Origin: a virus
Lineage: Duplodnaviria; Caudoviricetes
Reading direction: 5' to 3' (one strand)
IMG/VR virus record: IMGVR_UViG_3300049193_000008
Span: 1-41,761 of that record
DNA: 41,761 nt
Both the position numbers and the translations under genes were made by a program. Positions 1-41,761 of this stretch are shown here, one piece after another. A model generated the notes under the pieces. That model was not told the origin of the DNA. It saw only the letters and a program-made list of their open reading frames with translations, and made no database searches. Position 1 is the stretch's first letter, and each line of letters starts with the position of its first letter.

Positions 1-1525
1 ATCCTGGCCCGGCGCCGGCCGCCGCCACAGCTGCGGCGCGATCGGTTTCCCCTGCGATCGCGCGCAGCAGGTTCAGTTCACCGGGTTCGAATACCTGGGA
101 CAGCGACTGCAGCTCGTTGCGCCCGGTGGCGCGCCGAAGCAGCGCCGGTTCGTCACGCAGCAGGCCCAGCAACGCGTTGGCCTGCATGCGCGGGTCGCCA
201 GCCAGGTTGCTGGTGTTCGACGTGCCGCGCCGTGCGATTTCCTCGCCCACTTCCATGCCATTCAGCGGTTTCGACATGGCGGCGTACGTGGTGCGGGCCG
301 TGCCGAATTCCGGGATCGCGTCTTCCATCATCCTGACCCAGGCGTTGCGGGTCGCGCGCACGGCGCCGATCTCCTTGCCGGCAATGCCGCTGGCGGGATC
401 CTTAAGCAGCGCGTCCATGCCCATTTTGATGTCCTGCAGGGTCTGGCCGGTGATCGATGGCGGGGTGGCCGGTACCGCCGGCGTGGAGTTGTTCATCAGG
501 CTGCTGCCAGGCCGTGCCGGCACCGCTGCGGCGCCAGGCTGCAGACCGAATTCCCGGCCTTCTTCCTTGGCGATGCCGGCGGCGCGCGCCAGGGCTTTCT
601 GCATCGATGGCCGGTTCAGCAGCGCCTGCAGCTCCGCCGTCACCGGGACTTCCTGCGCAAAGGCCGCTTGGTAGAGGGGCTTGGTGGCCGCCTCGCGTGC
701 CTGTTCCGCTGCGGTGCGCTTGGCGGTATCGCCGGCCAGCGATTCAAGCGCGTTCACGCGCGCCGCGTTGTTCGCGCTCAGGCGCTGGCCGATGCGGTTC
801 TCAATCTGTGGATCGAGCGCGCGCAGGGCATCCTGCAGTCTGGCCATGCCGGCGTCGCCGGTCGCTTCCGCCACGGTCGGCACGGCGCCGGTTATGGTCT
901 GGCCGCCATTTGCGCGTGCTAAAGCGTTCGGGTTTTCGGCGAAGCGGTTGATCATGCGCCCCGCGATCATCTGGCGGCCGCCTTCGGTGAATGGCGCGGC
1001 CAGGGCTTTACTGGCCTGGTAGCCGGCTTTCAGCGCGCGGCCCGCCAGCACCCCACCGCCGCCAGCCGCAGCGCCCACCATTGTATTCGTCAGTCGCTCG
1101 CCATCCGCCGCCGTGGGCTGGATGAAACCTTGGGCCGCACCAACGGCGGCCGCGCCAGGCAGCGTCGCGGCGCCAGGGATCATCATGGCCGGCAGCGCCG
1201 CAGCAACGTTACCCAGTACATTGCCCACCCGGCCCGCACCGCTCGACATCAGCGCGGCGTCGCGCTGGCGGGATTCCGCGACTTCCTCGGGCGACACCAT
1301 GCCCACCAGTTGGCCGACGCCGCGCCCCACATCCACGAACGCCTTGCCCATGCCGGCGCGTAGCTTGTCGAAGTTCGACATGTCCTCGGTCGGGTCATAG
1401 CGTGGCGCCGCCGGCGCGGCCAACTGCGTTTGCAGCATCTGGAACGCTTGCTCGCGCGTGGCACCGGCTGGGCCGGTGATCGAATATTTCTTGCCTTCGG
1501 GTGAAGTGAATTCGAAGGTCGGCAT
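1..1525 (-). CDS. DNA ejection/internal virion protein (P22 gp16-like position), runs off left edge
   Basis: ATG at 1525 (MPTFEFTSPEGKKYSITGPAGATREQAF...). The frame is open to base 1, Ala/Gly-rich, and follows two other ejection-type genes. Absent from the ORF track because it is truncated. Confidence 0.7.
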   Translation of the reverse strand, partial: MPTFEFTSPEGKKYSITGPAGATREQAFQMLQTQLAAPAAPRYDPTEDMSNFDKLRAGMGKAFVDVGRGVGQLVGMVSPEEVAESRQRDAALMSSGAGRVGNVLGNVAAALPAMMIPGAATLPGAAAVGAAQGFIQPTAADGERLTNTMVGAAAGGGGVLAGRALKAGYQASKALAAPFTEGGRQMIAGRMINRFAENPNALARANGGQTITGAVPTVAEATGDAGMARLQDALRALDPQIENRIGQRLSANNAARVNALESLAGDTAKRTAAEQAREAATKPLYQAAFAQEVPVTAELQALLNRPSMQKALARAAGIAKEEGREFGLQPGAAAVPARPGSSLMNNSTPAVPATPPSITGQTLQDIKMGMDALLKDPASGIAGKEIGAVRATRNAWVRMMEDAIPEFGTARTTYAAMSKPLNGMEVGEEIARRGTSNTSNLAGDPRMQANALLGLLRDEPALLRRATGRNELQSLSQVFEPGELNLLRAIAGETDRAAAVAAAGAGPG

Positions 1526-1526
1526 A

Positions 1527-2855
1527 TCAGTGCTCCGTCACGGTCCAGCCATCTGGTAGGCCGGTGGTTGCCGCAGGTGCGCCCACGCCAGCATTCGGCC
1601 CGGCGCTGCGCAGCAGGCCTTCGATGGCGGTTTTGCGGTTTTCCGCCTTTTGCTTGATCACCTTTTTGCCGTCACCAGGTTGCGGGAAGTATTGGCGTTT
1701 GGCGTTTTCAAACTCGGTTGGCCCAATGACAGCGCCAGATTCTTGCCGCAGCACGGCATTGATGAAATCGCGCTGGGCCTGCTCGGCGCGCTGGTCGTTG
1801 TCGCTCATCGATGAGTTGACGGCGGCGCCAGCCATTCCACCAATCAGCGGAAAATCCTGCACGGCCATCTTCGAGTTGACCAGCTTCGGATCGTACTTAT
1901 CGCCAATTTCCGTCAAGATGGCGTTCGCTTTTGTGGCCCGGTCACCGAAGGCGGCGGATTTCCCCTGGAACTCGGTCAGAGGCTTGGCCGGCGCGCCGAC
2001 AGGCTTGCCGCCGGCGGTGACGGGCACCGCAGCGCCAGTGCGCTGATCCACCACCATCGGGCCGGCTTCCGTCTGTACCACCTGGCCGCGCGGCAAGGCA
2101 TTCGTTTCGCGCTGGCGCGCATCGGTCATATTCTGGCCGCGAACGGTGGCGGCGACTGTGGCATTGTTGTTGGCGCGGGAGGTGGCGTTCGTGTCGGCAT
2201 TGTTGTTGCGCGACGTTTCGTTTGTCGCCACAGTGTTTGCATCCGGCGCGATATAGCCGGCGGCCTGCTCCGGCTTCATAATCCGTTGCAGCATCCCGAT
2301 TTGCCATGCTGGGAACTGCGCCGGGTCTGTGGGAATGGTTTTTCGGATCAATTCTGCTTGTTCAGGGGGGATATCTCCGGCGGCTGCATGCGCCTGCAAG
2401 CTGGCCAGTGCATGTTCCGGTGAAGTGAGCGACGCAATGTCGGAAATAGCCTTTTGGCGCTTCTGGTCGAAGAGTTTGAACTCCGTTTCCGAAGTCTCAG
2501 CCTTCAATTTTCCAGTATCCGCAGATGTTTTATTGACATCAGCTTGCAATTTTTCCGTGGCCAAGCGTTTGTCCTGGTAGGGCTGCACCAAGTGACCGGC
2601 ACCGCTTTTAAAAAGCGAGTTCGCCACGCCATTTGGGTCAATCTTTCCGGTGGATGGATCGAAATTGTCACGCATGGCCTGCGACATCGCAGTCTGATCG
2701 TTGAAAGCGCGCTCCCGGTCCTGCATGGCGAACTGGGCCAGCGCATTTTGGTTCTGGGCAGCGCGGATTTGCTGCACCTGGGCGAACTGAGCTAAAGGAT
2801 TAGGCAGCTCTACGCCGCGTGCTTGCAGAGCAATGGATGGATCAATGGTGGCCAT
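1527..2855 (-). CDS. DNA ejection/transfer protein (gp20-like position)
   Basis: 442 aa, Ala/Gln/Asn-rich and helical, tightly packed between two ejection-type genes. Confidence 0.65.
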   Translation of the reverse strand: MATIDPSIALQARGVELPNPLAQFAQVQQIRAAQNQNALAQFAMQDRERAFNDQTAMSQAMRDNFDPSTGKIDPNGVANSLFKSGAGHLVQPYQDKRLATEKLQADVNKTSADTGKLKAETSETEFKLFDQKRQKAISDIASLTSPEHALASLQAHAAAGDIPPEQAELIRKTIPTDPAQFPAWQIGMLQRIMKPEQAAGYIAPDANTVATNETSRNNNADTNATSRANNNATVAATVRGQNMTDARQRETNALPRGQVVQTEAGPMVVDQRTGAAVPVTAGGKPVGAPAKPLTEFQGKSAAFGDRATKANAILTEIGDKYDPKLVNSKMAVQDFPLIGGMAGAAVNSSMSDNDQRAEQAQRDFINAVLRQESGAVIGPTEFENAKRQYFPQPGDGKKVIKQKAENRKTAIEGLLRSAGPNAGVGAPAATTGLPDGWTVTEH

Positions 2856-2856
2856 A

Positions 2857-3825
2857 TCAGAATGCTCCGTAGAGTTCAGCTGGCGAAACGCCCTGGTTCA
2901 AAATTCCAGCATTGGCGCTCAGGAAATTCGGGTAGGCACTGGAAAATGACGGACTCGACCCGCCGCCGCGCAGCGAATTCAGCATATTCATGTTCTGGTA
3001 GAAGTTCAGCCCCTGGCCGATAGCTCCGGTAATCGCATTCGCGCCACCGATATAGCCGCTGGCGCGAGCGTTGCCGGCGCCGATCAGGTTATTGCTGACT
3101 GCATTTGTGTAATTGGCTCCTGCGCCTGCGATATTTCCGTATGCGTTGGTGCCGGCGCTGCCGATTGCCCCGTATGCATTCGTTCCTGCGTTGCCGATGG
3201 CGCCGTATGCGTTGGTGCCTGCCTGCTGAGTCTGGCCGTTTGCGGTCTGCCCGATGCCAGCCATGCTGGCCAAGTAGTTGAAACGGGTGCTCTGGTCATT
3301 TTTGAACCGATTGTAGGCGTCCCCGAACCCCTGCGATGCCAGTCCCTGGTTGAAGCGCGTCAGCTCCTTCAGTGCAGCGCCGGAATTGAACATGCCGCGC
3401 GCGGCCAGGGCGCTGTTGATGCCCTTGGTCCCTTCCGACAGACGGTACTGATAACCAGGATCAACGGTGAAATCGGCCAAGGTGAAATTCTTGGTGAATT
3501 CGCCCCCCGGCGCCAGGCCGGTGCCGAGCTGGCGCAGCGCGTTGTAACCCTGCTCGCGGTACGGCGCCACGTCGGTCCGCTGCTGATCCAGCAGGCCCAG
3601 CCAGTCGGCGCGCTGACGGTCGAGCTGTGCGAGTTGATCGGCGCGTGTCTGGTCATATAACCGCAATTGATCGGTACGAGTCTGGTCATACTGGCGCGCA
3701 GATTCGGCAGTAGAGTCGGCAGAAGACTGAACTTGAGAATTTACGGCATTTTTTGTGGCGTTTTTGTTGATCAGCGCGCCGCCCACTGTTCCTACAATGG
3801 CCGCACCGGCTACCCAGAAAGTCAT
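2857..3825 (-). CDS. DNA ejection/transfer protein (gp7-like)
   Basis: Hydrophobic Gly/Ala N-terminus (MTFWVAGAAIVGTVGGAL), DPGYQYRL...G..NSGAALKEL motif typical of these podophage proteins, and 11-aa repeats. Confidence 0.7.
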   Translation of the reverse strand: MTFWVAGAAIVGTVGGALINKNATKNAVNSQVQSSADSTAESARQYDQTRTDQLRLYDQTRADQLAQLDRQRADWLGLLDQQRTDVAPYREQGYNALRQLGTGLAPGGEFTKNFTLADFTVDPGYQYRLSEGTKGINSALAARGMFNSGAALKELTRFNQGLASQGFGDAYNRFKNDQSTRFNYLASMAGIGQTANGQTQQAGTNAYGAIGNAGTNAYGAIGSAGTNAYGNIAGAGANYTNAVSNNLIGAGNARASGYIGGANAITGAIGQGLNFYQNMNMLNSLRGGGSSPSFSSAYPNFLSANAGILNQGVSPAELYGAF

Positions 3826-4283
3826 TTCAACACCTCTTGTTTGATCAGGTTTCCGGCCAAATACATCGATGCCGAATCTTCTTCGACCAGTTCTGCTTCC
3901 GCCGCCTCAACGGTAGTTGCATCGGTGCGATGGAGTGTCATGCAGAGCGCCGGCGTTTCGCTGTACACCGCGCGTTTCGTACCTGGCATGCACATCAGCA
4001 GCGCCGGGCCGGTGAGGCGCTGCACGCCGTCATCGGTCGTGATCACCACCGTGCCGCTCACCACCACGTAGAAATGCTCTTTTCTGTGCACCTTGCCCAC
4101 GACGACCACGTCCGCATCGCGCCAGACTTCACGGCAGTACATGCCGCCATGGAAGTAGTGCTTCGTCACCGGTTCGTACTGGGTTAGCTGTAACAACTCC
4201 TCCTGCAACCGTTCGACTGCAGCGCGCGCTGTATGGCGCGGCACCTGCAGACTGCCGCTGAATGAAAAGCCGACAAGATTCAT
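3822..4283 (-). CDS. Cupin-like virion-module protein
   Basis: HYFHGGMYCRE...VGKVHRKEH...PGTKRAV pattern; 4-nt overlaps with both neighbours. Confidence 0.55.
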   Translation of the reverse strand: MNLVGFSFSGSLQVPRHTARAAVERLQEELLQLTQYEPVTKHYFHGGMYCREVWRDADVVVVGKVHRKEHFYVVVSGTVVITTDDGVQRLTGPALLMCMPGTKRAVYSETPALCMTLHRTDATTVEAAEAELVEEDSASMYLAGNLIKQEVLK

Positions 4284-5236
4284 GGCTCACCATCCGCGTT
4301 CGGTTCAAACTGGCTGCGACAGACCTCTGGATATGCCCCGCGGGCGATCATCATGGCTTCGTCGCGCTTGAGCTTCATTTCCTGCGTCACCGGCACACCG
4401 AACGGGATGGCGATGTCGATAACCAGCTGGGCCGACAGCGCGCGGAAGTACTCGGCAGGGAAGTCGGCGTCGTCGTTCAGGTCCGTGAAATCCTCCACCG
4501 GCGACAAGTAGACCACCGATAATACCTTCGTGACGTCATCCGGCACCCGGTTCAGGTACAGCACGCCATTGGTCAGCTGCGCTTCGTAGTAGGCGCGGTC
4601 CGGCGTTCCCTCGGTCGTTTTGTCGGGCAGCGCCTGGTACTCCTCCAGCAGCATCGTGGGATCAACATATTGTTCCTGGTCGTCGGTGCCTTTCAGCATC
4701 GAGGTGAGAATTTTCAGCGGGCGCCGCATCTTCGTGGTGTACGCGAACACGCGCGCTCCGGCGGCGGCAGCCGCGGTCAAAACGTTCGTCAGCGTCACCA
4801 CGGCGCCGGCCGGCGCGCCGTTCACGGTGGTCCACTGGAAAAAGCCAGTGTTCAGCAGCACGCCGATGTACATGGTGTCGCTGATTCCGGCCGCGCTGGC
4901 TAGGGTGATGGTACCGGCGCCCAGCGCGGCACCGGTGGCCAGCGTGGACGTCACATACGATTCGCTGGCGTTGTCACCGGATGGGCCCAGGGCATACGCC
5001 ACCTGGTCCTTTTGGAGGAACACGGTGGCGCGCCGGCGCGTCCACATGCGGAAGCCTGGCGCGTAGTCGGCATTGCCGGACCACTGCTTGGCGATCATGT
5101 TCAGCTTGCGTCGGCAGGTGGCCACTTGATCCGCCTCCAGCGATTCGCCCACACCGAGCGCGCCGATGTCTTCCATCGCGTCGGTGATGATGTCGCTTTC
5201 GTTGACCGTGAAGGTCACCACGCCGGAAGATGCCAT
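4280..5236 (-). CDS. Head-tail adaptor / head completion protein (P22 gp4-like)
   Basis: N-terminal DIITDAMEDIGALGVGESL...LNMI and C-terminal DFPAEYFRAL...L.IDIAIPFG motifs; located after the capsid genes. Confidence 0.65.
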   Translation of the reverse strand: MASSGVVTFTVNESDIITDAMEDIGALGVGESLEADQVATCRRKLNMIAKQWSGNADYAPGFRMWTRRRATVFLQKDQVAYALGPSGDNASESYVTSTLATGAALGAGTITLASAAGISDTMYIGVLLNTGFFQWTTVNGAPAGAVVTLTNVLTAAAAAGARVFAYTTKMRRPLKILTSMLKGTDDQEQYVDPTMLLEEYQALPDKTTEGTPDRAYYEAQLTNGVLYLNRVPDDVTKVLSVVYLSPVEDFTDLNDDADFPAEYFRALSAQLVIDIAIPFGVPVTQEMKLKRDEAMMIARGAYPEVCRSQFEPNADGEP

Positions 5237-6769
5237 TTATGCCGCCTTGGTCAGGAATGATTTGAATGCCGCCCAGGCCTGCTCCAGGCTGATGTCGGCC
5301 TGGCAGGCGGCCGTTCCGGTCGCTTCGTCGCGCCGGCAGTGCTCGAAGCCGTAATGCATCTGGTGGCACGGGTAGCACGAGGTGTTCCGCGGCGTCAGCG
5401 ACACGTTGTTGACCCAGTGCTTGGTCAGGTTTTCGATGCTGGAGTGCGACAGCAGGGTGATCTTCGGCAGCGGCATCAGGGCGGCGGCGCTCATCACGCC
5501 GGTTTCCGGACCGAACACCAGGTCGACCTGGTCCAACATGGCCAGCGACTGGCGAATGCTGTACTTGCCCGACATGCGCACCACGCGCGGCTCGTTTTCC
5601 CAGCCCGCCTCCAGCAGCTCGCAGGTGGCGTCGCCCACCAGGATGATGCGCACGTCTGGGTATGCCGTCAGCAGGCGCGCCAGCAGGCCATCCATGTGCG
5701 GCCACACCTTGTGCACGCTCGATCCGGACAGGCAGTACATCACCACCAAGCCGCCGCCGATGCGCGCGCGCTCCTTGCGGGCCCAGGCCTGCTCTTCCTG
5801 CGACGGGTAGAAGCGCTGGCGGATCGGCAGCGGCACTTCGGCCAGGTCGTGCAGGAACTCGGCGTAATTCACGTCCAGGTACTTGCGGCGCAGGTTGACC
5901 GGCCAGCCGTGGGCCGTGCGGCCTGGCAGGGCTAGCCAGGAGCCCTCCACGCTTTCCGATAAGTTGATGAATTTTTGGTACTTCTTCGCTTCCCACTTCC
6001 AGAAGTCCGGCAGCAGGTGATTCGGCACCTGGTCGGTGTCCTGCAAGTAGACCTCGTCGATATTCGGGTCATGCCGGACCACATCCCAGCCGCGCGCCGT
6101 GGTGTACAGCGTCACGTGATAGCCCTGGGCCTTCAGGCCGGGGAATATGGACGAAGCCTGCACCAGGTCGCCGAAAGCGCCATATCGGACCACGGCTGCG
6201 CGCTTGGCAGGCTTCGGCTCCCGGCAGCTATAGAGATGCTTCTCGGCGCGCTTGCGGTACACCTGGAAGAAGCTGTATTCGGTGTTGGCGGCGCGGTCTT
6301 CGTTGCGCACTAGGTCCCAGCAGCCGATGGCCTTCATGGCCTCAACGATATCGGCCGGCGCGAAGTCGTGCTTGTGATCCGGGTTGGAGCCCGGCTGGCC
6401 GATGCGGGGGTACAGATCGCGGTGCGGCAGATAGAGCACCAGGTGGCCGCCCGGCTTGATCACGCGCCACCATTCCTTCAGGGCGGCCTTGTAGTCATCG
6501 ACGTGCTCCAGCAGGTGCGAGCTGAAAACGAAGTCCATCGATGCGCTGCCGAACAGCTGCAAGTGCGTGCAATCGTCCACTGTCACGTCGGGCGCCATCT
6601 GTACGCCGAACAGCTCAGTGTCCTTGCGGTTGTCCACGCCGATGAAGTGCGGGAACGCCTTGCTCGGGCCGCATCCCAGGTCTAGGCCGTGGCCGCGAGT
6701 GTACGGGACCAGTTCCCAAACGATTTTGCCTGCTTCATTGCCCTGCGGGTCTTCTGCGCGCCAGATCAT
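5237..6769 (-). CDS. Class I SAM methyltransferase fused to glycosyltransferase family 9 (heptosyltransferase-like)
   Basis: N-terminal LDLGCG, DFVFSSHLLEHV, EWWRVIKPGGHL. C-terminal VVRYGAFGDLV, SGSSVHKVWP, DLVFGPETG. Start placed at ATG 6769, downstream of a terminator and after an AGG-type RBS. Confidence 0.85.
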   Translation of the reverse strand: MIWRAEDPQGNEAGKIVWELVPYTRGHGLDLGCGPSKAFPHFIGVDNRKDTELFGVQMAPDVTVDDCTHLQLFGSASMDFVFSSHLLEHVDDYKAALKEWWRVIKPGGHLVLYLPHRDLYPRIGQPGSNPDHKHDFAPADIVEAMKAIGCWDLVRNEDRAANTEYSFFQVYRKRAEKHLYSCREPKPAKRAAVVRYGAFGDLVQASSIFPGLKAQGYHVTLYTTARGWDVVRHDPNIDEVYLQDTDQVPNHLLPDFWKWEAKKYQKFINLSESVEGSWLALPGRTAHGWPVNLRRKYLDVNYAEFLHDLAEVPLPIRQRFYPSQEEQAWARKERARIGGGLVVMYCLSGSSVHKVWPHMDGLLARLLTAYPDVRIILVGDATCELLEAGWENEPRVVRMSGKYSIRQSLAMLDQVDLVFGPETGVMSAAALMPLPKITLLSHSSIENLTKHWVNNVSLTPRNTSCYPCHQMHYGFEHCRRDEATGTAACQADISLEQAWAAFKSFLTKAA

Positions 6770-6793
6770 GCTTGATCGCCTTTCGGTAGATCC

Positions 6794-6822
6794 AAAAAGA
6801 AAGGGCGCCCCGCAGGGCGCCC
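6794..6822 (-). terminator. Rho-independent terminator after capsid/decoration genes
   Basis: GGGCGCCC-4 nt-GGGCGCCC stem followed by TTTCTTTTT on the minus strand. Confidence 0.8.
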
Positions 6823-6840
6823 AGGTTGCTGTCGACGAGA

Positions 6841-7233
6841 TCAGGCCGTGAAGTTCGAGCCAGGAATCACCACGCATTCGAATGCCACCGCGTTAGATGC
6901 GGTGGCGTCGGTGCCGTGCGTGTACCAGAACTGGTCTCCCTGGGCCAGCGTCACTTCCGTGGTCAGGTCGTCATAGATCGCTGCCGTGGACGCCGACGTC
7001 AGCGCCGTCAGCGTGGTGGTGGCCGTGGCCGTGCCGCTCTTCGAATACAGCAGCGGCTGGCTGGCAGACGTGCCGGCGACGACCGGGCCGGAGATCACCG
7101 CTTTGATTTTCATTGCGGTGAAGGCAGCGAACTTGGTCGTGACGCCATTGGCGCCGGCGGCGGAAAGGCCCGAAAATACATACGGCGTCAGGTATGCCGC
7201 GTGGTCATAAGCCATGCTCTTGGTGGTTGCCAT
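6841..7233 (-). CDS. Probable capsid decoration/cement protein
   Basis: 130 aa, Thr/Ala-rich beta-type sequence directly after the major capsid gene and before the terminator. Confidence 0.55.
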   Translation of the reverse strand: MATTKSMAYDHAAYLTPYVFSGLSAAGANGVTTKFAAFTAMKIKAVISGPVVAGTSASQPLLYSKSGTATATTTLTALTSASTAAIYDDLTTEVTLAQGDQFWYTHGTDATASNAVAFECVVIPGSNFTA

Positions 7234-7311
7234 GTCAATTCTCCGCCGAATGCGCCTCTCACATCCGGTATGGTCGGGCAGCGGGAGAAGGCCCGGTCCG
7301 CCCTGGATTGA

Positions 7312-8304
7312 TTACGCCGCCGAGTCCCACTTGACGATGCGTTCTTCGGACGCCGACTGATGCACCTTGCCGAAGCCGTTCAGCGAGTACCAGGCCACGC
7401 CCTTGGAGCGGCCGTAGTCGGTCGGGATCTTGGCCCGGATTTCCTCGGGGATCGCGATGCCTTCCGCCACCGTGTCTTCGCCGAAGAAGAAGATCCAGTC
7501 GGACGTCGCGTTGTCCCACGCGTCCGCAGTGTTGGTGAACGTGTTGTACGTGGTGGAGTTGGCGGCGCCGCCTTTCGGGATGTTGGTCTGCTCGACGTAG
7601 CGGGTGTTTTCATAGCGGCCCACTTCCCCGTTCATGATCATGCCCAGGCCTTCGGACGTGTACTGGTGGATGCTTTCCAGGTCGTTCTTGAAGGTGCGGT
7701 AGGTGGTGGGCCACGCCAGCGCGTAGTAGTCGTCGGCGATGTATGCGGGAATGTTGCGTTCCTTCATCGTGTCGACGATAGCCTTGGCATGGTTCTTGTT
7801 GAACGCAATGCTGTTGGTGGCGGTGGCCGTGCCGTTGGTGGTCAGGGTGACCGCCGTGGACGACGTGCCGCCCGTCGGCACCACGCGCAACAGGGTGCGG
7901 TTGAACTGCTGATGCGCAGCGCAGTCCATCACCTTGGTGGCATCGTTACGCAGCGCCTTCATGACAGGCTCGCGCACCGGGAACTGGCCCAGCGCTTCCA
8001 GCTTGCCGGAATAGGGCACGGAATTGCCGTATTCGGTGATGGTCAGCGTGCCCTGCGTGATGGTGAACTGCGTTTCCGGCATCGTATTCGTTTCCGTCAG
8101 GGTGTTGCCCTGCGTGGCCACATTTGACACGATGTCCCAGGTGAAGGTTTCACCCTTGCTTTTCCCTTGCTGGGAGGCGTCTTTCACATCGCAGAACTGG
8201 CGGAACTTCACACGCGGTTGCAGCGCTTGGCGAAGCTCATTCGACAGGTTCAGCGAGTAGAAATAGCCGCCCAGGGTATTTACTGCCCAGAGTTGTCCAG
8301 CCAT
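7312..8304 (-). CDS. Major capsid protein (N4-gp56-like family)
   Basis: 330 aa after the scaffold gene, GGAG RBS, motifs LTITEYGNSV, MNGEVGRYENTRYVE, DYGRSKGVAWY. Confidence 0.85.
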   Translation of the reverse strand: MAGQLWAVNTLGGYFYSLNLSNELRQALQPRVKFRQFCDVKDASQQGKSKGETFTWDIVSNVATQGNTLTETNTMPETQFTITQGTLTITEYGNSVPYSGKLEALGQFPVREPVMKALRNDATKVMDCAAHQQFNRTLLRVVPTGGTSSTAVTLTTNGTATATNSIAFNKNHAKAIVDTMKERNIPAYIADDYYALAWPTTYRTFKNDLESIHQYTSEGLGMIMNGEVGRYENTRYVEQTNIPKGGAANSTTYNTFTNTADAWDNATSDWIFFFGEDTVAEGIAIPEEIRAKIPTDYGRSKGVAWYSLNGFGKVHQSASEERIVKWDSAA

Positions 8305-8318
8305 TTTGTTGCTACTCC

Positions 8319-9305
8319 TTAATCAATGCGTTGGTGACGCGCCTTGCGCATGTCGGCGATGATTTGCGACGTGGATTTCGGCTTGTCGGGTTGCGGCGCC
8401 GGCGTCCGGACACTTGCCCCGGATACGGCTACCGTACTGCGTTTGCGGTCGGCTTTGTTTTCGGCCACGTTCGACGGCGCTTGCACACCGAGCGCTTTCA
8501 GCTGGGAGCGCGCAGCTTCACCGTGCGCACGATAGGCTTCGTACGGGTCGCCCAGGGGCTTGCCGCTCGCCGTCGCTTGCTGGATCCGCATGTCTTCCTG
8601 CTGGGCCACCCAGGTGGCCGCCATCGGGTTGCTTACAATGTCCGGAAACTCTTCCTTGAACCGCCTTGCTGCCGCTTCGGCATCACGCCGATACAGCGCG
8701 CCGTTCAGGCGTTCGTCGACCGCGGCGCCGATGGCGGCGGGATCGATGCCTTGCTGGCGCGGTTGCTGCTGACCCTGCTCGTCTTCGCCAGATGGAGCAG
8801 ATTGCTGCCGCGCGCCCTGGGCGGGTGGCTCGGCATTCAAACCGACCTGCGCCGCATACTGCTGCGCCTGCCGGAATAATTCGGTTGCGTGCTGTAGCCG
8901 AGAATCGGCCGCTGCTTCTTTCTGCAGCGTGCGCCGGCCGGCTTCGATGATCTTGTTTTTCGGGACGGTGACTTCCTGGCCATCGACGATGATGGTTTCG
9001 GTTTCTTCGGCTGCTACTGCTGGCGCGGCCGTTGCAACCGGCAACGGATCATCGTCGTCATCGCCATCATCATTCGTGGCGGTCGCTTGTGGTTTCGGTG
9101 CCGGTGCCGACGCTGGCGTAGCAGCAGCCGGCGGCGCGATTTCGCCCGTGTTTTCGTCAAATTCCTGCATTTCGCTCGCGACAGCAGCATGCGCACGCTG
9201 TGCGATTTCCTGCATTGCCGCATTGCGCGCGGCGTAGCCCATCGTGATTTGCGTTTTCTGCTGCGGTTGCTGCTGGGCGTCCACGCCATTGGTAGCTTCT
9301 GCCAT
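8319..9305 (-). CDS. Scaffolding protein
   Basis: Acidic low-complexity N-terminus, IIVDGQEVTVP motif, coiled coil and basic C-terminal helix; lies between portal and capsid genes. Confidence 0.75.
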   Translation of the reverse strand: MAEATNGVDAQQQPQQKTQITMGYAARNAAMQEIAQRAHAAVASEMQEFDENTGEIAPPAAATPASAPAPKPQATATNDDGDDDDDPLPVATAAPAVAAEETETIIVDGQEVTVPKNKIIEAGRRTLQKEAAADSRLQHATELFRQAQQYAAQVGLNAEPPAQGARQQSAPSGEDEQGQQQPRQQGIDPAAIGAAVDERLNGALYRRDAEAAARRFKEEFPDIVSNPMAATWVAQQEDMRIQQATASGKPLGDPYEAYRAHGEAARSQLKALGVQAPSNVAENKADRKRSTVAVSGASVRTPAPQPDKPKSTSQIIADMRKARHQRID

Positions 9306-9344
9306 GATTTCCTCGATGATTGCCCTGCTGGGCGTTGAAAAAGC

Positions 9345-9623
9345 TTATTCGCCGTCGTGGCGCTGTTGATCGAGCGCCCGCTCGGCTGATTCGCCGGTCT
9401 GGATCATCTCCAGCAGCCAGTCGCGCACCGAGTTGGCGCGCCAGATCTGGTTTTGCAGCTCTGCGATACGCCGACGGCGCCATGGGCTGACCCGTGCGAG
9501 CTTGTCGGCGGCCTCCTGCGCTTCCTGCTCCGCGCGCCCAAGAATGTAGCGCCCGATGTCCGAACGCACGAATTCGGCGGCATCCTGGCCCAGAATGGCC
9601 TCAGCGATCAGTTCATTGCTCAT
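9345..9623 (-). CDS. Small head-module protein
   Basis: 92 aa helical ORF overlapping the portal stop codon. Confidence 0.6.
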   Translation of the reverse strand: MSNELIAEAILGQDAAEFVRSDIGRYILGRAEQEAQEAADKLARVSPWRRRRIAELQNQIWRANSVRDWLLEMIQTGESAERALDQQRHDGE

Positions 9624-11601
9624 TGCCGACGCCCTCCGGGGTGATAGCCTGCTGCATCAGCTGCTGGGATGGCAGGATTGCGGCCTCGGCCAGGGTTTTG
9701 ACGGTCTGGGCCTGCTTGAGGTCCGCATCGGACAGAGCCTGCACAGCCTTGGCTGCGTTGTCGCGCTTCAGCGTGGCGATTTCGGCCTGCATTTGTTCCA
9801 TGCCAGCCTGGGCCTGCTGCAGCATTTGCTGCATCTGTTGCATTTGCTGCTGCATCGGGTCGCCGTCCTCGCGGAAGAAGCGTGCACCGTCGCGGTAGCC
9901 TGCCAGGCCGAAAATTTCCTTGCGGATCGCCAACGGGTCGGCGTCTGGCAACGCCTGGCGCGCCTCCGCATATGTTTTGGTCGCCAGGACGAACTTCTGC
10001 AGCTTCATTTCCGGGTTGGTGGCGCCCATGCCGACATTGACCATGACGGTCAGTTCCTGATTCAGCATTTCGTCGGTGACCTGGTCGATGCCGTATTTCT
10101 GCATCAGCTGCGCCTTCTGGCCGGCGAGGGCCAGCACGGTCATATCGGTTTCGTACTGCTGCTCCAGCTTCACCAATTGGCGCAGGACCGGCTCCACCCA
10201 GGTTTCCACGAACGTGCGCAGGAGGTAGCCGGTGAGCTGGGAGGCGCCGCCGTTCAGCAGGTTCAGACCTCCGACCGTTTCACCCAGCTTGCGGTTCGAT
10301 GCGATGCTCGATCCGCTGAAATTGCCAACCAGCTCATCGAAGTCGCCGTTGATGCGATCCTGCTCGGCGTAGGCGCTGGCCGTCACGTCCGGCCAGTTGA
10401 CCTCTTGCACGTCATCGATTGAGTCGACCAGCGTCACGGAGCCGGCCACGTTGCGCTGCAGGCTGGGGATATCGACCTGCTTGCCGCGCTTCGCGATCCA
10501 GCGCTTGTTCAGCACCAGCTTGACGTTGTCCAGGCGCTGGTTCACGACGTCGTTTGCTTCGCGCTGCAGCTGCGCGCCCAGCTGCACCAGCGCGTCGGGT
10601 ACAGGCCGGTGCGCCTCGATGGTGGCGTTGCCGATCACAACAGGACGCTCGCCGGTGAAGTACACCTGGTCCAGCGGTACCGGGTCGGTCAGCATGTGCA
10701 TGCAGCCCATGGTCCAGTACACCATTTCCTCACCATCCAGGCGCACGAAGTTTTCATGACACCAGACGATTTCGATGTCGCTCAGCGGCGCGTTGTTCTC
10801 CGCCTTGGGGTCTTCGCGCCGGTTTTCGCGCTGCTGGCGCAGCGAATCGTAATCGGCCATGGCCTGGCGAATTTCGCCGTCCGACAGCGGGCGCCATACG
10901 GGCTGGCCGGTCTTCGTGTCTGGCGTGGCCATCATCTGCTTCACGTCGCCAACGTACTTAGGCACCTGGCGGATCAGATACGGCGTGGAGCCAACGACGT
11001 CCAACCAGTTGGCGCCGGGGTCGAATCGCAGGTTTTCCAGCGGGATCAACTCGACGCATGGCTTGTCGCGCACCACCTTTGGGTCACCCTCGTAGGTGAC
11101 CTGGTTGCCAGCCTGGTCAACACCGGCGATGTACTGCGGCTTCTCACGATAGTCCCAGTACTGGTACGACGCCACAATGCCGTAGATCTGCGATTCCTGG
11201 AATGCGCCGATTAGCAGTTTGAACCAGGGGATGGACTTCTGCAGCCGATAGTTCAGCAGCTGGAACATGACCTCTGCCGACGCCTGCTGGATCGGGTTCG
11301 ACTGGTTCTCAGCCTCCACGGATACCACGTCCACGTTCGAGAAGAACGCCTCGGCCGCCGCGGCTTCGTTCTTGCGCACCACGCTGCGTGTCTTCGGACG
11401 GAAGATGCGCGAGCGTGCTTTGAACAGGTCCGAGTTGTACTTGCTGCCGGCCGGATGCCGGGACTGGAACAGCGCCAAGTTGTCTTCCCACGTCTTGCGC
11501 CAGTTCGTGTCCATGTAGCTGGTGGACGCGGAGAACGAGTCGCGGGCGATGCTCAGCCAGTCGCGCTGCGCCGGCTCCGCCGTGTTGGTATCGTCGTTCA
11601 T
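9613..11601 (-). CDS. Portal protein (P22-like)
   Basis: 662 aa after terminase, with ENLRFDPGA motif and a Gln-rich C-terminal barrel helix. Confidence 0.85.
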   Translation of the reverse strand: MNDDTNTAEPAQRDWLSIARDSFSASTSYMDTNWRKTWEDNLALFQSRHPAGSKYNSDLFKARSRIFRPKTRSVVRKNEAAAAEAFFSNVDVVSVEAENQSNPIQQASAEVMFQLLNYRLQKSIPWFKLLIGAFQESQIYGIVASYQYWDYREKPQYIAGVDQAGNQVTYEGDPKVVRDKPCVELIPLENLRFDPGANWLDVVGSTPYLIRQVPKYVGDVKQMMATPDTKTGQPVWRPLSDGEIRQAMADYDSLRQQRENRREDPKAENNAPLSDIEIVWCHENFVRLDGEEMVYWTMGCMHMLTDPVPLDQVYFTGERPVVIGNATIEAHRPVPDALVQLGAQLQREANDVVNQRLDNVKLVLNKRWIAKRGKQVDIPSLQRNVAGSVTLVDSIDDVQEVNWPDVTASAYAEQDRINGDFDELVGNFSGSSIASNRKLGETVGGLNLLNGGASQLTGYLLRTFVETWVEPVLRQLVKLEQQYETDMTVLALAGQKAQLMQKYGIDQVTDEMLNQELTVMVNVGMGATNPEMKLQKFVLATKTYAEARQALPDADPLAIRKEIFGLAGYRDGARFFREDGDPMQQQMQQMQQMLQQAQAGMEQMQAEIATLKRDNAAKAVQALSDADLKQAQTVKTLAEAAILPSQQLMQQAITPEGVGNEQ

Positions 11602-11945
11602 ATCGTCAGGATTGCTTTCTGTGGAACGCCTTCGATGCAGGTGGCGCGCTCACCAGTGCTGGCGCCGCGGATGCGGTTGGCACGCTCCAGGAACTCGCCG
11701 GCCGCGCGCCGTACGTTCGCCGCCCTGGCACCGGCGTCCGCCACGACCTGGCTGTAATGCAGCACCATGCCCCAATTCGCCGCCCAGTTCGACACCGACA
11801 CGCGGACCACGGCGCCGGTGATCAGCACGAACCAGTGGTAGCCCGGGTAGGCGCGCACCAGCACTTCCAGCACGTCGCGCGCCAGCGGCATGTCGCTTTC
11901 GTGTTCGCACTCGATGCCAACAATGTGCTCATGGGGATTCAGCAC
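11598..11945 (-). CDS. Hypothetical protein
   Basis: 115 aa, 4-nt overlap with the portal start codon. Confidence 0.6.
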   Translation of the reverse strand: MLNPHEHIVGIECEHESDMPLARDVLEVLVRAYPGYHWFVLITGAVVRVSVSNWAANWGMVLHYSQVVADAGARAANVRRAAGEFLERANRIRGASTGERATCIEGVPQKAILTI

Positions 11946-11947
11946 GC

Positions 11948-12130
11948 TCAGTCCTCGCTTGGCTGATATGGGCCGCCGTTGGCGCCGCTGTCTTCGAATT
12001 TGCGGCCGTTGCTGAACTCGTATGCGATGTCGGGTTTGTTGGAGTCTTTGCCGGCGGCGCGCTGCACGATTTCCTTCCAGGTGCGGGTAGAGGTGTGCAC
12101 CAGCTGCTGCTCAGTGGGTTGCGTTGCCAT
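11948..12130 (-). CDS. Hypothetical protein
   Basis: 60 aa, fills the gap after terL with 1-2 nt spacing. Confidence 0.55.
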   Translation of the reverse strand: MATQPTEQQLVHTSTRTWKEIVQRAAGKDSNKPDIAYEFSNGRKFEDSGANGGPYQPSED

Positions 12131-12131
12131 G

Positions 12132-13673
12132 TCATGAATCCTCGAAATTCGGTGGTTCCAGGGCCTCGGCGGAGTAGTCCGCCACTTCCGGCCAGATCAG
12201 TTCACATTCCGGACCCGGTTCCGCAATACGCGCCAGCGCATCCAGCATGTCGTCGTGCACCGGTACCGGGAACGCCTTGTATTCCTGCTCGATGAATTCC
12301 TGCACCAGGTCGACCGTGCGGCCTTCGTAATTCGTGTAGTGCAGGGTGCGCGGCAGAATGATGCGGCGCTGCTCGAAGTACGGCACCAAGCGCTTGATGC
12401 GGTCGTTCTTCGGGATGATGCCGAACACTTCAGTGACGTCGAAGCGATAGTTCTGCTCCGTCATCAGCGATTCGAGGTGCTCGATGTCGGCCTGCATGCC
12501 GTATTTCTCGTACCGCACGCCTGCGCTGCGGATCGGCCGATACTTGCGGTGCCAGCGCATCACCAGCGCGCTGCGCTGCGCCAGGTTCAGGCGATCGCGT
12601 ACCATGTCCAGCACGTAGATATTCCGGTCGGCGCCCAAGCCCAGCACCCAGGCAGCCGTGTAGTCCGACTTCTTGCCCTTGCTGCCGGCCGGGTCCACCA
12701 CGATGTAGACGTTCAGGCCGTCGCGGCGGAAGCCGTCGTGGTAGCGGAGCCAATCCTCCTTGAAGCCCTGGGTTTCGTCGGCAAGTGGGTTCTGTAGCAT
12801 CTGGCACGCAAAAATGTATGGGCCCATGTCGCGGCGTTTCTGCTGCACCCATTCGGCGCTGCGCAGAACGGGAGTGCCTTCGGCTGTGCCTTCCTTCGTC
12901 AGCAGGTGAATGCGCGGCGTCGCGGTGCCGCGTTCGATCACCGTGCGGTACGCATCGTTCGCGTGGTACCTGGTGCCGATGAAGCGCCGGTACCCACCTT
13001 CGGCGCCCAGCGCATAGCTCAGCGAAAGCATGTCGCTCGTCTTGAGCATCATGTCTGGCGTGGTCACCGATTCCGGCGTCACCACGTCGTCATACACCAG
13101 CAGCAGAAAGTGCTTACCGATCGGCTGGCCGTCCACCACGCCCCAGGCTTCAACAGTGGCCTCTGCGGGATTGCTGCGGCGTTTGACGATGATGCCGTCG
13201 TCCTCGCTCCATTTCGGCGCGTCGCGGTGCGGGTTGGCGAAAAGGATGTCCGGGAACCATTCGCGCAGCAGCCTGTTGCTCTCGAACTCGAACTTAATCT
13301 GTCGCAGGAAGCGCTTTGCGATGCCGCGCGAGTGGCTGAAGATGCCGATCGTCGCTTCGCGGCCCTGCCATTCCGGCAGCGGCTCGTCACCGTGACTGGC
13401 CAGGATGTCCTGGATGCTCTTCCCGTAGGTGATGATGGCCGACTTGTAATGCTCCCGGCTCCATAAATCGAGATGGCCGTTCGGCTGCGCCTGAATCTCC
13501 CGGCAGCGCTGGAAAATCCACTCCTTTTCCACGTCCTTCCTGCCCAGCGCATAGCGCAGCAGGTAGTACAGGTCAGTCCGGCACAGCTGGCGGTTCGCCG
13601 CCACCACTTGGGCCGGCCCGCAGTTCATCCAGAAGCGCCGCAGTCGCGTCTGATAGTCCGTAAGTGTGCTCAT
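12132..13673 (-). CDS. terL: Terminase large subunit
   Basis: Variant Walker A (SREHYKS), Walker B (LLVYDD), and nuclease motifs VVDPA...SDYTA and HDDMLDAL. Confidence 0.9.
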   Translation of the reverse strand: MSTLTDYQTRLRRFWMNCGPAQVVAANRQLCRTDLYYLLRYALGRKDVEKEWIFQRCREIQAQPNGHLDLWSREHYKSAIITYGKSIQDILASHGDEPLPEWQGREATIGIFSHSRGIAKRFLRQIKFEFESNRLLREWFPDILFANPHRDAPKWSEDDGIIVKRRSNPAEATVEAWGVVDGQPIGKHFLLLVYDDVVTPESVTTPDMMLKTSDMLSLSYALGAEGGYRRFIGTRYHANDAYRTVIERGTATPRIHLLTKEGTAEGTPVLRSAEWVQQKRRDMGPYIFACQMLQNPLADETQGFKEDWLRYHDGFRRDGLNVYIVVDPAGSKGKKSDYTAAWVLGLGADRNIYVLDMVRDRLNLAQRSALVMRWHRKYRPIRSAGVRYEKYGMQADIEHLESLMTEQNYRFDVTEVFGIIPKNDRIKRLVPYFEQRRIILPRTLHYTNYEGRTVDLVQEFIEQEYKAFPVPVHDDMLDALARIAEPGPECELIWPEVADYSAEALEPPNFEDS

Positions 13674-14028
13674 GTTTGACTGGACCGCCTTCGGCGCCGG
13701 AGATCTCCTGGGCCACTTTCACGCCGTATTTTTTCGGCCGCAGCTTGGCGCAGTACAGCTCGCGGGCATAGATCTTCAACCTGGCCTGCTGCACGGCGCC
13801 TTTCGATGCTCCGCAGCTGTCGGCGATCTGGACAATTTCGTCCATGTACACGTCGGTGCGATCATCCAGCGCTGCCGCGTACATCTTCGCGAAGTCCGCG
13901 TTGTCCTTGAGCCAGCGGAACACGGTCGCCTTGCTCGGCATGCCTTTCATTGCGCAGACGGTGCGCAGGTCGGCGCCATCTGCCAACGCGGCGCAAAGCT
14001 TTTCGGCAGCCTTACGCGAATACGCCAT
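13573..14028 (-). CDS. terS: Terminase small subunit (Sf6-like)
   Basis: G.DLRTVC...GMPSKATVFRWL...F..MY HTH signature, PKKYG motif; immediately upstream of terL. Confidence 0.85.
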   Translation of the reverse strand: MAYSRKAAEKLCAALADGADLRTVCAMKGMPSKATVFRWLKDNADFAKMYAAALDDRTDVYMDEIVQIADSCGASKGAVQQARLKIYARELYCAKLRPKKYGVKVAQEISGAEGGPVKHEHTYGLSDATAALLDELRAGPSGGGEPPAVPD

Positions 14029-14040
14029 CTTTCCTTCCCC

Positions 14041-14078
14041 AAAGCAAAAAGCCCCGGAACATTGCTGCTCGCGGGGCC
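14041..14078 (-). terminator. tR'-like terminator in the late leader
   Basis: GCCCCG...CGGGGC stem plus TTTTTGCTTT on the minus strand, between the late promoter and terS. Confidence 0.6.
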
Positions 14079-14155
14079 TCGGAACCGTCCGGAGACGCCG
14101 CGGGCTCCCTTTGGGAACCCGTACGCGTCATAGACGGAGATAAATTGTTGTGCGG

Positions 14156-14184
14156 AATCTATTCCTTTTCTTTCGGGTTGTCAA
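14156..14184 (-). promoter_or_regulatory. Late promoter (PR'-like)
   Basis: TTGACA-N17-TAGATT on the minus strand upstream of terS. Confidence 0.7.
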
Positions 14185-14197
14185 GATTCTCGTCGTT

Positions 14198-14725
14198 TCA
14201 TACGATCTGCCAGTCCTCGGCCAGCATGTCGGTCTGTGGGGCCAACCATCCCATCAGAATCTCGCCGGTTGCAGTTTTCATGGTGATGCATGGCAGTACC
14301 ACGGCGCTGCCGCCGTTCTGGCGTGCATATTCGCTGTTGTTGTTCGACCAGAAGTTCTCGAACGAGATCTCGCGGCTTCCAGCGATGCCATTGCCGCCAG
14401 GATTGCACGATAGCGAGAGCCACATGCCCTTGCCATTCCAGCCGGCGCGCGCCACCTTCGCGCCTTTCTTCAGCGCTTCCAGCGCCAGGCCGAACGTCAT
14501 CCCGCTGCAAGGGCGGTAAGCCTCCTCGAACTGCGCCGCCGGCGACCACGACACATAACCGGCATGCGTCGGCACGTTCGGCTTGCCGCCGTCGAGGTAT
14601 TCGACCAGGTAGCCGGCATCCTCGCCGTTCTCGTCGGCCGGCAGTGACCAGCCACGGAATTCATTGTAGGCCGCGCGCGTCATTGGCTCGGCGTTGATCA
14701 GTTTCGTTCCGATGTACATTTTCAT
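14198..14725 (-). CDS. DUF2829 / Tad2-like protein
   Basis: MTFGLALEALKKGAKVARAGWNGKGMWL and GWLAPQTDMLAEDWQIV motifs, plus an N-terminal YIGTK...GY.SWSP domain. True start at ATG 14725. Confidence 0.85.
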   Translation of the reverse strand: MKMYIGTKLINAEPMTRAAYNEFRGWSLPADENGEDAGYLVEYLDGGKPNVPTHAGYVSWSPAAQFEEAYRPCSGMTFGLALEALKKGAKVARAGWNGKGMWLSLSCNPGGNGIAGSREISFENFWSNNNSEYARQNGGSAVVLPCITMKTATGEILMGWLAPQTDMLAEDWQIV

Positions 14726-14763
14726 CCCTTGATAGGCCCCGCAGAACGCGGCAGGGCAGCGCG

Positions 14764-15147
14764 TTACCTGTTCCCGCTGTCCACGATGTCTTCGATTGCC
14801 GCCTGCGCGTCGCGGAAGATCCGGACGAATTCGCTGATCGGCCGCACCGGGATATTGCACATCCGGCAAACAACTTCGGGCCGCGCCTGCTCGATGTAGG
14901 TCCAGTTCAGCACCAGGCGGTGCTGCAGGGACAGGTGCACCATGCCGCGCTGGATGCGGATCGCGTCCGCCGTGTCGTCGTCCAGGTTGTCGCGCACGGT
15001 GTGCCCGGACCAGACGTCGCCCAGCTCGGCGCGCCGCATGCCCTCGCACACGGCGCCCGTCATGCAGTCGGCGCCGCCGCGCGTCCGGCTAGTCGCCCAG
15101 CGCGCCCATGCTTCCAGCCTGGCGCCAATGTCCTTCCTTTCCGTCAC
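14764..15147 (-). CDS. Putative late-gene regulator (Q-like antiterminator)
   Basis: RLEAWARW N-terminus and C-terminal HTH-like segment; GTG start overlaps the previous stop; lies upstream of the PR'/tR' arrangement. Confidence 0.6.
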   Translation of the reverse strand: MTERKDIGARLEAWARWATSRTRGGADCMTGAVCEGMRRAELGDVWSGHTVRDNLDDDTADAIRIQRGMVHLSLQHRLVLNWTYIEQARPEVVCRMCNIPVRPISEFVRIFRDAQAAIEDIVDSGNR

Positions 15148-15326
15148 TCGCGCTCCTCGAATTCGTTGCAGCGCAGGTTCGTATCGGCTTCCGCCACACG
15201 CGGGTTCGTGCACTGCAAGCTGCGGTCGATGACGCGGCGCCAATGGCATCCCTTGCATGTCTGTTCCTCCTGGGTGATGAGCGCCTCGAGCGGGTCGCGG
15301 TAGAAGTGGGCGGGCAGGGCGGTCAT
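15144..15326 (-). CDS. Small Cys-rich protein
   Basis: YRDPLEALI...CKGC...C...C; 4-nt overlaps on both sides. Confidence 0.55.
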   Translation of the reverse strand: MTALPAHFYRDPLEALITQEEQTCKGCHWRRVIDRSLQCTNPRVAEADTNLRCNEFEERE

Positions 15327-15808
15327 TTCGGGAACTCCTGTGTGCGGCCGCAGTTCGGGCAGTGGACGCCCGCCGGCGTGATGTGGAACAGGTTGCAATT
15401 GCACTGGCAATGCCATAATTTCGACCCGACCATGGGCATGAATGGCCCTTGCATGCGGCCCTTGTAAAGGCCGCATACCGGGCATTCAAGCCAGCCATCC
15501 GCATCGCGCAATGCCTGCTCATCTACGACCGCTTCCCATCGGTTTTTGCAATCGATGCACAGCGCAGGGCCACGCGCATGCGGAACTGGCGATTCCGGCC
15601 GCTTGAATTCGATGACGGTCACGGCACGATCCTCCGCACCTGCATTTCCGGGCGCTTGGCGCGCACCTCGGCGGCGATGCGCCGTGCGCGCGCCAGGCGT
15701 GGCTCCGGCATGTTGGCGACGCCGGCCAGCTGGCGCGCCACAATGGCCATGCCGGCATTGGCGGCGCAGTGGATTTGGTAGACGTTGTTCGTTTTCATGG
15801 TCGTTCAA
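15323..15808 (-). CDS. Zinc-finger protein (true start probably near 15622)
   Basis: CIDC, CPVC, CQC and CPNC motifs in the C-terminal 100 aa. Confidence 0.55.
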   Translation of the reverse strand: MNDHENEQRLPNPLRRQCRHGHCGAPAGRRRQHAGATPGARTAHRRRGARQAPGNAGAEDRAVTVIEFKRPESPVPHARGPALCIDCKNRWEAVVDEQALRDADGWLECPVCGLYKGRMQGPFMPMVGSKLWHCQCNCNLFHITPAGVHCPNCGRTQEFPK

Positions 15809-16005
15809 ACGAAGTGTTTTGCGTACAGCGTGGAGATCCGTTCGATTTCCTTTTCGGTGAAATCGAGGATGGTCGCTTTCTCGGCGGCGCCCGGCAGGCG
15901 ATCAGCCAGCACCTGCATGTCGTTGCGGTCCGCCGTACGCAAGCCGCTGCGTGGGCCCAGGGTCAGCACCATTGCCAGGCGCTCGCCAATAGTGGGAGTT
16001 CTCAT
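15805..16005 (-). CDS. Hypothetical protein
   Basis: 66 aa with overlapping start/stop codons within the operon. Confidence 0.5.
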   Translation of the reverse strand: MRTPTIGERLAMVLTLGPRSGLRTADRNDMQVLADRLPGAAEKATILDFTEKEIERISTLYAKHFV

Positions 16006-16196
16006 GATTGCAGGCTCCCGATGTAGCGGTTGTAGAGGTACGCGATGCGGCGCCGCGACGTGCGCTGCAGCTTGCTCGTGTCGAAGTGGTCATTCCCGGC
16101 GATCGACACGAACGTCAGCACGTCGCTCTCATCGCCGTAGCACATCGTTTTTGGCGGCAGCCGGAAGAGCGCCTTGAGCTGGTAATCGGTTTCCAT
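16002..16196 (-). CDS. Hypothetical protein
   Basis: ATG 16196 with GAGGGG RBS; stop overlaps the next start. Confidence 0.5.
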   Translation of the reverse strand: METDYQLKALFRLPPKTMCYGDESDVLTFVSIAGNDHFDTSKLQRTSRRRIAYLYNRYIGSLQS

Positions 16197-16311
16197 TATT
16201 TGCCCCTCCAGATGCCCAGCACCTCGCTGATGATGTCGAACAAAATCCAGCCGACGATGCCACCGGCCAGCGCCACGATTGTCAATGCCCACATGGTCAA
16301 ACCCTCCCCCC

Positions 16312-16788
16312 TCAAAACGGTGCTTCTTCGGCCTTGCCCTCGGCCTGGCGCGCGAACGACAGAATGGCCAGGGCATCGGCATGGTTGTCATCGACCGGCG
16401 CGTAGCCGCGGCGCTTGGCCTCGTCGACCATCGCGGCCTTGTTCGCGTTGCCTTTGCCGGTCCAATGCTTTTTGATCTCGCCAACGCCGACGGCGTGCAT
16501 CGGGATCCGGTTCGTCGCACACCAGGCCTGCAGCATGGCCAGGAAGCCGCCGTATGCGTGCGCCGCCAGCACGCCCTCATGCCGCTTCACGTCCTCGTAG
16601 TACACCGCGTGCACCTCGCCGGCGGCGCGGCCGGTGTCGGTGAGCCACTGGCGGAACACGAGCCAGCGTTGGCCGTGGCCGCCGTGCTTGCCGGGCGCGA
16701 ACGATTCGCTGCCGCCGCGTATGCCGCCGCCGCGCATACCCAAGGCCCAGCCGCATTGCGTGCCGATGTCGATCGCCAAAATATTCAT
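16312..16788 (-). CDS. RuvC-like Holliday junction resolvase
   Basis: ILAIDIGTQCGWA, YYEDV, IKKHWTGKGNANK and DDNHADALAI motifs. Confidence 0.85.
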   Translation of the reverse strand: MNILAIDIGTQCGWALGMRGGGIRGGSESFAPGKHGGHGQRWLVFRQWLTDTGRAAGEVHAVYYEDVKRHEGVLAAHAYGGFLAMLQAWCATNRIPMHAVGVGEIKKHWTGKGNANKAAMVDEAKRRGYAPVDDNHADALAILSFARQAEGKAEEAPF

Positions 16789-16849
16789 GGGTTTGTTGCC
16801 TCCAGGCTAACGCGCGGGTGCGCGATTTGGTCTCGTTTCGTCTGCATGG

Positions 16850-17308
16850 TCAGAACTCCGGCACGTCGAACTGGACGCGTTCCAGGCCGTCGGGGACTAG
16901 GCTTGCCTGTACCGGCTCCGGCGGGTGCATGAGCGGCCAGCAATGCGCCAGCAATGCGCCCTCGATGCGCTGCATCCACGCCTTCGCCCGCTCGCCGGTG
17001 AGCGGCGTCAGCGCGCCCTGGCCGGACGTGTGCAGGTCGGTGATGATCTTCCGCGCCGATTCGGCCCAAGCCCTGCGCGACAGCACGCCGCCGTCGCGGA
17101 TGCCGTTGATCGCACGGACCATTTCCGGATGCCGGTTGATCTCGCCGGTGATCGCCTGCATGACACCGAACGACTGCCCGAAGTGGATCGGGCAATACCA
17201 TTCATCGCTGCCGATGCTGCCGCTCATGCTGCCGTACAGCGGACAGCCATACGCCGCGCACAGGTAATGCGGCCGATCGGCGACGCGGTCTTCGTGCGTG
17301 TGGGTCAT
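16850..17308 (-). CDS. Hypothetical protein with Cys/His motif
   Basis: CAAYGCP...WYCPIH; ATG overlaps the upstream stop. Confidence 0.55.
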   Translation of the reverse strand: MTHTHEDRVADRPHYLCAAYGCPLYGSMSGSIGSDEWYCPIHFGQSFGVMQAITGEINRHPEMVRAINGIRDGGVLSRRAWAESARKIITDLHTSGQGALTPLTGERAKAWMQRIEGALLAHCWPLMHPPEPVQASLVPDGLERVQFDVPEF

Positions 17309-17562
17309 GCTGGGCTCCCGTCGCGGTTGACGCGGCCCAAGACAGCGGTTTCCGGCAGCCGGTACCAGGCAAACATGCGCTCGACCGGAACGCCGGTAGC
17401 GTCGTGGATCTTCGCCAGCGTGCTCAGGGCCATGTCGTTGGCCTTGCCGTTGTGCAGCAGCGAAATCGTGGAATGCTCGACGTCGCATGTCCACGCTAGC
17501 CGGCAGTGGTTCGCGCATTTCGTGGCCTGCATGAGGCCATCAACCAGGTGGCGCATGGTCAT
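17305..17562 (-). CDS. XRE-family HTH protein
   Basis: LAWTCDVEHSTISLLHNGK...STLAKIHDATGV. Confidence 0.65.
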   Translation of the reverse strand: MTMRHLVDGLMQATKCANHCRLAWTCDVEHSTISLLHNGKANDMALSTLAKIHDATGVPVERMFAWYRLPETAVLGRVNRDGSPA

Positions 17563-18659
17563 GGCGTGCTTCCTTTCCGTTTCAGGATTTCCGCCTCGAT
17601 GCGGGCGGCGAAATCGTCGTATTGCTCGTTGCCGCGGGGGCGCATGCCAAGCTCCTTGCCCTTCGCATCGATGCCGGCACGGCTGCGCTTCCAGGACCAG
17701 TCCTCACGCGGTTTCTGCTGTGCGGTGCCACTGGCGGCCGGCGCCGGCGGGTTGCGCAGCTTCTCAACGATGGGCACCAGGTAGCCAGGCGGGATGGGCG
17801 CGGTGCCCTTGGTTTCGCGGGCGATGGTCACGGCTTCGGTCAGCTGCTCGAGCGGCACCTGGTCGGCGACCCATTGCAGCAGGTGCGGGTTGGTCGACAT
17901 GACGTTGACGCCCAGGCGGCGTAGTGCGACGGACAGCTGCACGGCCGGGTCGAGGGATAGCGGGGGATTTTCCCGCATTGGCAACGGGGCAACCCCGCCG
18001 ACGACACGCTTGTCGTCGCTCGCGCTACCACTGTCCGTAGAGTCGTCGTCGGCGTAAGGTTTTGTAGTTAACTGTCTCTTTACTGTCTCTTTACTGTCTA
18101 TACCAATCTCTACATCGTCTACCGTAGACGCTACACCGTCTACATGTATAGACGCATGAGTGTCTACATGATGCGTCTCGTAGAGTTTGCGCAGCGTTTC
18201 AAGAGACGCACCGCGAGGCGGGGTTATACCCATCTCGCGAAGCTGCCCGGCGAGCTGCTTGCATTGTTCGCGCCAGCGCTTCTGCCGCTCGTTCTTGTTG
18301 TCTTCCTTGTCGCGGTAGTCGGTGCGCTTGTCCCAGGCTTCCAGCGCGTTTGCAGCCACCACGGCGTGGTACAGCCTGCCATCCGAGCACTTCACCCAGC
18401 CGCGCATGGCAACGTTCCTGACGCGCTTCCAGTTCTTCGCCCGCGACAGGAATTCCAGCATGCGCTCATCGCTGGGCAGGCTCGCGGCTGGCACTTCCAA
18501 CCAGCTCGCGCACCACAGCGTGAACGCCGCTTTAAATTCGTCACCGCTCGATAGGCCGTATGTTTCGGACTGCATCAACTGGATCACCTTCAGCGGCATG
18601 AACGGAAGTCCGCGCAGGTCGCAGTCGGCTGGTGTCATCGGTTCCGGTAAATCGCTCAC
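17559..18659 (-). CDS. Replication initiator (DUF1376/YdaU-like N-terminus)
   Basis: LPEPMTPADCDLRGLPFMPL...LWCASW..VPAASLPSD...GWVKCSDGRLYH; located after cII; contains internal iteron-like repeats. Confidence 0.8.
   Translation of the reverse strand: MSDLPEPMTPADCDLRGLPFMPLKVIQLMQSETYGLSSGDEFKAAFTLWCASWLEVPAASLPSDERMLEFLSRAKNWKRVRNVAMRGWVKCSDGRLYHAVVAANALEAWDKRTDYRDKEDNKNERQKRWREQCKQLAGQLREMGITPPRGASLETLRKLYETHHVDTHASIHVDGVASTVDDVEIGIDSKETVKRQLTTKPYADDDSTDSGSASDDKRVVGGVAPLPMRENPPLSLDPAVQLSVALRRLGVNVMSTNPHLLQWVADQVPLEQLTEAVTIARETKGTAPIPPGYLVPIVEKLRNPPAPAASGTAQQKPREDWSWKRSRAGIDAKGKELGMRPRGNEQYDDFAARIEAEILKRKGSTP
18061..18185. repeat. Putative replication origin: GTCTAC/GTAGAC repeats and ACTGTCTCTTT direct repeats
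   Basis: ACTGTCTCTTT at 18071 and 18082 (partial at 18093). GTCTAC at 18117, 18138 and 18162, with inverted copies at 18124 and (imperfect) 18148. Locally AT-rich. Confidence 0.6.
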
Positions 18660-19066
18660 GCGCCCCCCGCCTGCAACTTGACCAGGCCGGCCACCATGCC
18701 GCTGGCCACCCTGCGCCCGTATGGAGTCAGCTGCATGAAGTGCTGGAGCAGCTGCTGCGCCTCTGGATCGTTGATGCTGTCGCGCGCCGGTGCGAAGTGA
18801 AGCACCGAGACGCCGTTGTGCAGGTAGTCAGCCGTGGTGTGCAGCCATTCGGCCAGCGCGTTGACCGTGACCGACAGGGGCATCTGCACGCCGTTCAGCC
18901 AGTTGCTGAAAGTCTGCGCCGTGGCCGGCCTGCTCGATGCGAATGTGAAGTCTCGCGCCAGCTGGGCCGGAACGATGGTGTGACCGCGCTGCATCAGCAA
19001 CTGGCGCAACCTGGTGCTGAACCCGATCAGCTTTTCGCCGCGGGCATCGATGTGCTGGGCGTTCAT
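18656..19066 (-). CDS. XRE-family transcriptional regulator
   Basis: FSTRLRQLL...QTFSNWLNG.QMP...LAEWL..TADYL..G. Confidence 0.75.
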   Translation of the reverse strand: MNAQHIDARGEKLIGFSTRLRQLLMQRGHTIVPAQLARDFTFASSRPATAQTFSNWLNGVQMPLSVTVNALAEWLHTTADYLHNGVSVLHFAPARDSINDPEAQQLLQHFMQLTPYGRRVASGMVAGLVKLQAGGA

Positions 19067-19434
19067 GATGCCCTCGCATTGCCGAACAGCGCTGCAACCA
19101 TGGGATCGCGGTGCATGCCGATCTGGCAGGCCGGCGCCCGGCGCACAACGCAGCGTTCAATCGACACATCGCGGAGCGCCTTCTCGGGCGGTTTCTTTTT
19201 CGGCAGCTTGTCGATGTCGTCCACCACATACAGGTTCCCGCCAAAACGGCTCCTGCGCGTCATCTTCATGCATCCCACTTCGACCAGGCGCGCCAGGTAG
19301 CGGCCCGCCATTGCCTCGTGCACGCCCAGCTTCTCGGCCACCAGGTTAATGGTGACGGGCGCCCCGTGCGCCTGCGCAAATTCCATCGTGGTGCGCAGCT
19401 GGAACAGCCCCTTTGCGGATTCGTATTTACTCAT
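19063..19434 (-). CDS. Winged-HTH protein
   Basis: VTINLVAEKLGVHEAMAGRYLARLVEVG and C-terminal HRDPMVAALFG. Confidence 0.6.
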   Translation of the reverse strand: MSKYESAKGLFQLRTTMEFAQAHGAPVTINLVAEKLGVHEAMAGRYLARLVEVGCMKMTRRSRFGGNLYVVDDIDKLPKKKPPEKALRDVSIERCVVRRAPACQIGMHRDPMVAALFGNARAS

Positions 19435-19619
19435 GATGCCTTCCTCCCTCCGGACGTTTTGGAGGCCGTTTCTTCCCGCGCCCGGCGGTATTCGTCGTTC
19501 CAGGTCCGGTATGCCGCGCTGTGCCAGGGGAACGGACACGCGTTGGCGCCCGCACCCTCCATGAAAGCCTTGCGCGCACGGCGCTGTATCTCGCTGATGG
19601 TGACGATTTGGTCTGGCAT
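19431..19619 (-). CDS. Small protein, possible Rmf/CrpP-like fold
   Basis: ARKAFMEG...ACPF......TW...Y pattern. Confidence 0.45.
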   Translation of the reverse strand: MPDQIVTISEIQRRARKAFMEGAGANACPFPWHSAAYRTWNDEYRRAREETASKTSGGRKAS

Positions 19620-19658
19620 GGTCTGCGCCTCGTAAAAATGTGGATGTGCCGCGTGCAA

Positions 19659-19961
19659 TCAGTCGAAAGACAATTGCTCCGGCGTTTCAAGGTGATTCAG
19701 GTGGTCGCGTGCAAGGCACAGCAGGATCCGGATCTTGTCCGGCGGGTAGCACTGCATTTCCCCTGGCACGACCTTCAGCCCCAGCGCCGCCAGCACCAGG
19801 CAAACACGTTCCAGGTCCGAACTGACGAATCGGCTGACAGTCGACTCCGAAGTCGTCAATTGCTCTGCAACGTGCCGCTGGCCGACCGATGCAAGTCGCT
19901 GCAAGACCAGGCCCTGGAACTTGCGTGCTCTTTCAGCGTCGGCGGCGGAAACTGGGGTCAT
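19659..19961 (-). CDS. cII: CII-like transcriptional activator
   Basis: LQRLASVGQRHVAEQL..SESTVSR...LAALGLKVVP resembles lambda CII; follows cro. Confidence 0.8.
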   Translation of the reverse strand: MTPVSAADAERARKFQGLVLQRLASVGQRHVAEQLTTSESTVSRFVSSDLERVCLVLAALGLKVVPGEMQCYPPDKIRILLCLARDHLNHLETPEQLSFD

Positions 19962-19963
19962 GG

Positions 19964-20209
19964 TCAGCCCCCTGCAATAGGTGACGAGGCCGCAAGCTCA
20001 GGCCAGATCTCCGCCCAGTCGTCCGGGCGAAGCATGCGACGGTTCACTGCGCCATCGGTCACGCGCTCGAGCACCGGCGCCAGGCGAATTAGCTTGTCGT
20101 CGGGAATGCCAGACGTGCGCCATGCATGCACAGATGGGGGGCGCACCTTGAGCAGTTTCGCAACAGCAGTCGTGCCGCCAAGCACGTCAATCATTTCGGT
20201 GGGGGTCAT
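19964..20209 (-). CDS. cro: Cro-like repressor (YdaS-type)
   Basis: IDVLGGTTAVAKLLKVRPPSVHAW...LRPDDWAEIWPEL; divergent from cI. Confidence 0.85.
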   Translation of the reverse strand: MTPTEMIDVLGGTTAVAKLLKVRPPSVHAWRTSGIPDDKLIRLAPVLERVTDGAVNRRMLRPDDWAEIWPELAASSPIAGG

Positions 20210-20245
20210 AAAAATGCTTCCTACGAATTGGTGTCCGATGAGCAA

Positions 20246-20274
20246 ATATTAGGAGTAGCTAATTGGAAAGTCAA
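20246..20274 (-). promoter_or_regulatory. PR-like early promoter
   Basis: TTGACT-N17-TAATAT on the minus strand, overlapped by operators. Confidence 0.75.
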
Positions 20275-20313
20275 TAGCCACTCCTAATCGACAAGATATT
20301 AGGATGTGCTAAT
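20248..20313. promoter_or_regulatory. Three OR-like operators (16-bp palindrome ATTAGS-N4-SCTAAT)
   Basis: ATTAGGAGTAGCTAAT 20248, AATAGCCACTCCTAAT 20273, ATTAGGATGTGCTAAT 20298; exact 25-bp spacing. Confidence 0.85.
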
Positions 20314-20707
20314 GACTACACTTGCAGAACGATTACGGGCAGCAATGGCCCATGCGGGGATAAAGCAGGTCGAGCTGGCGCGAGCGTGCGGTGTTCAGCC
20401 CCCCAGCGTGAACGGCTGGTTGAGCGGCAAGGCAAAATTTTTGCGGGGTGAGAATTTGTTGAGGGCGGCTCAAGTGCTGGGCGTCAGCCAAGACTGGCTC
20501 GCTACCGGAAAAGGATCCATGGCACAACCGCCGCGCCAAGAGGCCGGCTTATCCAGTTCGATGAAGTTGACGATCGAAACGGCGGCAGAGTTAAGGCTTT
20601 TGACGGTTTACCGACTTGCGGACGCCAACGGGCGGGGCGCCATCGATGACGTTGTCGATGTTGTACAAGGCCACCTCGACCAGGTTCGCGCCCCCAAGCA
20701 GGCGTAA
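20312..20707 (+). CDS. cI: CI-like repressor (HTH, no S24 peptidase domain)
   Basis: TLAERLRAAM..AGIKQVELARACGVQPPSVNGWLSG...LGVSQDWLATGKG; 131 aa. Confidence 0.85.
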   Translation: MTTLAERLRAAMAHAGIKQVELARACGVQPPSVNGWLSGKAKFLRGENLLRAAQVLGVSQDWLATGKGSMAQPPRQEAGLSSSMKLTIETAAELRLLTVYRLADANGRGAIDDVVDVVQGHLDQVRAPKQA

Positions 20708-20830
20708 TCCTTTGTTCTCTTGGGCGGGCCATCGATGCGCATACTTTCTGGCCAGCTCAAGCAGTACCTGCCTGGCGCAGGGTTGCATATTCGCATAAAG
20801 CTCTTGAAGTTCAGGCAAGTGGTCCATCAT
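20591..20830 (-). CDS. Small protein convergent with and overlapping the cI 3' end
   Basis: GGAG RBS before the ATG; helical motif resembling the CI C-terminal helix pair. Confidence 0.5.
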   Translation of the reverse strand: MMDHLPELQELYANMQPCARQVLLELARKYAHRWPAQENKGLRLLGGANLVEVALYNIDNVIDGAPPVGVRKSVNRQKP

Positions 20831-20948
20831 TGCTCCGTGGGAACAAGCTAAGGATAGTTCACTATAGCAACATTATTTGTTCAGGACACGTGAGGAAATG
20901 TAACAAAGTTTTTAGCGCTACAGCACGTCTTATGCTGTTGGAGGTGTC

Positions 20949-21236
20949 ATGAAAATTGCGGTTGCGAGTGCCTTGGTTTTAGCGCTTTTTTCTGCAGGCT
21001 GCGCGAGCAGCACAGGTGTAGTCCCCATGGGGCAGGGAATTTACATGGCGTCCCACCAGGACAACGGCTTTACGGCATCGATGGGAGCGGTGAAGGCCGC
21101 AGCCCTGAAGGATGCCGCAGAATTTTGTGCGCAGAGAGGTGAAGACTTTTCAGTGCTAAAAAGTATGGACATCCCAAGGGCCTTGGGGAAGATTCCACAG
21201 TCTTCGATAGAGTTTCGGTGCGTCCCAAAAAAATGA
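20949..21236 (+). CDS. Lipoprotein, moron-like
   Basis: GGAGG RBS, signal peptide with lipobox (FSAG-C), two further Cys, lower GC. Confidence 0.75.
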   Translation: MKIAVASALVLALFSAGCASSTGVVPMGQGIYMASHQDNGFTASMGAVKAAALKDAAEFCAQRGEDFSVLKSMDIPRALGKIPQSSIEFRCVPKK

Positions 21237-21574
21237 ACAAAGACGATATGACTGTCTTCGAAATCGTGGTCCCATGTTCCGACTGCGGTGAAATCTTCAT
21301 GTGCGACGCAATAAACTATCGAAACGGTGTTTGGCTTGTGCCGCACTGGACAAACAACCCTGCCACAGGACGGCGAAGCCCAACGCGAATAATTCGCGTG
21401 GACCGGCTGGGCCTGCTGCGCGGGAAGGCAGCAGTTTTTGGGGATCTGGCAGTTCCAGTGATGACAATATCCAAAGCCTTGCTTGAGGGCCATGCCCAAC
21501 CTTCACCACCCGTTGAACTGATTGAGTCCCCAGCGATCTCATTCCCGATACCTGGTATGGACCGGAATCACTAA
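21233..21574 (+). CDS. Hypothetical moron protein
   Basis: ATGA overlap with the lipoprotein stop; followed by a terminator. Confidence 0.55.
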   Translation: MNKDDMTVFEIVVPCSDCGEIFMCDAINYRNGVWLVPHWTNNPATGRRSPTRIIRVDRLGLLRGKAAVFGDLAVPVMTISKALLEGHAQPSPPVELIESPAISFPIPGMDRNH

Positions 21575-21653
21575 TTTTTCCGGGCCGGTAGCCAGGCCGG
21601 AAAACCGCACCTTTCTCGACACCTTCATTTCCATCCATCCCACTCTCCTGTAG

Positions 21654-21676
21654 ACCCGCCCAGTGCGGGTTTTTTT
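21654..21676 (+). terminator. Rho-independent terminator before PL
   Basis: ACCCGC-CCAGT-GCGGGT followed by a T run. Confidence 0.8.
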
Positions 21677-21724
21677 ACGCCCGGCATGGGCGTGCATGCA
21701 GTTTAGCAAAATATTTCCCAAAAA

Positions 21725-21767
21725 ATTAGGAGTTCCTATTGACACGGAAATTAGCGTGTCCTAATAT
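21725..21767 (+). promoter_or_regulatory. PL-like promoter with two OL operators
   Basis: TTGACA(21739)-N17-TAATAT(21762); operators ATTAGGAGTTCCTATT 21725 and ATTAGCGTGTCCTAAT 21750, 25 bp apart. Confidence 0.85.
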
Positions 21768-21828
21768 TTGTTCAACGGAAAGCAACCCGATCCGTGCCAG
21801 CAACTACCCCAAATCCCAGGAGAAACGC

Positions 21829-22569
21829 ATGAACACCGAGAACACCAGCGAACAGAGCGCCGTTGCCGCCGCAGTCGAAAACCTTTTTGTGACCGTGCCC
21901 GAGACGACGCTGCCGAACGGCACCGTGGTGCCGGCCTTCCAGGTTGCCAAGTACTTCGCCTCGCGCGGCGACGACGGCCAGCTGGTGATCAGCGCCACGA
22001 ACAAGCCGCTGAACTACATCGACTACCACGCTGCGCGCCAAGCCTGCATCGACGCCGGCTTCACGCTGCTGACCGAGACGCAAGCGCTGGCGATCGCGGT
22101 GAACATTGCCGGCGTTGCCGCGAACTGGAGCGGCGGTGCCGTGGGAGAGGGCGATCTGCTGCAGGGCCTGCACCTGGACACAGACGACGTGTGGGAGCCG
22201 TACGCCGGCGACACCGTGTCCGCCGATCCGCGCGAAGCCCGCGTGTTCACGCTGTCGAACGGCGAGCAGATCGTAGACGCGGCCGGTAACCTGTACACCT
22301 GGATCTTCGACGACGTGCAGGGCGATGAAAACGGCTTGGTTGCGCGTCCGTTTGCTGCGGACTCCCCGTCGATCACTTCGGCGCCACATCCATCGATGGA
22401 GCGCGGCGTCGGCTGGTATCCCGATGCTGACACTGACTGGTCCGGCTATGCGCTCCTTCGCGGCGGTTGCTGGGGCTCGAACGACCTTGCCGGCGTCTTC
22501 CTCCTCGACATCGACTGGCCGGTCTACGGCAACGTCGTCGTCGGCGTTCGCTGCACCAAAGGTCTCTAG
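21829..22569 (+). CDS. DGR target protein 1 (FGE-sulfatase-like/CLec fold, C-terminal VR)
   Basis: AGGAG RBS; DAAGNLYTW and LLRGG.W...GVRC motifs; 3' end matches the TR. Confidence 0.9.
   Translation: MNTENTSEQSAVAAAVENLFVTVPETTLPNGTVVPAFQVAKYFASRGDDGQLVISATNKPLNYIDYHAARQACIDAGFTLLTETQALAIAVNIAGVAANWSGGAVGEGDLLQGLHLDTDDVWEPYAGDTVSADPREARVFTLSNGEQIVDAAGNLYTWIFDDVQGDENGLVARPFAADSPSITSAPHPSMERGVGWYPDADTDWSGYALLRGGCWGSNDLAGVFLLDIDWPVYGNVVVGVRCTKGL
22439..22553 (+). repeat. DGR variable repeat VR1
   Basis: 115 nt colinear with TR; manual count gives 19 substitutions at TR adenines and 2 at other bases. Confidence 0.92.
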
Positions 22570-22580
22570 TCCCTGGTCCC

Positions 22581-22600
22581 GGGTCGCCGTCAGGTGACCC
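22581..22600 (+). other. Post-VR1 hairpin
   Basis: GGGTCGCC-GTCA-GGTGACCC. Confidence 0.75.
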
Positions 22601-22704
22601 CGCCAGGTGCAATCGATGATCCGTTTCAAGTAACAGCTGACCACCGCGCACCGATAGCCGCGGGTGACGCCGAAACGGATCATCCATTGAGCCAGGAGCA
22701 CGCC

Positions 22705-23007
22705 ATGAGCACAGCACAGCAACCATTGATTTCGCCGCGATATCGCCGCCTGTTCTCCAGCTGGGATTACCACGGGCTGAAGCTGGACATTTACGGAACG
22801 CTCGATAGCGATGGCGCCGAGGTGATCGCGGTGACGCTGCCCGGATCGAATGTAGACCTCGAGGTAATTGTGCTGCCAAGCGTATTCGATGCCGCGCAGC
22901 GCTGGATCGACAAAGTTCTTCCGGAACAGCAGCAGGAAGATCGCGCTGAAGCAAAAGCGGAGCGCGCCGCGTGGGCCCGGCATTCGGCTCAATTTGCAAC
23001 CAGGTAG
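22705..23007 (+). CDS. Hypothetical early protein
   Basis: AGGAG RBS before ATG 22705. Confidence 0.6.
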   Translation: MSTAQQPLISPRYRRLFSSWDYHGLKLDIYGTLDSDGAEVIAVTLPGSNVDLEVIVLPSVFDAAQRWIDKVLPEQQQEDRAEAKAERAAWARHSAQFATR

Positions 23008-23017
23008 GGGAAAAATC

Positions 23018-23191
23018 ATGAACTTCAAAGTGGTGGTGGATTTCCGGCGCGGCGCCGCCTTTTCGACAACCCTGAGCGCGACCGACGAAGAGCACGCGAA
23101 GGAGCTGGCGAAAGCCATGGCACGTGAAAACGGCTTCGATCAGCCGATCGTCAAGACAACGGCCTATCCAGCTAACGCGGTGTGGGGTTGA
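23018..23191 (+). CDS. Hypothetical early protein
   Basis: AGGGG RBS; 57 aa. Confidence 0.55.
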   Translation: MNFKVVVDFRRGAAFSTTLSATDEEHAKELAKAMARENGFDQPIVKTTAYPANAVWG

Positions 23192-23193
23192 TC

Positions 23194-23427
23194 ATGGGCA
23201 CAGCAACCGTCCTACGCGTTATGAAACGCCCGATCCGCAAGATGCTGCGCCCGCTGCGCCTCCGCCTCATCAACTGGCAGATGAAGCATTCGGAAAACGA
23301 GATCCAGCGGCTGCGCTCCTTGCGCAGCGCCCTTATCTACCTGGAAGGGATTGAACACGTCCACCAGGTTCGCCTGGTTATCCGCCGCGCACAAATCGAG
23401 CAGAGCGGATCATGCGCGGCTTCCTGA
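23194..23427 (+). CDS. Hypothetical early protein
   Basis: Basic helical ORF starting 2 nt after the previous stop. Confidence 0.5.
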   Translation: MGTATVLRVMKRPIRKMLRPLRLRLINWQMKHSENEIQRLRSLRSALIYLEGIEHVHQVRLVIRRAQIEQSGSCAAS

Positions 23428-23535
23428 ACCTCTATCGCATGTATCGCCGGCGCGGCCTAAGCGCCCGGCATGCACTGGCACGCGCATTCCGTGTCTGGAA
23501 CCGCGGCTATTAACCACTACCACCAGAAGGAGCTG

Positions 23536-24225
23536 ATGATGTCGAAATCCCTGTTTGTCCCTGTGCCGGAAACCAAGCTGCCGAATGGCTTGACGGTTCC
23601 AGCGTTTATGGTTGGCCAGTACCTGCTTGGCCGCGGCGAAGATATGGCGCCTGCTGTCACAGCCGAATCGACGCCCATCGTTTCCGTCGATTTCTTTCAC
23701 GCACGGGAACTGTGCGACCTGGCCGGCGCCGTGATGATCCGCGAAATGCAGTGGCTGGCCATCGCACACGACATCGCCACGCAGGACATTAACTGGACCG
23801 GTGGCAAGGTGGGCGCCGGCAAGCTATTCCAGGGGCTGCGCAAAGGCAGCGTCAGCGCGGCCCAGGCGGGCACCTATGAGCCGGCGGATCCGGATGAACG
23901 GCGCTGGCACCAGCTGTCGAACGGCGAGCGCGTATATGACTTCGCAGGGAATGCATACAGCTGGGTTTTCGATGACGTCCAGGGGGACGAGCAGGGCCTG
24001 ATTGCGCGCAAATTCACCGCTGAATCGGCATCCATCAACACGCCGGCCTATAGCTCCGAAACGTCCGGTATGGGCTGGTACCCGGCACCTGGCCGGGACT
24101 GGTCCGGCTATGCGCTCTTGCGCGGCGGCTCTTGGTTCTCGTACGTCTATGCCGGCGTCTTCTTCCTCGCCTTCGGCTGGCCGGGCTACGGCAACTGCAG
24201 CGTCGGCGTTCGCTGCACCAAATAG
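23536..24225 (+). CDS. DGR target protein 2 (FGE-sulfatase-like/CLec fold, C-terminal VR)
   Basis: AAGGAG RBS; paralog of target 1 (VPET.LPNG..VPAF, NW.GG.VG.G.L, DFAGNAYSW.FDDVQGD); 3' end matches the TR. Confidence 0.9.
   Translation: MMSKSLFVPVPETKLPNGLTVPAFMVGQYLLGRGEDMAPAVTAESTPIVSVDFFHARELCDLAGAVMIREMQWLAIAHDIATQDINWTGGKVGAGKLFQGLRKGSVSAAQAGTYEPADPDERRWHQLSNGERVYDFAGNAYSWVFDDVQGDEQGLIARKFTAESASINTPAYSSETSGMGWYPAPGRDWSGYALLRGGSWFSYVYAGVFFLAFGWPGYGNCSVGVRCTK
24101..24215 (+). repeat. DGR variable repeat VR2
   Basis: 115 nt colinear with TR; manual count gives 22 substitutions at TR adenines and 1 at another base. Confidence 0.92.
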
Positions 24226-24250
24226 CGCGGGCGTCTGGTCAGTGGTCTCG

Positions 24251-24271
24251 GGTCGCCGCAAAGCGGTGACC
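24251..24271 (+). other. Post-VR2 hairpin
   Basis: GGTCGCCGC-AAA-GCGGTGACC. Confidence 0.75.
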
Positions 24272-24301
24272 GCACACTTGAAATTTGATAGGAGAAAATT
24301 G

Positions 24302-25366
24302 GTGAATTCACCCACGAGCAATGCCCTGGCAGTTCGCCAGGAATTCGGCGGCACCAGCATGTCTCTGGCTGTCGCGGAAACCTCGTCTGCAGCTGTCGCA
24401 GCACAGGCAAAAGCAATGGTCGAGGCGCGCTACATTATGGCGATGCAGCGCCCACGCGATTGGGATCAAGTACGGCAAAACCTGATGAAGGAATGCCGGC
24501 GCCCGAGCTTCGCGCACAACAAGTCCGCCTACTATCGAAAACCGATCGGGCAGGGCGTGGAAGGCCTGGGTATCCGCTTTGTGGAAGTGGCATTGCGCTG
24601 CATGACAAACGTGCTGGTGGAGACCAGCATGATTTTCGAGGACACCAGCAAGGAAGTCCATCGTGTGGCGGTCACCGACCTGGAATCGAACATCACCTAC
24701 CCGCTGGACGTGCGTGTTTCGAAAACGGTCGAACGCAGCAAGCCGATGGATGATGGATCGTACATTAGCGTACGCACCAACAGCTACAACAAGCCTGTGT
24801 TCACGGTCCCGGCCAACGAGGATGACCTGCTGAACAAGCGTGCCGCACAGATCTCCAAGGCTATCCGTACGCTGGGCCTGCGCATCATCCCTGGTGACAT
24901 GCAGGATGAGGCGGAAGACATCATCAAAGCCGTTCGCATGGACCAGGCCGCACGCGACCCCGACGCCGAGCGCAAGAAGATCGCCGACGCCTTTGCTGGC
25001 ATCGGCGTGAAGGTTAGCGACCTGGTCGACTACCTGGGCCACTCGCTGGATACATGCTCTCCGGCCGAACTGGTCGACCTGCGCGGCATATACGGCGCCA
25101 TCAAGGACGGTGAAGCCACATGGAAATCGGTGATGGACAACCGCGAAGAGCAGAGCGATGCGCCGAAGACCAAGGAAGCCGCGTCTCCGAAGGAGCGCTC
25201 CATCTGCACCGATGATGAGTTCAAGGCGAAGACCTCCGAGTGGCGAAAGGTCATCCTGGGTAAGAAGAAGTCCGTGGCCGACCTGATCGCCTTTATTGAA
25301 ACCAAGATGCAGCTGACCGAAGAGCAGAAGCTCACGATCGACAGCTGGTCGCACGAGCAGGAGTAA
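24302..25366 (+). CDS. Putative recombination/ssDNA-annealing protein
   Basis: AGGAG RBS then GTG 24302; directly upstream of the YqaJ exonuclease. Function inferred from position only. Confidence 0.5.
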   Translation: MNSPTSNALAVRQEFGGTSMSLAVAETSSAAVAAQAKAMVEARYIMAMQRPRDWDQVRQNLMKECRRPSFAHNKSAYYRKPIGQGVEGLGIRFVEVALRCMTNVLVETSMIFEDTSKEVHRVAVTDLESNITYPLDVRVSKTVERSKPMDDGSYISVRTNSYNKPVFTVPANEDDLLNKRAAQISKAIRTLGLRIIPGDMQDEAEDIIKAVRMDQAARDPDAERKKIADAFAGIGVKVSDLVDYLGHSLDTCSPAELVDLRGIYGAIKDGEATWKSVMDNREEQSDAPKTKEAASPKERSICTDDEFKAKTSEWRKVILGKKKSVADLIAFIETKMQLTEEQKLTIDSWSHEQE

Positions 25367-25371
25367 GCGCC

Positions 25372-26988
25372 GTGAAAATTGTCAACCTAATCCAGGGAAG
25401 CGCGGAATGGAACAATTTCCGCCAGCCCCGCCATGGTTCCAGCGAGACAGCCGCAATGCTGGGCCTGTCGCCAAACGTCTCGCGCACCGAACTGCTGCAC
25501 ATGAAGCACACCTGCACGCCAAAGGAATTCTCTGACTGGGTGCAGATCAACATCCTGGACTATGGGCACGAAGTCGAAGCGATGGCGCGACCCATCGGCG
25601 AACAGGTCATAGGCACCGAACTGTACCCTGTCACTTGCGTTGATGACGACGACCGCTTGATAGCATCCTGCGATGGCCTCACCATGGCGGAGGACGAAGG
25701 CTGGGAGCACAAGCAGTGGAATGAAGAGCTGGCCTCTGCCGTCGCCGCCGGCACCGTACCTGACACCCATATGCCGCAAGTGCAGCAGCAACTGATGATC
25801 ACTGGCGCCAGCCGCTGGCTGTTCATGGTGTCGGATGGAACGCCGGAGAAGTGCGTCTATACCTGGGTGCTGCCGGATCTGGCTTGGTTCGAACGAATCC
25901 GCGCCGGCTGGGATCAGTTCGACGCTGACCTGGCCATCTACGAGCCGAAGAACTTCGCACCTAAACCGGTGGCCGATGTAATCAAGGCGCTGCCGGCGCT
26001 GGCGGTCCAGATCAAGGGCGAGGTCACCTTCAGCAATCTGCCGATTGTGAAGGCAAAGGCGGACCAGTTCATCGCCAACATCAAGACCGACCTGCAGAAC
26101 GACGACGACTTCGCCAACGCTGAAGCCACGGTGAAATTTTGCGGTGAAGCAGAGACCAATCTGGAACTGGCAAAGCAGGCGGCAATCGCGCAGACGGCCA
26201 GCATTGACGACGTCATGCGCACCATCGACTACATCCGCGACCAGCTGCGTGAGAAGCGCTTGATGCTGGAAAAGCTGGTCAAAACCCGCAAAGACCAGAT
26301 CAAGGAACAGATCCTGGTCGGCGTGAAGAAGAAATTCGTCGACCACGTTGCGACACTGGAAGCTGAAATTGTACCGATCCGCCTGGTCTATCAGGCATGC
26401 GACTTTGCTGGTGCCATGAAGAACAAGCGCACGCTCGCCACCTTGCACAACGCGGTCGACACCGAACTGGCCAATGCCAAGATCGCGGTCGACGCGATTG
26501 CCAAGGCCGTGCGCGGTCGCCTCACCTGGTACCGCGCCAACGTGGGCGACTACGAGGCGCTGTTTGCCGACCTGCAGGCCGCCATCCAAAAGCCGGACGA
26601 AGACTTCCAGCTGCTGGTGAACACCCGCATCGCAGACCACAAGGCCAAAGAAACAGCGCGCCAGGCTGCGGCGGTAGCGGCCGCACAAGCTGCCCCAGCG
26701 CCTACCGAAGTACCACGCACGACTTTGGCGCCGGCTGCCGCATGGCCATTTCCGGTCCCGCAGGTGGGTGCAGCGCTGACACCTGTTACGCCGCCAAGTC
26801 TGCGCATAGGGCAGATCGCCGATCGCCTGGGCTTCCCGTTGACCGCCGAATTCCTTAAGGGACTAGGCTTCGAGCCGGCCGGCAAGGACCGCGCCGCGGT
26901 GCTGTACCACGAATCCGATTTCCCCAACATCTGCCGCCGGCTGATCGAACACATCAGCCAGGTGCAGATGCAACCGCAGGCAGCATGA
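25372..26988 (+). CDS. YqaJ-like (lambda Exo family) exonuclease with coiled-coil extension
   Basis: QGSAEW...R...GSSE, GHEVEAMAR, IASCDGL, WEHK and PQVQQQL motifs. Confidence 0.88.
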   Translation: MKIVNLIQGSAEWNNFRQPRHGSSETAAMLGLSPNVSRTELLHMKHTCTPKEFSDWVQINILDYGHEVEAMARPIGEQVIGTELYPVTCVDDDDRLIASCDGLTMAEDEGWEHKQWNEELASAVAAGTVPDTHMPQVQQQLMITGASRWLFMVSDGTPEKCVYTWVLPDLAWFERIRAGWDQFDADLAIYEPKNFAPKPVADVIKALPALAVQIKGEVTFSNLPIVKAKADQFIANIKTDLQNDDDFANAEATVKFCGEAETNLELAKQAAIAQTASIDDVMRTIDYIRDQLREKRLMLEKLVKTRKDQIKEQILVGVKKKFVDHVATLEAEIVPIRLVYQACDFAGAMKNKRTLATLHNAVDTELANAKIAVDAIAKAVRGRLTWYRANVGDYEALFADLQAAIQKPDEDFQLLVNTRIADHKAKETARQAAAVAAAQAAPAPTEVPRTTLAPAAAWPFPVPQVGAALTPVTPPSLRIGQIADRLGFPLTAEFLKGLGFEPAGKDRAAVLYHESDFPNICRRLIEHISQVQMQPQAA

Positions 26989-27012
26989 CCACCCACTACC
27001 ACCGAGGAATTC

Positions 27013-27663
27013 ATGAATACCATCCTGTTCTACGACACCGAAACCACTGGCCTGCCCAACTGGAGCATGCCCAGCGAAGATCCATCTCAGCCGCGTGTGA
27101 TCGAGCTGGCGGCCGAACTGTGCGAAGAGTCCACCGGCATTACGCTGGGCCAGATGAATGTTGTCATTCGCCCCAGTGGTTGGACGATCCCGGCCGAAAT
27201 CGCGCAGTTGACCGGCATCACGCAGGAACTCGCTGAAGCTGTGGGCGTTCCCATGGACAGTGCGCTGTCGAATTTCCTGGAACTCTGGATGAATGCCGAC
27301 CAGCGTGGCGCTCATAACGAGAGCTTTGATATGCGCATGATTCGCATCGAGATCATGCGGCACGACCGCTACATGGGCGAGACGATGACGACTGAAACCG
27401 GGGCTGTGCCGTTTGCCGACTATTGGAAAAAGGCTCCCGCCTACTGCACCCAGTCGAACAGCGTGAAGATCATCAACCTACCGCCGACGGCGAAGATGAT
27501 CGCGGCAAAGCGCCTGGGACCGAAGTCGCCAAACTTGGCCGAGGCATACGAATTCTTCACCGGCCAGAAGCTGGAAGGTGCCCACCGCGCGATGGCTGAT
27601 GTGCAGGCCTGCAAGGCGGTCTACTACGGCATCAAGAACCACGGCCTGAAGGATGCCGCTTGA
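27013..27663 (+). CDS. DEDDh 3'-5' exonuclease (DnaQ-like)
   Basis: FYDTETTG, AHNESFD and AHRAMADV motifs. Confidence 0.9.
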   Translation: MNTILFYDTETTGLPNWSMPSEDPSQPRVIELAAELCEESTGITLGQMNVVIRPSGWTIPAEIAQLTGITQELAEAVGVPMDSALSNFLELWMNADQRGAHNESFDMRMIRIEIMRHDRYMGETMTTETGAVPFADYWKKAPAYCTQSNSVKIINLPPTAKMIAAKRLGPKSPNLAEAYEFFTGQKLEGAHRAMADVQACKAVYYGIKNHGLKDAA

Positions 27664-27896
27664 TCATGCGCCTGTCCGCCTGGCTAGCCCTTCGCTGTAA
27701 GGAACCACTATTCCAGCAGTTCCTGCGCGTCCCGAACGAGGCGCTGGCCGTTACGTCCGTGCGCGCCATCTGCGAAGTGAAGAGCCGGGCGGAAGTCGAT
27801 ACTGATCCTCGCGCCCAGCAGCGATTCCACGATTTCATCCGTAAGCCATACCTGAAGTTCACTGAAGACCAACGAAAGGAAGCAAGCAATGTTTGA
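27660..27896 (+). CDS. Hypothetical protein
   Basis: VRAICEVKSRAEVDTD motif common in phages; overlapping start/stop. Confidence 0.6.
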   Translation: MIMRLSAWLALRCKEPLFQQFLRVPNEALAVTSVRAICEVKSRAEVDTDPRAQQRFHDFIRKPYLKFTEDQRKEASNV

Positions 27897-28413
27897 ACTG
27901 CCAAAACAGCAGGTGAAGTTGATCAAGGCGTCCACGCCGATGGAAAACCACGGTAAGGATTACAAGCTTGCATGCGTGCTGACTGTCGAAGCGACGATGT
28001 CGAACAATGCGCTGGAGCTGTTCGCGGCAGGCTTGCGCGATTCGTTGTACCGCATGGCCGCCAAGGAAGACCAGGTCGACCTGGTCACGGACCCGGACGG
28101 CCCGACTGTGCTGCGCTTCCCCAAGATGTCGCCATTCGACTGGGATTACACCGGCACCGGCTACACGGCAATCGTGGACTACGGCCTGGGCGGCGACAGT
28201 GATATCAAGCTGACCGACGCCAAGGTTGACGCGTTCCAGCTCACGCCGATGGAAGGCGGCTCGATCGTTGTGCGCTTCAACGTGGTGGTGCATCCGTCGG
28301 CGCTGGACACCGGCCGGCTGTGCGAAAAGCAGAAGCAGAACATCGACCTGACCGTGACCGCGCCGGCCCCGGCCACCGTGCACGAGCTGTTTGGCGAAGA
28401 ACAAGCCGCCTGA
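27889..28413 (+). CDS. Hypothetical protein
   Basis: 174 aa with strong codon bias, within the operon. Confidence 0.7.
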   Translation: MFELPKQQVKLIKASTPMENHGKDYKLACVLTVEATMSNNALELFAAGLRDSLYRMAAKEDQVDLVTDPDGPTVLRFPKMSPFDWDYTGTGYTAIVDYGLGGDSDIKLTDAKVDAFQLTPMEGGSIVVRFNVVVHPSALDTGRLCEKQKQNIDLTVTAPAPATVHELFGEEQAA

Positions 28414-28424
28414 AAGGACTGACC

Positions 28425-29306
28425 ATGAGCATTCAAATCATCGAGACCAAAGCATTCACTTTGCGCGCGGGTGACCGCTATTTGCCAGGCTTCCGCAATG
28501 ACGGTACCTGGAATGGCCTGCGCAAAATGCTGGACAACCAGGGCCGCTACATCATCCTGGACGGCGATAAGGCCGTGAAGGGCACTGAATCTCTGCTGCT
28601 GGAGCTGGGCCTGCTGGCCGGCACGGACGAATACGTGACGGTACCGGAAACGACGTTGCCAACCGGCCAGGTGGTCCCAAGCTTCCAAGTCAGCAAGTAC
28701 ATGCTGGGCGAGGGTCAGAACCGCCCGCCGGTAATTTCGGCTGAGGCCAAGCCGCTGGCAAACATCAATTACGCGGCGGCCCGCAAGCTGTGCTCGGACA
28801 TCGGCGCCACGATGATCACGGAAACCCAGGCCCTGGCGATCGCGGTGAATATCGCCAGCATGGCAGTGAACTGGAGCGGTGGTGAAGTCGGCGCCGGCAA
28901 GCTGCATCGTGGCATTCATAAAGGCTCGGTGAGCACGGCCCAGCCTGGCAACGTGGAAGTTTCGGGCGAAGAACGCCGCTGGCATGAGCTGACCAATGGC
29001 CAGCGCATCTACGATTGGTCGGGGAACCTGTGGACCTGGGTTTTCGATGACGTGCAGGGTGATGCCGCTGGTCTGGTGAAGGGACGGATTGAAGCAGATT
29101 CCCCCTCGCTGCGCTGTGCGCCGGAAAACTGCCAGGAAAAAGGCGGCGGCTATGTCCCTTCGGGGCCGCTGAACTGGTCCGGCGGTGCGCTCATGCGCGG
29201 CGGCTACTGGTTCTCGGGCGACCGTGCCGGCGTCTTCCGCCTCTACTACGACTGGCCGGTCGACGGCTACTCCTACGTCGGCGTTCGCTGCACCAAGGGT
29301 CTCTGA
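28425..29306 (+). CDS. DGR target protein 3 (cassette-proximal, with N-terminal extension)
   Basis: AAGGA RBS; same paralog motifs (DWSGNLWTW.FDDVQGD); about 65 extra N-terminal residues; 3' end matches the TR. Confidence 0.9.
   Translation: MSIQIIETKAFTLRAGDRYLPGFRNDGTWNGLRKMLDNQGRYIILDGDKAVKGTESLLLELGLLAGTDEYVTVPETTLPTGQVVPSFQVSKYMLGEGQNRPPVISAEAKPLANINYAAARKLCSDIGATMITETQALAIAVNIASMAVNWSGGEVGAGKLHRGIHKGSVSTAQPGNVEVSGEERRWHELTNGQRIYDWSGNLWTWVFDDVQGDAAGLVKGRIEADSPSLRCAPENCQEKGGGYVPSGPLNWSGGALMRGGYWFSGDRAGVFRLYYDWPVDGYSYVGVRCTKGL
29176..29290 (+). repeat. DGR variable repeat VR3
   Basis: 115 nt colinear with TR; manual count gives 20 substitutions, all at TR adenines. Confidence 0.95.
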
Positions 29307-29318
29307 TCACTGGTCCCG

Positions 29319-29340
29319 GGTCGCCGCGTAAGCGGTGACC
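29319..29340 (+). other. Post-VR3 hairpin
   Basis: GGTCGCCGC-GTAA-GCGGTGACC (GNRA-type loop). Confidence 0.8.
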
Positions 29341-29375
29341 GCACTCCCACCACCAATTATTGAAAGGATATAGAA

Positions 29376-30230
29376 ATGCCAGTTCAAGAAAACCAATCCC
29401 CGACGCAGGATGAAATTCAGCAGCATGCGCTCACCAAATTCAAAGGCATCGATGTGGGCCTGGGAAAGGATGATCCGTTGGTTGGTATCGCAGCGAAGCT
29501 GGAATTGCAGTATCCGAACCACCTGATCCTGGTCCAAGCTGGCAAATTCTTGCATGCGTTTAACAAATCTGCGCATGCCCTACATACCCTGAAGGGATAC
29601 CAGCTGAAACTGCTGGGAACGGTCGATGCGCCGCATCTGCGCGTGGGCTGCCCGGCCGGCAATTTCAAAAAGCGCCTGTGGCCCATGGTGGCGGAATTTG
29701 GTATCCCGTACGTGGTGGCGTTGGGCACGCTGGCGGCCGGCCACACCGTGTATGTGTCCGACCAGGGCGGCGCCCAGTCGTCAGTGCTGGCCGCCGTGAC
29801 GCCGGAGATCGTGCAGCAGGTCATTGAGGATTTGCGCCAGCGCGGCAACCTGAACCAGGCGGCCGCCAAGAAGGTGCTGGCGAATCCAGACACGGCCGGC
29901 TTCAAGCTGAAGCAGCAGGCCCAGGCGCTGGACGCCCAGCTGCTGCAGGACATCATCAAGATGCCGCGCGATCTGCGCGTGACCTACGGTGAAAACCTGC
30001 GCGCGTGCATGGCGCGGCTAATGCGCGCCATCTTCGCTTTCGGCCTGGACAGCAACAAAACTGCGCTGCTGGCCGCTATTTCGGCCGACATCGACCTGCT
30101 GAAACACTATCTCGCCCAGGCACCGCGGCTAAGCCGTCTCAAGTTCGCATTTGAGCATCGAGTGGGCTTAACCGTTGAACTTGGGCGCTTGGTGGGCGGT
30201 CTGATCCGCGCCGACAAGGTGTCGCCATGA
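29376..30230 (+). CDS. avd: DGR accessory protein: MutS domain I-like N-terminus fused to Avd
   Basis: N-terminal QYPNHLILVQAGKFLHAF..SA..L...RVGCP resembles MutS_I. C-terminal helical KMPRDLR..YGE.LR...ELGRLVGGLIR is Avd-like. Located between VR3 and TR. Confidence 0.8.
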   Translation: MPVQENQSPTQDEIQQHALTKFKGIDVGLGKDDPLVGIAAKLELQYPNHLILVQAGKFLHAFNKSAHALHTLKGYQLKLLGTVDAPHLRVGCPAGNFKKRLWPMVAEFGIPYVVALGTLAAGHTVYVSDQGGAQSSVLAAVTPEIVQQVIEDLRQRGNLNQAAAKKVLANPDTAGFKLKQQAQALDAQLLQDIIKMPRDLRVTYGENLRACMARLMRAIFAFGLDSNKTALLAAISADIDLLKHYLAQAPRLSRLKFAFEHRVGLTVELGRLVGGLIRADKVSP

Positions 30231-31501
30231 TCAACGAAGGGGGATTTCTGGAAGGTCCAGCAATGCGCTCATACGCGGCGGCTACTGGTACTCGAACGAC
30301 AATGCCGGCGTCTTCAACCTCAACAACGACTGGCCGGACAACGACAACAACAACGTCGGCGTTCGCTGACCCAAAAATTACATGCCTGGACGGCTCGCCA
30401 AGTGCACGCCGGAGGCCTATTCTTGGTCGAGATTCTCCTGGGGGATCCCCGAAAGCAGGGCCACAAGCCAAACCGAAGACCGCGCCGGGGCCCAAGGGTG
30501 CCGGCGCGGAAAGCGGCTCCACCTTCGAACACCTGACCAGCCTGCCGCACTTGTTCCAGTGCTGGTCGAAGGCAAAACAGAACAAGTCCAACAACCTGCG
30601 CGTGCAGCGCTTCGACCAGGATCCGCTGCGGCACCTGGTGGCGATCCAGCAGCGCCTGCGCGCCGGTGCATACGATTTCGGGCCATACAAGACCTTCGTG
30701 GTGCGCGAGAAGAAGTGGCGCGATGTTGTCGACGCGCCAATGAAAGACCGCGTGGTGCATTGGATGTTGTACCAGCACTTGCTGCCGATCTGGCAGCCGC
30801 GCCTGATCGATGACACATACGGCAACCTGCCATTGCGCGGCACCCATGCAGCGGTGCGCCGGGTGGCCCAGTTCGCGCGCGGCGCCGGCGCGCAGTGGGT
30901 GCTGCAGCTGGACATCTCGAAGTACTTCTACAGCGTGCAGCACGACCTGCTGAAGGTACGCGCGCTGCGCTATATCGGCGACCAGCGCCTGCGGGAACTG
31001 ATAGTCCGCCTGGTCGGTTCGTTCCGCACTGGGGCCGGCTACGATCATTTGTTCGCCGAAGACAGCGCCTACCGCCGCACGGCGGCCAAGGGCATGCCGA
31101 TCGGCGCGCTGTCATCGCAGCTGTTCGCCAACATCTACCTGGCCGACTTCGACCGCTGGGTGAAGCAGGAGCTGGGCGTGCGGCGGTACGTGCGCTACGT
31201 GGACGACCTGGTGGTGCTGGGCGCAGACCCGGACGAACTGCGCGACGTGCGCGCCCATATGGTGGCGCGCCTGGCGGAGGATGGTCTGACGATCCACCCG
31301 CACAAGATGCGCCTGGCGCCGGCCGCCGCCGGCATTCCATACCTGGGCTATGTGGTATGGCCAAACCATGTATCGGCTGGCGCCTACATCCGTGGGCGCT
31401 ACATACGCCGGCTACGCGAGCATGAGAGCGGCATCTACGACCGCAGCGAGACGCTGCAGGCCTACGGCGCCATGCTGGCGCACACCGGGAGTTCGATATG
31501 A
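30227..31501 (+). CDS. DGR reverse transcriptase
   Basis: KDRVVH, LQLDISKYFYSV, GMPIGALSSQLFANIYL (DGR-type GxxxSQ), YVRYVDD and IPYLGY motifs. Start codon uncertain. Confidence 0.95.
   Translation: MINEGGFLEGPAMRSYAAATGTRTTMPASSTSTTTGRTTTTTTSAFADPKITCLDGSPSARRRPILGRDSPGGSPKAGPQAKPKTAPGPKGAGAESGSTFEHLTSLPHLFQCWSKAKQNKSNNLRVQRFDQDPLRHLVAIQQRLRAGAYDFGPYKTFVVREKKWRDVVDAPMKDRVVHWMLYQHLLPIWQPRLIDDTYGNLPLRGTHAAVRRVAQFARGAGAQWVLQLDISKYFYSVQHDLLKVRALRYIGDQRLRELIVRLVGSFRTGAGYDHLFAEDSAYRRTAAKGMPIGALSSQLFANIYLADFDRWVKQELGVRRYVRYVDDLVVLGADPDELRDVRAHMVARLAEDGLTIHPHKMRLAPAAAGIPYLGYVVWPNHVSAGAYIRGRYIRRLREHESGIYDRSETLQAYGAMLAHTGSSI
30254..30368 (+). repeat. DGR template repeat (TR)
   Basis: AAC-rich; 29 adenines in 18 codons of the VR frame. 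Ends GTTCGCTGACCC versus GTTCGCTGCACC in all three VRs (IMH*/IMH difference). Confidence 0.95.
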
Positions 31502-32163
31502 CCAAATCGCGCAACATACTGGGCCCGCGCACGCGGTGGACGCCGGAAATGGATCAGACCGTGCGCACGCGGTACCCGAACGAAAAGACCGCCGACATTG
31601 CCGCCGCCATGGGGCTGAGTGAGGCAAAGGTGTACTGCCGTGCGAGCCTTCTTGGCGTGAAGAAGTCGGATGAATTTATGTCAAGTGTTCTGTCGGGGCG
31701 TTTGACGCGCGCCCACGAAAAAGGGCGCACCACCTATTTTCAGAAGGGCATGGTCCCCTGGAATAAGGGCATGAAGGGGCTAATTATTGGCGGCGAAGGA
31801 ACACAGTTCAAAGCCGGAATGGCGCCGCACAACACGAGGGAAATCGGCAGCCTGAAGATCAGCAAGGACGGCACGCTGCTACAGAAGGTCAGCAACGACA
31901 AAGGCAATAACAGCAAGCGCTGGCGTGGCGTGCACGAGCTGGTATGGATAGCCGCGAACGGGCCGCTGCCGCCCGGGCATATCGTCGTGTTCAAGCCAGG
32001 GTGCCGAACTGCAGTGCTGGAGGAAATCACTATCGACAAGGTGGAATGCATCAGCCTGGTCGAAAACATGAAGCGCAACACCCGCCACAACCTGCCGAAA
32101 CCGCTGGCCGACCTGATTGCGGTCCGGGCGGCACTCACCCGCCAAATTAACAAACGGAGCTGA
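31498..32163 (+). CDS. HNH endonuclease-like protein
   Basis: FQKGMVPWNKG and FKAG..PHN repeats, VHELVW...GP.P.GHIVVFK...ECIS..ENMKRN. Confidence 0.75.
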   Translation: MTKSRNILGPRTRWTPEMDQTVRTRYPNEKTADIAAAMGLSEAKVYCRASLLGVKKSDEFMSSVLSGRLTRAHEKGRTTYFQKGMVPWNKGMKGLIIGGEGTQFKAGMAPHNTREIGSLKISKDGTLLQKVSNDKGNNSKRWRGVHELVWIAANGPLPPGHIVVFKPGCRTAVLEEITIDKVECISLVENMKRNTRHNLPKPLADLIAVRAALTRQINKRS

Positions 32164-32165
32164 TC

Positions 32166-32408
32166 ATGAGCAATGACGTTGACGCCCTGCGTACGCACTT
32201 ATTCGACACGCTGCAGAGTTTGAAGGACGGCAAGGTGTCGATCGAGAAGGCGAAGGCCATTTCTGATGTGGCCCAGACCATCATCAACACGGCCAAGGTC
32301 GAAGTCGAATATGCCAAGGCCACTGGTAAGAAGAACAGCACGTTCCTCGATAAGAAGCCTGAACTGCCACCGGGTATCACCGGGGTCCACCAACATCGCA
32401 TCAAGTGA
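32166..32408 (+). CDS. Hypothetical protein (usual partner of this HNH type)
   Basis: LRTHLFDTL..L...KAKAISDVAQTIINTAKVEV. Confidence 0.7.
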   Translation: MSNDVDALRTHLFDTLQSLKDGKVSIEKAKAISDVAQTIINTAKVEVEYAKATGKKNSTFLDKKPELPPGITGVHQHRIK

Positions 32409-32415
32409 GGAAATC

Positions 32416-32529
32416 ATGGAACAGAAACCGACTGGCCCGAACTGGCCGCTGCTGGCGGTGATCGTGGTCGTGCTGGGTTTGTGGATCGGCGGAGCCGTGA
32501 TGGCCATCGTAGCGGGGAATGGACAATGA
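32416..32529 (+). CDS. Small membrane protein
   Basis: GAGG RBS; 37 aa with one hydrophobic helix. Confidence 0.5.
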   Translation: MEQKPTGPNWPLLAVIVVVLGLWIGGAVMAIVAGNGQ

Positions 32530-33089
32530 GCAAAAGATTTGGACGGAACCAACGACGGCGTGCACGTGAAGCCCTGGCAGCAGCACAATCCAGCATCCAG
32601 AAGCTGGGTGATGCCTACGGACGTGAACGCGCCAGCTTGCGCGAGGCAGAGGCGGAAAATCGAGTACTGCAAGCGATGCTTGAAGACTTCTCGCGGGAAG
32701 TCGGCCAGTACGCACTGAATATCGGCCTTCCCACTGAATTTGAGGTTGACTGGCTTGAACGTAGGCATGTTCATGCATTCAAACTTCCAGCATATCAGCC
32801 GTTACGCCCAATTTTTGGGCCACGCTCTATGCAGACCACTGATTCCATCCACGCAGAAACCATGCGCATCCTGGAAGTCGAGGCTGTGCGTGCTCATTTT
32901 TCACATCGCATGGAAGTGCGTCTTACCTTCGACGGTGTCCCAATCGGTTACGCCATCAGTGATGCCGCACTGCTCGACCTGCCACGTAATCGCTTGATTC
33001 AGAAAATGGCGAATGAAATGGCGCACTTGCTGGTGCATGAATTGGGCCAGAAAGTGCGCCACCACGGTCATCACGGAAAACACCCATGA
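32526..33089 (+). CDS. Hypothetical protein
   Basis: MSKRFGRNQRRRAR start; ATGA overlaps on both sides. Confidence 0.65.
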   Translation: MSKRFGRNQRRRAREALAAAQSSIQKLGDAYGRERASLREAEAENRVLQAMLEDFSREVGQYALNIGLPTEFEVDWLERRHVHAFKLPAYQPLRPIFGPRSMQTTDSIHAETMRILEVEAVRAHFSHRMEVRLTFDGVPIGYAISDAALLDLPRNRLIQKMANEMAHLLVHELGQKVRHHGHHGKHP

Positions 33090-33817
33090 GAAAAGAATTG
33101 AACCCGAAGCTGTGCTGCAAACGCCAGGGCGGAATATGCGCTTGCGATCCCGATTTTTGCAGCTTTCCAACCATCATTACGTCAATTCAGCCAGCGCCTA
33201 AAGCCATGGCTGTAAAGAACTTGACCGGCTTGCCGCTGGTGATCACGTTCAATGGCATCGACGGCGACATTCCTTCAACTATTACCTTGAAGATGGCAGC
33301 GCCAGTTGAGCAGGACCAGCGATACGAAATGCTGCAGCGGTTGCTGGCCCTGGCGGAACGACTGCAAAAGCGTGTTCTGACGTGGCGCGAGTTTGAGGGA
33401 GTGGTAGCTGATCGGCTGCGTGCCGCCGCGCCTGCTGGGTATGAGCATGAGCAGTTCGAACAGTGGCTTCTAGGCGCTGCCGCTAATGAGATTCGAAAAG
33501 CCACTGGGATGCCCACAAACACACCAATCGCATGGAACCCCAATTTTTTGGCGGCGGCCCGGGGCGGTTGGAACGCTCGCGCCGCCATCGCAGCCCAGCA
33601 GCCAGCGCACGAACTGCACATCCAGGGCCGCACACCAGACGGTCGCACGGTCGACCTGCCGATCTTCGGTGGCGGCTCCCATGACGGCAAGCAGTTGATC
33701 CTGGTGGCGCTGCCGGCGCCGGATACGACCAGCCCCGTCACCTGCTGCAACGGCAACTGCAACCAGGGCCGCGACTGCCCGCTGCGCAAACCAGTAACTG
33801 CAGGGAGGGCGGAATGA
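33086..33817 (+). CDS. Hypothetical mosaic protein with C-terminal CCNGNCNQGRDCP motif
   Basis: 243 aa; ATGA overlaps on both sides. Confidence 0.55.
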   Translation: MRKELNPKLCCKRQGGICACDPDFCSFPTIITSIQPAPKAMAVKNLTGLPLVITFNGIDGDIPSTITLKMAAPVEQDQRYEMLQRLLALAERLQKRVLTWREFEGVVADRLRAAAPAGYEHEQFEQWLLGAAANEIRKATGMPTNTPIAWNPNFLAAARGGWNARAAIAAQQPAHELHIQGRTPDGRTVDLPIFGGGSHDGKQLILVALPAPDTTSPVTCCNGNCNQGRDCPLRKPVTAGRAE

Positions 33818-34023
33818 TTGAAGTTTTGAGCCGGGAAGAAGTGGAGGAGCTGACCCGCTACAAGCGCCCAAAAGAGCAAATGCAGCAGCTCGCCGAAATG
33901 GGTGTGCCGGCCACGCTTTTGCGCGATAACACCGTGCGCGTGCTGCGCGCCCATCTGACCAATCCGAATACCACGGCAGCAGGGCAAATCAGCGCGCCAC
34001 GGCGCAAATCGGCGGGCAGATGA
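33814..34023 (+). CDS. Putative excisionase (DUF4224-like)
   Basis: LSREEVEELTRYKRPKEQ..QL..MGVP motif; overlaps the integrase start. Confidence 0.75.
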   Translation: MIEVLSREEVEELTRYKRPKEQMQQLAEMGVPATLLRDNTVRVLRAHLTNPNTTAAGQISAPRRKSAGR

Positions 34024-35174
34024 ACCGCAGGCGCAGGAAAGACAAAGACCTGCCACAGCGCGTCTACGTCAAGTTCGGGGCCTATTACTTCGTGCCGGTG
34101 GAGCCGATGTATGTGCCGGCCACGAAAAAGAAACAGTCCTGGATAAAGCTGTGCCGCGTCGACGATGGGAAGAGCCGGATGCTGGTGGAACTTGCTGCGC
34201 TGATCGGCGGCCCGACAAGCGTGGCCGGCAGCATTCCGTTCCTATGCCGCGATTTCAAAGAAACCAAGCTGGCGAAGTACACGAAAGAAGTGCAGGCGCA
34301 GTATTCGCAGTACCTGGACGTTATCGCTGACGAGTTCGAAGCGTTCCACGCCAGCGAGGTCACCACCAAGGAATTCGCCGACTTCCTGCACGAGCGCTTC
34401 GGCGACATGCCGAACACGGCACAGAAATACATCGCGCTGGCGCGCAAGTTGTTCAAACACGCGATCTCGCGGCACGGCCTGCGCCAGGACAATCCTGTCG
34501 ACCAGCTGGACCCCGCCGACTTCGAAACCGCCAGGCGCGAATTCCTGCCCACGCACGACCAAGTGGCGCTAATTCGGAAATGGGGTCAGCTCGGCAAGGT
34601 GAAGGGCGATATCGGCAAGCGCGTGGCAACGAAGAGCGGGCCCATGTTCGCCTGCATTATCGACATGACCTATCTGCTATGGGCGCGCGCCATCGACATC
34701 CGGCAGCTGCGTGAAGACCAGATCGCGGACGGGCGCATCCGGATCCAGGCGACGAAGACAAAAAAGACCAGCGGCAAGGTGGTGGACTTTGTGATTACGC
34801 CGCAGATTCAGGGCGTGATTGACCGCGCCAGGGCAATCAAGGCGGGGATGGGGATGGCCGACAACGACTACCTGTTCCCGACGCGGAACGGCACGCCGTA
34901 CACGAAATCGGGCCTGTTCTCGATGTGGGATCGGGCCCGGGAGCGCGCCGGCATCACCGAGCCAGTGTGGTTCCGCGACCTGCGTGCGCTGGGCGCCACG
35001 GACGCGCTGAAGGCCGGTGAAGCGAAAACCGGCATTCAGGACCGCCTGGGCCACACGTCGCAACGGACCACGGAAATCTACTTGAAGGAGGCCGTCGCCG
35101 TGGCTTCGCAGATCGATCTGGCGCTGCCATGGGCATCTAATACCGGTGATGAAAGCGCGGAACTCCCGGGCTGA
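34020..35174 (+). CDS. int: Tyrosine integrase
   Basis: Catalytic pattern ARAIDI, K (TKTKK), FRDLR, LGHT and TEIY; LPQRVY..K.GAYY arm-binding N-terminus. Confidence 0.93.
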   Translation: MNRRRRKDKDLPQRVYVKFGAYYFVPVEPMYVPATKKKQSWIKLCRVDDGKSRMLVELAALIGGPTSVAGSIPFLCRDFKETKLAKYTKEVQAQYSQYLDVIADEFEAFHASEVTTKEFADFLHERFGDMPNTAQKYIALARKLFKHAISRHGLRQDNPVDQLDPADFETARREFLPTHDQVALIRKWGQLGKVKGDIGKRVATKSGPMFACIIDMTYLLWARAIDIRQLREDQIADGRIRIQATKTKKTSGKVVDFVITPQIQGVIDRARAIKAGMGMADNDYLFPTRNGTPYTKSGLFSMWDRARERAGITEPVWFRDLRALGATDALKAGEAKTGIQDRLGHTSQRTTEIYLKEAVAVASQIDLALPWASNTGDESAELPG

Positions 35175-35373
35175 AAGTATCGCGGCGCGGCGCTGTATAT
35201 TGGATGCTCATCAGCGAAAGCTAGCATTCATGCGGGTTGCAGCAGGTAGCCAGCGTCAATGGGGTGCAAGGGGTCGGAAGTTCGAATCTTCTCGCCCCGA
35301 CCAATAGATTCAACAGCTTGCATTGCAAACTGTACGTAAACCCACCACTGGATATTAGATGGTTATCTAATAC
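35135..35373. repeat. Probable integrase arm-type sites ATCTAATA flanking the att core
   Basis: ATCTAATAC at 35135 and 35365; inverted TATTGGAT at 35198 and TATTAGAT at 35353. Confidence 0.6.
35259..35303 (+). other. attP core: 3' half of tRNA-Pro(GGG)
   Basis: ATGGGGTGCAAGGGGTCGGAAGTTCGAATCTTCTCGCCCCGACCA gives anticodon loop, T-arm, acceptor 3' strand and CCA. No 5' half. Lies 84 nt after int. Confidence 0.88.
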
Positions 35374-35765
35374 TCAGCCGGTGGGTTTTCGTTTTTCTGC
35401 TCCGGATCCCAGCGACCTGAACCACCCAGGCGCACCCCGGCCCACATCAGCCACCGTCGCCAGCCCGGTACGCCTGTGGCTTGGCTCGCTTCCCGCAACA
35501 CTGCGTCAGCCATCTTGCGCGACACCTGGTGCGACGAATAAAGCCAGTCGTGCACCACGGCTGCCGCCGCCGAGGTATTCCCGGTCAGGAGGTAGACCAG
35601 CGGCAAGCGCGGAACGCTGGCCAGGTCTGTTTCGAAGCCGGCCGGCACCACAAACGTGCAGCCCGCAACGTCAGACTGGTAGATCAGGGCCGCCACCAGT
35701 ACCCAGCGGCCGTCATCCTGGTCTGTTGCTTGCTGCAGGCAGCATTTCGTCAGGAAGCCGCTCAT
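35367..35765 (-). CDS. DUF1353 family protein
   Basis: VPAGFETDLASVPR, AAVVHDWLY, ADAVLREA and GVRLGG motifs; ATG 35765 overlaps the upstream stop. Confidence 0.85.
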   Translation of the reverse strand: MSGFLTKCCLQQATDQDDGRWVLVAALIYQSDVAGCTFVVPAGFETDLASVPRLPLVYLLTGNTSAAAAVVHDWLYSSHQVSRKMADAVLREASQATGVPGWRRWLMWAGVRLGGSGRWDPEQKNENPPAEY

Positions 35766-36037
35766 CGCTGCCACTCCGCGCCGCTCAGCAGCTCCGCCGG
35801 GATGGCGCCGGACTGGGGCAGGCACAGCGCCCTGATGGCCGGGATGATTTGTGGGTTGCGCAGGATCGCGCTATACGGCAGTGCGCAGCCAGTCACGGAC
35901 CAGGCCTGAATGGCGGTGTCGTTCGCGGCGCGCGCGTTGTCCACCATCACGGTGCCATAGGCGTTGACGGCGGAATTCAGGCTGGCGCAGCCGGTGAGCG
36001 CCAGCAGCACGCATGCGGCCAGGATTAGGCGTTTCAT
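35762..36037 (-). CDS. Lipoprotein in lysis cassette
   Basis: MKRLILAACVLLALTG-C lipobox; follows the endolysin. Confidence 0.75.
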   Translation of the reverse strand: MKRLILAACVLLALTGCASLNSAVNAYGTVMVDNARAANDTAIQAWSVTGCALPYSAILRNPQIIPAIRALCLPQSGAIPAELLSGAEWQR

Positions 36038-36039
36038 GG

Positions 36040-36504
36040 TCAGTTCTCCAGGGTGTCGAAGCGGCCCAGGTTGCGGGCACGCATGGTGGCGATGAGCTTT
36101 TCAGCGTATTTCGGATCGGTGGCGTAGCCGGCAGCGGCGACGGCGCGCGCCCAGCCTTCGCCCGTCTTTTCTGCCCAGCACTTGGCATAGCGTTTGTTCC
36201 GCCGGAAAAAGGCGGCATGGTCATCCAGACATTGCTGCCAGTTGGCATAGGCGCGCCATTTCGCCATTACGAGGATGCGCTTGCCTTTCGCATATTCGTA
36301 CGTCTTCATGAGGACCACCGGCCCATTCCAGCTGGGATCGGCCTTGACGCCGAACAGGTTGCATCCTTCGGCACTCAGTTTGGACGCCCCCCACCCGGAT
36401 TCCAGAGCGGCCTGGGCCAGCGTGAAACTGGACGGAATGCCATTTACGCGCTGGCACTCGCGGGCCGGCGCGTAAAGCATATCGAGGAATACGTCCGGTT
36501 TCAT
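36040..36504 (-). CDS. Endolysin, glucosaminidase/FlgJ (GH73) family
   Basis: LAQAALESGWG, NLFGVKA and AGYATDPKYA motifs. Confidence 0.92.
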   Translation of the reverse strand: MKPDVFLDMLYAPARECQRVNGIPSSFTLAQAALESGWGASKLSAEGCNLFGVKADPSWNGPVVLMKTYEYAKGKRILVMAKWRAYANWQQCLDDHAAFFRRNKRYAKCWAEKTGEGWARAVAAAGYATDPKYAEKLIATMRARNLGRFDTLEN

Positions 36505-36668
36505 TTATGCCACCCTTGGCTTAAGAGAGCGAGATATAACGCGCCAACGAGTGCCGCAGCCAACAATCCTTTTAAAGTCCATTTGCCAAATTCGGCAAAA
36601 GAGTAATCTAACCATTCTTTGATTGCTTCCTTGACAGCTTGTTTTTGTATTTCTTTATCGATTGGCAT
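36501..36668 (-). CDS. Putative holin
   Basis: 55 aa (MPIDKEIQKQAVKEAIKEWLDYSFAEFGKWTLKGLLAAALVGALYLALLSQGWHK) with one TM helix and AAGGA RBS; ATGA overlap with the endolysin. Below the ORF-track cutoff. Confidence 0.65.
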   Translation of the reverse strand: MPIDKEIQKQAVKEAIKEWLDYSFAEFGKWTLKGLLAAALVGALYLALLSQGWHK

Positions 36669-36724
36669 GATATTTCCTTATTTATGTGGAATTGGAAATA
36701 AATAATTTATAATCTTCTTTCAAT

Positions 36725-38425
36725 TCAGCCGTCAATTGAGTAAGAAAAATTAAGTACGAGTGTGCCCGCAGCAGAATACGGGACATTTGCCGGTGCGCCC
36801 CCGCCAACTGGGTATTGGCTAATGGTAATGTAGTTTGATGCGATATCCACGTATGCAGTTGCAACATAACCAGCAGTCAGTGGGACATTGATTTGCCCGA
36901 TAGTAACCGGAACATTTAACTCGGAGTTGCAGGAGTACGGAAGATTCCCGACGCGTAGAATTCCAGCGCCGGTCCCTCCAGTCCAAACCACTTCCACTTC
37001 ACACTGCACCAAACGGCCAAGCTTTGTAATGCGGCCTGCCTGTTTCGAATAAGTAGCTGTTCCTGCTGTTGGAGAGCCGGCTACAACTGGAAGGAAAGAA
37101 GTGGCCGCGTTAATTTCGCGGTAGTCGTCGAACGCATATCTGTCGTCGATTGGGTTTTGCACGGCCGGAAATTTCACAAACCCACGCAACAGGTCAATAG
37201 ACTGGATTGTGCTGATTGATGAACCAAACCAATTACAGAATGTCCCGCTAATAGTGAATAGTTGATTTTGGTCCGGGTGATATACGCTACACGCGTAGCC
37301 AGCGATCCGACCGGTTCCGGCGGTGTTGCCTTCATTAAAATCGCCGCCAATGATTGTATGGTATCTGGACTCAGCTGCTCCACCATTAACAGTACTGGAA
37401 ATGTCCAGGCCCCACCCACCATTTACTTCAGTGAGACAGTTTTCAACAGTCACCCAAAAGCAGTGCCCCAGCTTAATACCGTCACTGGCATTGCCAGTTG
37501 CGAAACATTTACGAAGAACACCCGCGTTAGCGTCTGGTCCCTCCGCCGTAGTGGAATGGTGAACATAAAACCCGCGACCGCCATTGTTTTGTGAAAATAC
37601 CTCCTCAACAAGAAACGAGTTGCTATTCCCGCTGCTAGTTGATTTGCTTCCAATGCGAACGCCATCACCATCATTGCCAATACTGAATGATTTTATTAGT
37701 TTCGAAGAGTTCCCCAAGAGTTGAAATCCATCACCGCCATTACCCGCCTCAGCAACAATACCGCCCCCTTGAAATTCGCTATTCGCCCCAAGTACCACAG
37801 CAGTACCGTTCAGTGAGGCCGATTTCAAGAAGTACGAGTCAGGTGTCCCTGCGACGCTAGTCCCGCCTTGGAACCGTATTTTCTTGCCATCGGGGACAGT
37901 GAGAGTGGAGGTAAGTGTAATAACTACTCCGCGTGGAATTAAAACTTCGGTCGCACTGGATGTCAGGGCCGCTACCAACGCAGCCTGATTACTTCCGAAG
38001 TCACTGACACTGACCGACTCACGCAACTTGTCGCGAATATACCGATATATGGCGCCCGCACCGGATTGAATCCATCCAACCAACGCAGCCCCCGCACTGG
38101 ATAGCAGCGACGTCACAAATGTTGACAGAATTCCGTCCGCATAAGAGTTGGTCGAAACGAAATTATCCAATGGAAAACCAGTGATGCTTATTCCATAGGC
38201 GCTTTTGACATCGACCTTATACGCGCCGTTCCAATAAATAGTTGCCTCTCCTTTTGCATCCAGTTGGATTGGATTTGTATGGGGAACCAGCCCAGCGGAA
38301 TCGGTATATGCGGCTTTCGGGGTACTCGTTCCAGCGGCATACGTATAGACGAGACCAAAGGCCAGCGTCCGGCCATTTGAATCAAAATATTTGTTCCGGC
38401 CATTCGGCATCAGTGCAGTACTCAT
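36725..38425 (-). CDS. Tailspike / receptor-binding protein with beta-helix
   Basis: Head-binding N-terminus (YFDSNG..LA.G.VYTYAAGTSTP...NPI.LD..G), SVSDFG linker, repeated NGG.G/DG beta-helix rungs, low GC. Confidence 0.85.
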   Translation of the reverse strand: MSTALMPNGRNKYFDSNGRTLAFGLVYTYAAGTSTPKAAYTDSAGLVPHTNPIQLDAKGEATIYWNGAYKVDVKSAYGISITGFPLDNFVSTNSYADGILSTFVTSLLSSAGAALVGWIQSGAGAIYRYIRDKLRESVSVSDFGSNQAALVAALTSSATEVLIPRGVVITLTSTLTVPDGKKIRFQGGTSVAGTPDSYFLKSASLNGTAVVLGANSEFQGGGIVAEAGNGGDGFQLLGNSSKLIKSFSIGNDGDGVRIGSKSTSSGNSNSFLVEEVFSQNNGGRGFYVHHSTTAEGPDANAGVLRKCFATGNASDGIKLGHCFWVTVENCLTEVNGGWGLDISSTVNGGAAESRYHTIIGGDFNEGNTAGTGRIAGYACSVYHPDQNQLFTISGTFCNWFGSSISTIQSIDLLRGFVKFPAVQNPIDDRYAFDDYREINAATSFLPVVAGSPTAGTATYSKQAGRITKLGRLVQCEVEVVWTGGTGAGILRVGNLPYSCNSELNVPVTIGQINVPLTAGYVATAYVDIASNYITISQYPVGGGAPANVPYSAAGTLVLNFSYSIDG

Positions 38426-38432
38426 GATGCCC

Positions 38433-38765
38433 TCACGCGTTGGTGATGTCGGTGGCGGTATAGCTGAACGAAACGTCCAAACCTAAACCCTGCACAAACC
38501 CAGCAGCATTCATGCCCTTATTAACCAGTTCAGGGCAGGTATAGGTTTCTTCTACTGCAAGCGTGCGGTGAATAACCCGGTTCGTATCGCTCGCCGTTCC
38601 GCCTGACGGAATACAGTGAATTTCGCACACAACTGGCGCGACAGTTCCGTTATAAAGGACCGCGCTACGAATAATCCGCTTAGTATTCGCTGGGACAGCA
38701 GTTCCCATGTTGGAAGCGCTACCCGTCATTAATGATGGGTCCATAATGTAAAGCGACGTTGTCAT
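38433..38765 (-). CDS. Small tail-associated protein
   Basis: 110 aa beta-rich ORF (ETYTCPELV) between tail genes. Confidence 0.6.
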   Translation of the reverse strand: MTTSLYIMDPSLMTGSASNMGTAVPANTKRIIRSAVLYNGTVAPVVCEIHCIPSGGTASDTNRVIHRTLAVEETYTCPELVNKGMNAAGFVQGLGLDVSFSYTATDITNA

Positions 38766-38780
38766 TTTTAACTCTCAAAT

Positions 38781-38806
38781 AAAAAAAGCCACCTAAAAGG
38801 TGGCTT
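38781..38806 (-). terminator. Rho-independent terminator
   Basis: AAGCCACCT-3 nt-AGGTGGCTT stem plus a T run on the minus strand. Confidence 0.75.
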
Positions 38807-38825
38807 ATGTGATTCAGTAACGCTT

Positions 38826-40016
38826 CTATGCGCTGGAACTGTCGGTTATTAGTCCATATGTGGCTAATTGAGTGAGTAAACTCGCGAGGGCCGCATTGCC
38901 CCCTCGCGATCCAGTGACGGTAAGTTTTGTTGACATGGCCGCACTGAAATATCCGATTCTCGTTCCCCTATGGGCAAGATCAGCGGCAGCGACAAGAGAC
39001 CCGGCATTTACGGAACCTTCCGTCGTCGTTCCAACCAATAGAACCCCGTTCGTTGTAATTCGGGCTGCTTCCGAGTTACCGACCTTGAAACCTAGCGGGC
39101 GGGCGCCGCTACCCGACGATCCAAGATATTGAATATTGTTTGTTTCATCATGCTCGATATAAACCTGGTAATTCCCATTAGTTCCTTCGAACACCGAGGA
39201 AACGCCAGAGGACCCGCGCCGCACATGTAAACGGAATGATGCCGTCAACCCTGCGCCGAGATTGCCAGTCGTGTTGGCCGTCGTGAATGTAGCGCTGCCG
39301 GGCGTTACTCCGCCGATAGTCCCTGGCGCGGTCCAGTCGGTTCCATCCAGCATGTCGGCGTTCAGGTTGCTGACTTTTGTCGTGCTCGCCACAACAAAGG
39401 GAGCCGTACCGATGCTCACCGTCGACGTGATCTGGTCGCTTGCGCTGAGCGACGTAAACGCCCCTGAATTTGCAGTTTTTGCACCGATACTTCCCGGGTG
39501 CTCCCAGTCGGTGGTCGGTGGCGCAAACGCTGCCTGAATCTCCAACGCCATTACAGTCTTCCGCAATTCGATTTCTACCTGCGGCAGCTCTTCCAAGGAA
39601 ATCAGTCTTGCCAAGTCTTCAACGCGATTCAGGAGTTCAGCTGCCATCGCAACCTGATCACCTGCAATTGCCAGCTTCAGTTCCGATTCAGCCAGGCGCT
39701 TCTCAAGTTCAGCCACGCGCGCTGACAAATCTGGCTGATCGAACTGCGGAGGAGGTTCCACTTGTACGGGTGGAAGCTGAAAAGCATCCTGAACACCAAC
39801 TGTATGACCCGCAGAGTCCCCGGCGGCAGATAACTGGCCGAATGCTGCGAGGATCTCAAAGTCTGTGATGCTCGTGCCATTCGCACCACCTACACGCTCA
39901 AACATCGCAGCCATAGCGCGCCAGTATTCCGCTGTTGCAGTCACTGCCACTTCCGTCCCATCAGGAAGCACAGCACGACCAATTGGAATCCTGGCCGGAA
40001 AGAAATTCAGGCTCAT
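38826..40016 (-). CDS. Tail needle/fibre-like protein
   Basis: Follows the gp10-like gene; coiled coil, then DW..PG.IG..T..S..FT repeats and a beta-rich C-terminus. Confidence 0.6.
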   Translation of the reverse strand: MSLNFFPARIPIGRAVLPDGTEVAVTATAEYWRAMAAMFERVGGANGTSITDFEILAAFGQLSAAGDSAGHTVGVQDAFQLPPVQVEPPPQFDQPDLSARVAELEKRLAESELKLAIAGDQVAMAAELLNRVEDLARLISLEELPQVEIELRKTVMALEIQAAFAPPTTDWEHPGSIGAKTANSGAFTSLSASDQITSTVSIGTAPFVVASTTKVSNLNADMLDGTDWTAPGTIGGVTPGSATFTTANTTGNLGAGLTASFRLHVRRGSSGVSSVFEGTNGNYQVYIEHDETNNIQYLGSSGSGARPLGFKVGNSEAARITTNGVLLVGTTTEGSVNAGSLVAAADLAHRGTRIGYFSAAMSTKLTVTGSRGGNAALASLLTQLATYGLITDSSSA

Positions 40017-41440
40017 CGCAGCAGTACCTTCGCGTCGATGGCAGCGCCCAGCACGACGCGCTTAACCGGGTCGGAAATTGAAATTTCAAATACCCAGTCG
40101 CGAGCCTTACCCAGTCTGGTTAGACGCGCCCGCCGCGCATAGCGCCCGATCTCGCCCATCGACATGGTGCGCAGCGGCGACCAGGTGTGGCCACCGTCTT
40201 TCGACCAGCGCATCATCATCAGCGGGTCGCTACCCTGTCCGCTCTCCAGCCCCACGCCGGCTTCGATGTCGACCTGGATAGAATCGATCCGGATGTTCTT
40301 ATAATCTTGGTCCGTCACATGCGCGCAGGACCGCAGCGAGACCAGCGGGTCTCCGTTGTCGCTGTAATAATTCGGGTCGAGTGCGTACAAGTTCCCGTTT
40401 TCCCAATCTCCCACAATGTGCAGGCCGGCCCAATGCATATGGCAGCAAGCGCGGTGCCGTTCGAAATTGCCGGTTGCGGGGTTCAGGTACTGGCGCTCGT
40501 GCCACAGTTGCATTGCGGCGTCATAAACCCAGGTGTTGTTCCCGGTTGGGAAATTCAGCGCATAGAAAGTACGGCCATCCTGTTGGTATGCATATGCCAC
40601 GGCGTCACTGATGTCGGTATATTCCTGGATCGCTTTTTCCATGCCTTCGCTCGACACACGGCGCGGCGTGTAACCCTCCAACCGCCACACGATGCCGTGG
40701 CCATTTTGGTCGGCTCCCAGCCAGTACACCGTGTTATCCAACGCGGCGACCGAATAGGCAGCGGCACATCCCTGTTCGATAGACGCATTGCCATCCCGGC
40801 TGTAAGGGAAGTCCGGCGCGCCAACATCGCGCCAAACCTCGGTGACCGTGCGTTTAAACAGCACCAGCTCTTCGTGGTTGATGATTGGGGAAATGATCGG
40901 TTCAGCATTGCTTTCAGCACTCGCGAAGTCCAATGGATCGAACGCGATTTCACCTGCCAGTGTGGTGTAAAACTGGTTTGTCCCCGGGCGATTGAAGACG
41001 AAGCGCCCCTTGTTATAGCGGACATGGGTTGCGCCAAGAAATGCCGGGTCGGTAATCTGCGTCAACTCGTTGGTGGCAAGGTTCAGTGTCCAGCCGGCCG
41101 GGCCGGTTACGAGGATCGCGGTGGTTCCGTTGTCGGCGATCGACACTGGGGTATTCAGCGAATCAATGGTGCCGACCAGGGTCAGCGTGATGGCGGCATC
41201 GAGCCGGTACACGTTATAGCCGCACACCACGATCGCGTCACCGACCGTCGGCGGATACTCGGCGCGGATGCCACCCCCTTCGGCCGTCTCCAGAAAGCGC
41301 AGACCAGGCGTGCCAAACAGTGCAAGCTTGGCTTTTGCCGTGCCCGACTCGCCGAGCGCGACATAAAAGTTGACGCAGCGCTGCGCGTCCAGGTTCAACG
41401 ACCGGGACAGGTAGGCACCACCGACGAATGGAATTTGCAT
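40013..41440 (-). CDS. Tail hub / DNA stabilization protein (P22 gp10-like)
   Basis: 475 aa; RCVNFY...LFGTPGL, FASAES, TWVYDA....WHER and WSKDGGHTW motifs. Confidence 0.85.
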   Translation of the reverse strand: MQIPFVGGAYLSRSLNLDAQRCVNFYVALGESGTAKAKLALFGTPGLRFLETAEGGGIRAEYPPTVGDAIVVCGYNVYRLDAAITLTLVGTIDSLNTPVSIADNGTTAILVTGPAGWTLNLATNELTQITDPAFLGATHVRYNKGRFVFNRPGTNQFYTTLAGEIAFDPLDFASAESNAEPIISPIINHEELVLFKRTVTEVWRDVGAPDFPYSRDGNASIEQGCAAAYSVAALDNTVYWLGADQNGHGIVWRLEGYTPRRVSSEGMEKAIQEYTDISDAVAYAYQQDGRTFYALNFPTGNNTWVYDAAMQLWHERQYLNPATGNFERHRACCHMHWAGLHIVGDWENGNLYALDPNYYSDNGDPLVSLRSCAHVTDQDYKNIRIDSIQVDIEAGVGLESGQGSDPLMMMRWSKDGGHTWSPLRTMSMGEIGRYARRARLTRLGKARDWVFEISISDPVKRVVLGAAIDAKVLLR

Positions 41441-41492
41441 GGGCGTATAATCGAAAATCCCTCCGCGAGGGAGGGATATGGAGGGGACTCAA

Positions 41493-41687
41493 ATGCTCTT
41501 GTTCTGGTCGATTTTTCTGAAACCGTTCATCGCGGTGTTCTTCTTTCTGATCGTGGCGATGATTACCCGCTTCCTCTATCGCGTTATCCCGAACGGCCGG
41601 ATCAAGCGGATCCTGTTTTCACCGCTCCCGGGACACCGAAATCGCCGCTGGCCCGACCCGTACCCCGTTCATGAGAAGGTCGAGTAA
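41493..41687 (+). CDS. Small membrane protein antisense to the virion operon (superinfection-exclusion candidate)
   Basis: TATAAT at 41446, GGAGG RBS, hydrophobic N-terminal helix followed by a basic tail. Confidence 0.55.
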   Translation: MLLFWSIFLKPFIAVFFFLIVAMITRFLYRVIPNGRIKRILFSPLPGHRNRRWPDPYPVHEKVE

Positions 41688-41761
41688 CGGGTTCGGCGCC
41701 GCCGGCACCGGCCGGGCCGCAGCAGCCAGGCGGCCAGCCAGTGCCGGATCCAGCACTGCAT
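41619..41761 (-). CDS. Probable C-terminus of the ejection protein truncated at base 1
   Basis: Open frame ...AVLDPALAGRLAAAARPVPAAPNPLLDLLMNGVRVGPAAISVSRER* with stop at 41619-41621. Confidence 0.55.
   Translation of the reverse strand, partial: AVLDPALAGRLAAAARPVPAAPNPLLDLLMNGVRVGPAAISVSRER

Follow-up and report, generated by a model that had tools for sequence, protein, structure and literature searches.

A DGR in the likely early operon of a temperate podophage, with three dispersed CLec-type targets that probably act inside the infected cell

Results

The window analysed here, a stretch of 41,761 nt of viral DNA, is by its sequence the near-complete genome of a temperate podophage from soil. 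It carries what reads as an intact multi-target DGR: one template repeat (TR), a reverse transcriptase (RT), an MSL-Avd gene and three variable repeats (VRs), every one of which has an IMH-like end and a hairpin to itself (Table 1). The RT, with its catalytic motif intact, adjoins the TR; its frame opens on the Avd stop codon (ATGA) and passes through the TR and a spacer.

Table 1. Features of the DGR and its surroundings in the 41,761-nt window.
Feature	Position	Strand	Basis or remark
cro-like gene	19964..20245	-	rightward early operon; Pfam P22_Cro/YdaS, PHROG repressor
three operator-like sites ATTAG-N6-CTAAT (oR-like)	20248..20313	n/a	motif scan; cover cro-directed promoter
cI-like HTH repressor	20306..20707	+	domain and PHROG profile matches
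likely terminator ending cI transcript	21654..21676	+	GC stem and T run; by-eye reading, absent from scan output
pL-like promoter TTGACA-17-TAATAT	21739-21767 (feature 21725..21767)	+	overlapped by two operator-like sites, 21725-21740 and 21750-21765
target 1, FGE-type CLec, 246 aa	21829..22569	+	first gene after pL-like promoter
VR1	22439..22553	+	21 mismatches to TR, 19 at TR A
IMH-like stretch, GGTCNCN repeats, hairpin 3' of VR1	22554..22601	+
target 2, FGE-type CLec, 229 aa	23536..24225	+	Pfam FGE-sulfatase; AlphaFold2 pLDDT 95.7; TaqVP Z 17.1
VR2	24101..24215	+	23 mismatches to TR, 22 at TR A
IMH-like stretch and hairpin 3' of VR2	24216..24272	+
intervening early genes	24296..28413	+	Pfam/PHROG: PHROG 3657 (unknown), YqaJ/RecE-like exonuclease, DEDDh exonuclease, two small unknowns
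target 3, 293 aa	28425..29306	+	69-aa N-terminal domain (function unknown) and FGE-type CLec
VR3	29176..29290	+	20 mismatches to TR, 20 at TR A
IMH-like stretch and hairpin 3' of VR3	29291..29341	+
MSL-Avd fusion, 284 aa	29376..30230	+	MutS-I-like N-terminus, bAvd C-terminus; profile matches
reverse transcriptase, YVDD	30227..31501	+	RVT_1 E 3e-26, PHROG 1423 E 1e-95
template repeat (TR)	30254..30368	+	29 of 115 nt are A; its 18 variable codons allow about 5e16 peptides
IMH*-like TR end	30369..30379	+	unlike VR ends, without hairpin
excisionase and tyrosine integrase	33814..35174	+	Pfam/PHROG; close the same co-directional run
tailspike-like beta-helix protein	36725..38425	-	domain matches and VR scan; without VR; comparison gene outside the DGR

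Computed alignment bears out the gapless match of the TR to all three VRs that the first-pass annotation had reported, with 61 of the 64 substitutions on TR adenines (Fisher p = 7e-43, a value that is indicative, one TR being common to the three VRs). VR1, placed about 7.8 kb from the TR, starts 7,815 nt upstream of it, and the VR peptides, said to differ, do so pairwise at 12-15 of 37 residues. An A-tolerant scan of both strands of the whole window finds no TR-like repeat besides the TR and VR1-3; the tailspike-like gene thus has none, as had been claimed. Every VR is followed by an IMH-like end and a GC-rich putative hairpin. Across the wider lineage of related loci described below, a putative stem of at least 7 pairs follows 87 of 99 VRs, against 5.7 in shuffles, and the 99 TR-VR pairs are changed at 1571 of 2493 A sites vs 24 of 8789 non-A sites; one or two of these pairs may be false, since L084, which has no RT, carries a 'TR' with a VR-like end. 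Many targets end in '-GL'; a degron or docking role for this ending was rejected, because the same DNA motif is retained past the stop codon of shorter targets, which marks it as a DNA element.

Structure prediction, which had been proposed as a check of the CLec fold, agrees with it. The best structural matches of the target 2 model are DGR variable proteins, namely TaqVP (Table 1), TvpA (Z 15.1) and Mtd (Z 14.0, limited to Mtd residues 177-375), and the VR is at the C-terminus of the predicted fold; for targets 1 and 3 the same fold is predicted through 52-53% identity and an Atlas model. A PDB sequence search returned FGE matches at E 0.4-0.7 only, and the FGE Cys pair after RGGS, both cysteines of which are catalytic, is missing (FGE RGGSYLCHDSYC vs lineage RGG[C/Y/S]W). 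The first-pass annotation had described stand-alone CLec domains with no signal peptide. A crude hydropathy screen of 141 distinct lineage targets found no lipobox or signal-like start, and this part of the description holds; target 3, however, has its 69-residue N-terminal domain, which recurs among relatives. Lineage target N-termini range from 3 to 175 aa, are freely swapped and include no common attachment domain; those of classes B and C have no Pfam name, and class B is also found as small stand-alone phage proteins, so that neither gives a clue to function. No effector domain was found on the targets, nor any PADLOC match, the PADLOC library being one of defence rather than anti-defence models. 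PHROG 2889 matches both the lineage targets and a tail fibre tip in one relative (G008), and the next domain relatives beyond the lineage form the tips of proteins that are exported, Ig-rich or pilin-like, so extracellular ligands would be ancestral or at least common.

The accessory gene is, by its profile matches, a fusion of a MutS-I-like (MSL) part and Avd. The Avd part, residues 175-281, matches bAvd (E 7e-5), DivGenRetAVD (E 1e-7) and PHROG Avd, with the first two falling short of the curated cut-offs. MutS_I is matched by 20 of 28 MSL-Avd homologues (E up to 0.1, best E 1.9e-5), the window protein alone giving E 0.08. A single-sequence AlphaFold model of the fusion reached pLDDT 44, and a SIGIRR match of the MSL profile (E 0.007) was discarded as likely chance.

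The DGR likely sits in a CI-repressed, lambdoid-type leftward early operon. The ATTAG-N6-CTAAT motif occurs 5 times in the whole window vs 0.25 expected, with 3 sites between cro and cI and 2 over the pL-like promoter, 62 nt upstream of target 1; the cI-cro gap and the target 1 promoter thus have a putative operator motif in common, as lambdoid oR and oL do. Both the operator role and the continuity of the operon across 13 kb are read from motifs. That target 1 lies behind a promoter overlapped by operator-like sites upholds the earlier placement of the targets among early genes.

The cassette is widespread in betaproteobacterial phages, the hosts covering Oxalobacteraceae, Rhodocyclales, Gallionellaceae and Methylotenera, with non-pathogenic lysogens in culture of Pseudoduganella rivuli, Solimicrobium silvestre, Undibacterium arcticum and Aromatoleum toluclasticum. 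Loci hold from 1 to 3 or more targets, and 44 of 53 hold 2-3. In all 12 relatives scanned the TR matches target paralogs alone and no tail gene, and in 11 every target is antisense to head and tail genes; in the exception (G011) the third VR is inside the cro-replication operon, likewise early. Because the TR matches early-operon genes and not a tail gene, the variable proteins likely bind inside the infected cell. The carriers, among which short, long and contractile tails all occur, include sheath-bearing phages (G004, G007), phages with a tape measure (G003, G009, G015) and podophage-like ones (the window, G001, G005, G006, G008). Two of them, G006 and G008, have a second, separate late-strand tail-fibre DGR, with 18 of 18 and 12 of 12 mismatches at A, so the early DGR would not be the tropism switch in those phages. 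That the same targets occur with different kinds of tail, and next to a tail-fibre DGR of separate origin in the genome, strengthens the reading of them as non-virion proteins; their description as early and non-virion is well supported.

The window paralogs fall on separate tree branches (a quick-method tree of 117 rows, duplicates removed and 20 rows dropped for having no core anchor or being short), yet their own TR fits them best, with 0-2 non-A mismatches vs 7-9 for other TRs. Some cassettes contain methylase cargo, orphan targets are kept without their DGR (G077, L059), other copies are broken (L079, L086, G010), and one host genome (G012) has two such prophages. In L059 and Burkholderia phage Magia an unrelated DUF1566 DGR occupies the same slot. 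A tblastn search of 50,697 cultured-phage records with target 2 and MSL-Avd gave no match, and in a literature search with poor coverage of subscription journals we found no title or abstract describing the lineage as a prophage early-operon DGR.

The first-pass annotation had proposed a search for A-specific polymorphism at all three VRs. Such variation is clear at remote VRs of relatives: L020 and L025 differ at 38 positions in 1,970 nt, all within two VRs that lie 5-6 kb away from the TR, and 36 of them at TR adenines, a pattern which indicates that remote VRs are actively rewritten in these relatives. In this phage itself the search yielded one VR2 variant and none at VR1 or VR3, among 3 and 5 cluster members respectively. 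For target 2, 17 contigs carry the window allele and 1 carries the variant, a protein variant that differs at the VR2 positions of the last three TR AAC codons. Contigs of 7 DNA runs (Logan), which lose rare alleles and several of which may represent the source sample, contain no VR variants, and at the VRs the population of this phage seems close to clonal. The A-masked TR pattern has 0 matches in a metagenome contig set that may exclude this phage's own records and 6 in viral contigs, where two copies of this phage account for every match. RNA run X24 gave scattered low-depth contigs, uninformative on expression or timing. Tyr enrichment at the VRs was rejected as evidence of selection because bRT intrinsically favours Tyr at AAC.

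Discussion

The best overall explanation, to which we give an even chance, is that the early-operon DGR diversifies three cytoplasmic CLec binders, which early in infection would neutralise host proteins that change fast, defence factors being the most likely ones. By analogy with the BPP-1 mechanism, RT and Avd would turn TR RNA into cDNA, making errors at adenines, and this cDNA would replace a VR; the hairpin may mark each target, in which case distance from the TR would be irrelevant. CI very probably keeps the operon silent in the lysogen, with targets and mutator produced together upon infection or induction, so that new VR alleles would arise in replicating genomes and be tried in the next host. 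The products quite probably remain cytoplasmic and outside the virion. They may, at somewhat under an even chance, bind and block a ligand in the manner of phage sponge or inhibitor proteins, a mode suggested by the lack of an effector domain, and several paralogs would let one phage cover several ligands simultaneously.

An adaptive anti-defence repertoire is the leading hypothesis for these ligands, though we put it a little short of even. Benler et al. (2021, PMC8008677) likewise inferred a role in conflict for a target of Quimbyvirus; against it, a 2026 gut-virome preprint counts 0 known anti-defence proteins among 2,930 DGR targets, a possible role as receptor-binding parts of the tail has been suggested for TaqVP, which is the closest structure, and for its Bacteroides relatives, and the near-fixed VR alleles of this phage imply a lower turnover than one would expect of a fast arms race. 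More tentatively still, temperate phages of Betaproteobacteria may have twice recruited DGRs (FGE/MSL-Avd and DUF1566) into their earliest operon as an antibody-like panel of intracellular binders, re-diversified in each lytic cycle and disabling host immunity, an adaptive counter-immunity apart from tail-fibre tropism switching.

Early cytoplasmic binders could also be aimed at other mobile elements, as variable antirepressors or competition factors against resident-prophage repressors, exclusion proteins or proteins of co-infecting phages. The anatomy would be the same, prophage repressors are highly variable ligands, and the G012 host with its two such prophages offers a setting. Regulators typically occupy the first position after pL, the place that target 1 holds. 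We nonetheless think this unlikely, and its superinfection-defence version is weakened because a CI-repressed operon would be useless in a quiet lysogen, which it could not shield. Core host regulators or enzymes, bound for takeover or for tuning of lysis and lysogeny, would be a slowly changing ligand such as the near-fixed allele of this phage suits; diversification would then adapt the phage to new host species rather than to defences, consistent with the breadth of hosts in the lineage and with orphan targets that outlast their DGR. Close phage relatives with wholly different VRs are not what a conserved ligand favours, and we rate this account very improbable.

That the proteins act outside the cell, as loosely attached virion accessories or as lysis-released binders of surface receptors or glycans, is suggested by the fold that the targets share with Mtd and TaqVP, by the surface-protein tips among the nearest homologues outside the family, by the PHROG 2889 match to a tail fibre tip, and by a warning in Roux 2021 that structural proteins not yet recognised as such may be among the unannotated targets. 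The early operon antisense to late genes, the three tail types, the swapped N-termini and the coexistence with a true tail-fibre DGR argue against it and make it quite improbable. Finally, the cassette might be largely selfish or near neutral, a mosaic early region gathering target copies by recombination and retrohoming scrambling them to little benefit; the variable target number, the broken copies and a Tyr bias that can be intrinsic to the RT would all fit. This we hold to be highly improbable, given that frames and hairpins are kept, that the 99 VRs have 0 stops and 6 Cys vs 80 expected at 864 AAY codons (AAY cannot yield stops, and the samples are related), and that an unrelated DGR fills the same slot elsewhere.

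The only experimentally studied phage DGR is a receptor tropism switch (PMC8008677), and surveys treat phage DGR targets as mostly tail proteins, with two large clusters entered as 'non-structural/unknown' in the supplement of PMC8144416. The present lineage is a clean test case for that class, its targets being early, free of export signals and found whatever the tail type, with a separate tail DGR in two phages. Should the ligands prove to be defence proteins, the system would amount to a programmable counter-defence that evolves, and pull-downs with the targets could lead to host immune factors. With 18 variable codons in 229 aa, the domain also makes a compact binder scaffold.

The Bordetella BPP-1 DGR diversifies the tail-fibre protein Mtd for tropism switching. 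Its gene order (mtd-avd-TR-brt), A-specific TR-VR changes and C-terminal VR in a CLec fold resemble those of the window, as do its IMH/IMH* ends and downstream hairpin as presented in Guo 2011; the window targets differ in being early, antisense to late genes and alignable to the CLec part of Mtd alone, while the tailspike is without a VR. TaqVP (5VF4) and Treponema TvpA (2Y3C) are likewise single-domain FGE-type CLec DGR proteins, the former prophage-encoded and the latter from a species, T. denticola, with remote paralogous targets. Identity is 18-19%; TaqVP is longer (381 aa) with larger inserts, and TvpA is thought to work at surfaces.

The novelty of layout that the first-pass annotation implied did not survive in full, as Sideroxydans ES-1, Magia and Quimbyvirus are precedents. 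The ES-1 DGR t060 (CP001965.1_1972697), in the supplement of Wu et al. 2018 (PMC5758913) and a table of Schillinger 2012 (PMC3521204), agrees with the lineage in target family and in its long Avd, and its RT starts in a similar way (by-eye comparison of the printed supplement sequences); it has the order TG-AVD-TR-RT and a second target 6.7 kb off. It has two targets, and those entries list it as chromosomal and 'hypothetical protein', with no mention of phage homologues, no naming of the long Avd as an MSL fusion and no early-operon or functional reading; the 2018 survey is thus a precedent without phage context. Wu 2018 tabulates three targets for Ralstonia CMR15, with the positions -8.2 and -5.9 kb, and DUF1566/CLec2 DGRs with 2-3 targets are listed for Ralstonia, Burkholderia, Collimonas and Janthinobacterium (Wu 2018; Roux 2021 PC_00009). 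In Magia (NC_070954; PMC7883833) one target comes soon after the repressor and another beside Avd-RT, followed by xis and int, all antisense to tail genes; its announcement interprets the DGR as serving adaptation or host range. The Magia/DUF1566 targets are of 120-130 aa and DUF1566-type vs 230-300 aa and FGE-type here, the Avd is plain and the RT just 30% identical to the window RT; Pfam gives no Lcl_C (DUF1566-type) match on the window targets. The distal Quimbyvirus target (Benler et al. 2021; Roux 2021 PC_00007) is antisense to the structural module, with a proposed role in phage-host conflict. There, in Bacteroidota, a single TR serves tail-module and distal targets, whereas in the betaproteobacterial lineage all targets are early and diversified tails have their own DGR. 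Both Magia and Quimbyvirus have non-structural targets.

The DGR targets and their template

The DGR in the window, a single virus record of 41,761 bp, is real and intact. Its TR aligns without gaps to the three VRs (Table), and the computed alignment returns the 61 of 64 substitutions at TR adenines that the first-pass annotation had counted by hand; a scan of both strands of the whole window found no further TR copy. An IMH-like stretch, GGTCNCN repeats and a GC hairpin lie 3' of every VR, and the TR end differs. Homing in BPP-1 is described as needing a downstream hairpin (PMC3240598); by this mechanism and the sequence together, the TR would retrohome to three hairpin-marked targets.

Coordinates of features in the window and in related loci
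Feature	Position	Strand	Detail
Methyltransferase-GT9 glycosyltransferase fusion	5237-6877	-	immediately after capsid genes
Small lipoprotein-like gene and Cys-containing 118-aa gene	20949-21574	+	between cI and pL-like promoter
VR1	22439-22553	+	21 mismatches to TR, 19 at TR adenines
VR2	24101-24215	+	23 mismatches, 22 at TR adenines
VR3	29176-29290	+	20 mismatches, 20 at TR adenines
Avd-TR junction	30227-30466	+	frame opened by the ATG overlapping the Avd stop
TR	30254-30368	+	
tRNA-Pro-like 3' half	35259-35303		just after int
G011, third target	L130:6395-7321	other strand	15 kb from TR; 0 non-A, 20 A mismatches
G006, second DGR	L115:1153-4423	late	mismatches 18/18 at A
G008, second DGR	L120:11645-15357	late	mismatches 12/12 at A
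DUF1566-type DGR and orphan FGE-type gene	L059:3444-11381		
Target pair	L108:15154-17809 (L023, G004)		
Four target paralogs	L011:2587-7519		upstream of MSL-Avd
Cargo loci	L020:15613-16740; L025:15699-16928; L028:12807-13817		
Further cargo loci (L081, L055, L088)			

Relatives were retrieved as 70 viral and 20 genome loci (one of these loci, L090, is spurious) and as 516 proteins, and their named hosts are nearly all Betaproteobacteria. At 53 distinct TR-bearing loci the fetched flanks contain one target in 9 cases, two in 36 and three in 8; at 17 of the loci over 4 kb separates a VR from the TR. Compared in a fixed 114-nt frame, 99 unique TR-VR pairs show differences at 1571 of 2493 TR adenines and at 24 of 8789 other sites; the pairs were initially identified by a scoring scheme tolerant of A mismatches, and 3 of the 115 were left out because they lacked an anchor. 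For 108 of 112 VRs the own TR is at least as good a match as any of 41 others. Against their own TR the window VRs show 0-2 non-A mismatches, versus 7-9 against the best foreign one, and the three paralogs occupy separate branches of a quick tree that excludes the VR. Judged from sequence, the window targets are old paralogs held in register by the local TR. The L108 pair, with different N-termini and near-identical cores, suggests recent duplication or gene conversion; the L011 contig stops before the TR.

Probable early expression and probable absence from the virion

The minus strand of the window encodes the capsid, portal, terminase, ejection proteins, a tailspike-like gene and endolysin, together with cro, cII and the replication genes; the plus strand carries cI, the three targets, recombination nucleases, the DGR, xis and int. 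The motif ATTAG-N6-CTAAT occurs 5 times, versus 0.25 expected, with three sites between cro and cI and two over a promoter (TTGACA-17-TAATAT) 62 nt upstream of target 1. This is the arrangement of lambdoid oR/oL, which makes target 1 the likely leading gene of an early operon that CI would repress and that includes the mutator, CI binding and operon continuity being read from this layout. We regard early, CI-controlled expression of the targets as highly probable.

Elsewhere in the genome, the gene pair preceding the pL-like promoter, for which no family match was found, is placed as lysogen-expressed exclusion genes typically are. The tRNA-Pro-like 3' half is likely attP; there, contigs from two runs extend into a tRNA 5' half. 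The methyltransferase-GT9 fusion possibly modifies the virion or host surface.

The first-pass annotation placed the targets among early genes, with no tail gene as a target, and the relatives bear this out. In 12 of them (ten are whole phage records and two are prophage regions, all scanned as unjoined pieces), the TR matches only the genome's own two or three paralogs, and a PHROG scan covering 109 of their 129 large ORFs puts head and tail genes on the strand opposite the targets in 11. In the exception, G011, the third target sits in the cro-replication operon, after cro and before a replication gene. Early markers are found at 46 of 87 loci, 45 of them oriented as in the window; in an insensitive test, the window's late proteins had no match at any of the 87. 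The scanned genomes include tail-sheath, tape-measure and podophage-like types, and two of them, G006 and G008, carry a second, late-strand DGR with its own TR, Avd, RT and tail-fibre target. At L059 an unrelated two-target DUF1566-type DGR occupies the same early operon as an orphan FGE-type gene, and G077, a genome in which no MSL-Avd was found, has an orphan target copy ahead of its replication genes. Every target in the window is early and is very probably absent from the virion.

Fold and candidate ligands

The targets (246, 229 and 293 aa) are 52-53% identical. The AlphaFold2 model of target 2 (pLDDT 95.7) matches FGE-type C-lectins, supporting the CLec fold proposed earlier; the top match is TaqVP (Z 17.1, rmsd 3.3, 210 aligned), a DGR variable protein described as monomeric (PMC6328139), and the model also matches the DGR variable protein TvpA (Z 15.1) and Mtd (Z 14.0, Mtd residues 177-375 only). 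The targets lack the FGE catalytic-type cysteine pair. Their earlier description as essentially stand-alone domains does not fully hold for target 3, which has an additional 69-aa domain; N-termini in relatives are short, or either of two recurring 70-85-aa domains, or occasionally others (e.g. DUF4406).

We consider it probable that the targets act in the cytoplasm. An extracellular or virion role, which we hold to be quite improbable, would fit the nearest homologues outside the family: in the 18 large hits that were checked, these form the tips of exported proteins of Ig-rich or pilin-like type. In a crude hydropathy screen that clearly picked up the lipoprotein encoded in the window, none of 141 distinct targets had a lipobox or a signal-like start, extending the earlier remark on signal peptides. 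The proteins carry no effector domain, and in the simplest mode of action they would bind a ligand and thereby block it. We tentatively rank host defence proteins first as candidate ligands; proteins of other prophages or phages are unlikely, core host regulators doubtful to a degree just beyond that of an extracellular role, and near-neutral spread of the cassette is the least credible.

Natural variation and the mutator

Variation at remote VRs is seen in relatives: L020 and L025, two such loci, have 38 differences over 1,970 nt, 36 of them at TR adenines and all confined to two VRs that lie 5-6 kb away from the TR, and between L005 and L006 all 8 differences are at A, with 450 nt upstream unchanged. 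For the window phage, one database protein departs from target 2 at the final three AAC codons and nowhere else (NCS to DRV, protein level only); the variant is on 1 contig and the window allele on 17. No variants of VR1 or VR3 were seen, nor any VR variant in contigs of 7 DNA runs, and the local population looks nearly clonal. The 864 AAY codons across VRs encode Tyr 187, Gly 126, Arg 112, Asp 110 and Cys 6 times, with 80 Cys expected under independence, in samples that are related. A Tyr bias may come from the RT itself (PMC12875486), which leaves the shortage of Cys and the surplus of Arg as the only hints of selection among these related samples.

The accessory gene encodes an MSL part fused to Avd. 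Host MutS is reported to restrict retrohoming in Bacteroides (PMC11601372), so the MSL part may shield the heteroduplex. In the window and at all of 48 related Avd-TR junctions, an ATG overlaps the Avd stop (ATGA), and the frame it starts is open across TR and spacer in 47 of the 48, versus 16 and 1 for the other frames and 2.9 expected in shuffles, the junction segments being ~76% alike. It is in register with the RT at 36 of 46 loci, 22 of these without any other start. The TR RNA appears to be translated. A TR overlapping an annotated RT frame is an already known class (PMC3521204). In the L059 DUF1566-type DGR the RT frame likewise runs through its own TR. At the cargo loci (Table), genes for a Dam-like methylase, a PAPS-reductase-like protein, an N6/N4 methylase and others lie between spacer and RT. 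Most form in-frame fusions with the TR leader, and the RT is coupled downstream.

Relation to known systems

About 15% of catalogued DGRs are multi-target, and many phage DGRs have a non-adjacent target (PMC5758913, Wu 2018); distant paralogs are reported to diversify independently (PMC3521204, Schillinger 2012). Two phage target clusters were left as non-structural or unknown (PMC8144416, Roux 2021), a conflict role was proposed for the distal DGR target of Quimbyvirus (PMC8008677, Benler 2021), and cytosolic variable receptors have been speculated on for cells (PMC10053308). A 2026 preprint reports that no known anti-defence protein was found as a DGR target (10.64898/2026.03.05.709809). Phage Magia (PMC7883833) shares the window's layout, but its targets are small lectins. 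The window DGR belongs to a once-catalogued, uncharacterised lineage: Sideroxydans ES-1 t060, by eye of the same lineage, is entered as chromosomal and hypothetical (PMC5758913). New here are the phages that carry two DGRs, the evidence for operators, and a DUF1566 cassette that is interchangeable with this one.
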